Part shown: piece by piece, positions 1 to 64,000 of the stretch | Numbering within the stretch: position 1 is the first letter of the stretch | Layout of the letters: the number at the start of each line of letters is the position of its first letter | NCBI GenBank assembly: GCA_910579075.1 | Contig: CAJTSV010000001.1 | Coordinates: 11,304 to 75,303 of the forward strand | DNA length: 64,000 bases | Source of the DNA: an uncultured Eubacterium sp. | GTDB lineage: Bacteria; Bacillota; Clostridia; Lachnospirales; Lachnospiraceae | Reading direction: 5' to 3' | Notes under the pieces: generated by a model | Databases searched by the model: none | Seen by the model: the letters and a program-made list of their open reading frames with translations, nothing else | What the model was told of the DNA's origin: nothing | Made by a program: the position numbers and the translations under genes

Positions 1-70
1 TTTTTGCCGCAGCATATTCAAATCCCTCTGTTTCCAAAAAGCCGGAAATGTCCTCTATCTGCCTGTCCAT
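1..70 (-). CDS. 5' end of an unidentified CDS leaving the window (MDRQIEDISGFLETEGFEYAAAK...)
   Basis: ATG at 70 (minus strand) with AAGGAGA about 12 nt upstream. The frame stays open to the window edge. Too short to classify. Confidence 0.3.
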   Translation of the reverse strand, partial: MDRQIEDISGFLETEGFEYAAAK

Positions 71-127
71 ATAGAAATTTATTCTCCTTTATGATAATCT
101 GCGCGGTTTCGGCTCAGATTTATGGCA

Positions 128-493
128 TTATTCATACACTTTCTGTACAGCATCTTCTATCCTTTGCAGCATTGGAATCAACAGTTTTTCCAATGCTTCG
201 GCGATTTTAGCATCCTCCTGCGTCTGCAAAGCTCCTGCAAAGGCCATGACCGCATCATTAATCCTTGTCTTGTTCAATACTTCTTCTTTTTCGTTAATCA
301 AATCCAGCGTATTTCCCAATATGCTCATTTCCCAGTTCACGGCGTCTGTTACACTTTTTAACAGTTTATCCGTATCTGGCTTTCTGCAGATTTTCAGTTC
401 ATTCATTAACAATCCTGCATTTCCGATAATTTTGTCCTGAAAATCTCCCAATACCTTTAATGCCTCTATCTGTTCTTTCCTGTTATTTTCCAT
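128..493 (-). CDS. hypothetical small helical acidic protein (121 aa)
   Basis: Clean ORF in the same orientation as the island. No motif recognised. Confidence 0.5.
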   Translation of the reverse strand: MENNRKEQIEALKVLGDFQDKIIGNAGLLMNELKICRKPDTDKLLKSVTDAVNWEMSILGNTLDLINEKEEVLNKTRINDAVMAFAGALQTQEDAKIAEALEKLLIPMLQRIEDAVQKVYE

Positions 494-607
494 GTTCTCT
501 CTCCATTTCTCTTTTATCTTAACCTAAATCTTTAACATAACTTTCCTACTGCTCAGACATCCTACTGCTTTTTAAAAACTGCGCCGCATAGGGCCCTTCA
601 TTAAAAA

Positions 608-1261
608 TCAAATCCAAAACAGATACGCCATGCTCAAATGCTTCCGATAACTGTGTATATTGCGTTTTTCATCTTTTACTGCAATGCATCCGCCTTCGCC
701 CATGCTGTAATTTTTCGTTTCATGAAATCTATAACATCCATAGTCGCCGATTGCTCCCAGAGCTCGTCCTTTATATGTACTCATGACACCCTGGGCTGCA
801 TCCTCAATAACAGTCAGATGATGTCTTTTTGCAATGTCCATAATCACATCCATCTCACAGCCGACCCCTGCATAATGAACGGGTACAATCGCTCTGGTTC
901 TGCCTGAAACGGCTGCTTCTACCTTCTGCTCATCAATATTCATCGTATCTGGCCGGATATCGACAAATCTGATTCTGGCTCCACGCAGTACAAATGCATT
1001 TGCTGTAGATACAAAAGTGTATGACGGCATAATCACCTCATCTCCCGGTTGGATATCTGCAAGCATTGCAGCCATTTCTATCGCATGTGTACACGATGTG
1101 GTCAGAAATACCTCACCCTTTAAAATTCCACTCCAGCGCTTCAGCCAGAAGCTGCAGCGTCTTGTAAATTCACCGTCTCCGCTGAGTTTTTTATTATGAA
1201 TAGCTTCCCTGACATAGCCAAATGCATTTTCTAGGCAAATCGGTTCGTTAAAATTTATCAT
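608..1261 (-). pseudogene. C-terminally truncated DegT/DnrJ/EryC1/WecE-type sugar aminotransferase
   Basis: The N-terminal 200 aa match the fold-type I sugar aminotransferase pattern (TSCTHAIEMAA, DEVIMPSYTFVSTANAF, VHYAGVGCEMD, IEDAAQG, FHETKN with the PLP lysine). The text then degenerates (NIHSYRKHLSMAYLFWI) and stops at 217 aa, against about 370 aa for the family. Only about 115 nt remain before the next gene. Confidence 0.6.
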
Positions 1262-2759
1262 GCTTATTTTCCCCCGATATCGATAAATCTCCGCTTGTTC
1301 TCCTTTGAAATTCCTCTATTATACTTTGTAATTCTTCTGGAGTATCAATTAATGTTTGTGCTCTTTCTTTTGCGAGTACCGACATCTTTTGGTAAAATTC
1401 TGCATCATCCTTATACTTTCTGATTAAATCCGGCATCGTATCGTAGGATTCCGTACAGAATTCTTTTCCAGCACATACTGCCACATCACCATAATCCATG
1501 GTAATAACAGGCAATCCTTTTAATAATGCATCAGTAGCAGAAACTCCTCCTCCTACGCGGTACGGATTAACATAAACATCACACACTTCAAGCCAGGCAA
1601 GTAAATCTGCTGAATATCCAAGATACTGCACCTTATTCCGCAGTCCTGGCATCATCTGCATATATTTTTCATACGAATGAAATCTGGTGCCGATAGCCGC
1701 TGCTGCCATATCTTCATCCAGCACACGCTCCAGCATCTGCATAAAGCTTTCATCTATTTCACTGTCCAGCCGGTTTCCTGCAACAGCCACTATAAACTTG
1801 TTCTCTGGCAGCTTCAGCTCTTTTCTTGTTACTACTGATTTTTGCATATCAGGATTTACTTTCGGCTGAATCGGAATAATACTTGTTTCTTTTATCCCCA
1901 TTCGGCCCAGCAGCTGAAGCTCTGCTTCTTCCAGCTTTCCGCTTAATGTCTGGCAGCTTGTCATCGTCTCCTGTAAATTTCCGGTTGTGCCATATGTCAG
2001 CACAGGTATCATTTTATCAATCAGATTCGCCAATATGCTGCCGCCTCCAATCGCTATTACCAGTCCAGGCTTTACATTCATGACTGTTTGAAGCAGTGCG
2101 CGTAAGTCTGCTGTATTGGGCATATTATTTTCACACTGGAAATAAGGAATGTCCGCTCCCTTCCACGCAATCGATTCTTTGTATAAATAGCTGTCAATAT
2201 ATTCTGAATAAAACGGTTTATAGAACACGATTTCAATAATTTTAGATAAAAATTCAGCTGTATTGATTACCAGCACTTTTTTATGCATATGCTCCATCAG
2301 AAATTTCGCTTTATCAAACGCCATTTTTGTCGGAGCATGAAAACCGCTCAAAATCTGAGGGACAATCACAAAAACGAGATTCTGATTTCTCTGTTCATAT
2401 GGAATATATTTTAATAAATCCTGTGTTTCATTTTCATAAGAGCTTACAATCTGCTCCAGCAATTTCCATCTTAAATATTTAGAATTACTATTATCATAAC
2501 TGCGATAGCTGAACGACAGCGATGCTATTTGATTATATAAATAAAATTTGAGATTCGGTTCAAGCTTCCGTTCATCTATTACATATTTTATAAACTCCTC
2601 CATGACCTTTGCACTCTGTGTTTCCTCCAGCATCACAGAATACATCCAGACCCTGATAAGAGGTTTGCTTTCTAACAGCATAGCATGAAGCCTGCCTAAT
2701 ATAGTTTCTTTGTTTTCTTTTATTTCTTTTTCCATGATTCCAATCAATGTATTCATCAT
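1248..2759 (-). CDS. putative flagellin-glycan glycosyltransferase with a GT-B (GT41/SPINDLY-like) C-terminal domain
   Basis: The C-terminal segment VAVAGNRLDSEI...VQYLGYSADLLAWLEVCDVYVNPYRVGGGVSATDALLKGLPVITM is paralogous to the C-termini of 13028..14344 and 15861..18599. The true 5' end is uncertain (see finding at 2759-2865). Confidence 0.55.
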   Translation of the reverse strand: MMNTLIGIMEKEIKENKETILGRLHAMLLESKPLIRVWMYSVMLEETQSAKVMEEFIKYVIDERKLEPNLKFYLYNQIASLSFSYRSYDNSNSKYLRWKLLEQIVSSYENETQDLLKYIPYEQRNQNLVFVIVPQILSGFHAPTKMAFDKAKFLMEHMHKKVLVINTAEFLSKIIEIVFYKPFYSEYIDSYLYKESIAWKGADIPYFQCENNMPNTADLRALLQTVMNVKPGLVIAIGGGSILANLIDKMIPVLTYGTTGNLQETMTSCQTLSGKLEEAELQLLGRMGIKETSIIPIQPKVNPDMQKSVVTRKELKLPENKFIVAVAGNRLDSEIDESFMQMLERVLDEDMAAAAIGTRFHSYEKYMQMMPGLRNKVQYLGYSADLLAWLEVCDVYVNPYRVGGGVSATDALLKGLPVITMDYGDVAVCAGKEFCTESYDTMPDLIRKYKDDAEFYQKMSVLAKERAQTLIDTPEELQSIIEEFQRRTSGDLSISGENKHDKF

Positions 2760-2892
2760 CGCTGTCAGTTTTTCTGATACATAATCGGGATGTAAATCTA
2801 TCTCTTTTTGGATAAGTTCACACAGTTTGAATGCTTTCTCAAAAGCCCCATAATTTTCCCCCTCCTTTCATAAATTTTATCATCTGATTATA

Positions 2893-4929
2893 TTAATCAT
2901 AAATACACAAATGCACAATATGCCCTAAAATAATGGACAGATACTTTTGATACAATTCTTCATTTTCCAGGTCATTTCCCTCTAAATCTGCCAGCCTTAC
3001 CCAGCAATCTTTCAGATAGAACCTGCCATCATCCTGTACTGGAAAAGAATTTCTAAAGTAAAATACACAATCCTTCGCATAAATAGCCGCCTGATAAGGG
3101 TCTCCCGGATGGAGGCTTTCTGTAATGGCATATTCCCGTCCTTCCCCTCCAAATGCCTTTGGCAGCATTCCATCAATTTTTATGTCTTTCATTCTAATGT
3201 CCGCAAGCCTGCACATGATTTTTATATAATCACATGTGGAAATCAGCTCATTACATACCTGGCTTTTCACGCCATCTCCCCGGAACATAAATGCTACTCT
3301 GGTGCGTCCCTCAGAGCAGAAATGCTCTCCTTGCGGCACCAGATATCCCTGCCCATGGTCTGCGTACAAAGAAACCAAAATGTCTTCATTCTTATAATTG
3401 CGTTCAATATACTGATATACCATGTTTAACAAAGCATCGATTCGTGTTGCCATTTTTTCATACCAAATGCGTTTATTATCGCTATAATCTTGTTTTACAG
3501 ATGTAAAACCCATTTCTTCATTTGTATAATTTGTGATATCCAGACGACTCTGGACTGACACAGGCATGTCAAATCCATCTGCAATATCATGTAAATCACC
3601 AATGCATACTCCTAAAACCTGATTTGTCTCTTTGAACGCTTCAATATGGTCAACGATTTCGCCCGCTAATTCCTGTGCACGAAATCCAACTGTACCATGC
3701 TGATAAATATACTGGTCACATCCTCTGCCATATCCATGCAGCGGAATGGCTCTCCAATTTCCAGTCATTTCAGAAGTAAAGTAGCCTTTTTCATGAAAAT
3801 ACTCTGTCAATGTCGGGTATTCCAGCGGCAATGCCCCATCAAGAACATTATGGAACAGCATATGATGTGCCGTATATAATCCAGTCGCATAGTTTGCAAT
3901 ACTCGGATATGTCCACTCTGCGGCACTGTATGCCCTCGTGCAAATAGTCCCTTTTTCAAAAAAAGCTGCTGTAAACGGCATCCGTTTTTTGAATTTTTCC
4001 CCATCCAGTATGCACTGGGCAAGACCATCTACAAATAAATTAAGTATTAATTTTTTTCTTCCCTCTTTCTGGTGCATCAAAACAGGTCTTCCATAATAAG
4101 ACTTTCCAGAAGAATATATCGTACTGTCTGGCGGAATGCGGTAATAATTAAAATGTCTGCTGACTGACTGCTTCAACTGATATTCATGATTCGAATGCAA
4201 AATTTTATGTATAGTATTATCATTTTCTGATGCAACTGGCAAAAGCACATCGGAACTTCCATCTTCAACATAAAATTCATTGCCCTCTGTTACCTTTATA
4301 AATTCCCCTTTTATATGCAGCAAATCACGATTGTTATCATAATCTCTTGTCAATACATGATCCCAGTAAATACCTGCATATTTCTTTTTGTAAACCGATT
4401 CCCAATAATATTGTCCTAAAATCTGTTCAGGGCTTCGAAAGGCTCTTTCATTCAAGCCCCATTTCTTTCCAACCCAGTATTCATACCCCGCATGCTGCCG
4501 GCTGTCTGTTCCGGTCTCATGCTTTATGCTGCATAAATACATCCGCTGTTTTAATCCCAGCTTTTCAATTTTCTGCTTTAATTTACAGTACTCATATAAT
4601 GTTAATGCACGCCCATAAGACATCCATGCCAAAAACCATTCTTCTTTCTGCTCATATACGCATCCTAAATTATACTGCAAGTCCCCATTACAAGGATATT
4701 TCCGGACTCCTTCCAGGGCATGCTGCAAAGCGGCGTCTACATTTCCGCTATACAAGTCAAACATTGTTTCCATGGCAGACACATCCAAATCAGCCGGACA
4801 TTCCTCTTTATACTGTTCGATAAGCTTTGCCGCTTGCACCAGCTCTCCTGTCTGTAAGGCCCTTTGTACAAACAGCTTTATGACGCTGACATGCCCTCTC
4901 CTGACAGCAAGCATCTCCTGAATATCCAT
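2893..4929 (-). CDS. TPR + alkaline-phosphatase-superfamily (NPP/phosphodiesterase-like) protein; distal part of a gene split by an in-frame TAA
   Basis: TPR-like N-terminus (ALQTGELVQAAKLIEQYKE..., NLGCVYEQKEEWFLAWMSYGRAL). AP-superfamily motifs are present: LNLFVDGLAQ, EWTYPSIANYATGL, GDLHDIADG, SLYADHGQGY. About 75-80% identical to 5468..7963. No TM segment or signal peptide seen. Confidence 0.65.
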   Translation of the reverse strand: MDIQEMLAVRRGHVSVIKLFVQRALQTGELVQAAKLIEQYKEECPADLDVSAMETMFDLYSGNVDAALQHALEGVRKYPCNGDLQYNLGCVYEQKEEWFLAWMSYGRALTLYEYCKLKQKIEKLGLKQRMYLCSIKHETGTDSRQHAGYEYWVGKKWGLNERAFRSPEQILGQYYWESVYKKKYAGIYWDHVLTRDYDNNRDLLHIKGEFIKVTEGNEFYVEDGSSDVLLPVASENDNTIHKILHSNHEYQLKQSVSRHFNYYRIPPDSTIYSSGKSYYGRPVLMHQKEGRKKLILNLFVDGLAQCILDGEKFKKRMPFTAAFFEKGTICTRAYSAAEWTYPSIANYATGLYTAHHMLFHNVLDGALPLEYPTLTEYFHEKGYFTSEMTGNWRAIPLHGYGRGCDQYIYQHGTVGFRAQELAGEIVDHIEAFKETNQVLGVCIGDLHDIADGFDMPVSVQSRLDITNYTNEEMGFTSVKQDYSDNKRIWYEKMATRIDALLNMVYQYIERNYKNEDILVSLYADHGQGYLVPQGEHFCSEGRTRVAFMFRGDGVKSQVCNELISTCDYIKIMCRLADIRMKDIKIDGMLPKAFGGEGREYAITESLHPGDPYQAAIYAKDCVFYFRNSFPVQDDGRFYLKDCWVRLADLEGNDLENEELYQKYLSIILGHIVHLCIYD

Positions 4930-5004
4930 AGCTATAGCAGCTTCTGTTTCAAGTCTGCTTTCATTTTCCGCATTCAGGTTTATATATAATACTTCTCCAA
5001 TATT

Positions 5005-5382
5005 TTAATATAACTCTTTAAGATATGCCGTTTGCTGCTGGTCCTGACAGATAATAACGGTATTCTGATTACCGCATTTCAGCTTTTCTTCATATTTATA
5101 AAATCCCCCCGATTTCCCCAAAAACGAAATATACATACAATCTGGCATTTCGGATATTTTCTCTATTTCAGCTGCATTGCATGTAATAACAGCTTTGCAA
5201 TCTATTTCTTTTTCCATGGAATGAATATATTTTTTCAATTCATCCATAAAAGTATCGCTGTCTTCCTGTAAAGTTTCCGTTATAAATCCCAGCTGCTCAA
5301 AAATTGTACCCAGCTCTCCAAGCATTTCAGATTCAGCTGGGTACATTGTTTTATTCATAAGCAGCAATAATTTACTTTCCAT
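5005..5382 (-). CDS. N-terminal module (125 aa) split from the downstream TPR/AP-superfamily gene by a TAA codon
   Basis: Aligns residue-for-residue with aa 20-145 of the 850-aa ORF 5468..8020 (MESKLLLLMNKTMYPAE.. against MDNKLLLLMNKTMYPAE..). The stop at 5005..5007 is in frame with the ATG at 4929. Confidence 0.6.
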   Translation of the reverse strand: MESKLLLLMNKTMYPAESEMLGELGTIFEQLGFITETLQEDSDTFMDELKKYIHSMEKEIDCKAVITCNAAEIEKISEMPDCMYISFLGKSGGFYKYEEKLKCGNQNTVIICQDQQQTAYLKELY

Positions 5383-5467
5383 TTCTGTCTCCTCAGCATT
5401 TTATTTTTAACCAATTTCAAAATTTCCCTGAAAACACACCAGAATTACAAATACTCTCTGTTCTATA

Positions 5468-7963
5468 TTAATCATATATACACAAATGTGCAATATGTTC
5501 TAAAATAATTGACAGATACTTTTGAAGCATATCTTCATTATCCATATCATTTCCTTCCAAATCTGCCAGCCTTACATAACAGTCCTTCAGATAAAACCTT
5601 CCATCATCCTGTACTGGAAAAGAGTTTCTGAAATAAAATACACAATCCTTCGCATAAACAGCTGCCTGGTAAGGGTCTCCTGGATGAAGGCTTTCTGTAA
5701 TGGCATATTCCCGGCCTGCTCCGCCAAATGCCTTTGGCAGTACGCCATCGATTTTTATATCTTTCATTTTAATATCTGCAAGCCTGCACATAATTTTTAT
5801 GTAATCACATGTCGAAATCAGCTCGTCACAGACCTGGCTTTTGACACCACTCCCCCGGAACATAAAAGCTACCCTGGCACGCCCTTCTGAACAAAAATGT
5901 TCCCCCTGCGGTACCAAATACCCTTGTCCATGATCCGCATATAACGAAACCAGAATATCTTCACTGTCATAATTGTTTTCAATATACTGATAAACAATAT
6001 TCAATAGAATATCCAGCCTTGTCGCCATCTTTTCATATCGAATTCGTTTATTATCACTATAATCCTGCTTTACCGAAGTAATCCCTGTTTCCTCATTCGT
6101 ACAGTTTGCAATATCCAGCTGGCTCTGAACCATATCAGGCATTTCAAATCCATCTGCAATGTCATGCAGTTCGCCAAAACACACTCCTAACACCTGATTG
6201 GTTTCTTTAAATGTTTCAATATGGTCGATTATCTCGCCAGCCAGCTCCTGGGCCCGGAATCCTAATAATCCGTGCTGATAGACATACTGATCACAGCCCC
6301 TGGTATAGCCATATAATGGTATTGCTCTCCAATTTCCAGTCAGTTCAGATGTAAAATAACCTTTTTCATGAAAATATTCTGTCAGAGTTGGATATTCTTC
6401 AGGCAGCGGAATATCCATCGTATTATGAAACAGCATATGATGTGTAATATCCAGACCAGTCGCATAGCTGGCAATACTCGGATATGTCCACTCCGCTGCG
6501 CTGTATGCTCTTGTACATACAGTCCCTTCTCCAAAAAACCTGGCCGTATAAGGCATGATTCTTTTGAAGTTCTTCCCATCCAGCACGCTCTGAGCCAGGC
6601 CATCCACAAACAAATTCAGAATTAATTTTTTTCTTCCTGCTTCCTGATGCAGAGGAATCGGTCTTCCATAATACGACTTGCCCGATGAATATACCCTGCT
6701 GTCTGGCGGCAGCCGGTAATAAGTGAACTGCTTGTTAACTGACTGCTTTACCTTATACTCATTCCCCAAATGAAGAATTTTGTGAATAGTACCGTCATTT
6801 TCTGCTGCAATTGGCAAAAGCACATCTGCTTTGCCGCTCTTGATATAAAATTCCTCTCCTTCAGTTACTGTAACAAACTCTCCTTTTGTGTGCTGCATAT
6901 CCAGCTGATTATCATAATACCTTGTCAGCACTTGATCCCAGTATATTCCAGCATATTTTTTCTCATATAGGGATATCCAATAATATTTTCCTAATATCTG
7001 CACAGGATCCCGAAATGCTTTTTCGGTCAGTCCAAAATTTTTTTCCAGCCAGTAATCACAGCCTGCATTATTTTTATCTTTTAACCATATTTCATGTTTT
7101 TCCTTGCAGACATATAGCCGTTTATTCAATTCCAGTTTCTCTATTTTTCTATTTCTATTTCCCTTGGTATAAAAAGCAAATGCACGTCCATAAGATATCC
7201 ACGCTAAAAACCATTCTTCTTTCATTTCATAAATGCTTCCCAGATTATAATATAAATCTGCATTACATGGGTACTTATGAACACCTTTTAAAGCATGCTG
7301 CAGAGCCAAATCAATATTTCCACTATATAAATCCAGCATGGTCTCCATTGCAATAACATCTAAATCTAACGGACATACGTTTTTATACTGTATGATTAAT
7401 TCCTCTGCCCGTTGTAAGTCTCCTGATTCCAGCGCTCTTTGTGCGAATAATTTCAAGATACTGGCCTGTCCACGCCTGACAGCAATCAGCTCCTGAATGT
7501 CCATCGCCATTGCAGCTTCTGCTTCAAGCCTTCCGCCACTTTCCAGTACTAAATCTGCATAGAGTACTTCTCCAATATTTTTATAATTTTCTCTGATATA
7601 CCCTATCCAGCTTGAATCTTGGCAGAAAATAACCGTATTTCTATTTCCATATTTTAATTTTTCTTCATATGCCTGAAAACTATGTTCTCCTTTCCCCAAA
7701 TATGTGATATAAAGACAGTTATCAGGCATTTCTGAAATGTATTCTATTTTATCTGCATTACAGGTAATAACAGCCTTGCAGTCTATCTCTGTCTTCATAA
7801 AAATAAAATATTGTTTCAGTTCATCATTGAAAGTACTATTGTCTGTCTGCAGCACTTTCAGTTCAAATCCCAGCTGATCAAATACCTGTCCCAGTTCTCT
7901 AAGCAGTTCGAATTCAGCTGGATACATTGTTTTATTCATCAACAGCAATAATTTATTATCCAT
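5468..7963 (-). CDS. intact N-terminal module + TPR + alkaline-phosphatase-superfamily protein (831 aa from the ATG at 7963)
   Basis: Same motifs as the paralogue: LNLFVDGLAQ, EWTYPSIASYATGL, GELHDIADG, SLYADHGQGY. I chose the start at 7963 because it matches the paralogue N-terminus and has a GGGAGAAAGG RBS. The ORF track start at 8020 adds 19 unmatched residues. Confidence 0.7.
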   Translation of the reverse strand: MDNKLLLLMNKTMYPAEFELLRELGQVFDQLGFELKVLQTDNSTFNDELKQYFIFMKTEIDCKAVITCNADKIEYISEMPDNCLYITYLGKGEHSFQAYEEKLKYGNRNTVIFCQDSSWIGYIRENYKNIGEVLYADLVLESGGRLEAEAAMAMDIQELIAVRRGQASILKLFAQRALESGDLQRAEELIIQYKNVCPLDLDVIAMETMLDLYSGNIDLALQHALKGVHKYPCNADLYYNLGSIYEMKEEWFLAWISYGRAFAFYTKGNRNRKIEKLELNKRLYVCKEKHEIWLKDKNNAGCDYWLEKNFGLTEKAFRDPVQILGKYYWISLYEKKYAGIYWDQVLTRYYDNQLDMQHTKGEFVTVTEGEEFYIKSGKADVLLPIAAENDGTIHKILHLGNEYKVKQSVNKQFTYYRLPPDSRVYSSGKSYYGRPIPLHQEAGRKKLILNLFVDGLAQSVLDGKNFKRIMPYTARFFGEGTVCTRAYSAAEWTYPSIASYATGLDITHHMLFHNTMDIPLPEEYPTLTEYFHEKGYFTSELTGNWRAIPLYGYTRGCDQYVYQHGLLGFRAQELAGEIIDHIETFKETNQVLGVCFGELHDIADGFEMPDMVQSQLDIANCTNEETGITSVKQDYSDNKRIRYEKMATRLDILLNIVYQYIENNYDSEDILVSLYADHGQGYLVPQGEHFCSEGRARVAFMFRGSGVKSQVCDELISTCDYIKIMCRLADIKMKDIKIDGVLPKAFGGAGREYAITESLHPGDPYQAAVYAKDCVFYFRNSFPVQDDGRFYLKDCYVRLADLEGNDMDNEDMLQKYLSIILEHIAHLCIYD

Positions 7964-8037
7964 TTCAGCCTTTCTCCCATGTATCCGCCTATGGCAAATA
8001 TGTTCATTTTCTTTTGTCAAACACCCACTCTAACCAT

Positions 8038-8484
8038 CTACAGCATATATGTTAAATCTTTTATCATTGTCAGCCAGTTTTCCTTTCTGCAAATCACCCT
8101 GCATCCCTGCTCCTGGTAAAATCTGACTGCAGTAATGTTCTTCCCATATACCTCCAGCTTAATCTTAGAAATTCCCCGTATACATGCTTCTTTTTCTACA
8201 CATTCCCATAAAATTCTGCCTATCCCTTTTCCCTGAACTTCTGGCATTACTGCAATAGAACTAATATATGTACAAGACTGATTATTCATATATACCGCAC
8301 AATGCCCAAGTACTTTTTCTTTTTCATGTACATAAAACATTACTGCATTCTGTGCAAGCTTCCAGGCATAATCTTTTATATCAACACGCTGCGAAAGGGC
8401 TGGTACAAGCACTGTATCAAACTGTTTTAAAATTGTTTCGACTTTTTTTATTTCAACAGGCGGATAATAAGCTGCAATTTCCAT
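8038..8484 (-). CDS. GNAT family N-acetyltransferase
   Basis: Acetyl-CoA binding motif IAVMPEVQGKGIGRILW. 148 aa. Confidence 0.7.
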   Translation of the reverse strand: MEIAAYYPPVEIKKVETILKQFDTVLVPALSQRVDIKDYAWKLAQNAVMFYVHEKEKVLGHCAVYMNNQSCTYISSIAVMPEVQGKGIGRILWECVEKEACIRGISKIKLEVYGKNITAVRFYQEQGCRVICRKENWLTMIKDLTYML

Positions 8485-8496
8485 GTGAACCTTCTC

Positions 8497-9225
8497 CTAG
8501 GATATCGTATACCTGTCCAACAGATTCTTTACCTTTTCTTTTGAATTAAACATTAATACATCCAGAATAGATAATAATTCTACAAAAGAATTATCAAACT
8601 GCTGGTACACAATATTCTCCATCTGCAAAAATGACAGCTGAATGCCTTCCTTTTTAAATTCTTCTTTATCATACAAGGCTTTTCCACCATATGGATTCAA
8701 ATATTCATCAGCATCCAGCCTATGGCAGATTTCCAGAACTTTCTCATTTTTCTTTAACTCATGTCCAATCTCCAGTTTGGATGAAACAATTATTTCTGTA
8801 CCAATATCCAGATATTCTGCTATCTTCTTAACGGAATAAAATATGTATTCAAATAAATTTTCATTTTGACAATCAATGCATTCACAAAATAGCCAAAAAA
8901 TATTTTCAAAAAAAGGAGCTTTTTGATAAGCCATTTTAATCTGGTTCTTAATTTTCGCACGGTCAAAATTTGCTGCCGTCTTCCTATTTATAACATCTGA
9001 ATAGTCAGACGCTCTGGCTATTGGAATGGTGAAATATTTTGCCTGCCCATTACATAAATATCGATTTCGGTTAAACCATCCTTTTTTTGTATATTCAATA
9101 TTATCATAAATCACATATTTATCAACTGCGCGCAAAAGCTGAAAATATCCCAGATAAGGCCAAAAATACGGCTGCATAATTCCTATTCTCAAATTCTTCC
9201 ACCTTCTATTGTAACACCTTTCCAT
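8497..9225 (-). CDS. WbqC-family protein
   Basis: IMQPYFWPYLGYFQLL...KGWFNRNRY is the characteristic WbqC N-terminus. The start at 9225 lies just after the stop of the upstream gene. The longer ORF reaching 9357 overlaps that gene. Confidence 0.7.
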   Translation of the reverse strand: MERCYNRRWKNLRIGIMQPYFWPYLGYFQLLRAVDKYVIYDNIEYTKKGWFNRNRYLCNGQAKYFTIPIARASDYSDVINRKTAANFDRAKIKNQIKMAYQKAPFFENIFWLFCECIDCQNENLFEYIFYSVKKIAEYLDIGTEIIVSSKLEIGHELKKNEKVLEICHRLDADEYLNPYGGKALYDKEEFKKEGIQLSFLQMENIVYQQFDNSFVELLSILDVLMFNSKEKVKNLLDRYTIS

Positions 9226-9233
9226 TCGTATTG

Positions 9234-9977
9234 TTATGCCATCTTTGTACAGACACAATAAATACTTGAACACAATTCCGGGTACTGCTGCCCCAGAGAA
9301 AAACATCCATCCAGATATTCTTTTGAAATAATATCTGTCCCTAACAGCCTGTCCCATTGAAAATTTGCGAGTGCCTTAAAAAATATACCCGATTTATGTA
9401 TCACATTCAGCTCAGCATTTTTGATTTCAGACTCCAGCGTGTCCAGACTGTATGTAATCCTATGCCCGTGTGCCCGCTCTGCTTCTGTAACCGCTGCATT
9501 AGATTCTATGAGCCCCATTTTAACAGCAATTTGTCTGGAAGGTGCATTCGCATTCGGACATGCCACAAATAAAACCCCTTTTTCTGAAAGCCACTCATTT
9601 TTAATTTTTTTCAGCAGCTCCACGCGGTCATCTATATGTTCCAAGACGTGTGTTAAAAATATATTATCATATTTTTTATGTAATTTTGCTTCCTCAAACC
9701 GTGATTCCACGAATTCTATATGTCCATAAGGCTTTAAGCGTTCCCTCGCAATACAGACAGCTTCCCCAGATGCTTCCACGCATGTTATTTCATCAAATAT
9801 AGCTGCAATACGCTCTGTAAATGCCCCTTGAAAACAGCCCAGTTCTAATGCATTTCCTTCTTTTATAAATGGCAGAAATGATTTTATCATATATGGATGC
9901 ATGACATCAAAGTCAAAATGATATGCATATTTCCTTGTCTCATTATCCCTGCTTTCTGTATCATAATCTCGTTTCAT
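9234..9977 (-). CDS. class I SAM-dependent methyltransferase
   Basis: Motif I LELGCFQGAFTERIA, followed by ITCVEAS. 247 aa. Confidence 0.7.
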   Translation of the reverse strand: MKRDYDTESRDNETRKYAYHFDFDVMHPYMIKSFLPFIKEGNALELGCFQGAFTERIAAIFDEITCVEASGEAVCIARERLKPYGHIEFVESRFEEAKLHKKYDNIFLTHVLEHIDDRVELLKKIKNEWLSEKGVLFVACPNANAPSRQIAVKMGLIESNAAVTEAERAHGHRITYSLDTLESEIKNAELNVIHKSGIFFKALANFQWDRLLGTDIISKEYLDGCFSLGQQYPELCSSIYCVCTKMA

Positions 9978-10910
9978 TTATAATTTCTCCAATTCTGCTA
10001 ATCCAAAACCATTTTTTCCAAACTCATTTCCATTATACAGCAGATAGAGTTTCCCGTCCATTTCAAAAATATTAGGATAACACTGCATCTGACTGTCCCA
10101 TTCATCTTCCGCGATTGGAAAATTCAATTTCTCATCACATCTGTTCCAATGATTCAAAGAATCCGAACAAGCATATCCCAATCGGTAAGTATTATTTTCA
10201 TTATTACGAAAATCATATGAATATCTGTAGCAGAAAAACATATGATACTGGTTATTAAAAAAGATAACACATGGCAGTGCCTGCGACTCATCCTTTATCC
10301 TGTCTGGTATTATCTGCATACCATCCCTGCGCCAGTCAATGCCATCATGCGATACAGCATGCCCTATTTTATAAATCCGTTCTGGTTCATCTTCTGGCTT
10401 ATACTGCTTCCACTCTTTTCCATAAATATACCACATATGAAATCTGTCTTCAAACCATCTTACAAATGCATCAATCACTAAAAAGGGTTCATCCAGGGAA
10501 CTGGACATTACCGGGCCATCACCCAGTCTGTGGAAGCTCTTTCCGCCATCCTCCGATACTGCAATACCGATTCCAGTATCTACAGAGACAGAAACTCTCC
10601 TCGACCACCCGCTGGTATAAGCACATATCTTATTGTCAAATTGCAGCGGGCTGAACGGAAAAATACCATGTTCATCAAAACATCCCAGAGCCCCATCTGG
10701 AATAATCTGCTTTTGCACGTTTAAAACATCGGAAAAATCTTTCGTAAAATCTGCCAGGCAGACATAGCTAATCAATTTATTCTTATCATGTCTGCAAGCC
10801 GAAAAATAAATTCTGACAAAATCGTGAAATACTACTGCCTGTGGCGATTTTGCATATTCAATTCCATATTTTTCGGGAATAAATATCCTTCCATACTTTC
10901 TCCATATCAC
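9978..10910 (-). CDS. predicted beta-propeller, glycoside-hydrolase-like protein (GH32/43/68-clan-like), paralogue 1
   Basis: Repeated blade-like segments (SEDGGKSFHRLGDGPV, SHDGIDWRR, LYLLYNGNEFGKNGFGLAELE). About 40% identical to the neighbour 10907..11893. The family call is from memory of such propellers and was not searched. Confidence 0.4.
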   Translation of the reverse strand: MIWRKYGRIFIPEKYGIEYAKSPQAVVFHDFVRIYFSACRHDKNKLISYVCLADFTKDFSDVLNVQKQIIPDGALGCFDEHGIFPFSPLQFDNKICAYTSGWSRRVSVSVDTGIGIAVSEDGGKSFHRLGDGPVMSSSLDEPFLVIDAFVRWFEDRFHMWYIYGKEWKQYKPEDEPERIYKIGHAVSHDGIDWRRDGMQIIPDRIKDESQALPCVIFFNNQYHMFFCYRYSYDFRNNENNTYRLGYACSDSLNHWNRCDEKLNFPIAEDEWDSQMQCYPNIFEMDGKLYLLYNGNEFGKNGFGLAELEKL

Positions 10911-11893
10911 TTTAATTCTCCTTTCAATTCAGCGAGTCCAAATCCATATTTTCCCACTTCATTGCCAAGATACAGCATGTATGTTCTTCCATCGCAGACA
11001 AATACGTGTGGATATGCCGTCATCTCACTGTCCCACGCGCTGCTGTTCGAAGCCACATCAATTCCCGCCATAGCATCATTACGTTCCCAATGATATAAAT
11101 CCTCAGACCTTGCATATCCGATTCTATAGCTATTTGCAGGGTTTCTTCGAAAATCAGTATGATTCCGGTAGCAGAAAAACATATGGTATGCCTGATTCTG
11201 ATAAATCACATCCCCACATGCCTGTGACTCTGTCTCTCCAAGCCTGTTCTGCATAATATCACGGTTACACTTTTCCCAGTGAATACCATCTGTTGAAACT
11301 GCCATGCGAAGTTTATAACATATCTCCGGCCGGCCTTCTTCTATGCTCCAATATTTGCCAGCTGAATAAAACAAATACCATTTTCCATCGTAAATGCGGA
11401 TTTTAGGAGAACATATCATAAACGGTTCCTGCAGCGATGCTGTTAAAACCGGCCCTCTCCCTATCTTATAAAAAGATTCCCCACCATCTTCACTTACTGC
11501 ACAGCCAATAGATGCGTTAAACGGAACAGACTCGCATCTGGTAATTCCCCCATAATACCCAAAAATTTTACCCTGATACCGGACGACTGAAAACGGATAC
11601 GTTCCAAATTCATCAAACTCACCTAATCCCCCCAGTTCCAATACCGGTCGGTCTCCTATTTTTAATATATGGCAAGGATTTTCGCGCGCTAAATCTACAT
11701 AGGATATTCTGCTGACTGTCTGCCCAGACTCATCTGGTTTTTCCCTGCTGCAAAAATATACCCGGATAAAATCATCAAACAGCAGAGTATTCTCGCCCTG
11801 TGCAAAATTCCATCTCCAAGCTGGCCTTTGTTCACACTCTGCCGGATTAAATATAATCCCTTTCTTTTCCCATTGAAACATAAAAGCCTCCAT
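10907..11893 (-). CDS. predicted beta-propeller, glycoside-hydrolase-like protein, paralogue 2
   Basis: SEDGGESFYKIGRGPV, STDGIHWEK, YMLYLGNEVGKYGFGLAELK. Overlaps the paralogue by 4 nt (ATGA). Confidence 0.4.
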   Translation of the reverse strand: MEAFMFQWEKKGIIFNPAECEQRPAWRWNFAQGENTLLFDDFIRVYFCSREKPDESGQTVSRISYVDLARENPCHILKIGDRPVLELGGLGEFDEFGTYPFSVVRYQGKIFGYYGGITRCESVPFNASIGCAVSEDGGESFYKIGRGPVLTASLQEPFMICSPKIRIYDGKWYLFYSAGKYWSIEEGRPEICYKLRMAVSTDGIHWEKCNRDIMQNRLGETESQACGDVIYQNQAYHMFFCYRNHTDFRRNPANSYRIGYARSEDLYHWERNDAMAGIDVASNSSAWDSEMTAYPHVFVCDGRTYMLYLGNEVGKYGFGLAELKGELK

Positions 11894-11906
11894 TTTTACA
11901 GTACTA

Positions 11907-13022
11907 TTATTTTTTTCTGCATTTTATTATTATGTCTGCTATTTTTTCTATATTTTCCATTTCCAGTTTTTCATAAAGCGGAAGCACAAGAACACGCTTT
12001 GACAAATACCGTGCCTGCTCCAAAGAAGCATTTCTATATTTATTTTTAAAACAAGCCTGGTCCGATGTTAAGGGGTAGAAATATTTTCGGGAGTAAATAT
12101 CATTTTCCTTTAAATACTCATACAGCTCATCCCTGGTCATTCCATATTCTATATCTATCATAACAGGAAAATATGCATAATTTTTATTTGCATCCTGACT
12201 GCCTTCAAAAAAATGAATCCCCTCTGCATTTTGAAGACACTTTTGATAAAAATCATGCCTTTTCCTGCGTTCTTCCATAGCATGCTGAATATGTTTTAAA
12301 TTACAAAGTCCCATAATGGCTGAAAATTCATTCATCTTCGCATTTGCACCAACTTCTGTAACCAGTTCCTCTCCATGAATTCCAAAGTTTTTTAAATTAT
12401 ACAGCCTGTCATAAATTTTATGGTCAGAAAAAGAAACAGCCCCGCCTTCAATTGTATTGAATACTTTTGTCGCATGAAAGCTGAAAATAGATGCATCTCC
12501 AAAACTCCCAATTCCGTTTCCCTTATATTCGATTCCAAACGCATGAGCCGCATCATAAATCACCTTGAGACTGTAACGTTCAGCAATCTTTTGTATAGCT
12601 TCTACATTGCATATATTCCCATATACATGTACTGGAATAATTGCCGCTGTATTTTCTGTAATTAAATCTTCTATTTTTGTTTCATCTATTGTTCCATCAC
12701 TTAATTTTACATCACAGAAAACCGGTTTCAGATGATTTCTGACAATCGCATGTGTTGTGGAAATAAATGTGAAAGGAGTAGTAATTATTTCCGCTCCTTC
12801 TGGAAAATGAAAAGCCTGAATGGCCATCTCTAATGCCATATGACCATTTACCATCAGGGAAAGTTCTGGAACCTTTAGAAATTCCCGTAATTTTTCTTCC
12901 AGTTCTTTATGATAACATCCCATATTTGTAAGCCAATGGCTCTCCCATAAGGGCCTGACTGCTTCTGTAAATTCTTCAAAAGAAGGCAGGGAAGACTGCG
13001 TAACATATATTTTTTTTTGCAT
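11907..13022 (-). CDS. DegT/DnrJ/EryC1/StrS family sugar aminotransferase
   Basis: EIITTPFTFISTTHAI, VHVYGNICNV, IYDAAHAFG, FSFHATKVFNTIEGG (PLP lysine). 371 aa. Confidence 0.8.
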   Translation of the reverse strand: MQKKIYVTQSSLPSFEEFTEAVRPLWESHWLTNMGCYHKELEEKLREFLKVPELSLMVNGHMALEMAIQAFHFPEGAEIITTPFTFISTTHAIVRNHLKPVFCDVKLSDGTIDETKIEDLITENTAAIIPVHVYGNICNVEAIQKIAERYSLKVIYDAAHAFGIEYKGNGIGSFGDASIFSFHATKVFNTIEGGAVSFSDHKIYDRLYNLKNFGIHGEELVTEVGANAKMNEFSAIMGLCNLKHIQHAMEERRKRHDFYQKCLQNAEGIHFFEGSQDANKNYAYFPVMIDIEYGMTRDELYEYLKENDIYSRKYFYPLTSDQACFKNKYRNASLEQARYLSKRVLVLPLYEKLEMENIEKIADIIIKCRKK

Positions 13023-13027
13023 GAATC

Positions 13028-14344
13028 TCAGAGTCCTTTCACTGCTTCTAATACATCCTTTATCTGTACCGCTATTTCGGCATCTCCAATCAAAAGACGT
13101 TCAAACTGGTTTTCCGCCTTTTTACTCTGCATATCATAATAAGCTTTATCTTCTACATATCGTTTTATAATTGCTGGATATTGTGAAATATCATCACACT
13201 GAAAATCTTCCCCTGCACAGGAGACTATATCTCCTGTTTTTAAGCACACTACTGGTTTCCCCTCATTCATTGCAGCGACACCAGCCCCTCCATTCCCAAG
13301 TCCTGGTGTCGCTGCAAGCAAATCTATCAATGCGACTGCTTCTGCAAATTCTTCCTGCCTGCCTAAAAAGCGTAAACGCTCTTTACACTTTACATGTTCA
13401 GCTACCTTTTTCTCAAATACTTCAACAGTTCTTCCAATAAAAATCAGCCAAATATCTTTTACGGTATGTAAATGCACAATCTGCTTTAATACATCCAAAA
13501 ATGATTCTGTACAATCACTTTGAAGCCGGTTACCTATAATACCAATACAAAATGCATTTTCTGGAATATCAAAGCAGTCTCTTTTTAATTTTCCTTTAGA
13601 CTTTTGATAAGATTTAAGCCCGATATTAATGTCCCGGATTATAACATGATGTTCTAATAAAAATTGTTTATCCTCTTTATAAAGTTCTGATGCCCGTTTA
13701 AAATAATTTACCACCATATCAGCGGGAATCCCTGGATACCCTTCACTAAACTGAGTATACAGCATAGGCGTAAATTGTTTCATTGCACCTGCAAACGCTG
13801 GCATGCCGCCAAAACACCAGACACAGTACGGCTTTTTCTGATATAAATAATTCATTAACTGTTTCATTTCCTGAATATTTTCCTGATTCAGCATTATCTG
13901 ATATCCACGATATGTAACTTCTTTTTTTTGAAGTGTAAATTCTCCTGTCAGCCTTTCATCATAATCCATCTCATAACATTGAAATCCCATGCTCATGCAC
14001 TTGGTCATATCTGATGTTTTAATCTCCAAAATTAAAAATACCTCTTTGTTAAGATATTTTCTAATTATTTTGCAGATTTCCAGTATAATCCGGCTGGGTG
14101 CATGTCTTTCAGATAATAACTGCGTTGCAGCTACAACAATAAAATCCGAATTCCTTTCACATACAGGAATCCTTTTATATTCGATTTTCAGCATCTTCTG
14201 CATGGTTTGTATAAAATATTCAGCGTGATTCCAATTCTCTGTAATTGCTATTTTTTTCCCATTCAAAAAGCAAACACTTGAGTACTGATTTCTTAATAAC
14301 AGACACTGAAAGAAATCCTGTTTACTGCCCAGTGCTTCACACAA
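13028..14344 (-). CDS. C-terminal half (GT-B domain) of a split FlmG-like TPR-glycosyltransferase
   Basis: Collinear with aa 475-912 of 15861..18599 (IGIIGNRLQSDCTESFLDVL..LLAATPGLGNGGAGVAAMNEGKPVVCL). The ORF-track start is a TTG. The frame is open upstream as far as the poly-G tract. Confidence 0.6.
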   Translation of the reverse strand: MCEALGSKQDFFQCLLLRNQYSSVCFLNGKKIAITENWNHAEYFIQTMQKMLKIEYKRIPVCERNSDFIVVAATQLLSERHAPSRIILEICKIIRKYLNKEVFLILEIKTSDMTKCMSMGFQCYEMDYDERLTGEFTLQKKEVTYRGYQIMLNQENIQEMKQLMNYLYQKKPYCVWCFGGMPAFAGAMKQFTPMLYTQFSEGYPGIPADMVVNYFKRASELYKEDKQFLLEHHVIIRDINIGLKSYQKSKGKLKRDCFDIPENAFCIGIIGNRLQSDCTESFLDVLKQIVHLHTVKDIWLIFIGRTVEVFEKKVAEHVKCKERLRFLGRQEEFAEAVALIDLLAATPGLGNGGAGVAAMNEGKPVVCLKTGDIVSCAGEDFQCDDISQYPAIIKRYVEDKAYYDMQSKKAENQFERLLIGDAEIAVQIKDVLEAVKGL

Positions 14345-14493
14345 TAATCCGTAAACATGTGCCAGTTCATCCTCTTTTCTATTCTTCTTGTATGCCGTTT
14401 CTATTTTTGCATATTCTTTTAAAATGTGTACATATCGATAATCTAAAAATGCATTATTCTGTTCTGTATTTCTCAGATTATCTATACACGGTT

Positions 14494-15771
14494 CTACCCC
14501 CCCCGCTTCCAGAAAGGCAGTTTCATTACAGCATAATCAGAATACATGCACATTACCATTGCTATACAAATATGCAGATGCCCTGCCAAGGATAAATTCC
14601 CCTTTATTTCCTTTATCTCTTGAAAATCACAAATACTGCGATACAAATTCATATTATAGGTAATACCCGTCAGGTAATTAATCTTTGCTACCGCAGAAAC
14701 TGCTTCATATCCTTTCTCATATATCCTGTTAGATAATATAACAGCATCTTCCCCATATCCCGATTCTAAAAATACACCGCATGTTAAATGCGATTTTATA
14801 AAATTTAAATACTCGCCCAATTGTTCCCACAGCATAATATCACAGCCATTTATGAGTATGGCAAAATTCCCCCATGCAGACTCTAAAAGTTTAAATATGC
14901 CTTGTTCACAGCTTTGTTCTTTCTCCAGATTGCAGACACGTATTCTGGAATCTTTGATTTGTTTATATTCTTCTGTTTTACGGCAAAGAATGACAAATTC
15001 TATCTCACTGTCATATGGGCACTGCAATAACTGAATTACATTCTGTATAGCAGTATTTTTATCAGATAAGTCAATAATACAAACTGATAAAAATATATTA
15101 TTATGTTCAGGCATTAATTGCGTTATCCTTTTTTGATGAAAAACATTTATCATATTCCAATACTTATTTTTATTTTCAGTTACCATCTGCTTTGGAAGAT
15201 AGAATTCATTATATTCTTCAAAATATATTTTCATATATCTATCATCTGGGAAAACAATTATATTTTCAAGATATAACTCACTAAAACGAGGCAGTTTGAA
15301 AAAAGAAGCAAACTGGGGTTCCAGCATTTCATTTAATAACAGATATACTGTATTCCAGCTTGTTTCTTTTAAATCTGGTATAATCTGCCTGATATCCCAA
15401 ATATCTGTATATAAAATGCTATCAAATTCAACATTTTCTCCCTGAATCGGATTTTTTTCGAGAAGGAATACGCCTTCAAATTCTTTTGTTTTTGAATTAA
15501 ATACAAAAAACTGTTCTTCACTGACAGGTATAAAGTCTATCGCACATGCCTCATAAGCAAGCCGGGTAAATCCAAGATTATTATGTTCATAATTTCGCTT
15601 AAATTCTTCCTCATTTGGCATTATAAAGCAATCGTACAAAATATTTAAAATCTTTTCTTTCTCGTATTCCAGCTCATATGCCTGAATAAAAGCATGAACA
15701 GCTTGTTCATATTGATTCAGTTCAAAAAAGAGAATCCCTTGATTAAAATATAATTCTCCAGCATTTCCCAT
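14494..15771 (-). CDS. N-terminal half (TPR-like + degenerate GT-A-like region) of the same split gene
   Basis: Collinear with aa 1-425 of 15861..18599 (MGNAGELYFNQGILFFELNQYEQAV against MNKGESFFKQGIQFFESEQYEQAV). Terminates immediately after the G8 tract. Confidence 0.6.
   Translation of the reverse strand: MGNAGELYFNQGILFFELNQYEQAVHAFIQAYELEYEKEKILNILYDCFIMPNEEEFKRNYEHNNLGFTRLAYEACAIDFIPVSEEQFFVFNSKTKEFEGVFLLEKNPIQGENVEFDSILYTDIWDIRQIIPDLKETSWNTVYLLLNEMLEPQFASFFKLPRFSELYLENIIVFPDDRYMKIYFEEYNEFYLPKQMVTENKNKYWNMINVFHQKRITQLMPEHNNIFLSVCIIDLSDKNTAIQNVIQLLQCPYDSEIEFVILCRKTEEYKQIKDSRIRVCNLEKEQSCEQGIFKLLESAWGNFAILINGCDIMLWEQLGEYLNFIKSHLTCGVFLESGYGEDAVILSNRIYEKGYEAVSAVAKINYLTGITYNMNLYRSICDFQEIKEIKGNLSLAGHLHICIAMVMCMYSDYAVMKLPFWKRGG
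14497..14504 (-). repeat. poly-C(8) on plus strand / poly-G(8) on the coding strand
   Basis: Read directly: gttcta-cccccccc-gcttcc. Confidence 0.95.
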
Positions 15772-15860
15772 TCAGCCACCCCACCATACCTGTATTTGTA
15801 ATCTATCCTGTTACCAGCATATTGTCATACATCCTGACACTCCTGACTTTATTGCCATCT

Positions 15861-18599
15861 TTATGTTTCTTTCACCATTTCCAGCACATTCTTTATCTGT
15901 ACAGCTATTTCTTCATCTTGAACCAAGAGACTTTCAAACTGCTTTTGTACCTTTTTACTCTGCATTTCATAATAGTCTTCATCTTCTATGTATCGTCTTA
16001 TCATTTCTGGATATTGAGTAATATCGCCACACTGGAAATCATCGCCTGTACAGGCAGCTATATCACCTGAATTTAAACAAACCACTGGTTTGCCTTCATT
16101 CATTGCTGTCACACCAGCGCCTCCATTTCCAAGTCCCGGTGTTGCTGCAAGCAAATCTATCAATGCAACAGCTTCTGCAAATTCCTTCTGATATCCTATA
16201 AACCGAAGCTGTTCACTTTCTGTAACATATTCTGCCACTTTTTTCTCAAATGCTTCGCTTGTTTCTCCAATAAAAATCAGGCAGATTTTTTTTGCTGTAT
16301 GTATTTGTACAATTTTCTTCAGCACATTCAAAAATGCATCTGTGCAGTCACTGTGAAGTCGATTTCCCGCAATCCCTATGCAAAATGCATCCTCTGGAAT
16401 ATCAAAGCTGCTCCGTTTCAGCTTGCCTGATGATTTTTGATAGGAATTCATCCCTATATTAATATCCTGAATAATAACATTATGTTCTAGTAAAAAATTT
16501 TTTTCTTCTGGATATGACGCAGCAGCCCGTTCAAAATAATTAACCACAATATCCGTGACAAATCCAGGATAGCCTTCATTAAATTGGGTATAAACCATAG
16601 TCGTAAACTGTCTCATAGCACCTGCAAAAGCCGGAATACCACCAAAGCACCAGACACAATACGGCTTTTTTTGATACAAATGCTGCATAACCTGCTTCAT
16701 TTCCCTGATATTCTGATGTGCAAGTATTACCTGATATCCATAATAGGTATCTCCATTATATGGATATCCAAAATTTCCTGTCAGCGTTTTTGTATAATTT
16801 ACTTCATGCCCGAAGAACCCTAAATCCCAGCATTTTTCTTCTTCTGTAACTGTAATCTCAATCATCAGAAATACTTGTTTCTGAAGGTATTTTTCAATCA
16901 GCCTGCAAATTTCCAATATAATTCTTGTCGGTGCATGTCTGACCGACAGCAGCTGCGCTGCCGCTATCACTATAAAATCAGCATTCCGTTCCTGTAATGG
17001 TATTTTAGAATAATTCATATTCAGTGTTTCCTGCATAGCCTGCATAAAGTATGCAGAATGATTCCAAACATCCTCTATATGCGGCCTTATGCCATTCATA
17101 AAACAACGGCCCATATACTGCTGCTTTAAAAGCAGACACTCAAATAAATCATTCTTTTTCATAACTGCACCAGATAATAAATCATAAATATAATCCAGCT
17201 CATTCTTACCATTTCTTAATTCCATGTTTCTCTTATATACTTCTGGCAAAATATTCCTGCTTCGGAATTCCAAAAATGCCTTTTTCTGTTTCTCTAAAAT
17301 TTCATCCTTTCTTTCATGCAAAGATTCCTTTGATTTTGTTTTCCACAATAACATCCCCGTAGTCGCACAGCTGGAAAATCTGCATAACAATGTTGCTATG
17401 CAAATATGTGTATATTCTTCCAGTAACCGATTTTCCTTCACCTTATCCATAAAATCCAGGCTGCTGATGCTGCGAAATAATTTCATGTTATATGTAATTC
17501 CCGTTAAATATTGCTGCTCTGACAAAGCACGCAAGGCATCATATCCCTTTGCACTTTCTTTTTCAGGCAGCCTGGAAAATATTTCTCCATCTCCTGATTC
17601 CAGAAATACACCGCTTACTGCATGCGCTTTAATAAAACTTAAATATTTTTCCAGTTCATCAACAATCATACTGTCGGTTTCGTACATGAAAACCGCATAC
17701 TGGCCCTGCACCAGTTCCAGCGCTTTCCATATTGCTGATGCATATCCATCTCCATTTTCCAACTCGCAAAAGCGGACTCTGGCATCCTTTATCTGTTCAT
17801 ATTCTTTCGGTCTGTTCTGCAATATAAGAATCTCAATTTCACTATCATAAGGACATTTTAATAACTGCAAGGCATTCTGCACAGCCACTGAATGATTCCT
17901 GAAGCTTAAAATACAAATAGACAAAAAGATATTTTTCCGGTCTGTATCAATATTTTTTACGCGGTTCTCATGCAATCTGTGAATCTGGTTCAGATACTTT
18001 GCCGTTTGATTTGTAACGAGCTGTTTCGGCAGGTAAAATTCCTCATATTCTTCAAAAAAAATCTGCATGTATTTTTCGTTCGGGAATACAACCACATTTT
18101 CCAGATACAATTCATGAAAATGTGGCAGCTTAAAAAAAGAAGCAAATTTCGCCTCCTGCCCGTTTAATAATATATAAACAGTCCCCCAGTAATTTTCATG
18201 CAAATCTGGCAGTATCTGACGAATATCCCATATATCTGTATAAAGAATACTATCAAACCGTACATTTGTACCGCGGACAGGCTTATCTTCTAATTCAATC
18301 AAGCCTTCAAATTTCGCTTCTTCCCGATTAAAAATATAAAAACAAACATCACTCACAGGTATAAAATCCAGCATGCATTCTTCATAAGCAATCCTGGTAT
18401 GCGCAGCGCTGTTGTATTTATAATTATTTCGAAATTCCTGTTCATTCGGGATAATAAAGCAATTATATAAAATATCCAGTATATGCTCTTTCTCATAACT
18501 ATGTTCATATGCCTGAACCAAACATGCTACAGCCTGTTCATATTGTTCTGATTCAAAAAACTGTATTCCTTGCTTAAAAAAACTCTCCCCTTTATTCAT
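15861..18599 (-). CDS. 912-aa multidomain protein: TPR-like N-terminus, degenerate GT-A-like middle, GT-B (GT41-like) C-terminus; candidate FlmG-type flagellin glycosyltransferase
   Basis: Intact version of the 14494..15771 + 13028..14344 pair. The start overlaps the pseC stop by 8 nt. Confidence 0.6.
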   Translation of the reverse strand: MNKGESFFKQGIQFFESEQYEQAVACLVQAYEHSYEKEHILDILYNCFIIPNEQEFRNNYKYNSAAHTRIAYEECMLDFIPVSDVCFYIFNREEAKFEGLIELEDKPVRGTNVRFDSILYTDIWDIRQILPDLHENYWGTVYILLNGQEAKFASFFKLPHFHELYLENVVVFPNEKYMQIFFEEYEEFYLPKQLVTNQTAKYLNQIHRLHENRVKNIDTDRKNIFLSICILSFRNHSVAVQNALQLLKCPYDSEIEILILQNRPKEYEQIKDARVRFCELENGDGYASAIWKALELVQGQYAVFMYETDSMIVDELEKYLSFIKAHAVSGVFLESGDGEIFSRLPEKESAKGYDALRALSEQQYLTGITYNMKLFRSISSLDFMDKVKENRLLEEYTHICIATLLCRFSSCATTGMLLWKTKSKESLHERKDEILEKQKKAFLEFRSRNILPEVYKRNMELRNGKNELDYIYDLLSGAVMKKNDLFECLLLKQQYMGRCFMNGIRPHIEDVWNHSAYFMQAMQETLNMNYSKIPLQERNADFIVIAAAQLLSVRHAPTRIILEICRLIEKYLQKQVFLMIEITVTEEEKCWDLGFFGHEVNYTKTLTGNFGYPYNGDTYYGYQVILAHQNIREMKQVMQHLYQKKPYCVWCFGGIPAFAGAMRQFTTMVYTQFNEGYPGFVTDIVVNYFERAAASYPEEKNFLLEHNVIIQDINIGMNSYQKSSGKLKRSSFDIPEDAFCIGIAGNRLHSDCTDAFLNVLKKIVQIHTAKKICLIFIGETSEAFEKKVAEYVTESEQLRFIGYQKEFAEAVALIDLLAATPGLGNGGAGVTAMNEGKPVVCLNSGDIAACTGDDFQCGDITQYPEMIRRYIEDEDYYEMQSKKVQKQFESLLVQDEEIAVQIKNVLEMVKET

Positions 18600-19713
18600 A
18601 TATGATATCCTTTAAATGCTCTATAACATAATCCTGCTGATTATCTGTCAATTCTGCAAATAATGGCAGACTGATTATATGTTCGTATAGCTTTTCTGCT
18701 TCCTGACAGCAGATATGCTGATATCCATGTTCCTGATAATAAGGGTGCTGATAAACTGGTATATAATTTACATTTACCTGAATTCCGGCATTTCTCAATC
18801 TATCAAAGACTTTCTTTCTGTTCTGAACCTGTATCACATATAAATGCCAGCTGTTATTGCATCCTTTTTCCTGATATGGGCATGTAATGGCTTCGATATC
18901 GCGAAACGCATCCTCATATCGTTTTACCAGTTCCTTTCTTCTTATAATAAACTTGTCCAGTTTCCGCATCTGAGACACACCAAGCGCACACTGTATATCT
19001 GTAATCCGGTAATTATAACCTAAATCCACCTGCTGATAATACCAGCCGCCTTCATTTTTCGTCATCAGGCCTTCTTCTCGCGTAATCCCATGGCTGCGGA
19101 ATAATTTCAGCTTTTCGTACAGCTTCTTATCATTTGTAGTTATCATTCCGCCTTCTCCCGTTGTAATATGCTTTACCGGATGGAAACTGAATGTCGTCAT
19201 ATCTGAAATTGTCCCTATTTTTCTGCCTTTGTAATCAGCCCCCAGCGCATGTGCCGCATCCTCAATCACTGTAAGATGATGCTCTTTTGCAATTGCATGA
19301 ATCTCATCCATATCACATGGCTGGCCTGTATAATGCACTGCTATAATTGCTTTTGTTTTTTTTGTTATTTTTTTCCGGATATCTGACGGGTCAATATTAT
19401 AAGTATCTGGCCTGATATCAGCAAAAACAGGCATACCCCCGCAATACAGCACACAATTTGCAGATGCTGCAAAAGTCATCGGTGTTGTAATAACCTCATC
19501 TCCGTCCTTAATACCCGCTGCAAAACAGGCAGCATGTAATGCTGCCGTCCCATTCGCAATTGCAACTGCATATTTTGCACCAGTGTACTCACACACAGCT
19601 TTTTCAAATTCACAAACTGCCGGCCCTGTTGTAAGGTAATCACTTTGCAGTATTTCTGCTACTGCCTGTATATCATCCTCATCTATCCATTGCTTTCCAT
19701 ATGGTATAATCAT
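18592..19713 (-). CDS. pseC: UDP-4-amino-4,6-dideoxy-N-acetyl-beta-L-altrosamine transaminase
   Basis: N-terminal signature IPYGKQWIDEDDIQAV..LQSDYLTTGP, then FSFHPVKHITTGEGG. Sits among pse genes. Confidence 0.85.
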   Translation of the reverse strand: MIIPYGKQWIDEDDIQAVAEILQSDYLTTGPAVCEFEKAVCEYTGAKYAVAIANGTAALHAACFAAGIKDGDEVITTPMTFAASANCVLYCGGMPVFADIRPDTYNIDPSDIRKKITKKTKAIIAVHYTGQPCDMDEIHAIAKEHHLTVIEDAAHALGADYKGRKIGTISDMTTFSFHPVKHITTGEGGMITTNDKKLYEKLKLFRSHGITREEGLMTKNEGGWYYQQVDLGYNYRITDIQCALGVSQMRKLDKFIIRRKELVKRYEDAFRDIEAITCPYQEKGCNNSWHLYVIQVQNRKKVFDRLRNAGIQVNVNYIPVYQHPYYQEHGYQHICCQEAEKLYEHIISLPLFAELTDNQQDYVIEHLKDIIYE

Positions 19714-19800
19714 TCTCTGATACCTGCCTCTATGTTATATTCCTTTCTTTCACAATCATTGCATTTCTTGCCTTAGTGTCTTTGCATTTCATTTAACAAC

Positions 19801-20829
19801 TCAGTTATGTTTACTGTTACAATTCATCCCTATTAACTCTTTCGCAATTCTCGCCGCCCCGCCACCATCTACCAGTTCCTGCATTCCCCTGATGCGCTGT
19901 TCCCTTAGTTCATACTGCTGCTCATACTGTTCAAGCACCAATGCAGCTTTCTCAGATACATCCTCAAAACGTATATCTCCAAGATAATCCATTAATCCAT
20001 CCTGTGCAAACTGACGTACATTATCCAGCTGATTATCTGCAAAAGAATATGTTATCGTCGGTGTCCCACAGGCGCAAAGCTCATATAGTGTTGTTCCACC
20101 AGCGGATATTGCTGCATCTGCCCTCAGCATATAATCTTTTATGTCATTGACAGATTTATGAATATGAATATTTCTATTCTGGCCATATTCCCGACTCAGC
20201 TGTTCATAATCAGTGCAATATGTCCCGCAAATCACATCAACTGCCTTATATTTGCTGCAATTAAGCCTTTTCAGAAATTGTGGCAATATATGAAATTTAT
20301 CGCTGCCACCCGACATTAACAGAATATTTTCCAGCCGGCTTTTAACCTCATTTCTTTTCAGTCCATGAAAATCTTTTCTAAGGGGAACATACTGTGTTCC
20401 AAGCAAAAGTTTTGTTTCTTTATAGTTCTGACTATATTTAAATTTCTGCCAATAATTCGCATAACAAATCAGAATATGAACTGGATACACAAACGTATTT
20501 CTATCATCTATATATGCAGTTTTTGTCCATTTTGCCAAAGCCTGAAGGTAACTTTTTGTTACCATATAACTGTCTATCAGCAAGGCTTTAATTCTCTTTT
20601 CCTGAATTACCTGATACAATGCATCCAATTCAGAATCCATATCATCCCATTTTGTATGTAGCACGACAGCCTGATATCCTCTCTCCTGAATCAATCCAAG
20701 CGCCTCGCTGTCTGCCAGAATAAACGTAACATCCTCGCCCAGACTGGCCGCTGCATCCGCAATCGAAAGACATCTCATCATGTGTCCGGTAGCAATCGAC
20801 GGATTCATATCCGTTCTTATATATAACAT
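19801..20829 (-). CDS. pseG: UDP-2,4-diacetamido-2,4,6-trideoxy-beta-L-altropyranose hydrolase
   Basis: YIRTDMNPSIATGHMMRCLSIADA N-terminus and GT28/MurG-like C-terminus (SAGGTTLYELCACGTPTI). Neighbours are pseC and pseH. Confidence 0.75.
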   Translation of the reverse strand: MLYIRTDMNPSIATGHMMRCLSIADAAASLGEDVTFILADSEALGLIQERGYQAVVLHTKWDDMDSELDALYQVIQEKRIKALLIDSYMVTKSYLQALAKWTKTAYIDDRNTFVYPVHILICYANYWQKFKYSQNYKETKLLLGTQYVPLRKDFHGLKRNEVKSRLENILLMSGGSDKFHILPQFLKRLNCSKYKAVDVICGTYCTDYEQLSREYGQNRNIHIHKSVNDIKDYMLRADAAISAGGTTLYELCACGTPTITYSFADNQLDNVRQFAQDGLMDYLGDIRFEDVSEKAALVLEQYEQQYELREQRIRGMQELVDGGGAARIAKELIGMNCNSKHN

Positions 20830-20853
20830 GTTCTACCCTCAAAAAGTCTCTAT

Positions 20854-21543
20854 TTAAGAAAAAATCTCCATTCTATAATATTGCTCTTTATATCCCATTT
20901 CAATGTTTTTATATCTTCTAAGAAAATCTCCTATATTATCATTCCAGCTAAATTTTATTTTTTCTTTCAGCATATCCAGTTCTTTTTTGACATGACAGCT
21001 TCCTTTTCCTGCCTGCTCTGTTAATGAATAACAGCCATCTTTCATTTCATCCCATTTTTCCTTCATTAATTCCACAATTTCTTTATTCAATTTGTCATAA
21101 GTGGTCTGTAATGTTTCCTTCTCAATGTCAAAAAAACACTGTTTTTGATACAATATTTTTCCAGTATCGAGTCCTTCATTTACCTGATGTATGGTTACTC
21201 CTTTTGGCGTGTCATCAATAAAACTCCATATATTTGGATTGGAACCGCGATTCCATGGCAGAAATGAAATGTGGAGGTTCCAGATTCTCCCATTCATATA
21301 TTCTATCAGTTCTCTGCTAATCAGGTATTTATAATTATAGCTGATAATAAAATCCGGCTTCAGATTCTGCAACTGGCACATCAGCAAGCGTTCACTATAT
21401 ATATGAACTGTTTCACGCTGTTTCAGCCAATGATACAAATCCAGAGAGTTACTGTTATTCGTTAAAAATAATACCCCCCCCCGAATTTGTTTCCAGTGTT
21501 TTAGATATAGCGCCACAGGCATCTGTTTCAATTTCATATACAT
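20854..21543 (-). CDS. formyltransferase-family domain protein; its own start is doubtful and it may be the C-terminal half of a GNAT-formyltransferase fusion
   Basis: Formyl_trans_N-like pattern: VLFLTNNSNSLDLYHWL, FIISYNYKYLI, NLHISFLPWNRG, HQVNEGLDTG. All in-frame ATGs lie inside the upstream GNAT gene and lack an RBS. Confidence 0.6.
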   Translation of the reverse strand: MYMKLKQMPVALYLKHWKQIRGGVLFLTNNSNSLDLYHWLKQRETVHIYSERLLMCQLQNLKPDFIISYNYKYLISRELIEYMNGRIWNLHISFLPWNRGSNPNIWSFIDDTPKGVTIHQVNEGLDTGKILYQKQCFFDIEKETLQTTYDKLNKEIVELMKEKWDEMKDGCYSLTEQAGKGSCHVKKELDMLKEKIKFSWNDNIGDFLRRYKNIEMGYKEQYYRMEIFS

Positions 21544-21952
21544 TGCATTTGTACGTATATCCTGTATCTAAAAACACTTTTTGGGAAGCGATATTATCCG
21601 GTTTCACTTTTGCAATCAGTTTCTTTACTCCTGGAAAATCCTTCTGTACCTGTACTTGAAGAAGCCCAACCATTTCTTTGGCATACCCCATGCACCTTTT
21701 TTCAACACAGATACTGTAACTAATCTCAGCTGTATCTCCACTGACAGTAATTCGTATCTGTCCAACTGGTTCATCTTCCATATAAATATACTGTTTCGCA
21801 TCCTTGCGCACCAGCATATTGTCAAACCACTTTATGTGCTCCTCATATGTTATCTCCGCAGAGGAAAATGCATTTTTCCTGACAGTACTTTCATTTGCCC
21901 AATGAAATAATAAATCCGCGTCTTCCTGTACGGCATCTCTCAAATAACCCAT
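21455..21952 (-). CDS. pseH: GNAT N-acetyltransferase, PseH-like
   Basis: GNAT fold (DLLFHWANESTVRKNAF, CVEKRCMGYAKEMV). Located between the Pse-associated methylase and pseG. Ends 6 codons after a G9 tract. Confidence 0.6.
   Translation of the reverse strand: MGYLRDAVQEDADLLFHWANESTVRKNAFSSAEITYEEHIKWFDNMLVRKDAKQYIYMEDEPVGQIRITVSGDTAEISYSICVEKRCMGYAKEMVGLLQVQVQKDFPGVKKLIAKVKPDNIASQKVFLDTGYTYKCNVYEIETDACGAISKTLETNSGGGIIFNE
21474..21482 (-). repeat. poly-C(9) on plus strand / poly-G(9) on the coding strand
   Basis: Read directly: aata-ccccccccc-gaattt. Confidence 0.95.
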
Positions 21953-22028
21953 AACGTAATCTCCAGTTTCTATTTCATCCTGTCCAGTCTTTCCGAATCA
22001 GCGGCATGCCCTTGCTGCTCTCACTGGC

Positions 22029-22658
22029 TTATCTTTTTTCAAGCAGGAACCAGGTAGAATCGTCCTGTGGGAAATGATAATCCCTGTGATAATTAAATTT
22101 ATAATCAACAAGTGCTGTATCTGGGTATTTATCCATAAATTCACCCGCAAAATCGCGCTTAAAAAGCCTGTCCGAATTACCGCGGTATTGTACCGTAACC
22201 GGAGTCGGGTTATAATATTCTGCAATACAGATATACCGTTTGGAAGATTCATATAATTTACGATAAACCTCCTGCAGTTCATCCGGATTTATATGAATTA
22301 ACACCCCTTTTATCAGTACAAAATCAAACTGCTTTTCTGGTTCATATTCTAATATAGACTGTTCATATACCTGTATCTCATGGTTAAAAAATGCATCATT
22401 CTTTAAAATCTCAGCTGCTTTATGGTTAATCTCAATCGCAGAACATGCAATTTGTGGAACCAATGTTTTAATAGCTTTTAAATTCATTCCAATATTAGAA
22501 CCAAATTCTATGACTGAATCTATTTTATTCATTCTCTGAATAATTTCTGAAAAAACACCAATATTACCTGCCAGCAGCTGTGTACTGTCGTTTCTTTCAA
22601 TATATGCATCTCCAAATTCGCCACTCCAAAATTCTTCCTGTTCTGTTTTATATGCCAT
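22029..22658 (-). CDS. pseudaminic acid biosynthesis-associated methylase
   Basis: The N-terminus (EEFWSGEFGDAYIERN) and SAM motif (VIEFGSNIGMNL) fit that family as I remember it. Adjacent to pseB. Confidence 0.65.
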   Translation of the reverse strand: MAYKTEQEEFWSGEFGDAYIERNDSTQLLAGNIGVFSEIIQRMNKIDSVIEFGSNIGMNLKAIKTLVPQIACSAIEINHKAAEILKNDAFFNHEIQVYEQSILEYEPEKQFDFVLIKGVLIHINPDELQEVYRKLYESSKRYICIAEYYNPTPVTVQYRGNSDRLFKRDFAGEFMDKYPDTALVDYKFNYHRDYHFPQDDSTWFLLEKR

Positions 22659-22790
22659 TTTTCATTCTCCTTTATAACCTGTCCATATTGAATTATATTC
22701 TGCTTGTTTTAACTTTTTATATTTGAATAGTTCCTTTTCGTAATTGCCTGCATTTCACTTCACAACGTATACAGGTTAATTTGTCCATTT

Positions 22791-23786
22791 TCAATGGTTC
22801 AAATCCATATTGGCAAGCAGTCCCTGAAGCTGTTCTACACTCAGCCATTCTGTATTTGTTCCTGAACTATATTCAAAACCATCCTCTACTTTTTTTCCGC
22901 CCGGAATAATCCGGTCTTCTCCCCACCAGTTATAATGCGGATATACAATATAATGCTTCTCATATTCATAAGTCATAGCAGAATCTTCCCGCGTAACCAT
23001 TACCTCGTGCAGCTTTTCACCTTCACGGATTCCCACCTCCGGCATCTCGCATCCTGGCTGAATCGCCTGGGCCAAATCCGTAATTTTAAAAGAAGGTATT
23101 TTGGATATAAACGTTTCCCCGCCCCGTGCTTCTTCCAAAGCTTTGATAACAAGCCGGACTCCTTCTGCCAGGCTAATCCAGAATCTTGTCATACGGTAAT
23201 CTGTAATTGGCAGTTTATCCCCGCCATTTTTTACGATGTTCTGAAAAAATGGGATGACAGACCCACGGCTCCCTGCTACGTTTCCATACCGGACAATAGA
23301 GAACCGTACATCTTTGGTACCGGAATAAGCATTTGCTGCTACAAATAATTTGTCGGATACAAGCTTCGTGCCGCCATAAAGATTAATCGGATTCACGGCC
23401 TTATCCGTAGAAAGTGCTACTACGCGCTTTACCCCGCAATCCAGTGCTGCATCTGCAATATTCATTGCTCCATTAATATTTGTTTTAACCGCTTCCATTG
23501 GATTATATTCACATGCCGGCACCTGCTTTAATGCTGCTGCATGTATTACATAATCTACACCGTCAAATGCACGATACAAACGTTCCTTATCCCTCACATC
23601 TCCGATAAAAAAACGTAGTTTATCTTTATACTGATTAAATTTTCCCGCCATATGAAACTGCTTAAATTCATCTCTGGAATAGATAATAATTTTTCGAGGG
23701 TTGTAATTTGACAACGCATATTCTGTAAATGCGTTTCCAAATGAACCTGTCCCACCAGTTACTAATATTGTTTTTCCGTTTAACAT
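22791..23786 (-). CDS. pseB: UDP-N-acetylglucosamine 4,6-dehydratase (inverting)
   Basis: ILVTGGTGSFGNAF, YSRDEFKQ, HAAALKQVP, STDKAVNPINLYGGTKL. 331 aa. Confidence 0.9.
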   Translation of the reverse strand: MLNGKTILVTGGTGSFGNAFTEYALSNYNPRKIIIYSRDEFKQFHMAGKFNQYKDKLRFFIGDVRDKERLYRAFDGVDYVIHAAALKQVPACEYNPMEAVKTNINGAMNIADAALDCGVKRVVALSTDKAVNPINLYGGTKLVSDKLFVAANAYSGTKDVRFSIVRYGNVAGSRGSVIPFFQNIVKNGGDKLPITDYRMTRFWISLAEGVRLVIKALEEARGGETFISKIPSFKITDLAQAIQPGCEMPEVGIREGEKLHEVMVTREDSAMTYEYEKHYIVYPHYNWWGEDRIIPGGKKVEDGFEYSSGTNTEWLSVEQLQGLLANMDLNH

Positions 23787-23804
23787 CTTAATGCCTCCTG
23801 TTAA

Positions 23805-25661
23805 TTAATGAATTTCAAGCAGTGTTTCTTCTGCAAATTCTTTGAGTATCTGTGCACACTGCTGCAGCAGTTTTGCATACTTCATGCCCTGTTTTGATAT
23901 GGCTTTTCCTTCTTCTTCAATCGAATCCAGTGAAAACAGGCTTTCACTTTTGACAATAAGTTCACCAACCGTCATTGTCGAAGACACAATCTGGTACATA
24001 CTGTTTCTTTCGCACGTTTTTGTCATTTTCTTAACTTTTTTTAACAGTTTTTCATAATCTGCCCGGTTCATGTTTCTGGCCCTGCACATTAAATTTATCT
24101 TGTGGTAAGCGGTATAGAGCTTTTTCGCATCACGGTAAATATATGCGAACTGCTCTGGAATCGAATGCAGATATTCTACAACTTTATCACGTTCATCATT
24201 TATAAATTCTGGTTTTACATTTTGAATACATTCCTCAAAATTAATTTCTTCCTTTGGACACGTTGCTTCAATTGCATCACGCAGAGGCATTACCTCTGTT
24301 CCTTCAATATATGCTCCCCCAGCCGTTGCATTAATCACCCTGACATTTGGCCGGTGTTCTTTCATCCCTTTAATATGTGCTTCAAACCACTCTAAATACA
24401 TTTTCAAATTGCCAAGTGTTGGCAGTTCTTCTTCGTAATTTCCTTTTACCCGTATCATTCCATCTGTATTTTCTTCTGGCATTACATCTTTAAACGTGCC
24501 GTCTGCGTGAGAACGGTTATCTGTATATGCCAAATCCTGTCCTACCAGAATAATCGTATCAAATCCCATTTTATAGAGCAGTGAAAGACAAGTACATGCA
24601 ACAGACCCGCCGCTTGACAGAGATGGCAGTATCCTTCCAATAGCTGTATATGCATAATAAGCTAAGACATGACCGTCTGAATAAAAAAATTTCTTTCCCC
24701 TCTGTTCTTGCAGAATATCTGAATTAGCAGTAGCAGACGCAATAATTGGAATGTCTTTCGCCTCATCTGCCTGAACCAAATCCAGCGGTTTCATAGGATC
24801 AATTGTACAGAATGCATCAGGATGGATTCCCGCTCGAAGCAGTGGCTTCATCGCTGTATCGACTGCAAGGATAAAAGCCCTGTTTTTTGCTGCCTTCAGC
24901 TCCTGTATATTTTTATTTAAAGAAGGACCAGCTGCCACCAAAATTGCGGGCCTGTCATGAGGTACTGTCTGCATCAGGCATTTTACATGATATCCTTCAC
25001 ATAAATATTTCATATTTGCCATCTGGTTACGCGCCATATAAGTCGAAAAATTAACGCCTGTCATCTGATTTGAGACTACAAATTCTTCTCTTTTCTGAAT
25101 CAGCTTTGTTTTTTCAAACACTTTATCATAAAACAGTTCCTGGTAATTCGGATGAATTACCACTTTTAAGAACATCCTGTTTTCAAAAGACAATATTCTA
25201 CGGCATGCTGTGTCAAATGCAGCCTCATTCAACCCTTCCACTACAAAAATAATCGGACGATTTTCTATTTCACTGGATAAATCTACTTCGTTCAGCATTT
25301 GAAGAAAAATGGAAAGAGATGGCTCATATACAACAACAGCAACCGTCTTGTCCGATTCTTTTATCAGACGTTTTAAGTATATCCCGCTGCCTGTTCCAAG
25401 CAAAAAAACAGGAGCATATTTATGAATTTCTCCGAGATGCTCCATCCAGATATCTGCCGGTTCCCTGGCATTTCTTTTCCCATTCAGATACAAAAGACGT
25501 TCTCCCTGTTTCACCCGGAAAATTAATTCCCCATCCTGAGAAACCTCTTTTATAATTTCTAATTCATCTAATTTATAATCACCATTTCTCAGCTGTTCTG
25601 CAAACGCTGGATACCATTTTTCCATTGCCATTAAATTGCCATCCAATATTTCTTTACTCAT
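23805..25661 (-). CDS. maf: motility accessory factor (Maf, DUF115/MptE-like) putative flagellin pseudaminyl transferase
   Basis: Core AILVAAGPSLNKNIQELKAAKNRAFILAVDTAMKPLLRAGIHPDAFCTIDP. I prefer the start at 25661 (GGGGTGGA RBS; the ATG overlaps the upstream stop as ATGAGTAA). The ORF track starts at 25682. Confidence 0.8.
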   Translation of the reverse strand: MSKEILDGNLMAMEKWYPAFAEQLRNGDYKLDELEIIKEVSQDGELIFRVKQGERLLYLNGKRNAREPADIWMEHLGEIHKYAPVFLLGTGSGIYLKRLIKESDKTVAVVVYEPSLSIFLQMLNEVDLSSEIENRPIIFVVEGLNEAAFDTACRRILSFENRMFLKVVIHPNYQELFYDKVFEKTKLIQKREEFVVSNQMTGVNFSTYMARNQMANMKYLCEGYHVKCLMQTVPHDRPAILVAAGPSLNKNIQELKAAKNRAFILAVDTAMKPLLRAGIHPDAFCTIDPMKPLDLVQADEAKDIPIIASATANSDILQEQRGKKFFYSDGHVLAYYAYTAIGRILPSLSSGGSVACTCLSLLYKMGFDTIILVGQDLAYTDNRSHADGTFKDVMPEENTDGMIRVKGNYEEELPTLGNLKMYLEWFEAHIKGMKEHRPNVRVINATAGGAYIEGTEVMPLRDAIEATCPKEEINFEECIQNVKPEFINDERDKVVEYLHSIPEQFAYIYRDAKKLYTAYHKINLMCRARNMNRADYEKLLKKVKKMTKTCERNSMYQIVSSTMTVGELIVKSESLFSLDSIEEEGKAISKQGMKYAKLLQQCAQILKEFAEETLLEIH

Positions 25662-25992
25662 TCTTTGCATCCACCCCGTCATTTTCTTCTGTGATGAATA
25701 TATCCAACAATTCCCTCAAACCAAAGTCCAGCGTATCTATCATAAGCACCAAGTCTCTCTGACGCACTGCTTCCATGTAATCATTTAGAACATGCAGTAT
25801 ATAGTCCTGCAAACCTCTGCTTTCTTCCGTCTGCTCGCCCTCACTGATTCCCTGTATCATGGCAGAAGCAAACTGCTGAATCTGTCCTGCCAGTTTTTCT
25901 CCCTCCGTAACTGCGTCAAATTTATGCAGAAAATAATAATTAATGCAAATTATTCCGATTTTATCAGCCAGATTTTTTGCCAATACTTCCAT
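25654..25992 (-). CDS. hypothetical small acidic protein (112 aa), translationally coupled to maf
   Basis: First ORF after the fliC terminator. Its stop overlaps the maf start. Confidence 0.5.
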   Translation of the reverse strand: MEVLAKNLADKIGIICINYYFLHKFDAVTEGEKLAGQIQQFASAMIQGISEGEQTEESRGLQDYILHVLNDYMEAVRQRDLVLMIDTLDFGLRELLDIFITEENDGVDAKNE

Positions 25993-26023
25993 ATATTACA
26001 GCTCCCGCTTTTCATCTTTTATT

Positions 26024-26057
26024 CAAAAAAACAGAGGTACGATACCTCGTACCTCTG
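26024..26057 (-). terminator. rho-independent terminator of the flagellin gene
   Basis: Perfect 11-bp stem cagaggtacga/tcgtacctctg with a 4-nt loop. On the minus strand it is followed by TTTTTTT. Confidence 0.8.
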
Positions 26058-26096
26058 CAATTTTGTATTCCAATTCTATTTAACAGTATAATCAGA

Positions 26097-27299
26097 TTAC
26101 CCTAACAGAGATAATACGCCCTGTGTACTCTGATTAGCCTGTGCAAGCATTGACTGTCCAGCCTGTGCAAGAATATTATTCTTGCTGTACTCAACCATTT
26201 CAGAAGCCATATCTGTATCACGAATACGGGATTCTGCTGACTGTGTATTCTCAGCTACGTTATCAAGGTTTGCAATTGTATGCTCTAATCTGTTCTGGAT
26301 AGCACCAAGTGCTGACCTCTGGGAAGACACCTTGTTAATAGCATCCTGAATAGCATCAATAGAAGCGTTTGCAACCTGATAGTTATCTACGCCAACCATA
26401 CCTTTTGCAGTATATCCGCTCAACTGCACACCAGATGTAACCTTTGTCTCAAGGAAATCTGCAAAATTTGTTTTCAGGTCTTCTTCTGCCTTATCCATAG
26501 CAATGCTGAAATCTGCTGCTGCAACACTTGCTGATGTTCCAAATCTCTGGTTTGTCAGTTTGCCAATAAAATATACACTGCCTGTATCTGTATCAAACTG
26601 TGCAGCGTAAGTAGAAGCACGGTAAATAGAAGTGCCAAAGCGAAGGCTGATGCTTCCTAAAACTGCAGATATATTAGCACCTTTAGACAAACCTGTACTA
26701 TATATATGACTGGTACCTTTATACCTAACAACAGTAGGACCATTGCCATGCTGAATATCGCCTGCATACTCTTTATTAATTGTCTTTAATCCCAATGTCT
26801 GAGCATTCATGTTGCCGATACTGATACGAATCTTCTGATTTGAGTTTGCGCCAACCTGAAGGTTCTTGTTTGTAAATGTACCATCCAGCAAGTTCTGCTT
26901 ATTGAACTGTGTTGTCTGAGAAATTCTGTCTAATTCAGCTGTTAAAGCAGATAACTCCTGATTAATAGCATCGCGGTCGATTTCTTCGTTTGTATCGTTA
27001 GCACCCTGAACTGCCAGTTCATTCATACGCTGTAAGATAGAATGAGCTTCATTTAAAGCACCTTCAGCTGTCTGGATAAGAGATACACCATCCTGTGCAT
27101 TGGAAGAAGCTTTGTTTAAGCCGCGAACCTGGCTTCTCATTTTTTCAGAAATCTTTAAGCCTGCTGCATCATCGCCCGCACGGTTGATTCTGTAACCAGA
27201 AGATAACTTTTCAGAAGATTTAGCCTGTGAACCAGTTGTAACGCCTAACTGACGGTTAGCGTTCATAGCTGTGAGATTATGCTGTACTACCATTGCCAT
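26097..27299 (-). CDS. fliC: flagellin
   Basis: MAMVVQHNLTAMNANRQLG..SSEKLSSGYRINRAGDDAAGL..SLIQTAEGAL N-terminus. C-terminus is ..NILAQAGQSMLAQANQSTQGVLSLLG. The central region is S/T-rich. Confidence 0.95.
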   Translation of the reverse strand: MAMVVQHNLTAMNANRQLGVTTGSQAKSSEKLSSGYRINRAGDDAAGLKISEKMRSQVRGLNKASSNAQDGVSLIQTAEGALNEAHSILQRMNELAVQGANDTNEEIDRDAINQELSALTAELDRISQTTQFNKQNLLDGTFTNKNLQVGANSNQKIRISIGNMNAQTLGLKTINKEYAGDIQHGNGPTVVRYKGTSHIYSTGLSKGANISAVLGSISLRFGTSIYRASTYAAQFDTDTGSVYFIGKLTNQRFGTSASVAAADFSIAMDKAEEDLKTNFADFLETKVTSGVQLSGYTAKGMVGVDNYQVANASIDAIQDAINKVSSQRSALGAIQNRLEHTIANLDNVAENTQSAESRIRDTDMASEMVEYSKNNILAQAGQSMLAQANQSTQGVLSLLG

Positions 27300-27307
27300 A
27301 ATAATTT

Positions 27308-27339
27308 TCCTCCTTGAATTTACTGCATCGTCCCTGATG
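27308..27339 (-). promoter_or_regulatory. fliC leader: hairpin presenting AGGGA in its loop, plus a GGAGG Shine-Dalgarno (putative CsrA binding sites)
   Basis: Minus-strand text gcatcAGGGAcgatgc (27324..27339), about 10 nt upstream of caAGGAGGa. fliW and csrA are encoded in the same window. Confidence 0.5.
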
Positions 27340-27435
27340 CAAATTTGTTATTTTGATTTCGATAGAACTCTGGCAAGCCGTACGCACCTGTCTGAAATCC
27401 TATCATTTTAAGTAATGTTGTTTTACTTGTATTAT

Positions 27436-27462
27436 ATATCGGACGCATGGGCAGATACTTTA
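27436..27462 (-). promoter_or_regulatory. sigma-28 (SigD/FliA)-type promoter of fliC
   Basis: Minus strand reads TAAA-16 nt-CCGATAT, about 135 nt upstream of the ATG. Confidence 0.7.
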
Positions 27463-27514
27463 TAGCCATCTTAAAATTTTTTAAAGGTTTTATTTAGTCT
27501 CCTGCCAGCTTCTG

Positions 27515-28175
27515 TTATTTATCACAGCGCCGCAAAACAGGAACCAGATTTTTATATGTAATTTCCAGCCTTTCCCATCTTCCATCAATAACTACAGAAT
27601 CTGGCAGTAATAAATTCTGCGCCTCAGAAAATGGCGTCATATCTGCCACCATTTGAAATAATTTAATCAAATCTGCTCCCAGTCCATGTTCTGCATGCTT
27701 AAATATGTTTCCATCCACATCATCTGGCCACACAGTTATCAGCGCTGCCCTGTTTCCTAATGTGTTGAAAAACTGTTTCTTTTCACCATTTCCTGCATAA
27801 CGCCCATATCATTGCAATCCAGCCAGCTTTCTCCAGTATCAATATCTGCCTGAATCTCATCTTTACCACTCAGCATCTGTCCATCAACAATTTGTTCCAG
27901 TTTTTCTTCAAAATTCTGCATATACTGGATGCCAAAATAATCGCACTGCAAGACGGCCATATTATATTCATCTGCAAACTGAGTCCTCATTTTATGATAC
28001 ACTCTCGAATCAATACAGTCTCCATACCCGGGAATCAGACACAAAATACCTGTCTTGGCATTGATTCCCATCTCTGGAATGCTAAACACAACACGAAGCC
28101 TACGCTGCTTATTACCCCCCCCGGAACATATATGCTGTCCTGAGCAGAAATAAACACTTCCATTTCACTTGCCAT
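27515..28175 (-). pseudogene. decayed alpha/beta-hydrolase-like gene, possibly DUF2920-like, with a 5' poly-G tract and a second frameshift
   Basis: RBS AGGAGA + ATG at 28175 gives MASEMEVFISAQDSIYVPGG. After the G8 tract the frame switches to GNKQRRLRVVFSIPEMGINAKTGILCLIPGYGD (ORF 27757..28089). A further shift near 27760 leads into ORF 27515..27733 (..DVDGNIFKHAEHGLGADLIKLF..). Total length is only about 215 codons. Confidence 0.55.
28115..28122 (-). repeat. poly-C(8) on plus strand / poly-G(8) on the coding strand
   Basis: Read directly: atta-cccccccc-ggaaca. Confidence 0.95.
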
Positions 28176-28292
28176 AATCTGTCTCCTGAATTTCACTTAC
28201 TGTAAAATGCACCTGCTTCACTAAATTATTTTAATTGTTTTATATAATACATTTTTTCAGCTATCAGGCCGTACATGCTGCCAGCTGCTGCA

Positions 28293-29339
28293 TTACTCTG
28301 CATATTTCCATTCCATCGGAGTCCCTTTTGGAATATCACACCGTGCTCTCTGCCCAAGTACATTTTCATAATATTTTGTATGCATCCCAATCCCTGGCCT
28401 GATTGATTTCAGATTGGATTCTGAAAATACATCCCCTTTTTTCATATCCTGCGCCACAAATAAGGAACGTGAATTTTTGCGGCTTTTGACTTGTTCTTCA
28501 TTCAGCTCATACGTCACTCTGCCTAATGCCCGTTCTGTGTTTCTGATTTTTCTTACCATCTGTCCAAATTCTTCAGGCTCCATGGAAAAAGCCGCATCCG
28601 GTCCGCCGTCACTGCGTTTTAATGTCAGATGCTTTTCCACCATCTTTGCTCCAAGCGCAACTCCTGCAATCGCCGTTTCGTCCCCCAGCGAATGATCCGA
28701 CAGCCCTGTGATACAGCCAAATGTCTGACCCATATTTGATATTACTTTTAAATTCATATTTTCATAAGGTGCCGGATACGCAGAAACACATTTTAACAGA
28801 ATGACATTCTCATTCTGTTCCTGCCGGCAGGTCCTGAGTGCTAAATCAATGTCTTCCAGATAAGCAATCCCTGTTGATATAATGACGGGCTTGCCAGTTT
28901 TTGCTATTTTTTTTATAAATGGAATGTCATTAATTTCAAATGACGCCACTTTATAAGCCGGAACTTCCAGCTTTTCCAGAAAGTCAATGGCAGTCAAATC
29001 AAAAGGAGACGAAAAGCAGCCGATTCCCCTTGCTTTTGCATGCTGCATCAATTCCTCGTGCCATTCCCATGGCGTATATGCCTTTTGATACAGCTCATAT
29101 AACGTCTGTCCTTTCCAAAGGCCTCTTGCCTGAAAATACTCAGCGCTGCCATTCATCGTAATTGTGTCCGGTGTGTATGTCTGTAATTTTACTGCATCTG
29201 CCCCCGCATCTGCCGCCGCATCGACAATTTCTTTCGCCCTGTTCAAATCCATTTTATGATTTGCCGACATTTCAGCAACAATATATACGGGCCCGTTCTC
29301 TGTAATTACGTGATTTCCTATCTTTATTTCTTTGTTCAA
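28293..29339 (-). CDS. pseI: pseudaminic acid synthase (NeuB family)
   Basis: VYIVAEMSANHKMDLNRAKEIVDAAADAGADAVKLQTY, with a C-terminal SAF/antifreeze-like domain. Next to pseF. Confidence 0.85.
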   Translation of the reverse strand: MNKEIKIGNHVITENGPVYIVAEMSANHKMDLNRAKEIVDAAADAGADAVKLQTYTPDTITMNGSAEYFQARGLWKGQTLYELYQKAYTPWEWHEELMQHAKARGIGCFSSPFDLTAIDFLEKLEVPAYKVASFEINDIPFIKKIAKTGKPVIISTGIAYLEDIDLALRTCRQEQNENVILLKCVSAYPAPYENMNLKVISNMGQTFGCITGLSDHSLGDETAIAGVALGAKMVEKHLTLKRSDGGPDAAFSMEPEEFGQMVRKIRNTERALGRVTYELNEEQVKSRKNSRSLFVAQDMKKGDVFSESNLKSIRPGIGMHTKYYENVLGQRARCDIPKGTPMEWKYAE

Positions 29340-29379
29340 ATTGTTTCCCTCTCTTATTTTGTAATGCTGCCTGCACTTT

Positions 29380-30084
29380 CTAACTGCCTTCTTCTTTATG
29401 CTTCTTTAAATACTCTGCTTTCAATTCAGCCATTTTCCAGTCTTCTTCCGTATCAATGTCCTGAACTTCCTGCTCCGGACATATAATCGGATAAATCTTT
29501 CCATGAATCTGTCTGTATTTCATAAAGCTGGAAACCTCATAGAAATAAAACTGCCCCGCATCATGGTACATTTTTTCCAAATCCTGCGACCTTGCATTTT
29601 TGAATTCCTCCCATTTATAATGAAAAGAACCATCATCAGAAAAAACATAAGACCTCTGAGGCGGGTAAGAAAACGGAACAACCGGAAGCACCTGCACATA
29701 ATCATTCGACGAAATCAGCTGCATGCACTGTTTTAATTTATCTGCTGTAATAAACGGATTGGCCGGATACAGGCAGGCCATATAATCAAATGTCCTTCCC
29801 ATCTTCTGGTATTCTTCGAGCACCTCCAGTAAAACATCTGTCGTCGTCGAATAATCATCGGAAGCTGCCGCGCTGCGCATAAACGGTACCGACGCGCCTG
29901 CCCTTCTGGCAATTTGCGCGATTTCCTCATCGTCCGTAGAAACCATGACTTCATCAAAGATTTCCGCTTTTAATGCCGCTTCAATGGAATATAGCATAAT
30001 CGGTTTTCCAAGAAACTCTTTTATATTCTTTCTGGGAATCCGTTTGCTTCCTCCACGTGCAGTAATGATTGCAATTGTATTCAT
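29380..30084 (-). CDS. pseF: pseudaminic acid cytidylyltransferase
   Basis: IAIITARGGSKRIPRKNIKEFLGKPI (CMP-sugar synthetase motif). 234 aa. Confidence 0.8.
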   Translation of the reverse strand: MNTIAIITARGGSKRIPRKNIKEFLGKPIMLYSIEAALKAEIFDEVMVSTDDEEIAQIARRAGASVPFMRSAAASDDYSTTTDVLLEVLEEYQKMGRTFDYMACLYPANPFITADKLKQCMQLISSNDYVQVLPVVPFSYPPQRSYVFSDDGSFHYKWEEFKNARSQDLEKMYHDAGQFYFYEVSSFMKYRQIHGKIYPIICPEQEVQDIDTEEDWKMAELKAEYLKKHKEEGS

Positions 30085-30237
30085 TTACACCTGTTCCCCT
30101 CATCCTTTCACATTGGTGCATCAGCATTCCTGTATTTCCAGTTGATGCTGGTTTGCACAAGATTCATCTGGCAGTTTTATGCTACTACCATTCCAGCAGC
30201 TTGTCAATTATATATTCTATTTTCTTCAGAAAGCATC

Positions 30238-30897
30238 TTATTTTACTGCCACTACATGATACCACGAATGCCTGGTTTTTCTATTGTTTTCTGTAAACTC
30301 AAATAATTCAAGGGATTCCACCCGAAGCCCCGCCTTTTCGTATATCTGCCTTACTTCTTGTTCATTACAGAAAAAATAACGGCATCCATCCCGGCTGGAA
30401 TCTTCTCCCAGCTTATACAGCCCGTTCTCCAATCTGCTCCCCTTTTCTATCAGTGTATTTCTCTCGCTTCTCCAGTCTGCCCATATTTTTCCGCCTGCTT
30501 TCAATGCCTTGCACAGATTTTGTAAAATAATGGTATTATCTTCTTTATTATTATAAAACAGGCTGCCATCTGCAATAATTCCATCCATGCTTTCACTGTT
30601 AACCGGAATATCAAATCCTTCGTTTTTTATAACTGTTATCTTTAAATTTTCTGATTCTGCTTTTCGTTTTACGGCCTGAACCGCTTCCTGCGTATAATCC
30701 ATGGCCACGATTTCAAATCCCTCCTGCGCAAGCGCTATGGCATTTCTCCCTGCGCCGCACCCAAAATCTAATAAAACAGCAGGAACCTTGAAATTCTTTT
30801 TCACAAACCTGATTACCCGTTCATCCGGCCACACTAAATTTCCCCTGAGAATTTCTCCGCCCCAGAATTTTCTTGTCTGCTCAAAATCAGCATTCAT
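30238..30897 (-). CDS. class I SAM-dependent methyltransferase
   Basis: LLDFGCGAGRNAIALAQEGFEIVAMDYT. Confidence 0.7.
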   Translation of the reverse strand: MNADFEQTRKFWGGEILRGNLVWPDERVIRFVKKNFKVPAVLLDFGCGAGRNAIALAQEGFEIVAMDYTQEAVQAVKRKAESENLKITVIKNEGFDIPVNSESMDGIIADGSLFYNNKEDNTIILQNLCKALKAGGKIWADWRSERNTLIEKGSRLENGLYKLGEDSSRDGCRYFFCNEQEVRQIYEKAGLRVESLELFEFTENNRKTRHSWYHVVAVK

Positions 30898-30964
30898 TCT
30901 AATTTCCTCCCTAATGAATCTGTTCTTAATTTTATTTCCACAAATGTATTCTGCATCTTTTCCA

Positions 30965-32017
30965 TCAGCAGTTTTTATTTTTTATAAGCTCTTTAATAAT
31001 ATCAGCAATTCGTTCTGCGCCTTTTCCATCAACCAGCTTCTTATTTCTGCGAATAAGTTTTTCTTTTTCTGCCACCGGCTGCCTGTGCATTTTTTCCAGG
31101 AGCAGCATTATCTGTTCTGCCACGGCTTGTGCATCTTCCCTGGCATCTCCTGCCCACAAACCGTTTTCATGTTCTTCCAGCCGTCTGCCAAAATACACCT
31201 GGTCGTCCGAAAAACCGAAACACACAAATGGAACTCCGCTGGCCATCAATTCATATACCGTTGTTCCGCCAGCAGTAACTGCACAGCGGCTCTGGCGCAT
31301 GACCTCATTCATGTTGTTTATATTCTGCATAACTGTAATGTTAGAATAATTCCTGCATAATTCTTTTATTTTTTTATCATCCCTGTTCATCGTTCCCATC
31401 ACAATACAGCAGGATTTTCTTTCGAACCATGGCCGTTCCAGTATTTTTTGCAGCAGACGCCAGGTCATATGATATGTATCACTGCCTCCTGTTGTAATCA
31501 GCAAGTCATATATTTTTTTTATCTTATGATATTCGTTATGTTCCGATACAAATCCTTCTCTTAACGGCACATACTTCATTCCGGCATAAATATTTACTCC
31601 GCTTCCTCTGTACAGCTTTTCAATCGTATGCTCATTTTCCCATTCAGAATAATGCAAAACCCCGCACAGATGATATCGCTCTTTGCACAAATCATCCAGA
31701 TAAAAAACCGGAACTTCACTTGACAGCTGCTCAAAAAAATAACCTGTTGCTTGATAGGAATCCACAACCAGGCAGTCTATTCCATATTTTTTAATACTCT
31801 GTCTTACTTTGCTGATTCCAGAATCCCAGTCATCCCATCTCACATTCAGTATATGATAGGGGATATTTTCCTGTTTCAATTTATCTGTATATGCATCTTC
31901 CGCCAATAAAAAAATACATTCCTCCCCGGCAGCCGCACAGCATTTTGCAATGGATATACAGCGAAACAGGTGTCCTGTGGCAATATATTCATTTGCATCA
32001 GCCCGAAAAGCAATCAT
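30965..32017 (-). CDS. second PseG-like / GT28-like protein
   Basis: IAFRADANEYIATGHLFRCISIAK N-terminus and TAGGTTVYELMASGVPFV C-terminus. Paralogous to 19801..20829. Confidence 0.6.
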   Translation of the reverse strand: MIAFRADANEYIATGHLFRCISIAKCCAAAGEECIFLLAEDAYTDKLKQENIPYHILNVRWDDWDSGISKVRQSIKKYGIDCLVVDSYQATGYFFEQLSSEVPVFYLDDLCKERYHLCGVLHYSEWENEHTIEKLYRGSGVNIYAGMKYVPLREGFVSEHNEYHKIKKIYDLLITTGGSDTYHMTWRLLQKILERPWFERKSCCIVMGTMNRDDKKIKELCRNYSNITVMQNINNMNEVMRQSRCAVTAGGTTVYELMASGVPFVCFGFSDDQVYFGRRLEEHENGLWAGDAREDAQAVAEQIMLLLEKMHRQPVAEKEKLIRRNKKLVDGKGAERIADIIKELIKNKNC

Positions 32018-32088
32018 ATTACACCTCCTGTCTGGACAGTCTGTTTCATTACTTCTTACATCCTGTTATTGTCAGGCTATTCCGGCAT

Positions 32089-33081
32089 TTATAGCATAAT
32101 TCTGTTTTGCATTATCAGCATTTCTTTTTCGCTTTTCATCATCGCATCTGTGTACTTTAGCATAACCTCATTTTCATCATACTGTCCAATTTCCGGAATG
32201 CTTCTTTTCCTGCCCGCATTCCGTGACAAGCAGCGGATAAAATTAACTCCGCATGCATAAGCATGTGGATAGCCACCTCCAAATCTTGGGTTAATTTCTA
32301 ATACATGGTATTTTCCATCATATTTAAATAAATCTATATCGGCTGCTCCCCGCAAATTGACTGTCTGAACTATTTTTTTTATAAAATCAAAAAGAGCCTC
32401 ATCTTTTACAGACTTTGATTTCTCTGTTTCTCCTGCCCTCATCCGGATTTTTTCTTTTACAAAAACAGCTGTCATCTCTCCGCTTAGAAAGTCTACATAT
32501 ACATCTGCACCATATTCCTGTGCGTCAATATATGGCTGGACAACCAGCTTTTCCTGAACATCTTCTGCGTAATAAAACAGCAGTGGAAATGATTTTATTT
32601 TAAGATTTCCAATGCTTCCAGCCCCCATCCTCTTTTTCGCTATAACTGGAAATTTCATATGATTAATCACATCCTGCATTGTGTTATAATCATACGTTTC
32701 TATACATGAGATACCATTTCCGACAAGCTGTTGATATAACATCAGTTTGTCTCTGCAAGTTCTGACTGTTTCAATATCCGATACTGCTGCCAGTATTCCT
32801 TCTTTTTCAAATATTTCTTTGTTAGAGGCAATCAGTTCTAACTCATCTTCTTGAAGGGGCAGTATCATATGGATATCTTCTTTTTTACAAATTCCTAAAA
32901 TAACAGATAAGTAATTACTTTCTACAGCTTTTGGAACAATATAATAAATATCAGACATATAGATTGCAGGTGCATAAATACTGCAGTCAGTCGTTACTAC
33001 TTTATCAAATCCATTCGTTTTCTGTTTAAAATATTTTACTAGCTGGCATCTGGTTCCTGCACTTAAAATCAAAATATTCAC
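32089..33081 (-). CDS. ATP-grasp domain ligase
   Basis: FPVIAKKRMGAGSIGN, VVQPYI, DIDLFKYDGKYHVLEINPRFGGGYP. I prefer the GTG start at 33081, 4 nt after a GGGGGAGGGG RBS. The ORF track start at 33225 adds an unlikely basic leader. Confidence 0.7.
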   Translation of the reverse strand: MNILILSAGTRCQLVKYFKQKTNGFDKVVTTDCSIYAPAIYMSDIYYIVPKAVESNYLSVILGICKKEDIHMILPLQEDELELIASNKEIFEKEGILAAVSDIETVRTCRDKLMLYQQLVGNGISCIETYDYNTMQDVINHMKFPVIAKKRMGAGSIGNLKIKSFPLLFYYAEDVQEKLVVQPYIDAQEYGADVYVDFLSGEMTAVFVKEKIRMRAGETEKSKSVKDEALFDFIKKIVQTVNLRGAADIDLFKYDGKYHVLEINPRFGGGYPHAYACGVNFIRCLSRNAGRKRSIPEIGQYDENEVMLKYTDAMMKSEKEMLIMQNRIML

Positions 33082-33313
33082 TCTGCCCCTCCCCCTATCA
33101 AAAATGCATTTATGCCAGCACATATTCTTTTTTCTTTCATAATTTAATGATGTACACTCCCTGTTTTTTCTTCCTAAATTTGCATATATATTTTTCACAA
33201 CTCTTTCCTTGCTCGTTCTATGCATTTCTTAAATAAACATTTACATGCTGTGATGTTTACAATTAAACCTAAATAAACTCGTAATCTTAACTACAGCATC
33301 GAATTTATAATCA

Positions 33314-33455
33314 AAATGTGTACTTTTGTCTTTCAGAACGTATTGAAATATATATCGTTTATATCTTACAAATTCTTAATATGTAAAATTTAATTTTTAA
33401 TACATTCTATCTAAATTTTTATCTTAATGAAGATATTCTATAAAAGTACACATTT
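33314..33455. repeat. perfect 14-bp inverted repeat (aaatgtgtactttt at 33314..33327; aaaagtacacattt at 33442..33455) flanking 114 bp
   Basis: Read directly. Lies between the recombinase stop and the first gene of the island. Confidence 0.8.
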
Positions 33456-33499
33456 AGAGAATTTCAAACATATACAAATGTATATGTATATCACTATAA

Positions 33500-34114
33500 T
33501 TATGTACCCATAGATTTTTGTTCTTTTATTTTATTTGCCTGCTTATAAAAAGTTGAAGCTGCCATTTTACAAATTTTTGCAGCTTCTTTTCCTGTCAATT
33601 CCCCGCTTTCCCATTTCTGCAAAGCCTCACTAAAATTCTCAGGCAAAGGTTTTGCGGGCCTTCCAAACTGTACTCCCCTTAACCTGGCAGCACTGATTCC
33701 CTCTTTCTGGCGCTGTTTGATATTCTTCCTTTCATTTTCTGCCACATAGCTTAAAAGAGCCAGAACTATATCGCTCAAAAATGTGCCTAACAAATCTTTT
33801 CCTCTCCTTGTATCAAGCAAAGGCATATCTAATACTACTATGTCTATTTTTTTCTCTTTTGTTAAAATTCTCCACTGTTCTATAATTTCTTCATAATTTC
33901 TTCCAAGCCGGTCTATGCTTTGAATATATAATACATCATCCTTTTTTAATTTTCGTAAAAGTTTTTGATACATTGGCCTGTTAAAATCTTTTCCAGACTG
34001 CTTATCTATATAAATATTCCTGTTGGGAACAGGCACTTTCTCCAATGCCATAAGCTGTCTGCATTCATTCTGTTCTTTCGTGCTGACGCGCACATAACCA
34101 TACACTGCACACAT
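33500..34114 (-). CDS. small serine recombinase (resolvase/invertase family)
   Basis: YGYVRVSTKEQNECRQ (catalytic Ser), SIDRLGRNYEE, and a C-terminal HTH (GKEAAKICKMAASTFYK). ATG at 34114 lies 5 nt after GGAGG. The ORF track begins at a GTG at 34126. Confidence 0.9.
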   Translation of the reverse strand: MCAVYGYVRVSTKEQNECRQLMALEKVPVPNRNIYIDKQSGKDFNRPMYQKLLRKLKKDDVLYIQSIDRLGRNYEEIIEQWRILTKEKKIDIVVLDMPLLDTRRGKDLLGTFLSDIVLALLSYVAENERKNIKQRQKEGISAARLRGVQFGRPAKPLPENFSEALQKWESGELTGKEAAKICKMAASTFYKQANKIKEQKSMGT

Positions 34115-34960
34115 ATAAACCTCCACATACTTAAAAATAGACTGTATTAAGTATGGCAGATTTTATGAAAAATTTAAATTAACATTTATATAAACTGTTC
34201 ATTTCCTCTATAAACACCTACTGGCGAATTTGTTTGCTTAGTGCAGGCCGAAACTCCTATACGCTTTCTGTCTAATATTAAAAAAACGCCTCGTCATTTT
34301 TCTAAATGCACAGCATTTTCATTTCAAATCATCTGCAATCATCGAAATGACCTTCTCAGAAAGGATATCCAGATCTGACCTTTTATCCATGAAAAGTAGG
34401 TTACTGTATTTAGGTGCTGAATTATCTTTTGAAAAAATATGGCTGACTTCGTATGCAGTCCTGCTTTTACTAAAACAGTCTTCATCCCGGAGTAATTCCA
34501 CTATGTAACACTCACTTTTTTCCTTTCAATTTTTAACATACTCTTTGTTCAGACACAAAGTAAAATTAAGGTTGGTTGTCCCAAATCTGTAGCTTTTTGT
34601 ATTGGTCAGAATCTTCTGCAGCATTGGGCACTCATCAATCCCAACTGTATCTCTGCCCTGTGCGTAGCTATGCAGATTTTCATGGAACTGATGGTGCCTG
34701 CATGGGATTAACTTGTAAAAAAAGAAAATTATAATGAGCACTTATAAATATCATAAATGTTAAGCTGCAGATGGTGGTTTTCTCTGAAGAAAGCAATAAA
34801 AATGCGCTGGATATCTAGCCATCCAACACATCAGTAATTTAAAATAGCGGTTTTATGATAAAAAAATTATTTTTTGAATTAAATATGTTCGTCAAAAGTG
34901 GTATATAAATAGCAAGACTATTACTATATTATTAAAAGTACATCACAGATTTTGCACAGT

Positions 34961-35004
34961 AAACCGCTGGTACAGGCTGACCACATTGCCTATACCAGCG
35001 GTTT
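34961..35004. terminator. 12-bp perfect hairpin (aaaccgctggta / taccagcggttt, 20-nt loop); possible terminator of the flaG-fliT operon
   Basis: Read directly, about 140 nt downstream of fliT. Only a short T-run follows on either strand. Confidence 0.4.
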
Positions 35005-35144
35005 GTTTACTTCTAACTTACCAAAAATCCGTAACTATACTTTCCCATATGCTATAGAAATCAGTATCAAAAGCTTGTACCATTACTGTCCGCTTCGCCT
35101 ATTTCACCGAAACATATATCTTTAAAAGGAATTATAAATATCTT

Positions 35145-35624
35145 CTACTTTTTATTATCCAGAAACTGTGCATCTATATAATTGACTTTCATCATATTTT
35201 TATAATACTTCTGAACAGCACTTTGACTGTTCTTAACTTCCCGAATCTGTTTTTTCACATCACTGAATTTTTGCTGTGCCAGCTGGTAATTGCGCTGTTC
35301 TTCTGCCTGTATGCTGCTGCTTTCCGCAGTTATGTCACGAATCAATTCCTGAAATTTCCGAATCTGCTCCTGATACTTCTCTTTATTTCCGGTAATCTCC
35401 TCACGGACACGCTCATACAGATTATCAAACCCTTCATCCAGCATATCCAGGCTTTCTACAAGCTTTGCCTTGCTTTCAATATTTCTCTCAAAATCTGCCG
35501 GAGCCAGATTTTCATCCAGCAGCATAATCCGCTGCTCCTCATTTTTTTTTCGGATTTCCCCCAGTACCGCCAGCTTTTTTGTCAGACTCTGCGTCATGAT
35601 TTCCAGATATTCCTGTTCCTGCAT
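35145..35624 (-). CDS. fliT: FliT-like flagellar export chaperone
   Basis: Helical 159-aa protein directly after fliS, as in the B. subtilis flaG-fliD-fliS-fliT order. ATG at 35624 follows an AGGGGTG RBS. Confidence 0.5.
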   Translation of the reverse strand: MQEQEYLEIMTQSLTKKLAVLGEIRKKNEEQRIMLLDENLAPADFERNIESKAKLVESLDMLDEGFDNLYERVREEITGNKEKYQEQIRKFQELIRDITAESSSIQAEEQRNYQLAQQKFSDVKKQIREVKNSQSAVQKYYKNMMKVNYIDAQFLDNKK

Positions 35625-35660
35625 ATAATACACCCCTGCTTCTTTTTTGTTATTGCCAGC

Positions 35661-36041
35661 TTATTTCTGTGCTGGTGCCAGACGCATAACCTCTTTCCAT
35701 GTGTCGCGCATCGTCCTCAGATGTGTCAGTACTTCTTCCAATATTTCTTTATCTTTTTTCATATTTGCCTGAACCAGGCGTTCGCTTATATAAATATACA
35801 CGTTATTAAAATCTTTTGCTACTTCATATTTAAAATTCAAGGTGGCTTGAAATTCTTCGATAATTTTTTCTGCTTTGACTATATTTGCATGTGCTTTTTC
35901 TATATCTTTATCTTCAATAGCCTTCACCGCTATATTGCAGAATTTAATTGCCCCTTCGTATAGCATTAATGTCAGCTCCGCTGGCGACGCTGTCATTATC
36001 TTATTTGTTGCGTAAGCTGAATATGCATTATTCTTTAACAT
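35661..36041 (-). CDS. fliS: flagellin-specific chaperone FliS
   Basis: MLKNNAYSAYATNKIMTASPAELTLMLYEGAIKF. I chose the start at 36041 because it follows an AGGGAGGA RBS. Confidence 0.9.
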   Translation of the reverse strand: MLKNNAYSAYATNKIMTASPAELTLMLYEGAIKFCNIAVKAIEDKDIEKAHANIVKAEKIIEEFQATLNFKYEVAKDFNNVYIYISERLVQANMKKDKEILEEVLTHLRTMRDTWKEVMRLAPAQK

Positions 36042-36191
36042 CCCGAATCCTCCCTGATATTCCGACATTAAATTTTTTTCTTCGCTGCCAAAACCAGCAA
36101 AATACCCTGCAGCCAGCTGAAGCATTTTATGCAAATGCTCACTGAGCTGTGGGGTATTTTACTTTATAAAACAGTTATCAGATTCATCTGA

Positions 36192-38396
36192 TTATCCAAG
36201 CATGCTTGTAAAAGATGACATCTGACTTTGAAGCTTTGAGAGAGCTACTTCCATTGCAGAAAACTTCTTATAGTAAGAATCTTCAATTTCCTCAACTTTT
36301 TTATTCCACTCTTTAATCGTAGTCGTATAATCGCTGTAGCTCTTTGCCATCTCCTTATCATTATATACAGTATAGGCACTTCTAAGCGATGTAGCTTTCA
36401 TCTTCGCATCCAGATTGGAATACAGATTGGAAGTAACCTTTTTCATAATTTCTTCTACAACTTCTGGGTTTGAAGTCAGCATTTCCATCAATTTATCTGG
36501 ATTAGAAGAAGAATTGTTATCCTCGCTGTCTCCATCAATATGCAAGGCATTCTTTTCATTTTTAGAACTATTAAAATAACCAAGTGTCTTAATCCCAAGA
36601 TTGGCAAGGCTGTAATTTTTACCATTTACATTCACAGATACAGACATTGCACTGGACATTGCACTGATAATTCCACTTAACGTATTATCCCTTCTTAACA
36701 GGGAATCTTTGATTTTCTTTTCCCAATCAGCAACCTCCGAATCAGACATTGCCTCTTTTTCATCAGATGTCAGCGGCTCATAGCCCTTCGAAGAATCTGC
36801 ATTATAAAGGCTGGACATTTCATTCATTAACGCGTTATAGTCTGTAATCAGTCCTTTAATCTTATCATACATCCCCTGCGCATCGTTATCTGTCGTAATT
36901 GATATTTCTCCATCTGTCACAGCCTGGGCCTGTATTGTAAGGCCATTTACCTTAAAGGTATTGGATGAAGATGTATACTCAACGCCGTTCAGCTTAATTG
37001 TCGCGTCGCTGCCATCTACTTTTACTGCTCCGTTACCTGTATTCAGCTTCAGCATGTTCAATACATTATTGCCAGCCATTCCGTCGCTTGTAATCTCGAA
37101 ATCTCCCTCTGCGCCCGTCTTCTGTGATGTAATGTAGAAACGCTGGTTTTCTGCATCAAAAGATGCCTTCACGCCAGTACCTGAATCATTTATAGCATTC
37201 ACAAATTCACGGATGGTAGTTTCGCCATTTACTTTAATACTCTTTTCTCCGTTGCTTCCCTTGATATTTATCCAGGCATCTCCACTGTTGTAGCCTAATG
37301 CTGATAAAGCAGTGTCTGCCGTCACTTTCTGGTCTTTCGATAAAACACCGCCCGCTTTTAATTCGCTTCCGATTATTTTCCCAGTCTTTCCATCCACGCC
37401 TGCAGTTACGGATGCGCCAGTAAATCCTAACTTATCCATTATATCATCACCAGCATCGGATGTTACATCAAAGCTGACATTGCTTCCTTTTTCAGCCGCA
37501 GTAAAATTCAGCTTCTGTGTGCTTTCATTGAATACCAGCTTAACCCCCGCGCCAGAATCTTCTACTTTCTTTTTCAGGTCGTCAATGGTATCATTCTCAG
37601 ACACCGAAATTTCTTTTACAGTATCAACGCCATCTTTCGTAACTTTTATTTTAATCTTGCCAGAAGGATTTGTATAACCTAAATCAGATAATTTTGTACT
37701 GCCTGTAACAGAAGTTCCATCTGTCTTTGCCAGAGTATTTCCAAGCATATATGCAGCTTTTGCATAAGCTCCGTCTGTCTTATTGCCGTCACTGATTCCA
37801 AGGCTGCTTAATGCCCGTTCTCCATCCGCATCACCTGTAATCTCAAAAGCACTATCCTTGGAAAGCAGGGTAATGCTGCCGTCTTTAAATTCTGCGGTTA
37901 CTCCTGTCCCTGATTCATTAATCTGTTTTACCAAATCGTTTACGGATGTCGCAGACGATACTTTAATTTCTTTTTCACCGTCTTTACCCTTTAACTTGAT
38001 ATTGCCAATGCCCCCTTTATAGCCCAATTCTGATAAAGTAGGATTAGCAGACAGTTCATTCAGCTTGCCGCCCGTCAGGTAACCGCCCTGAGCCGTTTTG
38101 AGAATTTCCAGCTTCTGTGTACCATTTACCGCACTTCCGCTTGCCGTTACAGAAGCTTTGGAAGAATCTGACACCGTAGCTTTTTTCGCTGTCAGCCCGC
38201 CAAACCGGAAATTATCCAGGCTTTTATAAAAATTAAAAATCTTTGTATTCAATGATTTCCACACACTCTGCGTCCAGGACAGCTTTGTCTGCGATTTTAC
38301 ATATTTATCACCTTTCGCCCGATACGCAGACACCAGCTCTGAAATAATCGCATCTGTATCAAGCCCCGAGTTCATACCCGTAATTCGAATCGTCAT
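36192..38396 (-). CDS. fliD: flagellar filament cap protein FliD
   Basis: MTIRITGMNSGLDTDAIISELV N-terminus. Three internal IN-type repeats. C-terminus is FSAMEVALSKLQSQMSSFTSMLG. Confidence 0.9.
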   Translation of the reverse strand: MTIRITGMNSGLDTDAIISELVSAYRAKGDKYVKSQTKLSWTQSVWKSLNTKIFNFYKSLDNFRFGGLTAKKATVSDSSKASVTASGSAVNGTQKLEILKTAQGGYLTGGKLNELSANPTLSELGYKGGIGNIKLKGKDGEKEIKVSSATSVNDLVKQINESGTGVTAEFKDGSITLLSKDSAFEITGDADGERALSSLGISDGNKTDGAYAKAAYMLGNTLAKTDGTSVTGSTKLSDLGYTNPSGKIKIKVTKDGVDTVKEISVSENDTIDDLKKKVEDSGAGVKLVFNESTQKLNFTAAEKGSNVSFDVTSDAGDDIMDKLGFTGASVTAGVDGKTGKIIGSELKAGGVLSKDQKVTADTALSALGYNSGDAWINIKGSNGEKSIKVNGETTIREFVNAINDSGTGVKASFDAENQRFYITSQKTGAEGDFEITSDGMAGNNVLNMLKLNTGNGAVKVDGSDATIKLNGVEYTSSSNTFKVNGLTIQAQAVTDGEISITTDNDAQGMYDKIKGLITDYNALMNEMSSLYNADSSKGYEPLTSDEKEAMSDSEVADWEKKIKDSLLRRDNTLSGIISAMSSAMSVSVNVNGKNYSLANLGIKTLGYFNSSKNEKNALHIDGDSEDNNSSSNPDKLMEMLTSNPEVVEEIMKKVTSNLYSNLDAKMKATSLRSAYTVYNDKEMAKSYSDYTTTIKEWNKKVEEIEDSYYKKFSAMEVALSKLQSQMSSFTSMLG

Positions 38397-38408
38397 ATTC
38401 TTTCCCTC

Positions 38409-38858
38409 CTAAAATTTCTCATCAAACATTATCCCAGCCATTTCCCACACCTTCTGAATCATGTCGAGTGTCTGTTCCGGCGGGTATTCTTTTAATATAT
38501 CTTTTGTGTCCTTGTCTACAATCTTAATCATAACGCGGTTCGTGCCTTCGTGGATGCCGAATACTGCTTCCGTTTTATGATTCATTTTTTCCTTGAACTT
38601 TTCAATTGCCTGCTGCAGCTGTTTGTTGTTCTGCTGGCTGCCGCCCTGAAACTCTTTCTTTTTTTCCTGCTGTCCTTCCCTTACCGGCTCAAAAAGCCTG
38701 ATTTCAGAATCCGAGATATTTTCTTCCGGCCTGTCAGCAGTTTCGGCTGCGGGTGTCTTTGCAGCTGGCTTTTCATTTGTCCTGCTCTTATGTTCTGCTG
38801 CACCTGACGTTCGTCCATGATAAGTCACTGCAGCCATGTTCATTGCTTCTATCGCCAT
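38409..38858 (-). CDS. flaG: FlaG family protein
   Basis: C-terminus AVFGIHEGTNRVMIKIVDKDTKDILKEYPPEQTLDM. ATG at 38858 lies 5 nt after GGAGGTGA. Confidence 0.8.
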   Translation of the reverse strand: MAIEAMNMAAVTYHGRTSGAAEHKSRTNEKPAAKTPAAETADRPEENISDSEIRLFEPVREGQQEKKKEFQGGSQQNNKQLQQAIEKFKEKMNHKTEAVFGIHEGTNRVMIKIVDKDTKDILKEYPPEQTLDMIQKVWEMAGIMFDEKF

Positions 38859-38911
38859 ATCATCACCTCCATGCGAATGCTCTGGCTTGCCCACTACTCC
38901 TATTGCTCTTT

Positions 38912-38939
38912 ATATCGGTTCGTATACCTGAAAAATTTA
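38912..38939 (-). promoter_or_regulatory. candidate sigma-28 promoter for flaG-fliD-fliS-fliT
   Basis: Minus strand reads TAAA-17 nt-CCGATAT, about 55 nt upstream of flaG. The spacer is one nt longer than the usual 15-16. Confidence 0.45.
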
Positions 38940-38941
38940 TA

Positions 38942-39157
38942 TTAAAACATATTTTTCAATATTTCCATGCTTTCTGCGCTGGATGATTCTTCGTTTTCTT
39001 TCTGAATCTGGAGATATACTTCCTTACGGTAGATTGGTACTTCTTTTGGAGCAGATACGCCTATTTTTACCTGATCGCCCCGGATTTCAAGTATCGTTAC
39101 TTCAATATTGTTGTTCAGCACCAGTGCTTCGCCTTTTTTTCTGGTCAGTGCCAGCAT
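38942..39157 (-). CDS. csrA: carbon storage regulator CsrA
   Basis: MLALTRKKGEALVLNNNIEVTILEIRGDQVKIGVSAPKEVPIYRKEV. Confidence 0.95.
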   Translation of the reverse strand: MLALTRKKGEALVLNNNIEVTILEIRGDQVKIGVSAPKEVPIYRKEVYLQIQKENEESSSAESMEILKNMF

Positions 39158-39615
39158 TACTGCTCACCTGCTTTCTTCTTATTTAAAATGTCATAAATCA
39201 TGTATTTGACCGGGTAATCGTCTTCCACAATGAGCTGCGCTCCCTGCAGGTTTTCCATATTGATGATAAACGGGGCTTTCAGGTTCACCGACATTTTTTC
39301 GATGTCCTTCGGCACGGTGATTGTAACCAGGATAAAGGTGCTTTCAATCGGCATTTCGCCGAGTGCTTCCAGTTCTTCCCTGCTGACGGACGGCTTATAA
39401 TCCGGTTTTACGTCCAGCGGGTTGATGACAGGCAGCGCAAAATCCGGGTCATCCATCGACTGGAGCCATTTTACGCCGGCCTTCTCCTTTTTTTCTTCAT
39501 CGAAAATAAGCGTAAAATGCTGCAAATCCGGAAATCCGATAATGCCTTCATTTAATGTGATGATTTTATCATCCTGTATATCAATCTCGCCAAATAATCT
39601 CGTATCTGCCTTCAT
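39157..39615 (-). CDS. fliW: flagellar assembly factor FliW
   Basis: FGEIDIQDDKIITLNEGIIGFPDLQHFTL..WLQSMDDPDFALPVINP. Immediately upstream of csrA. Confidence 0.9.
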   Translation of the reverse strand: MKADTRLFGEIDIQDDKIITLNEGIIGFPDLQHFTLIFDEEKKEKAGVKWLQSMDDPDFALPVINPLDVKPDYKPSVSREELEALGEMPIESTFILVTITVPKDIEKMSVNLKAPFIINMENLQGAQLIVEDDYPVKYMIYDILNKKKAGEQ

Positions 39616-39796
39616 TTGATACTCCTTCTGCGTTTTTGGGCATTCTGCATGATTGTTTTTAAATATGCCCTGTGTTCTGTTTCTGAATAAATTCTGATGA
39701 AAGTTATGAACGCCAAAAACACCGCAATGTTTCTGACGTCCATGTCCTTTTATTATGATATTAATCCTGCTGTCCTGTGCATGCTATGCAGCCAGT

Positions 39797-41665
39797 TTAA
39801 ATGAAATCCAGCAGTGTCATCTTGCCTATTTTGGCTGCTGCCTGCAGTGCACACTGGTAAGCAACGGATGCTGCTGTATAGTTAATGACAAGGTCTGACA
39901 AGTCCATATCTTCATTAATGGATTTTAATTCCTTAAAGGTGGACTGCTGCACGCCCATCCGGCTCTTGGTCAGCGCTACGCGTTCGCCGCGGCCGCCCAG
40001 GTCTGTGATTTCCAGATTGGTATCATCCAGATAGCCCTGGAATTTTGTAATGTAAGAACTGTAGGTATCGTGCATGTTCTGCTTTGCATAGTCAAGCTGT
40101 TTATTTGCTGCATCGTACCATTCTTCCAGCTTTTTCAAATCCTCGCCTTCATAGTTTCCGGAATCAATTTTTTTCTTGATATCATCTACTGTTGTCTGCG
40201 CAGAAATAGCTGTGCTTACGATATCAATCAGTTCATCCAGGTCACGGCGGATATCGGAATTGAAGACTTCCCTTGCCTCGGTATTTATCTGCATCTGCTG
40301 CCCGCCGGCGATATTGTAAAAGATGCCCTGCGTCAGCCAGTTTCCGTCTTCATCGAAATTTTCATATGTGATATTGTCCCGGTCTTTCATGTAACGGGTA
40401 CAGTTGAAATAATATTCCGGGCGCAGCTCGCCTTCTTCAAAGCCTGTTTTATCATAATCCAGCTGTAAGTCTGCACGGTTGGAGTCCAATACCTCCGCTA
40501 CTTTATCACTGAAAATCAGCTCGCCGTTTTCATGGTCAAACACGATTTCGTTATCACCGATTTTATAATCAGCATCACGCAGCGATGTGGTATCTGTTAC
40601 CCGGTAGCTGATTGGAGCGGATGTGCCTGCACCGGCAGACAGCACCGGGCTTTTCGTGTTATCGCCAGCTACTTGTATATTCACGGTTTCTGCTGGCACA
40701 GCACCGGCTTTTGGCTGATTATTCGCTGCATCCCAGTCTTCATTTTTATATACGCCGTAAGTATATGGCGGCGTTGTACCAGCCGATGTCTGATAGATAT
40801 GGTACTGCTCCCCTTCTGCGCTATTCGGCTGCACAACTGTCAGCGGCTGTTTTAATGCCATAAGAGGATTGCCGTCTGCATCCGTCAGAACATTGCCGGC
40901 CGCATCTTTCTGAACTTCCAGCTCGGCGGTAATGCTGCCGCCGCCTTTTACGCCAACGGTAATCTTATTTTCTTCAAATTTTGTGTCGACAACATCGCCG
41001 TAAGAAACCGTCAGCGAATTCCCATCCTTCGTAATCTTGTCATAAGCCAGCCGCAGCCTGTTAAGCTCAACCTCTTTAAATACATCCGGGCTGTTATTTT
41101 TCAGGTTTTCGTCCGAAGTATCATCAAACCCGTTTGCATAATATTTTTTCTTTTCGACATCCCGGTAATCAAATTTTTCGGTAATCTCGTAATGCTCCTG
41201 TTTTGCTTCCGCATTGCTCATAAACGTCAGGTTCTGGTCGGTTTTATATCCGGTAAAGACCGTCCTTCCTGCATAATCTGCATTGCCTTCGCAGTAAATC
41301 TGCTGCTGCAGGGACTGGAGCGCTTTTAAAATAGTCTGGCGGTCTTCGGTTTCAAGTTCGTCCGTTGCACCGTATACTACGCGGCTGTATGCATCTGTGA
41401 GCAGGTCTTTCATATTGGTCAGCGCTGTTTCCGTACAGTCCATCCAGGATTCTGCATCCGGGATATTGTTTTCGTAATACTGCGTAATTGTGCTTAAGGT
41501 GCTGCGCAGTCGCAGGGAACGGATTGCAATAATCGGGTTGTCGGAAGGCTTTGTAATTTTCTTCTGGGTAGACATCTGGTTATTGGTATAGTCTACCTTG
41601 GACCTGTTGTTATTGATATTTGTCTTGGTCCGCTTGACAATCATGGAATTTGTTACTCGCATCAT
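39797..41665 (-). CDS. flgL: flagellar hook-associated protein 3 FlgL (large, 622 aa)
   Basis: MRVTNSMIV..NNQMSTQKKITKPSDNPIIAIRSLRLRS N-terminus with a flagellin-like C-terminus. Position after flgK. Confidence 0.85.
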   Translation of the reverse strand: MMRVTNSMIVKRTKTNINNNRSKVDYTNNQMSTQKKITKPSDNPIIAIRSLRLRSTLSTITQYYENNIPDAESWMDCTETALTNMKDLLTDAYSRVVYGATDELETEDRQTILKALQSLQQQIYCEGNADYAGRTVFTGYKTDQNLTFMSNAEAKQEHYEITEKFDYRDVEKKKYYANGFDDTSDENLKNNSPDVFKEVELNRLRLAYDKITKDGNSLTVSYGDVVDTKFEENKITVGVKGGGSITAELEVQKDAAGNVLTDADGNPLMALKQPLTVVQPNSAEGEQYHIYQTSAGTTPPYTYGVYKNEDWDAANNQPKAGAVPAETVNIQVAGDNTKSPVLSAGAGTSAPISYRVTDTTSLRDADYKIGDNEIVFDHENGELIFSDKVAEVLDSNRADLQLDYDKTGFEEGELRPEYYFNCTRYMKDRDNITYENFDEDGNWLTQGIFYNIAGGQQMQINTEAREVFNSDIRRDLDELIDIVSTAISAQTTVDDIKKKIDSGNYEGEDLKKLEEWYDAANKQLDYAKQNMHDTYSSYITKFQGYLDDTNLEITDLGGRGERVALTKSRMGVQQSTFKELKSINEDMDLSDLVINYTAASVAYQCALQAAAKIGKMTLLDFI

Positions 41666-41682
41666 ATAGCCGTTCCCTCCTT

Positions 41683-43647
41683 TTATACACCTGTCTGCGT
41701 AATCAGCCGGTCATACATCTGATTCATTGTGGATATGATTTTGGAAGCGAGATTGTAGGCGTTCTGGAATTTAATCAAGTCCATGCCTTCCTCGTCTTCA
41801 TCCACACTGGAAACAGACATCCGGTAAGTATCTACGATTGAACCGATATCTCCATAATTCGCAGCCAGAATTTCTGCTTCCTGGGCATCTACGGTAATGT
41901 CCGAGATAATATAGCGCAGGAACTGGTCGCCGCCTGCCCCGCGGTAAATCTGTGTCTTGGACTCTAACTGCAGCATCATATCGATAATGCCGGCCTCGCT
42001 TTCATCCGTGTCCGTGCGGATGGATGATGCAAAATAACCCGCCGTTACATTCAGGCTCTTATTATTGACAGCCGCATTTCCTGCGGTAAGCTGGTAATAA
42101 TTGCCGCCGATGGCATCTGACGAATATTTCATGCGCTGGCCTGGTTCGCCATCTGATTTTTTGGTATCTAAAAATGTATTTTCTTCGCCGTTTGTCTTGA
42201 TTGCTACGAAAAACGCACCCATCTGGTTGCCTTCCGTATCAACACCGCCGTTTTTATAATCAATATCTTTTGGAATGACATTTCCGTCTGCATCAATGGT
42301 ATAACGTTCTCCTACGGCATTGCCCTCGCTGTCGACTGTCCCGTCTCCTTTTCCGTAAATCTGCATATCGTTAAATTTACGGCAGAAGGAACGCAGGAAT
42401 TCATTCATCTGCGACATATAATACGGAATGCCGCGTGAATCAATGGCACGGCCAATCGATACTTCCCGCCCGGCTTTTCCGGCCAGGGAAGATACGTTAT
42501 TCCCCTCCAGCTCAAATACATAGCTGTATTTTTCCTTGCCGTTTTCATCCAGGGAAACACGCATTTCAAACCTGGAATAGGTGTAAGTGCGGTTTGCAAT
42601 CGTAATCTGCCCTGCTGCCGGCATGTTCATGCCTTCTACGGTTGTAATGTTCGGGTTTTCTATTGTAATCTTGTTGCCCTCTACTTTGGACATGATTCCC
42701 TGGAAGTTTTCTTTGTTATTGCCGTCACGGATATTTAAGACTGCTTTTAATTCCCCTGACATCGTGTCAGACGAAGCGTAAAATTCATTGCCCGTATGTG
42801 ACCAGCGGATATCATACAGTCCTTCGATATCGCTCTGTCCGACTTTTTCTGTACGCGCGTAGCATTCCAGCTCGTTATAGTCGCTGCCGTCTACCAGAAG
42901 CTGCCCTTCTACGCGCACACGGAACCTGGTGCCGCCCAGATAATTGTCCGGGTCATAGGAATTTTGTACTTCGGTTTCTTCGATTTCAATCGGCACAATC
43001 GCAGAAAGCTGGTCAAGCAGGTAAGCGCGCTGGTCACGCAGCTCGTTTGCACGCCTGCCCTGGATTTCAATCGTATTGATTTTTTCATTAATAATCGAAA
43101 TTTTCTGCGCATAGGAATTAATATCCGTAACAAGCGCTTTGACTTCCTGATTACAGTCAGACTGGATATCCTGAAGGTTTTTATACATGCTGTTGAAGTA
43201 TTCCATCATGCTCTGCGCATCGTTGATAAACTGGTTGCGGATATATAAATCCGCTGGTGCGCCCTTTAAGGAATCCATGGTCTTAAACATTTTTGAATAA
43301 AGCTTTTCAAAGCCAGCCAGATTGACCGAATCATCCCGGTACAGGTTTTCAATCTGGGACATATAATATACTTTTTTCTCATACTGCCCGACATTGCTGT
43401 TGTTCGTCCAGTATTTTACATCATAATAAGTATTGCGCAGCTGCGTAATCGAAACCGCGTCTACACCGCTGCCTAACGTGCCGTATGTGTAATTGCGCAG
43501 CGCTGCTTTTGCTTCAAGGTTTACAACCTGCTTGCTGTAGCCCGGCGTATTGGCATTGGACACGTTATTTGCTGTTGTATTTATGGAAGCCGAATATGCA
43601 TTTAATGCAGACCAGCCGATATTCAATCCGAAAAATGTAGAACTCAT
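41683..43647 (-). CDS. flgK: flagellar hook-associated protein 1 FlgK
   Basis: MSSTFFGLNIGWSALNAYSASINTTANNVSNANTPGYSKQ. C-terminus is LIKFQNAYNLASKIISTMNQMYDRLI. Confidence 0.9.
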   Translation of the reverse strand: MSSTFFGLNIGWSALNAYSASINTTANNVSNANTPGYSKQVVNLEAKAALRNYTYGTLGSGVDAVSITQLRNTYYDVKYWTNNSNVGQYEKKVYYMSQIENLYRDDSVNLAGFEKLYSKMFKTMDSLKGAPADLYIRNQFINDAQSMMEYFNSMYKNLQDIQSDCNQEVKALVTDINSYAQKISIINEKINTIEIQGRRANELRDQRAYLLDQLSAIVPIEIEETEVQNSYDPDNYLGGTRFRVRVEGQLLVDGSDYNELECYARTEKVGQSDIEGLYDIRWSHTGNEFYASSDTMSGELKAVLNIRDGNNKENFQGIMSKVEGNKITIENPNITTVEGMNMPAAGQITIANRTYTYSRFEMRVSLDENGKEKYSYVFELEGNNVSSLAGKAGREVSIGRAIDSRGIPYYMSQMNEFLRSFCRKFNDMQIYGKGDGTVDSEGNAVGERYTIDADGNVIPKDIDYKNGGVDTEGNQMGAFFVAIKTNGEENTFLDTKKSDGEPGQRMKYSSDAIGGNYYQLTAGNAAVNNKSLNVTAGYFASSIRTDTDESEAGIIDMMLQLESKTQIYRGAGGDQFLRYIISDITVDAQEAEILAANYGDIGSIVDTYRMSVSSVDEDEEGMDLIKFQNAYNLASKIISTMNQMYDRLITQTGV

Positions 43648-43721
43648 ATATTCACCTCACGTCCTCATATTCCAAAGCATGAGACTGCTGCCCGCAGCGT
43701 TTCATGCCCCGGCATATGCTG

Positions 43722-45722
43722 TTATAATCCTGTTACAAGTGCCTCTATCATGTCACTGACTGTCTGGATATAGCGGCTGGAAGCATTGTACGCATTCTGG
43801 TATTTTATCATTCGGGTCAGTTCTTCGTCTGTAGATACACCGATAACCTCATTGCGGTGGTTTTCTACCGAAGAAAGCGTTCCTTCCAGTTTTTCTGCCG
43901 TCGTTCCGTACATGGAACCGACAATTGCTATTTCACCAATCATTTCCTTGTAATATTCACTGTAACTGTACTTTGACTCTGTGTAACGCGGATTAATCGC
44001 CAGTGTCTTGTCATCCCATAAATTTGCCAGCTTGATTGCCATGTCATGGGCAATTTCCATATTATCATGCTTATGCGGAAGGTTTTTAATATCCGTCAGC
44101 AGCGCAAAATTAATTTCGATTTCCAGCGATGTGTACTGTTTGGATGTATCGTATTTATAATCTTCATTGATAATCCAGTGTCCGTTTATTTTCTGGCCTG
44201 TGTATTTCCTGTTTCCAGGCTTATCCCACGGCGTGTACGGCTTTGGTTCGGAATCGGATATAATATCCAGCGTTCCGTCCGCCTTAATGCCGTCGCCATT
44301 GACACCCGGCCCTATTTTCATATCAGAAACCATGGCATTTTCTTCATTAAATACCCGGTATGTCTGGCCATTGCTCATATGATAAGGCTCTGAGTCATTC
44401 ACGTCTTCTTCATTATACATATAAAACGTGCGCCATTCGCCTGTTTCCTCGTCGAACGCAGACACTTCCTTGTAACGCGGGCAGCCAGACCTTGTAAACA
44501 GCTCCTGCGGCGGCTTCTTTCCGTCTACGCCGACGCAGCAGTTTTCTTCATCCAGTACTTTTACGTTCCGGTAATTGGAATAAGAATAGCTGCCATCCGC
44601 ATTCTGCACCCGGACAACCAGGCTGTCCATTTTCTTATTCGGTGCCAGCAGATCGTTAATCTGCTTGACAATGCCGTGCACCAGCTGGTCAAATTCTGCC
44701 TGTGTATTCTGCATAATCGACAGGCCGACTGTTTCATCAAATACATCCGGGTCTGCATTCAGGATATCGTTGAAATTCGAAACGGTTTTGCCCCTTGCCT
44801 GCACAAGCGCTTTCAGCTCGCCGATATCCGTATCAAACTGTGTGCTGATTTCCCTTGTAAAATCAAATACTTCGTAGTAGTGTCCTGCATCCTCATTGGA
44901 CAAATGCGGCCAGTACGGAGTAATATACCCGGTCAGCTTATCGGTCTGTTTTCCCATCTGATAGAAGAACATATCGTCCGCTACCAGCTCACCCTCGAAT
45001 TTTATCGATACGGTGCCATTTGTTCTTTCTTCGTATGTAATATTTCCATATTTACTCAGCTGGTCGATTGCATAATCCCTTGCATCGCGCTCATTCATCG
45101 CTGTTTCGCGCCCGCCGGATTCTATGGATGCAATCTGTACATTTAACTGGTAAATCTGTTTGATATATTTATTAATATCATCTATATTATCAGAAATCTG
45201 AATATTGATATCCTTCTGGTAATCCATCAGCCCTTTAAAAACTGCCTGCGCCCTTGTCGCAAACAGGCTTGCTTTCTGGATTACAAGGTTTTGTGCCGCC
45301 ATGTCCGACGGGTCTTTGGAAAATTCCTCAAATGCCTGCCACAGGCTGCCCTCATTGCCGTCTAATATCTGCTGGAACGCAGTTCCTTCCAGCTCCTGAA
45401 AGAAATTCTGCACTTCGTCAATGGCATCGTAGCTCGCCTGGTAATAGGCCTGCCTTCCGTTTTCCTTGCGGAATGCCTTATCCAGAAAAATATCCCTTGC
45501 ATGAACGATTTCCCCGATGGAAGTTCCCTGTCCTATTAATTTTTTGTAATTGTTTTTGGAATATGCTAAATTGCTGTAGCGTGCATCACGAAAAACAACC
45601 TGCTGACGTACATACCCGTTGGTGTTTACGTTAGCCAGGTTGTTTGCTACATTATGAATCGAATCCTGAGAAGCTTTCAACCCCGAATGCCCTACAAAAA
45701 TAGAACCCATTCCATTTGCCAT
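43722..45722 (-). CDS. second FlgK-like hook-associated protein
   Basis: GSIFVGHSGLKASQDSIHNVANNLANVNTNGYVRQQ N-terminus. C-terminus is MIKYQNAYNASSRYIQTVSDMIEALV. Confidence 0.75.
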   Translation of the reverse strand: MANGMGSIFVGHSGLKASQDSIHNVANNLANVNTNGYVRQQVVFRDARYSNLAYSKNNYKKLIGQGTSIGEIVHARDIFLDKAFRKENGRQAYYQASYDAIDEVQNFFQELEGTAFQQILDGNEGSLWQAFEEFSKDPSDMAAQNLVIQKASLFATRAQAVFKGLMDYQKDINIQISDNIDDINKYIKQIYQLNVQIASIESGGRETAMNERDARDYAIDQLSKYGNITYEERTNGTVSIKFEGELVADDMFFYQMGKQTDKLTGYITPYWPHLSNEDAGHYYEVFDFTREISTQFDTDIGELKALVQARGKTVSNFNDILNADPDVFDETVGLSIMQNTQAEFDQLVHGIVKQINDLLAPNKKMDSLVVRVQNADGSYSYSNYRNVKVLDEENCCVGVDGKKPPQELFTRSGCPRYKEVSAFDEETGEWRTFYMYNEEDVNDSEPYHMSNGQTYRVFNEENAMVSDMKIGPGVNGDGIKADGTLDIISDSEPKPYTPWDKPGNRKYTGQKINGHWIINEDYKYDTSKQYTSLEIEINFALLTDIKNLPHKHDNMEIAHDMAIKLANLWDDKTLAINPRYTESKYSYSEYYKEMIGEIAIVGSMYGTTAEKLEGTLSSVENHRNEVIGVSTDEELTRMIKYQNAYNASSRYIQTVSDMIEALVTGL

Positions 45723-45743
45723 AATTGCTCACACTCCTGTCCG

Positions 45744-46256
45744 TTATTGTTTTGCGTCAAATCCGCCGCCACCTAGTATCTCTCCCGTATTATATGCGTT
45801 CTTGTTATAGTTCGCTGTCTCGGGTGCGGTTCGCATGCTTCGAAACAGAGTCAGGTCAAACTCTACCATTTCCAGAGCCTGATTCAGCAATGTCTGGTTT
45901 TGTTCATTGATTTTCCGAACTTCTGCTAATGTCGTCTTTAACTGTTCTTTTACGTCCTGTAACCGTTTCTGTTCCTTTGGCTGGCTGCCCAGCATTTCGA
46001 TAACAGAATCAAGTGTAAAATCCTGCTCCGGCTTATTGAGCACAACGGCCATATCGCTCATGACCTTGCGCCTGTGGTTATCCAGATTCTGGATTCTGCT
46101 CGTTACATCCTGTTCCAAATCTACAATTTTTTCCAGCGCCGGAACGTTGGCATCTATGATGACCTGTTTTTTTTCCTTAGATAACTCGGCTAATTTCCGA
46201 TACTGTTCGTTCTCGCTCTCTAAGACCTGTACCAGGTCATCCATTAAACTTGCCAC
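45744..46256 (-). CDS. flgN: FlgN family flagellar chaperone
   Basis: LVQVLESENEQYRKLAELSKEKKQVIIDANVPALEKIV. Position between flgM and flgK. GTG start after GAGGA. Confidence 0.75.
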   Translation of the reverse strand: MASLMDDLVQVLESENEQYRKLAELSKEKKQVIIDANVPALEKIVDLEQDVTSRIQNLDNHRRKVMSDMAVVLNKPEQDFTLDSVIEMLGSQPKEQKRLQDVKEQLKTTLAEVRKINEQNQTLLNQALEMVEFDLTLFRSMRTAPETANYNKNAYNTGEILGGGGFDAKQ

Positions 46257-46290
46257 ATTTTATCCTCACATTTCTTTTTGTTTTGTTACT

Positions 46291-46569
46291 TTAATTAGCC
46301 GCATAATAGCTCGCTAACAATTTGCTCGCAAAATCTCCAGTATCAACGTCATAGTTTCCAGACTTTATGCTTGATTTAAGCTCTGCAACTTTATCTTCCC
46401 TGATATCCGAAGCTGCTGCGACTGCCTGTTTTGCGATTTGATAATCCTTCCCTGCCCTCGAAATCTGAACCTGATCACGTGCAGAGCTGATTTCTGCGGT
46501 ACCCGCTGCCTTAGAAGGCTTTGTCGTTTTGTATAAGGCTGCAATCTGGTTATAAGCATCTATACGCAT
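46291..46569 (-). CDS. flgM: anti-sigma-28 factor FlgM
   Basis: C-terminal REDKVAELKSSIKSGNYDVDTGDFASKLL. I prefer the ATG at 46569 because it is 9 nt after AAAGGAG. The ATG at 46578 abuts the RBS. Confidence 0.8.
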   Translation of the reverse strand: MRIDAYNQIAALYKTTKPSKAAGTAEISSARDQVQISRAGKDYQIAKQAVAAASDIREDKVAELKSSIKSGNYDVDTGDFASKLLASYYAAN

Positions 46570-46673
46570 AATAGGCATCTCCTTTCATCGTCTCATCCCT
46601 GAATCAAATTTCTACAAAACTCCACTTGAATGCTGCTGTTTTTTTGCTGCTTTGTGAAGTTCTATAACTTGTT

Positions 46674-46699
46674 TATCGGATGTTTTCGGGATTTTGTTA
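46674..46699 (-). promoter_or_regulatory. weak candidate sigma-28 promoter upstream of flgM
   Basis: Minus strand reads TAAC-16 nt-CCGATAA, with two mismatches to TAAA/CCGATAT. Confidence 0.3.
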
Positions 46700-46965
46700 G
46701 CTGTTTTTCTAATTTTGTTTAAAAATGCGGGATATGGAAGGCGGCTTGGATTATTATTGGCTGTTTTGCAGATTTCTATTACCAGAAATGAATTTTAGGT
46801 TTGCAGGGTCTGCCCCAGGGGCATTCACTGCAAAGTCCGTAAGAACGTGATTCAGGAGTGAGCAAATCCCATTCGCGAAGCGAATTTAAAATGGATTTGC
46901 GAAGGTTACTGGTCACAGAGTGAACAGTAACGTGCCGGATGCTTTCTCAGATTTGCATTCTGATT

Positions 46966-48018
46966 CTATACACTAATTACATAATGCTCCTTCCACTCAT
47001 TCATCATGCTGTATTTCAAGTATCCTTCACGCTGCAGCCTTCCAATCACAATGCCAGGCGCGATATTTATAGTACCGGCAAATTCGCAGATGCTGGAACT
47101 GGTAAAATTCTGCCTGCCAGTAAATTCTTTAAATGCATCCGCTGGAATCAGCATATCTTCAGACCAGGCATCAGCCGCTTTCTCGTCTTCCTGAGTCGTT
47201 CCATTCATCTGTCCAATATGTCCGAGGGCAATATGTGCCATCTCATGAAAAAAACTGAACCAGAACTTATCCGCATCTTTTCCCCTTGCTGTTAAACCTG
47301 TCACAATCCTGCTTCCATCTATAAAGGTAGCCCCCTGCAGAAACGAGCCTTGCAAATGAGGAAGAAAAACCAGTGCAACTCCGCATTCCGCAAGCATTAT
47401 TTTTAACTCTGGTGCAAAGACTGACGGTTTCATAACCGTTAACGCCCTTATATCAGGCAGAATGGCCAGCAGCTCCTTCATATTAACCGGTGCAGTTTCC
47501 ATGCTTCTTGCTTTCCTCTTTGCCTGCTGTGCCCAGGCCATCAGGGCCAGGTCGCTCTTTTGCGTAACAGCCAGCCTTCTGCAGGCAATTCTTGTAATCT
47601 GATTATTTTCAAGAAGTGAAAGCTCAGCTACTTCAAAATATTTTCTGAGATTTATGACTTTTTCTTTTGCATTCCTTGTCTCAGCAACCCATCCATACTT
47701 TGCCATTTCACGATACGGAAACTGCCCTGCTAAATACTCATCTGCATCCATCGCATTTTCTGCTTTAGCCTTAATTATTTTCTCACGATATTCTGACTCC
47801 AGATTATTCCAGAATTTTGCCGGCACGCCAAGCACCATTTCCAGTCTGAGAGCTGTTTCCTGAGTCAGCTGGACGTCTCCATTGATAAGCCTGCTGATAT
47901 GCTTTTCAGACATATCCATCCTTGCAGCAAATTCCTTCTGGCTCATTTCCCTGTCTTCCAGCTGCTCCTTAATTGTTGCTCCGGGCGGTACTGCAATATA
48001 ACTCTGACTTCTTATCAT
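46966..48018 (-). CDS. higA: HigA-type HTH antitoxin fused to an ImmA/IrrE (COG2856) zinc-metallopeptidase domain
   Basis: N-terminus VPPGATIKEQLEDREMSQKEFAARMDMSEKHISRLINGDVQLT. C-terminal half carries FFHEMAHIALGH (HEXXH). Confidence 0.75.
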   Translation of the reverse strand: MIRSQSYIAVPPGATIKEQLEDREMSQKEFAARMDMSEKHISRLINGDVQLTQETALRLEMVLGVPAKFWNNLESEYREKIIKAKAENAMDADEYLAGQFPYREMAKYGWVAETRNAKEKVINLRKYFEVAELSLLENNQITRIACRRLAVTQKSDLALMAWAQQAKRKARSMETAPVNMKELLAILPDIRALTVMKPSVFAPELKIMLAECGVALVFLPHLQGSFLQGATFIDGSRIVTGLTARGKDADKFWFSFFHEMAHIALGHIGQMNGTTQEDEKAADAWSEDMLIPADAFKEFTGRQNFTSSSICEFAGTINIAPGIVIGRLQREGYLKYSMMNEWKEHYVISV

Positions 48019-48050
48019 AGCGCTGCCTCCTGGTTTCTATCTATTCTATG

Positions 48051-48347
48051 TTAATGGTAATCCGCTATTTCCATAATATGTGCAATCTGGATTTCACTGC
48101 CATGCTTCTCAAAAACAAGCCTGTATGGATGAACCAAATCTACAGCATACTGCCCCTTTCTGTTATTCGTCAGCGGATGACATCTGCCAATGCGGAACTG
48201 AACCATCATTTCTATGGTATCTGCAGCTGTTATTTCTCCTATACGCATTTGGATTTTTTCTGCCATCTCCCTGCCATAGGAACGCTCTGCAGCCCTGGCA
48301 TTTGTACAAATTTTTTCAAGCTTCCTGCTTTTGTACGATATTTCCAC
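48051..48347 (-). CDS. higB: HigB / plasmid-maintenance killer family toxin (RelE/ParE superfamily)
   Basis: SRKLEKICTN..., CHPLTNNRKGQYAVDLVHPYRLVFEK..., and ends ..IADYH. GTG start after AGAGGTGG. Confidence 0.7.
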   Translation of the reverse strand: MEISYKSRKLEKICTNARAAERSYGREMAEKIQMRIGEITAADTIEMMVQFRIGRCHPLTNNRKGQYAVDLVHPYRLVFEKHGSEIQIAHIMEIADYH

Positions 48348-48386
48348 CCCGCCACCTCTTTCTGAATTAACCTCTAGGGTAAATTT

Positions 48387-48415
48387 ATTATACCATGTTC
48401 AAAATACACCGTCAA
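48387..48415 (-). promoter_or_regulatory. sigma-70 promoter of higBA
   Basis: Minus strand reads TTGACG-17 nt-TATAAT, about 35 nt upstream of the higB start. Confidence 0.65.
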
Positions 48416-48486
48416 GAAAAAGGGGCTGAAAAACACGACATACACATCCATCTTTTTCCGTTCCTGATTCTGGGATAACGGTGATT

Positions 48487-50832
48487 TCACCGGCACATTC
48501 TCCTGTGAAGCAGATACCAGAAAATCACCGCCGGAAACGCCAGGCAGGCAAGCCCCATGCCTGCATCCGCCACTGCAAACAGGGCTGCAGGCGCACCAGG
48601 GCTTCCTGCACACAGCGCGGCCTGTGCGATGCCTGCTGCCAGTACTGCTGCGGCGGCGTGGCATGCGCCTTCTTTTAACACCATGCCATACATTTCCTTC
48701 TTCCGGATGCCGATTTTATGCATTACGGCAAAATCTCTCCTGCGGCCCAGCAGATTTGTGAACACTGCATTAAAGTAAACCAGCAGCCCGGCCGATGCAC
48801 ATATGACGGCAAAAAATCCACGCATAATTTTCTGGGTACGGTCTGAATCGGCATATTTGCGCATCTGGCGGCTGGCACTGTGAAACGAACAGCCATATTC
48901 CTGTGCCAGGCGCTCTGCATCTGCTGTGACAGCTGCTTCCATTCCTTCTTTTACCCATATATTGATGACCTGCCTGGACTGGCTGCCTTTAAATGCACGC
49001 GCTGTTTCCCTGTCTACAATCAGCAGGTTTCCGCCCAGATGGCTTTCGGACAGTATGATATTGCGGGTGTCTGCAAGCGTCAGCCGGACACTTTCGCATT
49101 TCTTTTTGGAAGCGTTTGCGATTATCGGCTCATCGTACAGGGTAAACATATCGCCGGCTTTTAAGCCTAACGTTTCCGCCAGCCCGGTTTCCATTACAGC
49201 ATATCCGGCTCCTGTTTCTTCTCTGGCGTTATCGTCAGCAGCCAGTATCACATTGTAAAGACACTGCTGCTTTCCGTCTATCTGCTGCTCCATGTCCAGC
49301 ATTGTACGGTAATACCCGCCCTGTGGATTTAACTGCTGTTTTTCCGCGCACAAAAACACGCCCCTGTCATAATTGATTTCATATGCCTGCACCCAATCCA
49401 CGCCCGGATGCTGCCTGATTTGCTGCAATACCCGGCTGGATATGGAAGGAACGCTGCCGCCCATAATATTTTCAAAAATACTGCCGCAGGTCAGCTGCAG
49501 GTCTCCCGGTACATAATCTTTTACATAAAGAATCCCCGCATCGCTCTGATTATCCCGGATTCCCAGCATGCTGGCCAGAACTGCCGACAGGGAAAGCGTC
49601 AGGATTGCAGGAAGCATTTTCCTGCTTCTGTTTCTCTTTCCGGCACGCATTGTATCTGCAGGGAGAACATCCGGCAGCTGCACCAGAATCACTGCCACAG
49701 CTGGCAGGATGATAAGCACAAGCATAACAGCCGTATTCCTGATGCTTTCCCATGACAGCCCGGATGCCGCGATTCCAGCTGCATCATAAGACCGGACAAA
49801 GATATTCAGCACTTTTTTATAAATAACCCGGTTCACCAGAATTCCGGCCAGCATCCCCGGCACAGCTCCCATGCAGCCAAGCGCCAGAAATTCCGTTCCG
49901 GTAATTTTCAAAAGGTCAGCCCTTTGAAATCCGATTTTCCGCAAAGCAGCAAAGTCCCGCTTTTTTCCAAGAAGACGGATATAAAAAATATGGCAGGCAG
50001 CAGCAGCGCTTATCAGCCATACGGCCAGGTTCATTATCCGGTTCTGCTTTTTTAAGCTTCCGGTGTTTTCAGCAGCAGCCGCCAGCATAAAATTTTTCCG
50101 TGCATTCAGTGCCTGCGCTTTTTCGTCCGCATAGCCTAAATATGCATTCAGTTTTTCAAAGTCCCGTGATATATTTTCCTGGCTTTCAAACCGCACGAGC
50201 GCATCGGCCAGCACTTTTTGCTTTCGGATAACGGATTCAGCCAGTTTTTCTGATACATATCCCATCTTACGCTCCATAAAACCAGGCGCATTATCGATTA
50301 CCCCGACAGCCACAAGCTCCAGTCCCGGCATGCAAAACCGGATTTCTCCAGTGTCCGCATCCGCGGCTGTCAGATTTATGCAGACCGCATCCCCCAGCTT
50401 CAGCCTGTGCTGTTCCATATAGTTGTTGGTAAACACAGCTTCGTTTTCTTTTTCAGCCCACCGTCCTTCGATGGTCTGTTTCAGATTCCCGTCAGCTACT
50501 GCCGCACTTAAATCCCTGAAATTTTCATCAATATAAGCAAACGATGTCCCGTCCTCTGCCTGGCCGAGAGAAATGCTCCGCCCGGCCTGTGCCGTAAAGC
50601 TGCATTCTTTTATTTTTTCAAATTCTGCAAGTGTAATGCCATAATACGATACATGCTGGCTTCCTTCGAGCGCCCGTGCATTCTGCAGGTCTGTAATCCG
50701 GACATTTTCAAAAAGCTGGTTTCCGGTCAGAAGAAAGACCGTAACACAGCAGAGAAACAGCACTGTTAAAAAGGTGCTTCTTTTATCCGTTAAAAGATAT
50801 CCCTTCACGATGGTAATTATTTTCTGATTCAT
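48487..50832 (-). CDS. ABC transporter permease with two FtsX-type domains (MacB/BceB-like)
   Basis: 781 aa with multiple TM clusters separated by large loops. Overlaps the ATPase gene by 4 nt. Confidence 0.75.
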   Translation of the reverse strand: MNQKIITIVKGYLLTDKRSTFLTVLFLCCVTVFLLTGNQLFENVRITDLQNARALEGSQHVSYYGITLAEFEKIKECSFTAQAGRSISLGQAEDGTSFAYIDENFRDLSAAVADGNLKQTIEGRWAEKENEAVFTNNYMEQHRLKLGDAVCINLTAADADTGEIRFCMPGLELVAVGVIDNAPGFMERKMGYVSEKLAESVIRKQKVLADALVRFESQENISRDFEKLNAYLGYADEKAQALNARKNFMLAAAAENTGSLKKQNRIMNLAVWLISAAAACHIFYIRLLGKKRDFAALRKIGFQRADLLKITGTEFLALGCMGAVPGMLAGILVNRVIYKKVLNIFVRSYDAAGIAASGLSWESIRNTAVMLVLIILPAVAVILVQLPDVLPADTMRAGKRNRSRKMLPAILTLSLSAVLASMLGIRDNQSDAGILYVKDYVPGDLQLTCGSIFENIMGGSVPSISSRVLQQIRQHPGVDWVQAYEINYDRGVFLCAEKQQLNPQGGYYRTMLDMEQQIDGKQQCLYNVILAADDNAREETGAGYAVMETGLAETLGLKAGDMFTLYDEPIIANASKKKCESVRLTLADTRNIILSESHLGGNLLIVDRETARAFKGSQSRQVINIWVKEGMEAAVTADAERLAQEYGCSFHSASRQMRKYADSDRTQKIMRGFFAVICASAGLLVYFNAVFTNLLGRRRDFAVMHKIGIRKKEMYGMVLKEGACHAAAAVLAAGIAQAALCAGSPGAPAALFAVADAGMGLACLAFPAVIFWYLLHRRMCR

Positions 50833-51497
50833 GCGTCATGCCCCCTGCTTTCAATACCGCCATCCTCCAGGCGGATTACCTCGTCTGCGTCTTTTACCAG
50901 TGCTTCATTATGCGTGACCATCACAATACCCGTTTCATAGGTCTTCACCAGTTTTTTCAGCAAACCCATAACTATCCGCTCTGTTTTCGAATCCAGGTTT
51001 CCGGTCGGCTCATCGGCAAACAGAATGCGCGGATGATTCACAAGCGCCCTTGCAATTGCCGTTCTCTGCTGCTGTCCGCCGGAAAGCTGTCCGGGATAAA
51101 ACGCCTGGTATGTTTCAATTTCCAGCACATCCATCAGCTCACGGACATAGCCTGCATCCGGCTTAAGCTGCGGCAGCCGGATATTATCCAGCACCGTCAG
51201 CGATGGCAGCAGTTCGTATGCCTGAAAGATAAAGCCTGTTTTTTCCCGCCGCAGCCGTGTCCGTTTTTCCTCACTCAGGCTGAAGATATCCGTGCCGTCA
51301 ATCCAGACCTTTCCCTGTGAGGGGCAGTCCAGGCCAGCCAGAATATTTAAAAGCGTTGATTTCCCGGAACCGCTTCTCCCAAGCACGGCTGTAAAACTGC
51401 CCTTCTGAATACACAGTGATACACTGCGCAGTACCTGCAGGGATATTTCGTTCTGGGAATATGTTTTTGAAATATTTTCTGCCTTTAATACTTCCAT
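50829..51497 (-). CDS. ABC transporter ATP-binding protein
   Basis: Walker A GRSGSGKSTLLN, signature LSGGQQQR, Walker B ILFADEPTGNLD. I prefer the start at 51497 (MEVLKAENISKTY). Confidence 0.9.
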   Translation of the reverse strand: MEVLKAENISKTYSQNEISLQVLRSVSLCIQKGSFTAVLGRSGSGKSTLLNILAGLDCPSQGKVWIDGTDIFSLSEEKRTRLRREKTGFIFQAYELLPSLTVLDNIRLPQLKPDAGYVRELMDVLEIETYQAFYPGQLSGGQQQRTAIARALVNHPRILFADEPTGNLDSKTERIVMGLLKKLVKTYETGIVMVTHNEALVKDADEVIRLEDGGIESRGHDA

Positions 51498-51546
51498 AAA
51501 GATTCCCCGTCCTTTTTCACTATTTTTTACAGGCAAAATTGTGCGG

Positions 51547-52302
51547 TTACACACGCTCCGCCTGTTTCCTGATTTTTACATGCTCCATACGGTCTATGTC
51601 CCGCATGCTGGACACGTACTGTTCCAGCCGCCGGACTGCTTCCCCCATCCCGCAGACAGCTGTGTGAAAGCTGTCATACGGCAGCTTTAATACCGTTTCC
51701 TCTTTCTGGCTGGCGTCTTTCAGACAATCTGATTCCAGATATTCCAGATATCCCTTCAGCACGGTAAGCGGCGTGCGCAGGTCATGGGCCAGCGATGCGT
51801 ACAGCAGCCTTTCGTGCTGCATCAGCTCCCACGTCTTTTTCTTGCTGCGGCACAGCTCCCGGCGCATGCGCTCCATGGAATGACACAGTCTTCCAAGCTC
51901 GTCTTCGCTTTCATAGGAAATCGAAAAATCCAGATTATCCGATGTAATCCGGGTAATCCCATTGTGCAGCTCCCGGAGCGGCTTTTGCAGCTTCAGCCGG
52001 TAAACGGCACAGGATGAGGCTGTTATTCCAAGAAAGAAAATCCCGGCAGGCAGCACAGCCATGGCAGCATTGCAGCCATAGTACAGGGCAGCTTCTGAGG
52101 CTGTAAACGTTTCATATGCAAGTGTATTTTCCTGTTCATGGAAAACCAGCTTTTTCTCCCGCAGCATACTCTCCTGCAGCTGATGTATTTGGAAAACTGC
52201 CGCTCCTGTTAAAATCCCGGAGCACAAAAGCGCTGTAAAAAAAGCCAGCCCGATTGCTTTGCGTAACGGCATTGCGGAAAATTTCTTCTTTATTTTATCC
52301 AT
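51547..52302 (-). CDS. sensor histidine kinase lacking the HATPase_c catalytic domain (truncated)
   Basis: Two TM segments and an H-box (SLAHDLRTPLTVLKGYLEYL). The ORF ends at 251 aa, directly against the ABC gene, with no N/G1/F/G2 boxes. Confidence 0.65.
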   Translation of the reverse strand: MDKIKKKFSAMPLRKAIGLAFFTALLCSGILTGAAVFQIHQLQESMLREKKLVFHEQENTLAYETFTASEAALYYGCNAAMAVLPAGIFFLGITASSCAVYRLKLQKPLRELHNGITRITSDNLDFSISYESEDELGRLCHSMERMRRELCRSKKKTWELMQHERLLYASLAHDLRTPLTVLKGYLEYLESDCLKDASQKEETVLKLPYDSFHTAVCGMGEAVRRLEQYVSSMRDIDRMEHVKIRKQAERV

Positions 52303-52964
52303 TTATATCCAATCCCCCAGACTGTTTCGATATATGAAATATCCGTATAAGCGAGCAGCTTTTTACGGATATTGCGGATATGCTCCTTTACAACCATGCT
52401 GTCTCCTTCGCCGTCATAGCCCCAGACCTTTTCATAAATACTTTCCCGGCTGAATACCATGCCTGCGTTTTTGGAAAGAAACTGTATGATTTCAAACTCT
52501 TTATTTGAAAATGCAACTGGCTGCGTTTCCCAGAATACTGCATGGCTGCTGTAATCTATCGCGAGCTTTCCCTCAAAATGAAGCTCCGGCGCGGACTTCC
52601 TGCGTTCTTCGCGGCGCAGATGCGCCATAATCCTGGCCAGCAGTTCTTCCATTCCAAACGGTTTTGTAATGTAATCATCCCCGCCTGCCAGAAAGCCGTC
52701 CACCTTATCCTGTTCGGTAACCCTTGCCGTTAAAAACACAACCGGACAGCTGAGATGTTCCCGGATAAGCGCGCACAGCTCCAGCCCGTTCATGCCCGGC
52801 ATATTAATATCCAGCAGAATCAGGTCTGGTGCCCGTTCCAGGTATCTGAGCGCCTGTTCTGCTGAAAGTGCTGTGAATACCTCATACCCTTTTGCTTCCA
52901 GTGCCAGCTTCATCATGTCCGCAATTATTTTTTCATCGTCAATGACTAAAATCTTATGCTTCAT
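52290..52964 (-). CDS. OmpR-family response regulator
   Basis: MKHKILVIDDEK..DLILLDINMPGMNG, with a winged-helix C-terminus (..ETVWGIGYKW). ATG at 52964 follows GGGAGGAG. Confidence 0.9.
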   Translation of the reverse strand: MKHKILVIDDEKIIADMMKLALEAKGYEVFTALSAEQALRYLERAPDLILLDINMPGMNGLELCALIREHLSCPVVFLTARVTEQDKVDGFLAGGDDYITKPFGMEELLARIMAHLRREERRKSAPELHFEGKLAIDYSSHAVFWETQPVAFSNKEFEIIQFLSKNAGMVFSRESIYEKVWGYDGEGDSMVVKEHIRNIRKKLLAYTDISYIETVWGIGYKWIK

Positions 52965-53066
52965 GCCTGCTCCTCCCGGTGCAATTTTCCCTTTTATCAG
53001 GGATATTTTCCGAACCCTGGGATTATTATAAATGATAAATGACAAAAAAGAGACAAGATTTGTGAA

Positions 53067-53155
53067 GCTGTCGCATTAAGTAAATTTATACAAGATATAG
53101 TACAAAAACGATTTGAACAAACTATATCTTGTATCGTTTTTCTTAATGTGACAGC
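53067..53155. repeat. palindromic intergenic repeat, copy A (89 bp)
   Basis: gctgtcgcattaag..atacaagatatag / ctatatcttgtat..cttaatgtgacagc. The arms are similar to copies at 57447..57538 and 53901..53966. Confidence 0.7.
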
Positions 53156-53188
53156 CCAATGTCCTTTATTTTTTATAGAATAAAATCA

Positions 53189-53217
53189 TTGACGATACGC
53201 ACAATGCGCATTATAAT
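53189..53217 (+). promoter_or_regulatory. sigma-70 promoter of hicAB
   Basis: TTGACG-17 nt-TATAAT. The spacer contains the small palindrome gcgca-caa-tgcgc. Confidence 0.6.
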
Positions 53218-53270
53218 ATAATCAGCAAAACAGAAAGGAGAGATGCCATGAATGAATACGGAGGTATTGG

Positions 53271-53450
53271 ATGAAATTTCGAGAAATTGAAAATATGATA
53301 TTAAAAAACGGATGGTATCAAGTAAAGCAAAAAGGTTCACATCACCAATATAAACACCCGGCAAAACCCGGAAAAGTTACAATTCCAGAACATGGCGGGG
53401 ATTTGAATTCTGATACAGTAAAATCAATTATGAAACAGGCAGGACTTTAA
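53271..53450 (+). CDS. hicA: HicA mRNA-interferase toxin (59 aa; below the ORF-track cutoff)
   Basis: MKFREIENMILKNGWYQVKQKGSHHQYKHPAKPGKVTIPEHGGDLNSDTVKSIMKQAGL. GGAGGT RBS at 53260. hicB follows directly. Confidence 0.8.
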   Translation: MKFREIENMILKNGWYQVKQKGSHHQYKHPAKPGKVTIPEHGGDLNSDTVKSIMKQAGL

Positions 53451-53489
53451 GCCCTGATTGTTCATGCAATATAAAAGGAGGCAGCTATA

Positions 53490-53891
53490 TTGAAATTAAT
53501 TTATCCGGCTGTATTTAAGCCTTTTACAGATCAAAGCGGTGGATATGTAGTAGAATTTCCAGACTTACCCGGCTGTGTAACAGAGGGAAAAGACCTGGAA
53601 CAGGCTATCGAAATGGGAATTGACGCAGCCAGTGGCTGGATATTAGGAGAGCTTGAGGATGGAGAGAAAATTCCTCATGCTTCTGACTATTCGGAAATAA
53701 CTGCTGAAAATGGATGCATGGTAAATATGTTATTGTTAGACATAGATGCCTATGAAGAAAAATATGGTGAAAAAGCTGTAAGAAAAAACCTTACGATTCC
53801 TGCATGGCTGAATACGTTTGCTGAAAAAAATAATATCAATTTTTCCAAGCTTTTACAGGAAACATTATTCGCAATGGCACAGGCAAAATAA
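53490..53891 (+). CDS. hicB: HicB family antitoxin
   Basis: YPAVFKPFTDQSGGYVVEFPDLPGCVTEGKDLEQAIEMGIDAASGWI. TTG start. Confidence 0.8.
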   Translation: MKLIYPAVFKPFTDQSGGYVVEFPDLPGCVTEGKDLEQAIEMGIDAASGWILGELEDGEKIPHASDYSEITAENGCMVNMLLLDIDAYEEKYGEKAVRKNLTIPAWLNTFAEKNNINFSKLLQETLFAMAQAK

Positions 53892-53900
53892 ATGCAGAAA

Positions 53901-53966
53901 GCTGCCGCATGAAGCAGACTGATACAGCATATCGCTGGTTTCATATGTTTTGCTTCGTGCGGCAGC
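53901..53966. repeat. palindromic intergenic repeat, copy C (66 bp); likely a bidirectional terminator between hicB and cutC
   Basis: gctgccgcatgaagca ... tgcttcgtgcggcagc. The right arm is nearly identical to the left arm of copy B in reverse complement. Confidence 0.65.
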
Positions 53967-53985
53967 TCCCTTTTTCTTTTCCCGC

Positions 53986-54729
53986 TTATTCCGCTTCCCC
54001 GATGCTTTCTGACAGCTTTCTGACCAGCTCTGCGGAAACCACGTCGTAAGCCCCTTCATGCGGCGGGGCTGCAAAGGCGTAGGAAACGCCGTTTACTATC
54101 GTGGTCGTATCTTCCACCCAGTCCTTGCAGGAGCTGTGCACCTGGGTAATGCCGGTATCATCCATCAGCTTTCTGGCATTTGCGGCATGGATGCCGCTGC
54201 CGGCCAGAATCTCTATCTGATTGCCGTAGCGGGCCTGCAGCTCTTTTAAAAGCCCCGCCCCGTCGGCGGCTTTTGCTTTCTGCCCGCTGGTCAGTACCCG
54301 GTCAGCTCCCATTTCAATCAGCAGTTCCATGGACTGGCATGGATTTTTTGTACAGTCAAACGCCCGGTGGAACACGGCTTCTTTTCCGTATTCATGGATG
54401 ATGGAAATGAGGCGCTCGTTTTGTTCCCTGTTGATGGATGCATCCGGGTTCAGGCAGCCAAAGGCAATTCCGTCCGCCCCGTGGCTTGCCAGAAGGCGTG
54501 CATCCCGCTCCATAACGGCAAAATCTTCTTCGCAGTAGCAAAAGCCGCCGCCCCGCGGGCGCACCATTGCCACGGTTTTGATGCCGCAGTGTTCTTTTAC
54601 CAGCTCCAGCGTGCCCAGGGAAGGCGTCAGCCCGCCCAGATGCAGCCCGCTGTTTAATTCAATTCTCTTTGCGCCGCCAGATGCAGCCTGAAGTGCATCA
54701 TAATAGCTGCCACAGCATATTTCCAGCAT
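53986..54729 (-). CDS. cutC: CutC family protein
   Basis: MLEICCGSYYDALQAASGGAKRIELNSGLHLGGLTPS. 247 aa. Confidence 0.8.
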   Translation of the reverse strand: MLEICCGSYYDALQAASGGAKRIELNSGLHLGGLTPSLGTLELVKEHCGIKTVAMVRPRGGGFCYCEEDFAVMERDARLLASHGADGIAFGCLNPDASINREQNERLISIIHEYGKEAVFHRAFDCTKNPCQSMELLIEMGADRVLTSGQKAKAADGAGLLKELQARYGNQIEILAGSGIHAANARKLMDDTGITQVHSSCKDWVEDTTTIVNGVSYAFAAPPHEGAYDVVSAELVRKLSESIGEAE

Positions 54730-54743
54730 TTTCCTGCTCCTTT

Positions 54744-55895
54744 CTACAGCTGTCCCAGCCGATACAGTGCCAGTGCGTAGATTCTGGCATTTGCCATCAA
54801 ATCATCCACGGTCATCCATTCGTTCGGGTTATGCCCGATTCCCTTCTGTCCCGGGAAGCTCGGCCCGAACGGCACAATGCCGGGCAGCGCCTTTGCATAA
54901 GTCCCGCCCGTTGTCGTAACCGGGCTTCCGTCTTTTCCGGTCACGATTTCGTAGCTTTCCTGCAGCGCCTTTACCATAGGGCTGTCTTTCTCAAAGATAA
55001 CCGGGTTATAGTTCATATCCAGTTCTGCCTGCAGCCCGGCTTCCTGTGCCTTTGCCTGGATTTTTCCCATAATCTGCCCAATGGAAAACCCGCCCGGATA
55101 GCTGAGTGTCACGTCAAAGCTGACTTTATCCGAACTGCCGTCTTCCGTCTTCACGCACCCCAGTTTATAGCCACGCATTTCCATCACGCCGTATTCTTCA
55201 TGGAAAAAATCAATGCCCAGGCGGTCGCCCGTATTTTTCGCACCGATAAAGTATTCGTTTACAAAATGAAAAAACGGCTCCAGGTTTTCTTTCTCGCCAT
55301 AAATACGCACAACGGCACGGCCTCTCTCGCTGTATACGACCGGGTATTTGCAGTCCGGCGTAAAGCCATAAACCGGCGGTTTTTCTTTGGTGAGATAATA
55401 TTTCAAATCCTCAAAGCCGGATTCCTCATCACAGCCAAAAATAATGCGCACCGGGCGTTTTAATGAAAGGCCAAGCTTTTTGAGTGCTGCCAGCCCGTAA
55501 AGACAGGCCATCACAGGCCCCTTGTTATCCAGGACGCCCCGGCTGTATATCGTTCCGTTTTCCATATGCCCGCTAAACGGCGGCTGTTTCCAGCCTTCGC
55601 CCACAGGCACGACATCCACATGCCCGATGGCACAGGCATAGCCGTCTTCCCCCGTGCCGTACTGGGCATAGCCGATGTAATTATCCAGGCTCACTGTTTC
55701 AAAGCCAAGGCGGCTGCTGATATCCAGCGCCTTTAACAGTGCCTGCCTGACACCCGCGCCGAACGGGGCATCATTTGATGCCTCGCCTTCCACGCTGTCA
55801 ATCCGTACCAGCTCCAGAATGCTTTCAAGCATTTCATCCTGCAGGCTGTTTACGGCTTCTATAATACGCTCATCCAAGCTTACATTCAAGTCCAT
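54744..55895 (-). CDS. M20 family metallo-dipeptidase (PepV/Sapep-like)
   Basis: AIGHVDVVPVGEGWKQPPFSG..IYSRGVLDNKGP..GCDEESG. Confidence 0.75.
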   Translation of the reverse strand: MDLNVSLDERIIEAVNSLQDEMLESILELVRIDSVEGEASNDAPFGAGVRQALLKALDISSRLGFETVSLDNYIGYAQYGTGEDGYACAIGHVDVVPVGEGWKQPPFSGHMENGTIYSRGVLDNKGPVMACLYGLAALKKLGLSLKRPVRIIFGCDEESGFEDLKYYLTKEKPPVYGFTPDCKYPVVYSERGRAVVRIYGEKENLEPFFHFVNEYFIGAKNTGDRLGIDFFHEEYGVMEMRGYKLGCVKTEDGSSDKVSFDVTLSYPGGFSIGQIMGKIQAKAQEAGLQAELDMNYNPVIFEKDSPMVKALQESYEIVTGKDGSPVTTTGGTYAKALPGIVPFGPSFPGQKGIGHNPNEWMTVDDLMANARIYALALYRLGQL

Positions 55896-55907
55896 GATAC
55901 ACGATTC

Positions 55908-56864
55908 CTATTCTTCGATTGGTGCCATGCGCGTCTTCATATAGTTTTCCATCCATTCCTCGGAAGCGGTTTCAAACGTGCAGTGTCCATCCTCTGTGCG
56001 TGTTACAAGGTAAACCGTCGGTTCCTGTTTTTCTGTAACAACGGCAAAGGAAAAGCCTTCTATGTTTGTCGCAACGCCCCATTCTCCCTGCGGATTCATG
56101 GCTATCAGGGAAAGGTCGCCGGCCTGGCCCCTTCTTTCCTTAAGCTGCGCATCCAGGTAATTGACCACTGTCTCGCAGGCTTTTTGCGGATGCATGCCTT
56201 CGCCCATCAGGCGCACGATTTCATAGGAAATGCATCCCTTCATCAGGTCTTCCCCGAGCCCGGTCGCACTGGCTGCGCCGCGCCTGCTGTCTGCATAAAA
56301 GCCGGAGCCGGAAACCGGCGAATCACCGATACGTCCCTTTTTCTTCATAAAAAGCCCGCTCGTAGAGGTCGCAGCTGTCATTTTGCCCGACATATCCAGG
56401 CATACCATGCCTACCGTATCATGCCCGGCATACGGCCTGATTTCCTGTGCCGCTGTTTCTTTTACGCGCTTGCGGTAATGCGCCTTTGCACGGTCGGTCA
56501 GCATATTTTTGCGCTCAAAGCCTTCTTTATGGGCAAACTTTTCCGCGCCTTCCGCTGCCAGAAAGCTGTTGACCTTTTCACGGCTTAAGCGCCTTGCAAT
56601 GGAAACCGGATTGGCAAAATCCTTAATCGCACACACAGCACCAATGTCCAGCGTGTCGCCGTCCATATACGCGGCGTCCATCTCTACTTCCATTTCTTCA
56701 TTTGGCAGGCCGCCATAGCCTACCGATTTATAGTACGGAAAGTCTTCCACTTCGCGGATAGCGGTCTCTATCGCATCCCCCGCGCCTTTTTGCTCCTTTA
56801 ACAGCTTTGCACCTTTTGTAATGCCTTCCACGGCCATGCGCCAGGTTGCTATCATTCCCCACAT
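55908..56864 (-). CDS. Ntn-hydrolase of the asparaginase-2 family (glycosylasparaginase / isoaspartyl peptidase)
   Basis: GHDTVGMVCLD autoprocessing motif, with GYGGLPNEEMEVEMDAAYMDG. Confidence 0.75.
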   Translation of the reverse strand: MWGMIATWRMAVEGITKGAKLLKEQKGAGDAIETAIREVEDFPYYKSVGYGGLPNEEMEVEMDAAYMDGDTLDIGAVCAIKDFANPVSIARRLSREKVNSFLAAEGAEKFAHKEGFERKNMLTDRAKAHYRKRVKETAAQEIRPYAGHDTVGMVCLDMSGKMTAATSTSGLFMKKKGRIGDSPVSGSGFYADSRRGAASATGLGEDLMKGCISYEIVRLMGEGMHPQKACETVVNYLDAQLKERRGQAGDLSLIAMNPQGEWGVATNIEGFSFAVVTEKQEPTVYLVTRTEDGHCTFETASEEWMENYMKTRMAPIEE

Positions 56865-56880
56865 GCCAGTCCCCTCCTTG

Positions 56881-57405
56881 TTATTGAAAGCAAAATGTAT
56901 TCTTCAAGCCGCTGATATCTTCGCCGGCAGCCAGTGCCTTTGCCAGCGTGCACATATTTTTCAATGCATCGTTTAATCCCATGCCGCCCTTCTTTGGCGT
57001 TTCCACAATGGCTACCTTGTCTTTCCAGGCTGCAATGGTGTCCGCATTTTCCACGGACATGGCTGCAAATGCTTTTGCGTCCGTAGTCTGATTGATGTCA
57101 TACGCTACCTTTGCACACATGGCAGCATAGTCTGCAAAATTAAATGCCGGGCCGCACATAACCACATCCGGCTGGAGTTTTTTTACCATGGCACAGAGCT
57201 TGCGGCTTACTTCCTCCGGGTCTGCAAGATATGTCCCGTTGCCGCAGCACAGGCATGCAGCAACATTTCCATCGACCTGTTTTAAAAACGGCTCCATCAT
57301 GACTGCAGGCCCGATAACCTCTTTTTTGCCTTTAAGCGGAACCATCGTATCGTCTTTTGTTCCAAGTCCTGACTGAATCTGGTCATATATCATAATAATT
57401 TTCAT
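56881..57405 (-). CDS. GrdB N-terminal-domain-like protein (function unknown)
   Basis: The pattern IMIYDQIQSGLGTKDDTMVPL..VIGP...GPAFNFADYAAMCA resembles the N-terminal region of glycine/betaine reductase B subunits. This is from memory. Confidence 0.4.
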   Translation of the reverse strand: MKIIMIYDQIQSGLGTKDDTMVPLKGKKEVIGPAVMMEPFLKQVDGNVAACLCCGNGTYLADPEEVSRKLCAMVKKLQPDVVMCGPAFNFADYAAMCAKVAYDINQTTDAKAFAAMSVENADTIAAWKDKVAIVETPKKGGMGLNDALKNMCTLAKALAAGEDISGLKNTFCFQ

Positions 57406-57446
57406 AATCGTCACCTGTTTCCTTTCATAATTGTTTTCAGAACGAG

Positions 57447-57538
57447 GCTGTCGCACGAAGCAAAACATATACAAGATATTCTTTGAAAGAACCATTCGAA
57501 CGAACGGTATCTTGTATCATTTTTCTTAATGCAACAGC
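57447..57538. repeat. palindromic intergenic repeat, copy B (92 bp)
   Basis: The right arm tatcttgtatcatttttcttaatgcaacagccc differs from copy A (tatcttgtatcgtttttcttaatgtgacagccc) at three positions. Confidence 0.7.
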
Positions 57539-57661
57539 CCCGGCTATACGTGAAAGCCTCTGTCAGACCTTCCTCCAGCTCATTCATGCTGTAAATCCGT
57601 CTCAGGCACGCCAGCCCGATTCATCTGCTGCAGGCTTTTGCCGTCCTGATTCCGGCACTTT

Positions 57662-58304
57662 TTACAGGTCGTCGAACGAAAGGTCGTCAAAGTCAATATC
57701 ATCGTCATTTTTGCTTTCCACAGCCTTTGCTTCGTCATCCAGATACTGTTTATCCATCATCTTGATAAACGGCATGTAAATAAATACGCCGAGAATCAAA
57801 AGCAGCAGCTGCAGCACTGCTCCCTGCCATCCGGTCGCCAGGAAGCCGGAAAGTACAACCGGCATCGTCCATGGAATTGCAACACCGGAACACAGCGGAA
57901 CCAGCCCATCCAAGCGGAATGCCGGTTACGGTCACATCGCCTGAAATAATTTCATAAGGCATGATTAAAAACCAGCAGACCATGGATATGGCAGCGCCAA
58001 ATAATTTATCCACGTTCATCTGCTCTGCAAAGGAATAGCCGATGCCGACTACTGCAAAGATTGCCATAATGGTAAATGTGGCATCGGTTGGCTTTGCAAA
58101 GCAGGAAGTCCAGTTCTCGCCAAAGATTTTTCCCCAGAAATCATTCCAGCCCGGAATTGGGAAATTGGCAATCAGCAGGAAGAAAGACCCTACAATCAGC
58201 AGTGGCATGGATAGCAGGAAACCGTCACGGATAGCCATCAGATACTTATTCTTTCCGATTTTCTCAGCCAGAGGCATGAGTACGGACTCTAACTTACTTA
58301 ACAT
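57662..58304 (-). pseudogene. PTS lactose/cellobiose-family EIIC with a large internal deletion plus a frameshift
   Basis: The N-terminal ~140 aa (MLSKLESVLMPLAEKIGKNKYLMAIRDGF...) and C-terminal ~80 aa (..AIPWTMPVVLSGFLATG..) are present in different frames. About 640 nt remain, against about 1300 nt expected. Confidence 0.7.
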
Positions 58305-58364
58305 AGAATTTTCCCCCAATCCCAAATCAGATTTTATGTAAAGGCGCCCCTGCGCCTGTCTTTC

Positions 58365-58685
58365 TTATTTCGCTGACTTCATCAGCTTGATTGCTGATTT
58401 CAGTACTTTTTCTCCGTTCATCATGCCATAATCTGTCTGGTCAATGACCTGAATCGGAATGCCGGTGCTGCCGTATTTTTCTGAAATTTCATTAAAGCGG
58501 TATTTTACCTGAGGCCCTAACAGAATGACATCCGGATGTCTTTCCTCGATAATCTGCCCGATTTTTCCATCTGGAAATGCCTCCACTTCAATCGGAAGGT
58601 CATGCTCATTTGCCACGCCCTGCATTTTGCTTGCGAGCATGCTGGTTGACATCCCTGCGCTGCAGAATAAATATACACGTTTCAT
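58365..58685 (-). CDS. PTS EIIB, lactose/cellobiose family
   Basis: MKRVYLFCSAGMSTSMLASKM (active-site Cys). Confidence 0.85.
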   Translation of the reverse strand: MKRVYLFCSAGMSTSMLASKMQGVANEHDLPIEVEAFPDGKIGQIIEERHPDVILLGPQVKYRFNEISEKYGSTGIPIQVIDQTDYGMMNGEKVLKSAIKLMKSAK

Positions 58686-58777
58686 AATCTAATCCTCCTG
58701 TTTTTCATTTTTTACAGCTGCCGTGCAGCCGCTTTTTGTTTCAGATTCCTGTGCCGGGTAACTTCCGGATTTCTGAT

Positions 58778-59113
58778 TTAAGCTTCCTGCTTTTTTTCCA
58801 GCTCTGCTATGCGCTCATAGGCCGCAATCATTTCCTCAGCAATGATTTTAAAGCCTTCCGCACTCATCAGCTGGTCTTCTGCGTGAATCAGAATGAGCGA
58901 GCCGCCGACTGCTTCTCCCTGGGCTTCTTTCTGTATCAGCCCGAAATGCGCCTCGTGTCCAATCAGAAACTGTTTCTTTCCTTCTTCGATGCATTCCCGT
59001 GCACCTTCAAAGTCCCCTTGTTTTGCCTTCTGGATTGCTTCGATGTAACTCGAACGCGCCGCGCCTACATTCGAAATAATCTGAAAGCAGCTTGTTTCTA
59101 AATCTTCTCCCAT
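58778..59113 (-). CDS. PTS EIIA, lactose/cellobiose family
   Basis: IISNVGAARSSYIEAIQKAKQGDFEGA...LILIHAEDQLMSAE. ATG at 59113 follows AGGAGGT. Confidence 0.85.
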   Translation of the reverse strand: MGEDLETSCFQIISNVGAARSSYIEAIQKAKQGDFEGARECIEEGKKQFLIGHEAHFGLIQKEAQGEAVGGSLILIHAEDQLMSAEGFKIIAEEMIAAYERIAELEKKQEA

Positions 59114-59193
59114 AATCAATACCTCCTGTATTCTATTCTTTTTCAAAAGCTGCACCAGGGGCTCCTGCTGCACTTTTGAATGAAGCTGTCTTT

Positions 59194-59251
59194 ATTATAC
59201 CGGACAGCTTCCTTTTTTCGTGTTAAGCGTATTTCCTAGCAGCTAGGAAAT
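59194..59251 (-). promoter_or_regulatory. 21-bp palindromic operator (59231..59251) plus -10 box TATAAT (59194..59199) upstream of the PTS operon
   Basis: atttcctag-cag-ctaggaaat, then exactly 31 nt to cggTATAAT on the minus strand. The same architecture occurs at 62361..62417. Confidence 0.55.
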
Positions 59252-61174
59252 TCAGGCCATAATCCGGTCGATAAATTCCTCATAGCTGCAGGATGACACC
59301 AGCCCTGCCAGCTCCTGCGGGTGGTTGACGACATTGCTTACCCAGTCAAAGAATATTTTAATCATGCGCTCATCGCCTTCATTTGTTGCAAAAAGCATGA
59401 CCAGGCTGACATGGAAATTGCCCCAGCGTACCGGGTTTTTCAGCATCGCTACCGCAATCGTGGAGCTGCTGGCAAACGCCCCGAAGGCGTGCGGAATCGC
59501 AAATGCATTGACAAAAGAGGTCGGCGACATCTGTTCCCTTTTGAGCACGATATCCTTAAATTCCGGCTCTACAATGCCTTCCTTTTCCAGGCCGCCGCAC
59601 AGCATGGCGATTATTTCCTCCGGCGTCTCAAGGCCGACATTTTCATGAAAATGCTCCCGCCGTATCAGCCTCCCGATACAGGAGGTCAGCTCGAGCTGGA
59701 ACCGTTTTTTGTCCAGCCGGTTCAGCGCCTGGAGAATGCTCGACTCCGTCTCGGAATCGACAAACAGGCTGATAGCCACCGTCGGCACATCCAGCTTATG
59801 CTCCAGCGGAAAGGTCGTCAGTATCAGATCCGGGTCCAGCGCAGAGGCTGTTTCTTCTTCAAAATAACTGAAAATGCCAGCTACTTCCATCCGTTCCCGG
59901 AACATGTCGGATATCTTGCGGACACACATTTCGGAAAAGGTCTGGTTGTGCGGGATAATCATCACCGCCCTGTACCTGCGCACACTCTGAATCCGCTCGC
60001 TGGCACCGCCCAGGTGAAGGGCAATATAACAGGACTCCGCTTCCGGGATATAGGCTTCGAGCTTGTCCTGAAGCAGCTCCACCACATAGATGCCCATATC
60101 GTATACAAACGGGTATTTGCGCTTAATCTCCTCTGCCAGCACCTCCTGCATATGCACCTTTGCCTTCACCCGGTCGATAAGCCCGTGAATGTGTATTTTA
60201 AGCCCGGCTATCAAATCCGCGTCACTGCGGAAATCCAGCCCGAACAGGGCATTGATGCCTTCCAGCGCTTCGGTAACCAGCTTTTTTGTATTCAGCCATT
60301 TTCCGTTAAAATTCACATAATCATTGGTATAGCTGGAAGCACGCTTTCCCATAATGACCAGCGCAAACATGCCGACCTCGCTGGCCTGCACCTCAAGGTG
60401 CAGGCGTTTTGAGACACGTTCAAAAAAGGTTTTGGAAATCTGATATTCAATCGTATCTTCCAGCCCCTGGGAAGCATTCTCCATTGTTACAAAATGGGCG
60501 CAGTTCATGCGCTCAATGCTTGTACCGGCATGGAGAAGAACCATCAGGAACATGGATTCATGAATGGAATAATCATATTCTTCCAATACTTCCACAAAGA
60601 TATCCTTGACTGCAAGAAGGTCAAAGCTTTTATAAAGATTGGCAAGCAGGTTCATGTTCAGAAAATTGTCCTGCACCTCGGCTACAAGCAGGTCCCTGTA
60701 AAAGCGCCGCTTGCCGGCCTCATCGCCTTTTAAGGAAATACATTCCCTGTTACGCACAAGCTTCAGGCTGGCATAAGGCTCCAGCATCCTGCGTATGCGT
60801 TTGATATCATTGTCAATCGAATAGCCGCTGACATAAATCTGATTCTGAAGCGAGACCAGGTTCAGTTCCCTGGCCTCAAACAAAAGCTTCTGGATAATAT
60901 AAATGCACCGCGCACCCGGCGTCTGCGGAATTTCCGTTTCCGGCACCTTTTTTTCCGGTGCAAAAAGGCCCGTCCGGGCATCTTCCATCATCCGATAGCC
61001 CAGGCGCACATTCGACTCGATAGGCGGCGGTGTTATCCGTTTGTTAATGGCATCCACATCCGAGCGGATTGTCCTGTCTGAAACTCCCAGGAGCCTGGCC
61101 AGCTGCCTGCTGGTCATCCAGCCTTCCCGTTCGCAAAGCATGGCAAGCAGCTTTTCCTGTCTCACGTTCTGCAT
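59252..61174 (-). CDS. PRD-containing PTS regulator (LicR/MtlR-like: HTH, two PRDs, EIIB-like and EIIA-2-like domains)
   Basis: 640 aa. N-terminal HTH (SRQLARLLGVSDRTIRSDV). The C-terminus FAIPHAFGAF...VSLVMLFA is typical of EIIA(Mtl/Fru). Confidence 0.75.
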   Translation of the reverse strand: MQNVRQEKLLAMLCEREGWMTSRQLARLLGVSDRTIRSDVDAINKRITPPPIESNVRLGYRMMEDARTGLFAPEKKVPETEIPQTPGARCIYIIQKLLFEARELNLVSLQNQIYVSGYSIDNDIKRIRRMLEPYASLKLVRNRECISLKGDEAGKRRFYRDLLVAEVQDNFLNMNLLANLYKSFDLLAVKDIFVEVLEEYDYSIHESMFLMVLLHAGTSIERMNCAHFVTMENASQGLEDTIEYQISKTFFERVSKRLHLEVQASEVGMFALVIMGKRASSYTNDYVNFNGKWLNTKKLVTEALEGINALFGLDFRSDADLIAGLKIHIHGLIDRVKAKVHMQEVLAEEIKRKYPFVYDMGIYVVELLQDKLEAYIPEAESCYIALHLGGASERIQSVRRYRAVMIIPHNQTFSEMCVRKISDMFRERMEVAGIFSYFEEETASALDPDLILTTFPLEHKLDVPTVAISLFVDSETESSILQALNRLDKKRFQLELTSCIGRLIRREHFHENVGLETPEEIIAMLCGGLEKEGIVEPEFKDIVLKREQMSPTSFVNAFAIPHAFGAFASSSTIAVAMLKNPVRWGNFHVSLVMLFATNEGDERMIKIFFDWVSNVVNHPQELAGLVSSCSYEEFIDRIMA

Positions 61175-61192
61175 GTTCAGCTCCTTATCTGC

Positions 61193-62287
61193 TTATACCC
61201 TGCAGAAGGAAAATACCTTCCATGGTTCCACATAGTTTAACAGCACATGCTCGTATTCCGGCAGATGCCCGATTACATTCTTGCGCCCGTCATTTGGCAT
61301 GTCTTTGAGCACGATATGCAGCTCGCCCTTGTACTGCTGGTAGCCGTCATTTAAAATCACGACATCCCCGCGCTTTAAGTCATGCGTATTGTCAGCCGTC
61401 ACGGATTCATCCTTGAACGTTACCCTCGGCCAGGTCGAACGAATCATATATTCGCTCATATCGCCTCGCACAACGTGCTTCATTTCGTAATTCAGGATTT
61501 TGCTTTCTGTTTGTGTCAGCTCTTTTTCCAGAATCAGGCCAAACGTCAGAATCGCCGGATTCACTGCCGCACACGCTTCCAGCTCTGCATCCGAAGCATA
61601 GGCATTCGCTACAAGCACATCGTCTACCATTCCTGTGGCAAACAGGTGGCGTGCCTGGAAATCCATCGGCAGGCCGCGGTGCATCTCAAGCGTGCAGAGT
61701 CCTTCATTCACCGGCCACGGGCCATAGGCTCCTTCGCTGCTGCTGGATATAAAGGCAGCGACTGGCAGGTGCATGGATTTCATTTTCTCATTGCACGTGT
61801 TAAAATGCTCCAGGCTCAGTCCGGTATACTGCTGCGGATAGAAGTTGTGGCAGGTAACCAGCCTGGAGCGGTCCGGGTGATGGTCCATAATATTCTCAAT
61901 ATAGACTAACTGCGTGCTGGCATTCAGCTCAATTTTAAGCCCCTGAGGATTATAGCTCATCAGGCTTTCTTTCATGCCGTCAAATCCCTCGTCCAGCCGG
62001 ATGCCGTCTACATGCATTTCCTGAAATACAGACAGGTCGTCATACGAAATCCCCAGGCGCGAAAATACAGCCGGACTGACGTCCGGAATAATCTCCATGC
62101 CGCACTCGTGTGCCGTGTCTGCCAGCGCACGGAATTCATTTACCACTTCTTCCCTGCTTTTGTCCCCAACACTCAAAAGGCAGGTAAAAATGCGCTTGTA
62201 GCCAAGGCTTCCCGCTTTCCGGATATATGCCTGGTCTTTCTCGATTGTGGAATGCTCTGGATAGACCGATATGCCTAATCTTGCCAT
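61193..62287 (-). CDS. DUF871 / MupG-like 6-phospho-glycosidase family protein
   Basis: MARLGISVYPEHSTIEKDQAYIRKAGSLGYKRIFTCLLSV matches the family N-terminus as I remember it. ATG at 62287 follows AGAGGGGGA. Confidence 0.6.
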   Translation of the reverse strand: MARLGISVYPEHSTIEKDQAYIRKAGSLGYKRIFTCLLSVGDKSREEVVNEFRALADTAHECGMEIIPDVSPAVFSRLGISYDDLSVFQEMHVDGIRLDEGFDGMKESLMSYNPQGLKIELNASTQLVYIENIMDHHPDRSRLVTCHNFYPQQYTGLSLEHFNTCNEKMKSMHLPVAAFISSSSEGAYGPWPVNEGLCTLEMHRGLPMDFQARHLFATGMVDDVLVANAYASDAELEACAAVNPAILTFGLILEKELTQTESKILNYEMKHVVRGDMSEYMIRSTWPRVTFKDESVTADNTHDLKRGDVVILNDGYQQYKGELHIVLKDMPNDGRKNVIGHLPEYEHVLLNYVEPWKVFSFCRV

Positions 62288-62360
62288 CGTAAAATCCCCC
62301 TCTTTCTTTTTTCTGCACAAGGCTGCTTTACAGCCATATTTCGTCAGTTACTATGTATAT

Positions 62361-62417
62361 AATATACCGAATTGTCAGAAAAAATCGAGGTAAACTTATT
62401 TCCTAGCAGTTAGGAAA
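62361..62417 (-). promoter_or_regulatory. second copy of the palindromic operator (62398..62417) plus -10 box TATATT (62361..62366) upstream of the mupG-like gene
   Basis: Minus strand reads tttcctaactgctaggaaat, then 31 nt, then cggTATATT. Confidence 0.55.
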
Positions 62418-63705
62418 CGGAACTGCTGCCAGAATTATCAAAAATCCGCCTGATTTCTGAAATTTCATCAAAACCGGCTTTCGAAATGCAGATTCCCAGT
62501 TCCGGCATGGCATGGACAACCATCCCGTCTCCGATGTAAATTGCCACATGGGCAGGCGTATCATAAAAAATAAAATCTCCGGGCACTGCCTGTTCCAGGT
62601 TTTCTATTTTTGTCCCAAATTCCCGCTGCCTGGCCGAATCATGCGGAAGACTGATTCCAAAATGCCCGCATACGCTTTTGGTAAAGCCGGAGCTGTCCGT
62701 GCCTTCTGTCAGGCTGTCTTTCCCCCATGCATATGGATTGCCGGTAAACTGCAGGGCATACGAAGCGGCGGCCGCTCCCTTTTTATAAGCTTTTGGTGCA
62801 TGCACTTCAAAGGATTCCCCCGGGCTGGCATACAGCTTTTCTTTTTGAATATCCGTCTCAGGCCCCAGGCCTGCCATATATTCTGCTGCTTTTTCAAAAT
62901 CTGGTTCTGCACCGTCCGCCGGCAGCTCAAACAAAGCGTTCAGTCCCTGGTATTCCTGATTTCTGCTGATTTTTCCTGTTTCCTCATCATAGATATAAGC
63001 CTCTTTCTGATAAAATGTTCCTTCGCAAACGCACAGATACCGGTCATAGCCTGCAAAAATCCCGATATCATCACATTCTAAAAGCCTGTACAGGATGCCG
63101 TCTTCCGTGATATCTGTATAATTGCCTGACATGTCCGCGATGTTATACAAAGCCGGATTATATCCGCCAATAAGCGGGGAAACAAAAAATTCCAGCTCTC
63201 CATATGCTTCCTCAGAAGTGTCCGGCACCGGCCTGCCATCCGCGTATTCAATGGCCGCCACCGCATAAGTCCTGTCTGTGGCAATCCGGCCATTTTCTTT
63301 CCCATGCGGGTATTCCGACAGCAGCTCCCCGGATATAATGCCCAGCAGGGTAACACGGTAATCCCCGTAATTCTGCGTTTCGTTTATGATAAATGCCTGG
63401 CTGCTTAAAAATGCCTCCGCCAGCTTCCGGTCCTGTACATGCGCGGCAATATCAGACGATGACAGATATTTCCATGCCGCATATGCGGTCACGGAGCTGG
63501 TGCACAGCACTGCTGCGGCGATAGCTGCTGCAGACAGGCCCCGTTTTTTTCTTCTTATTCCCATCTTATTTTTTTCTTCTTTTATATCTTCTTTGTTTTC
63601 TGCCAGGCCTGCTGCACGGTTTAATATTTTCTGATTCAGCCAGAAATCTGCTTCTTCACATGGCGCAAGTGCCTGTCTTAATGCTTCATCCAGTTTTTTA
63701 TCCAT
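62410..63705 (-). CDS. membrane anti-sigma factor fused to an extracytoplasmic NlpC/P60 peptidoglycan endopeptidase domain
   Basis: Overlaps the ECF sigma gene by 8 nt. One TM segment (LSAAAIAAAVLCTSSVTAYAAW). C-terminus is GNPYAWGKDSLTEGTDSSGF...HVAIYIGDGMVVHA. Confidence 0.65.
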   Translation of the reverse strand: MDKKLDEALRQALAPCEEADFWLNQKILNRAAGLAENKEDIKEEKNKMGIRRKKRGLSAAAIAAAVLCTSSVTAYAAWKYLSSSDIAAHVQDRKLAEAFLSSQAFIINETQNYGDYRVTLLGIISGELLSEYPHGKENGRIATDRTYAVAAIEYADGRPVPDTSEEAYGELEFFVSPLIGGYNPALYNIADMSGNYTDITEDGILYRLLECDDIGIFAGYDRYLCVCEGTFYQKEAYIYDEETGKISRNQEYQGLNALFELPADGAEPDFEKAAEYMAGLGPETDIQKEKLYASPGESFEVHAPKAYKKGAAAASYALQFTGNPYAWGKDSLTEGTDSSGFTKSVCGHFGISLPHDSARQREFGTKIENLEQAVPGDFIFYDTPAHVAIYIGDGMVVHAMPELGICISKAGFDEISEIRRIFDNSGSSSVS

Positions 63706-64000
63706 TTAGAACATCCTCCAATTCCTTTTTTAATATTTTCCGGGCCCGGTGTAATCTGCTCAGTACGGTTCCTGCCGGTATTCTGACCGCTTTGGCAATC
63801 TGGGCTGCCGGCAGGTCTTCCATATAAAACAGAAGCACTACAATCTTCAGCTTGTCCGGCAGCCTGTTTACCGCCATTCGGACAGCTTCGGCATTCTCTC
63901 TGCCTACAATTCTTTCTTCCGGTGAAAACTCCGTGCATTCCATGCCTGCTTCCTGTATGTCTGCTGCCGGCTGCACATCTGCAATCCGTTTGCGCCATGC
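63698..64000 (-). CDS. ECF-type sigma-70 family factor (3' part; the 5' end lies outside the window)
   Basis: Region 4: LPDKLKIVVLLFYMEDLPAAQIAKAVRIPAGTVLSRLHRARKIL. The frame stays open to position 64000. Confidence 0.8.
   Translation of the reverse strand, partial: AWRKRIADVQPAADIQEAGMECTEFSPEERIVGRENAEAVRMAVNRLPDKLKIVVLLFYMEDLPAAQIAKAVRIPAGTVLSRLHRARKILKKELEDVLNG

Follow-up and report, generated by a model that had tools for sequence, protein, structure and literature searches.

A poly-G tract in the linker between acetyltransferase and PseJ-like formyltransferase domains of a gut Lachnospiraceae flagellin-glycosylation island, and its likely role in phase variation

A run of G residues that separates an acetyltransferase from a formyltransferase (FT) domain in a pseudaminic acid (Pse) biosynthesis cluster is likely a site of phase variation, at which slipped-strand changes in repeat number add or remove the C-terminal catalytic domain; the slippage mechanism and its rate are inferred. 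The tract, T1, reads C9 on the plus strand, i.e., G9 on the coding (minus) strand of the window, the whole 64,000-nucleotide stretch of DNA that was analysed. The case for T1 rests on its position, its polymorphism between samples, and its conservation across species. The features immediately concerned are:

21474..21482, minus strand: poly-G tract T1, G9 here, in the GNAT-FT inter-domain linker
21455..21952, minus strand: GNAT (Acetyltransf_3) ORF as assembled, 165 aa, a complete GNAT fold with a disordered tail
20854..21473, minus strand: coding sequence of the PseJ-like formyltransferase domain, inferred to be translated only if T1 sets the GNAT frame

T1 spans the last base of Ser157, the following two Gly codons, and the first base of Val160 (TCG GGG GGG GTA, encoding Ser-Gly-Gly-Val). 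As assembled, the GNAT ORF ends ...TLETNSGGGIIFNE-stop (stop codon at 21455..21457), and the FT frame, which lies in the minus-strand ORF 20854..21543, reads ...HWKQIRGGVLFLTNN... Loss of one G or gain of two yields a single ORF across 20854..21952; G8 and G11 thus specify fusions of 365 and 366 aa, respectively, and G7, G9, and G10 specify the GNAT only (162-165 aa). A contingency gene should contain a homopolymer of mutable length (about seven or more) within its coding sequence, changes in repeat number should switch both frame and product, and the length should be polymorphic among otherwise identical genomes in which other sequence is stable. T1 meets the first two expectations by its sequence, and the third is met by the public assemblies described below.

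The FT half matches PF00551 at 73 bits and has both the Formyl_trans_N fold and the catalytic Asn-His-Asp expected of that family, N225, H227, and D262 being invariant in an alignment of 45 sequences. In an AlphaFold model of the fusion (pLDDT 93.8), the GNAT fold ends near residue 145, and strand beta-1 of the FT (residues 160-163, VLFL) begins directly 3' of the tract-encoded Gly-Gly. PseJ heads the FT matches by both sequence and fold, above the LgrA F domain, Rv3404c, ArnA, and Fmt: the best PDB sequence match is PseJ 6CI2 (E = 1.4e-35), and Foldseek gives a TM of 0.87 to PseJ soaked with UDP-4-amino-4,6-dideoxy-L-AltNAc, a substrate that PseH also uses. This PseJ, of Anoxybacillus kamchatkensis (PDB 6CI2, 6CI4, 6EDK; Reimer et al. 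2018 ACS Chem Biol 13:3161, cited in PMC11040635), is cited as the route to Pse5Ac7Fo (PMC11040635); its role is taken here from that article and from the PDB entry titles. It has in common with the FT half the Asn-His-Asp triad and a Pse-cluster context, but it is a stand-alone protein of ~190 aa, whereas the FT domain here sits C-terminal to a GNAT in a fusion and is inferred to be translated or not according to the length of a homopolymer; the two are 36% identical across the structural alignment. The FT half is therefore closest to PseJ, a pseudaminic-acid N-formyltransferase, by homology, and its enzymatic activity is inferred. The domain is under purifying selection: dN/dS between alleles is 0.075, with 11 synonymous and four non-synonymous differences.

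Five in-frame start candidates exist for the FT (21543, 21537, 21531, 21522, and 21516). Their best pairing with the anti-Shine-Dalgarno sequence is only -4.1 kcal/mol, with poor spacing, and the others are -1.6 kcal/mol or weaker, against -5.8 to -11.2 kcal/mol for real gene starts in the locus. The one exception among the latter is the 25682 start listed for maf (-1.6 kcal/mol), for which most gene callers pick a later start. Judged from sequence, the FT thus has no usable start or credible ribosome-binding site of its own. A first-pass annotation, made from sequence alone, had claimed that G9 separates the two domains and that G8 would fuse them into 365 aa, that the in-frame ATGs of the FT lack a Shine-Dalgarno sequence, and that its fold starts at VLFLTNN directly after the tract; all three claims held, with the addition that G11 also fuses the frames. 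Its further suggestion that the FT is probably untranslated or poorly translated as assembled is supported by the missing start and ribosome-binding site, but remains an inference.

T1 does not stand alone. It lies within a complete pse flagellin island, in which pseB, a Pse methylase, pseG, and pseC flank the gene, pseI and pseF are nearby, and two further poly-G tracts (T2 and T3) are present:

18592..30084, minus strand: Pse flagellin-glycosylation core around T1
18592..19713, minus strand: pseC, PseC above the NCBIfam cut-off
19801..20829, minus strand: pseG, PseG above the NCBIfam cut-off
22029..22658, minus strand: Pse-associated methylase
22791..23786, minus strand: pseB, PseB above the NCBIfam cut-off
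23805..25682, minus strand: maf/PseD-like gene
26097..27299, minus strand: flagellin
28293..29339, minus strand: pseI, PseI above the NCBIfam cut-off
29380..30084, minus strand: pseF
14497..14504, minus strand: sister poly-G tract T2, G8 here, out of frame, TAG directly 3'
13028..15771, minus strand: gene for a 914-aa glycosyltransferase, interrupted by T2 in the window; paralogous to the 912-aa gene 15861..18599
28115..28122, minus strand: sister poly-G tract T3, G8 here, out of frame, TAATAA 3'

At T2, ORFs 14494..15771 and 13028..14344 become one in the G9 state and encode a 914-aa TPR plus GT4-type glycosyltransferase, found on 162 public contigs, with the 425-aa form on 55. At T3, G9 gives a 139-aa ORF (27757..28175) with a weak DUF2920 match; this product was found on 238 contigs and a 46-aa form on 30. 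Neighbouring genes without a tract are nearly always intact: the 912-aa glycosyltransferase on 249 contigs and maf on 263.

Public contigs of the same strain contain T1 at five lengths: G7 on 20, G8 on 83, G9 on 162, G10 on 18, and G11 on one. Counts were made per exact product, and the 83 for G8 comprise 67 with the exact product and 16 point variants. The commonest state is therefore split, with an ON fraction of 0.30. A second allele also shows both states (48 split, 10 fused). An alignment of 14 near-identical ENA, JGI, and Logan contigs, 224.6 kb in total, shows 20 indels and only 13 SNP positions; every indel is at one of the three poly-G tracts, and eight A/T runs of 8-9 nt have none. 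The NCBI metagenome-assembled genome GCA_022797015.1 matches the window over 16.8 kb in everything but the lengths of the three tracts (8/9/9 against 9/8/8), and across the same-strain contigs the tracts assort independently. The length of T1 thus varies among otherwise identical genomes in which other sequence is stable. These are of course assemblies, without read-level or culture data, and contigs are not independent samples; that lengths switch within a lineage is an inference from between-sample differences, and the occurrence of both states in two alleles supports it only indirectly. G9 is the modal length of each of the three tracts, in frame at T2 and T3 but not at T1, and the length spectrum may consequently reflect mutational bias rather than phase selection.

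Most of the top 120 homologues are proteins of 348-370 aa carrying PF13302 and PF00551 with a conserved GGVLFLTNN at the junction, and the fusion is the normal, ancestral architecture in relatives. Taking both domains plus GGVLFLTNN as the mark of this fusion family, the G8 and G11 contigs qualify (67, plus the 16 point variants, and one, respectively), and the G9 window does not. An exact flank-anchored DNA pattern scan of metagenome contigs returned no match, after which those contigs were scanned with protein alignment. Among 22 related GNAT plus FT loci in Lachnospiraceae and Selenomonadaceae, 17 have a poly-G of 7-14 at the domain junction. All 13 out-of-frame loci carry the tract, and a junction of at most G6 is found in five loci, every one of them in frame (Fisher p = 0.005). 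The out-of-frame share of tract-bearing loci, 13/17, is what random phase would give (P = 0.28), and both +1 and +2 offsets occur among species. One out-of-frame tract is in an isolate genome, that of Schaedlerella arabinosiphila DSM 106076, where it is G8; another cultured relative with a tract at the junction is Selenomonas sp. AE3005 (G14). The tracts share a G(n)-TA design, with TA directly 3' in 69%, such that Gly-Gly-Val is encoded in frame and an immediate TAA or TAG often follows out of frame; a preferred length of nine is also common to them. Other genomes have stand-alone FTs of ~200 aa, and FT-only and GNAT-deleted derivatives (P0075, P0078) occur in other species.

Homologues had been proposed at first pass as the place to find GNAT-FT fusions, and they are indeed overwhelmingly single fusions. 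Neither outcome named there as a refutation came about: separate genes with a genuine FT start and no homopolymer failed to appear as a consistent pattern, and the tract is not invariant, ranging from G7 to G11 within the strain. What had been missed is that T1 has two sister tracts in the island and that other species have conserved a poly-G at this junction.

Composition adds little by itself. Four G8 matches occur in the window against 1.18 expected from dinucleotide shuffles, a number reached in 8/100 shuffles; this excess is marginal, and we therefore do not rest the case on it. The spectrum of G/C runs in the window comprises 28 runs of length five, two of six, none of seven, two of eight, and one of nine. 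Three runs of eight or more were seen, versus 0.09 predicted by geometric extrapolation of the window's G/C runs (P ~ 1e-4).

The identity of the GNAT half is less well defined. A GNAT-only model has a pLDDT of 91 and a core of residues 1-140, the Pfam matches are PF13302 and PF00583 (family Acetyltransf_3, RimJ/RimL-like), and the residues of the acetyl-CoA loop, R86-x-x-G89-x-A91, hardly vary across the family alignment; the fold and loop expected of a GNAT are thus both present. PseH (UDP-4-amino-4,6-dideoxy-beta-L-AltNAc N-acetyltransferase, TIGR03585) is the sole NCBIfam family matched, and it has in common with the protein here the GNAT fold and a place among pseB, pseC, and pseG. However, the score is 41.2 bits (E = 1.7e-10) against a curated cut-off of 93.1 bits, so that the equivalog criterion is not met. 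A PDB sequence search with the GNAT half found no match, and a fold search with the GNAT-only model retrieved generic GNATs (AAC(6')-Ib, SpeG), with PseH absent from the top 50. Assignment as a certified PseH member was dropped on account of the sub-cut-off score and the generic fold neighbours, and the PseH-like label proposed at first pass survives by context only. A second GNAT is also present:

8038..8484: second GNAT, RimI-like, 21.9 bits for PseH

It sits with WbqC/DegT genes of another sugar pathway. GNAT 21455..21952 is the better PseH candidate of the two, but its identity as PseH is not shown.

Several other explanations for a split gene deserve consideration, one being that the gene is always an in-frame fusion whose G9 is a miscall introduced in sequencing or assembly. 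Several platforms do make errors at homopolymers, and each of the three tracts in the window is one base off its in-frame length. Yet G9 is the commonest length across ENA, JGI, NCBI, and Logan assemblies from differing pipelines (162 contigs), the needed corrections are opposite in direction (-1 at T1, +1 at T2 and T3), and the tracts assort independently; the 20 indels at G tracts set against zero at A/T runs of 8-9 nt in 224.6 kb are equally hard to attribute to miscalling. Out-of-frame junction tracts are moreover present in 13 other loci, including the S. arabinosiphila isolate, whose genome we take, from its record title, to be a PacBio plus Pilon assembly. Error was thus judged very unlikely. 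Decay, with the FT a dead remnant after a fixed frameshift, is no more credible. The split state does predominate, and the FT-only and GNAT-deleted derivatives indicate that the architecture erodes in some lineages, but the catalytic triad is kept, dN/dS is 0.075, no further disrupting mutation was found in the FT of the same-strain contigs examined, and ~30% of contigs have an intact fusion. Many species, moreover, have kept the tract at this position, some with the two frames joined and some with them separated.

The remaining alternatives accept G9 as real and would have the FT made all the same. Recoding, whereby +1 ribosomal frameshifting or transcriptional slippage still yields fusion from G9 and the tract sets a ratio of GNAT to GNAT-FT, is the least easily dismissed, though still unlikely. 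In its favour, the modal state is out of frame in both the strain and most species representatives, yet the FT is under purifying selection, and long homopolymers can support slippage. Against it, the +1 and +2 offsets among species are unlike one programmed shift, no stimulatory element was identified, and DNA-level polymorphism already accounts for selection on the FT; transcriptional slippage is, in addition, best documented for A/T runs and not G runs. Two ordinary genes, with the FT made on its own from a start that lies inside the 3' end of the GNAT (220-229 aa, the annotation given by most gene callers), would agree with the 220-, 222-, and 229-aa FT products called by gene callers and with the stand-alone FTs of other genomes. 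We consider this highly improbable, because the candidate starts pair far more weakly than real ones (-4.1 kcal/mol with poor spacing, or weaker, vs. -5.8 to -11.2), the extra 20-27 residues are merely the GNAT 3' end in another frame with the FT fold beginning at the tract, and every homologue whose junction has no more than G6 is a fusion.

Phase variation at T1 therefore remains the preferred explanation, and may be envisaged as follows. The G tract would be a hypermutable simple-sequence repeat whose length changes by slipped-strand mispairing at replication, within the gene for a putative bifunctional Pse-pathway enzyme consisting of an N-terminal PseH-like GNAT and a C-terminal PseJ-like N-formyltransferase. 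Cells with G8 or G11 would make the 365- or 366-aa two-domain enzyme. In G7, G9, and G10 cells, translation would stop 3-6 codons past the tract; since the FT has no start of its own, it is inferred not to be made, leaving the GNAT only. Unlike a classical ON/OFF contingency gene, such a switch would add or remove one catalytic domain while keeping the other. GNAT-only cells are predicted to produce the standard 7-N-acetyl sugar (Pse5Ac7Ac), and fusion cells may also, or instead, formylate the same 4-amino intermediate, placing 7-N-formyl Pse (Pse5Ac7Fo) on flagellin; the two residues would differ in mass by 14 Da (acetyl 42, formyl 28). Formyl versus acetyl decoration of a pseudaminic-acid-type sugar, as first-pass annotation had it, is the natural reading given a PseJ-like FT, but the chemistry is inferred and not shown. 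A fused acetyl- and formyl-transferase would share one amine.

A different kind of switch may operate upstream of the island's first gene, adjoining a serine recombinase (33500..34126):

33311..33458, no strand assigned: invertible DNA element, 17-nt inverted repeats 33311-33327 and 33442-33458 with a 114-nt core

Both orientations were found, exactly, in public contigs retrieved via the neighbouring ATP-grasp gene (five and five). A sigmaD-like motif is present in the window orientation, and the element is possibly promoter-like, although promoter activity is only a motif match. Inverted repeats, an adjoining recombinase, and two orientations are shared with invertible-promoter switches driven by site-specific recombinases. 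Such switches include the Bacteroides Mpi-type invertases and the Clostridioides difficile flagellar switch. The mechanism differs from poly-G slippage, and the element lies outside the T1 coordinates. T1, T2 (the 914-aa glycosyltransferase), T3 (the small DUF2920-like gene), and this element together could generate many flagellar glycoforms per strain.

The mechanism itself is known from Campylobacter, where the flagellar glycosylation locus contains poly-G contingency genes that include Cj1295 and the maf family; a C. coli 'formyl transferase domain protein (lgrA)' varies over G8-10 and C. fetus CFT03427_1556 over G9-10 (PMC3068675, PMC6321876). There, too, intragenic poly-G tracts (~7-13, G9 typical) are found, several independent ones per flagellin glycosylation island, and their targets are glycan-tailoring enzymes: methyltransferases, formyltransferase-domain, KAS-III, ATP-grasp, and radical-SAM proteins. 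The same enzyme classes carry tracts here, and frameshift switching in Campylobacter leads to mixed glycoforms. The hosts here, however, are Bacillota (Lachnospiraceae and Selenomonadaceae gut commensals) and not Campylobacterota, and the tract is in an inter-domain linker, so that one catalytic domain would be lost, in contrast to whole-gene switch-off; Campylobacter sequences were left out of our comparison. We found no report, in the searchable literature, of poly-G phase variation of flagellar sugars in Lachnospiraceae or other gut Clostridia. A contingency tract placed at a domain junction is unusual: it edits the domain make-up of an enzyme, and the placement is conserved in two bacterial classes or more.

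A bolder reading, which we consider as likely to prove wrong as right, is that commensal gut Firmicutes (Lachnospiraceae and, among Negativicutes, Selenomonadaceae) possess, for flagellin glycosylation, a 'phasome' of several loci in one island, like that of Campylobacter, including a conserved GNAT-PseJ linker tract whose slippage swaps domain composition between acetyl-only and acetyl plus formyl. The shared G(n)-TA design and length of nine would then point to selection for the switch itself or to spread of tract-bearing cassettes. An N-acetyl/N-formyl Pse switch combined with two further tracts and an invertible element would, if real, give many flagellar surfaces per clone, and on the bolder reading the flagellins of a single clone would vary in antigenicity and chemistry. 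Lachnospiraceae flagellins include major immune targets in the mouse and human gut and are also prominent targets of flagellotropic phages.

There is also a consequence for annotation: pipelines split or truncate these genes, as the calls of a 220-272-aa 'formyltransferase' and a 165-aa 'RimJ/RimL' protein attest, and metagenome-assembled genomes fix one arbitrary phase. The 272-aa product of GCA_022797015.1 was considered as a possible N-terminal GNAT disruption in a fused background, but its upstream frame is intact and the short call merely reflects the start chosen in annotation.

Tract T1 is a run of nine Gs on the coding (minus) strand of the window, at positions 21474..21482, and it lies between two reading frames, one for a GNAT acetyltransferase and one for a formyltransferase (FT):

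21455..21952, minus strand: GNAT ORF, 165 aa, with the C-terminus ...NSGGGIIFNE-stop
20854..21543, minus strand: FT-frame ORF, reading ...HWKQIRGGVLFLTNN...

Frame computation shows that one G fewer or two more at T1 gives a single ORF of 365 or 366 aa, and that G7, G9, or G10 gives GNAT-only products of 162-165 aa. The FT frame has no start of its own: among its in-frame candidates, the best anti-Shine-Dalgarno pairing is -4.1 kcal/mol at bad spacing, and no other is stronger than -1.6. Genuine starts of genes in this locus range from -5.8 to -11.2 kcal/mol, the exception being the maf start at 25682 (-1.6), where most gene callers pick a later start. T1 falls in a linker. In the AlphaFold-predicted structure of the fusion protein (pLDDT 93.8, pTM 0.89), the GNAT fold finishes at about residue 145, residues 146-159 form a linker of lower confidence, and FT strand beta-1 (residues 160-163) follows directly after the Gly-Gly encoded by T1; the 165-aa product, modelled alone, has the whole GNAT fold followed by a tail that is disordered. 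The first-pass annotation had described the tract, the two frames, the fusion, and the missing FT start, and held on every point checked. That observation is confirmed, and its interpretation, that tract length toggles the FT domain, is supported.

T1 sits within a flagellin glycosylation island, every gene of which is on the minus strand. The island encodes flagellin, a Maf/PseD-like protein, PseB, a Pse-associated methylase, the GNAT|FT pair, PseG, PseC, PseI, and PseF, together with two paralogous glycosyltransferases of ~910 aa and further aminotransferase, methyltransferase, WbqC, and ATP-grasp proteins; fliD lies beyond. PseB, PseC, PseG, and PseI passed the NCBIfam equivalog cut-offs. 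A polarity effect of the ~600 untranslated nt on the downstream pseG and pseC cannot be excluded. In a species-representative scan, the relatives of the window organism were mostly gut-metagenome Lachnospiraceae.

The GNAT-FT fusion is the real gene. Homologues retrieved with the protein that G8 would encode are mostly single proteins of 348-370 aa containing both PF13302 and PF00551; the junction GGVLFLTNN is conserved in these homologues, and Asn225, His227, and Asp262 are invariant across 45 aligned sequences. FT-only forms also occur, including two (P0075 and P0078) that retain the GNAT start MGYLR... and lack the central part of that domain, and some FT relatives carry an alternative N-terminal domain of ~360 aa ahead of FT. 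In Schaedlerella arabinosiphila DSM 106076, the best-frame ORF is 715 aa with a G8 tract at residue 512; the GNAT-FT unit is apparently joined to an extra N-terminal region, which may represent a three-part fusion.

The top PDB sequence match of the FT half is PseJ of Anoxybacillus kamchatkensis (E = 1.4e-35), and its fold also matches PseJ (TM 0.87, 36% identity; the PDB entry was soaked with UDP-4-amino-4,6-dideoxy-L-AltNAc). The LgrA formylation domain came next, with other sugar N-formyltransferases far behind. By sequence and fold homology, the domain can thus be classed as PseJ-type; PseJ is cited as the enzyme opening the route to Pse5Ac7Fo (PMC11040635). For the GNAT half, the sole NCBIfam match was PseH at 41 bits, below the 93-bit cut-off; no sequence match was found in the PDB, and the fold neighbours were generic GNATs. 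It is therefore PseH-like by position only, and not a member of the PseH family by score. The second GNAT of the island (8038..8484) is RimI-like and has a lower PseH score. Note that one FT codon, Cys272 of the fusion (KQCFFD; window 21137..21138, beside a coding-strand T7 run), is recurrently substituted: the family consensus is Cys, but Val is found in P0132 (9 contigs) and Gly in P0133 (5 contigs) and P0130 (12 contigs).

Two further long G tracts are found in the island:

14497..14504, minus strand: T2, G8 followed by TAG, in gene 13028..15771
28115..28122, minus strand: T3, G8 followed by TAATAA, in ORF 27757..28175

At G8, T2 splits a 914-aa TPR and GT4-type glycosyltransferase into 425 and 438 aa, and T3 truncates a 139-aa ORF a short way upstream of the flagellin gene; G9 restores each. 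The glycosyltransferase genes 13028..15771 and 15861..18599 are tandem paralogues with ~73% nucleotide identity in their 3' parts, and a poly-G tract is present in just one of the pair. The 139-aa product has a weak match (E = 6e-4) to DUF2920, the family of the poly-G "617 family" genes of Campylobacter; against a profile of 400 positions, it may be a remnant.

Tract lengths were counted by exact-sequence look-ups, in public contigs, of the product predicted for each length; the contigs come from overlapping studies, and the counts are hence not independent. T1 was G7 on 20 contigs, G8 on 67 (plus 16 with point variants), G9 on 162, G10 on 18, and G11 on one. The corresponding counts for T2 were G7 3, G8 55, G9 162, G10 17, and G11 4, and for T3 G8 30 and G9 238. 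The fractions in frame are 0.30, 0.66, and 0.88 for T1, T2, and T3, respectively. A second allele, ~1.5% diverged, was split on 48 contigs and fused on 10. Because all three tracts peak at G9, whether that length is in frame (T2, T3) or out (T1), the length spectra may stem from a mutational optimum and not from selection for one phase or the other. In one in-frame G8 contig (Logan SRR27310663), a G-to-A change at window 21899 converts GNAT Trp18 from TGG to TGA, and the gene caller, given this stop, starts the GNAT-FT protein at Met45; this is a single case.

It might be argued that the variation at T1 is an assembly artefact. In 14 same-strain contigs (ENA, JGI, Logan) aligned to the window over 224.6 kb, however, all 20 indels were at T1, T2, or T3; the region's eight A/T homopolymers (8-9 nt) had none, and SNP positions numbered just 13. 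Over 16.8 kb, the NCBI MAG GCA_022797015.1 differs from the window solely at the three tracts: its T1/T2/T3 lengths are G8/G9/G9, leaving all three genes intact, whereas those of the window are G9/G8/G8, and all three are broken. The tracts assort independently, the (T1,T2,T3) combinations seen including 9,8,8; 9,8,9; 9,9,8; 9,9,9; 8,9,8; 8,9,9; and 8,8,-. Neighbouring genes without a tract are almost always intact, as with the 912-aa glycosyltransferase (249 contigs) and maf (263). Since indels are confined to G tracts, the tracts assort independently, and tract-free neighbours are intact, an artefact is judged very unlikely.

The junction tract is conserved across species. Among loci encoding FT relatives (80 species-representative and 80 metagenome), GNAT and FT were adjacent in 22, and 17 of these had G7-G14 exactly at the junction. 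The carriers included Lachnospiraceae, Dorea, and Eubacterium MAGs, Selenomonadaceae MAGs, and the isolates S. arabinosiphila DSM 106076 (G8) and Selenomonas sp. AE3005 (G14). Thirteen of the 22 loci were out of frame, by +1 or +2, and every one of these had the tract, whereas the five loci with at most G6 were all in frame (Fisher p = 0.005). If phase were random, two-thirds of tract-bearers should be out of frame, and the observed share (13/17) agrees with this (P = 0.28). Comparison of the two alleles gives 11 synonymous and 4 non-synonymous changes for the FT domain (dN/dS 0.075) and 4 and 7 for the GNAT (dN/dS 0.44; small numbers). FT is therefore kept by selection despite being out of frame in most sampled genomes, as would be expected if the in-frame state matters part of the time.

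Window G/C runs of lengths 5-9 number 28, 2, 0, 2, and 1; each of the three long ones is a coding-strand G run inside the island. A dinucleotide-shuffle null was only marginal (the observed count was reached in 8/100 shuffles), and extrapolation of the window's own run spectrum predicts 0.09 long runs (P about 1e-4). Of Gly codons, 20% are GGG, and GGG-GGG accounts for 2/43 Gly-Gly pairs, both within tracts. Over 1.33 Mb of related islands, G/C runs of lengths 4-7 fall from 4136 through 973 and 136 to 21, and then rise again at lengths 8, 9, and 10 (7, 17, and 5), with a second mode at G9; in each of the 32 runs of at least 8, the Gs are on the sense strand. Where checked, long tracts lay in methyltransferase, TylF, aldo-keto reductase, B12/radical-SAM, KAS-III, PIG-L, and epimerase-like genes and, judged by eye, in PseB-, PseG-, and DegT-like genes. 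The densest example seen was Lachnospiraceae MAG MGBC111446, with six G8-G9 tracts in 21 kb of one island: three in methyltransferase-type genes (one TylF-like), the others in an aldo-keto reductase, a B12-binding radical-SAM-type gene, and a GNAT-FT junction. TA comes next in 24/35 (69%) of tracts of at least G8 (loci L009-L088 and L095-L174, and the window's three), as G(n)TAA or G(n)TAT, and does not rank among the six most frequent followers of shorter runs (G4-G7). The in-frame reading of G(n)TA is mostly x-Gly-Gly-Val; of the out-of-frame readings, one frequently meets TAA/TAG straight away.

T1 is likely to switch the FT domain by true phase variation. Its length changes are inferred, without read-level data, to come from replication slippage that is frequent and reversible; G9 cells would presumably lack FT protein. 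In the established Pse pathway, the C4 amine from PseC is the sole free amine and becomes N7 of Pse; the same amine is acetylated by PseH and formylated by PseJ. Because of this pathway, the two states are predicted to place either only 7-N-acetyl or 7-N-formyl-containing pseudaminic acid on flagellin. The substrate partitioning of the fused enzyme is unknown, and this specific outcome is an inference that could equally well prove right or wrong.

The poly-G contingency-locus mechanism is classical in Campylobacter flagellar glycosylation genes (PMC3068675). Poly-G tracts catalogued by PhasomeIt (PMC6321876) include one of G8-10 in the "formyl transferase domain protein (lgrA)" of C. coli and one of G9-10 in a formyltransferase-domain gene of C. 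fetus, and KAS-III, ATP-grasp, methyltransferase, and radical-SAM genes are in the same catalogue; the same mechanism and enzyme classes thus recur here. What differs is the host group, gut Bacillota; the siting of T1 in a domain linker, where it would toggle one domain and leave the other in place; and the conservation of this placement across two classes. In the literature searched, no account turned up of SSR phase variation affecting the flagellar glycosylation of Lachnospiraceae or Clostridium, and a 2026 Clostridium study merely cites the Campylobacter precedent.

Directly upstream of the first island gene, 17-nt inverted repeats flank a 114-nt core (window 33311..33458):

32089..33225, minus strand: ATP-grasp gene, the first of the island
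33500..34126: serine recombinase gene, adjoining the inverted repeats

Assemblies tend to break at this element (19/20 contigs were <5 kb). In ten public contigs, the core was oriented as in the window in five and precisely inverted in five, with zero mismatches to each prediction. In the window orientation, the core has TAAG-N16-ACGATAT facing the island, similar to the TAAA-N16-CCGATAT that precedes the flagellin gene; inversion of the core removes the motif. At motif level, this points to an invertible sigmaD-type (sigmaD/sigma28-like) promoter, which would add a second, independent layer of phase variation beside the poly-G tracts.
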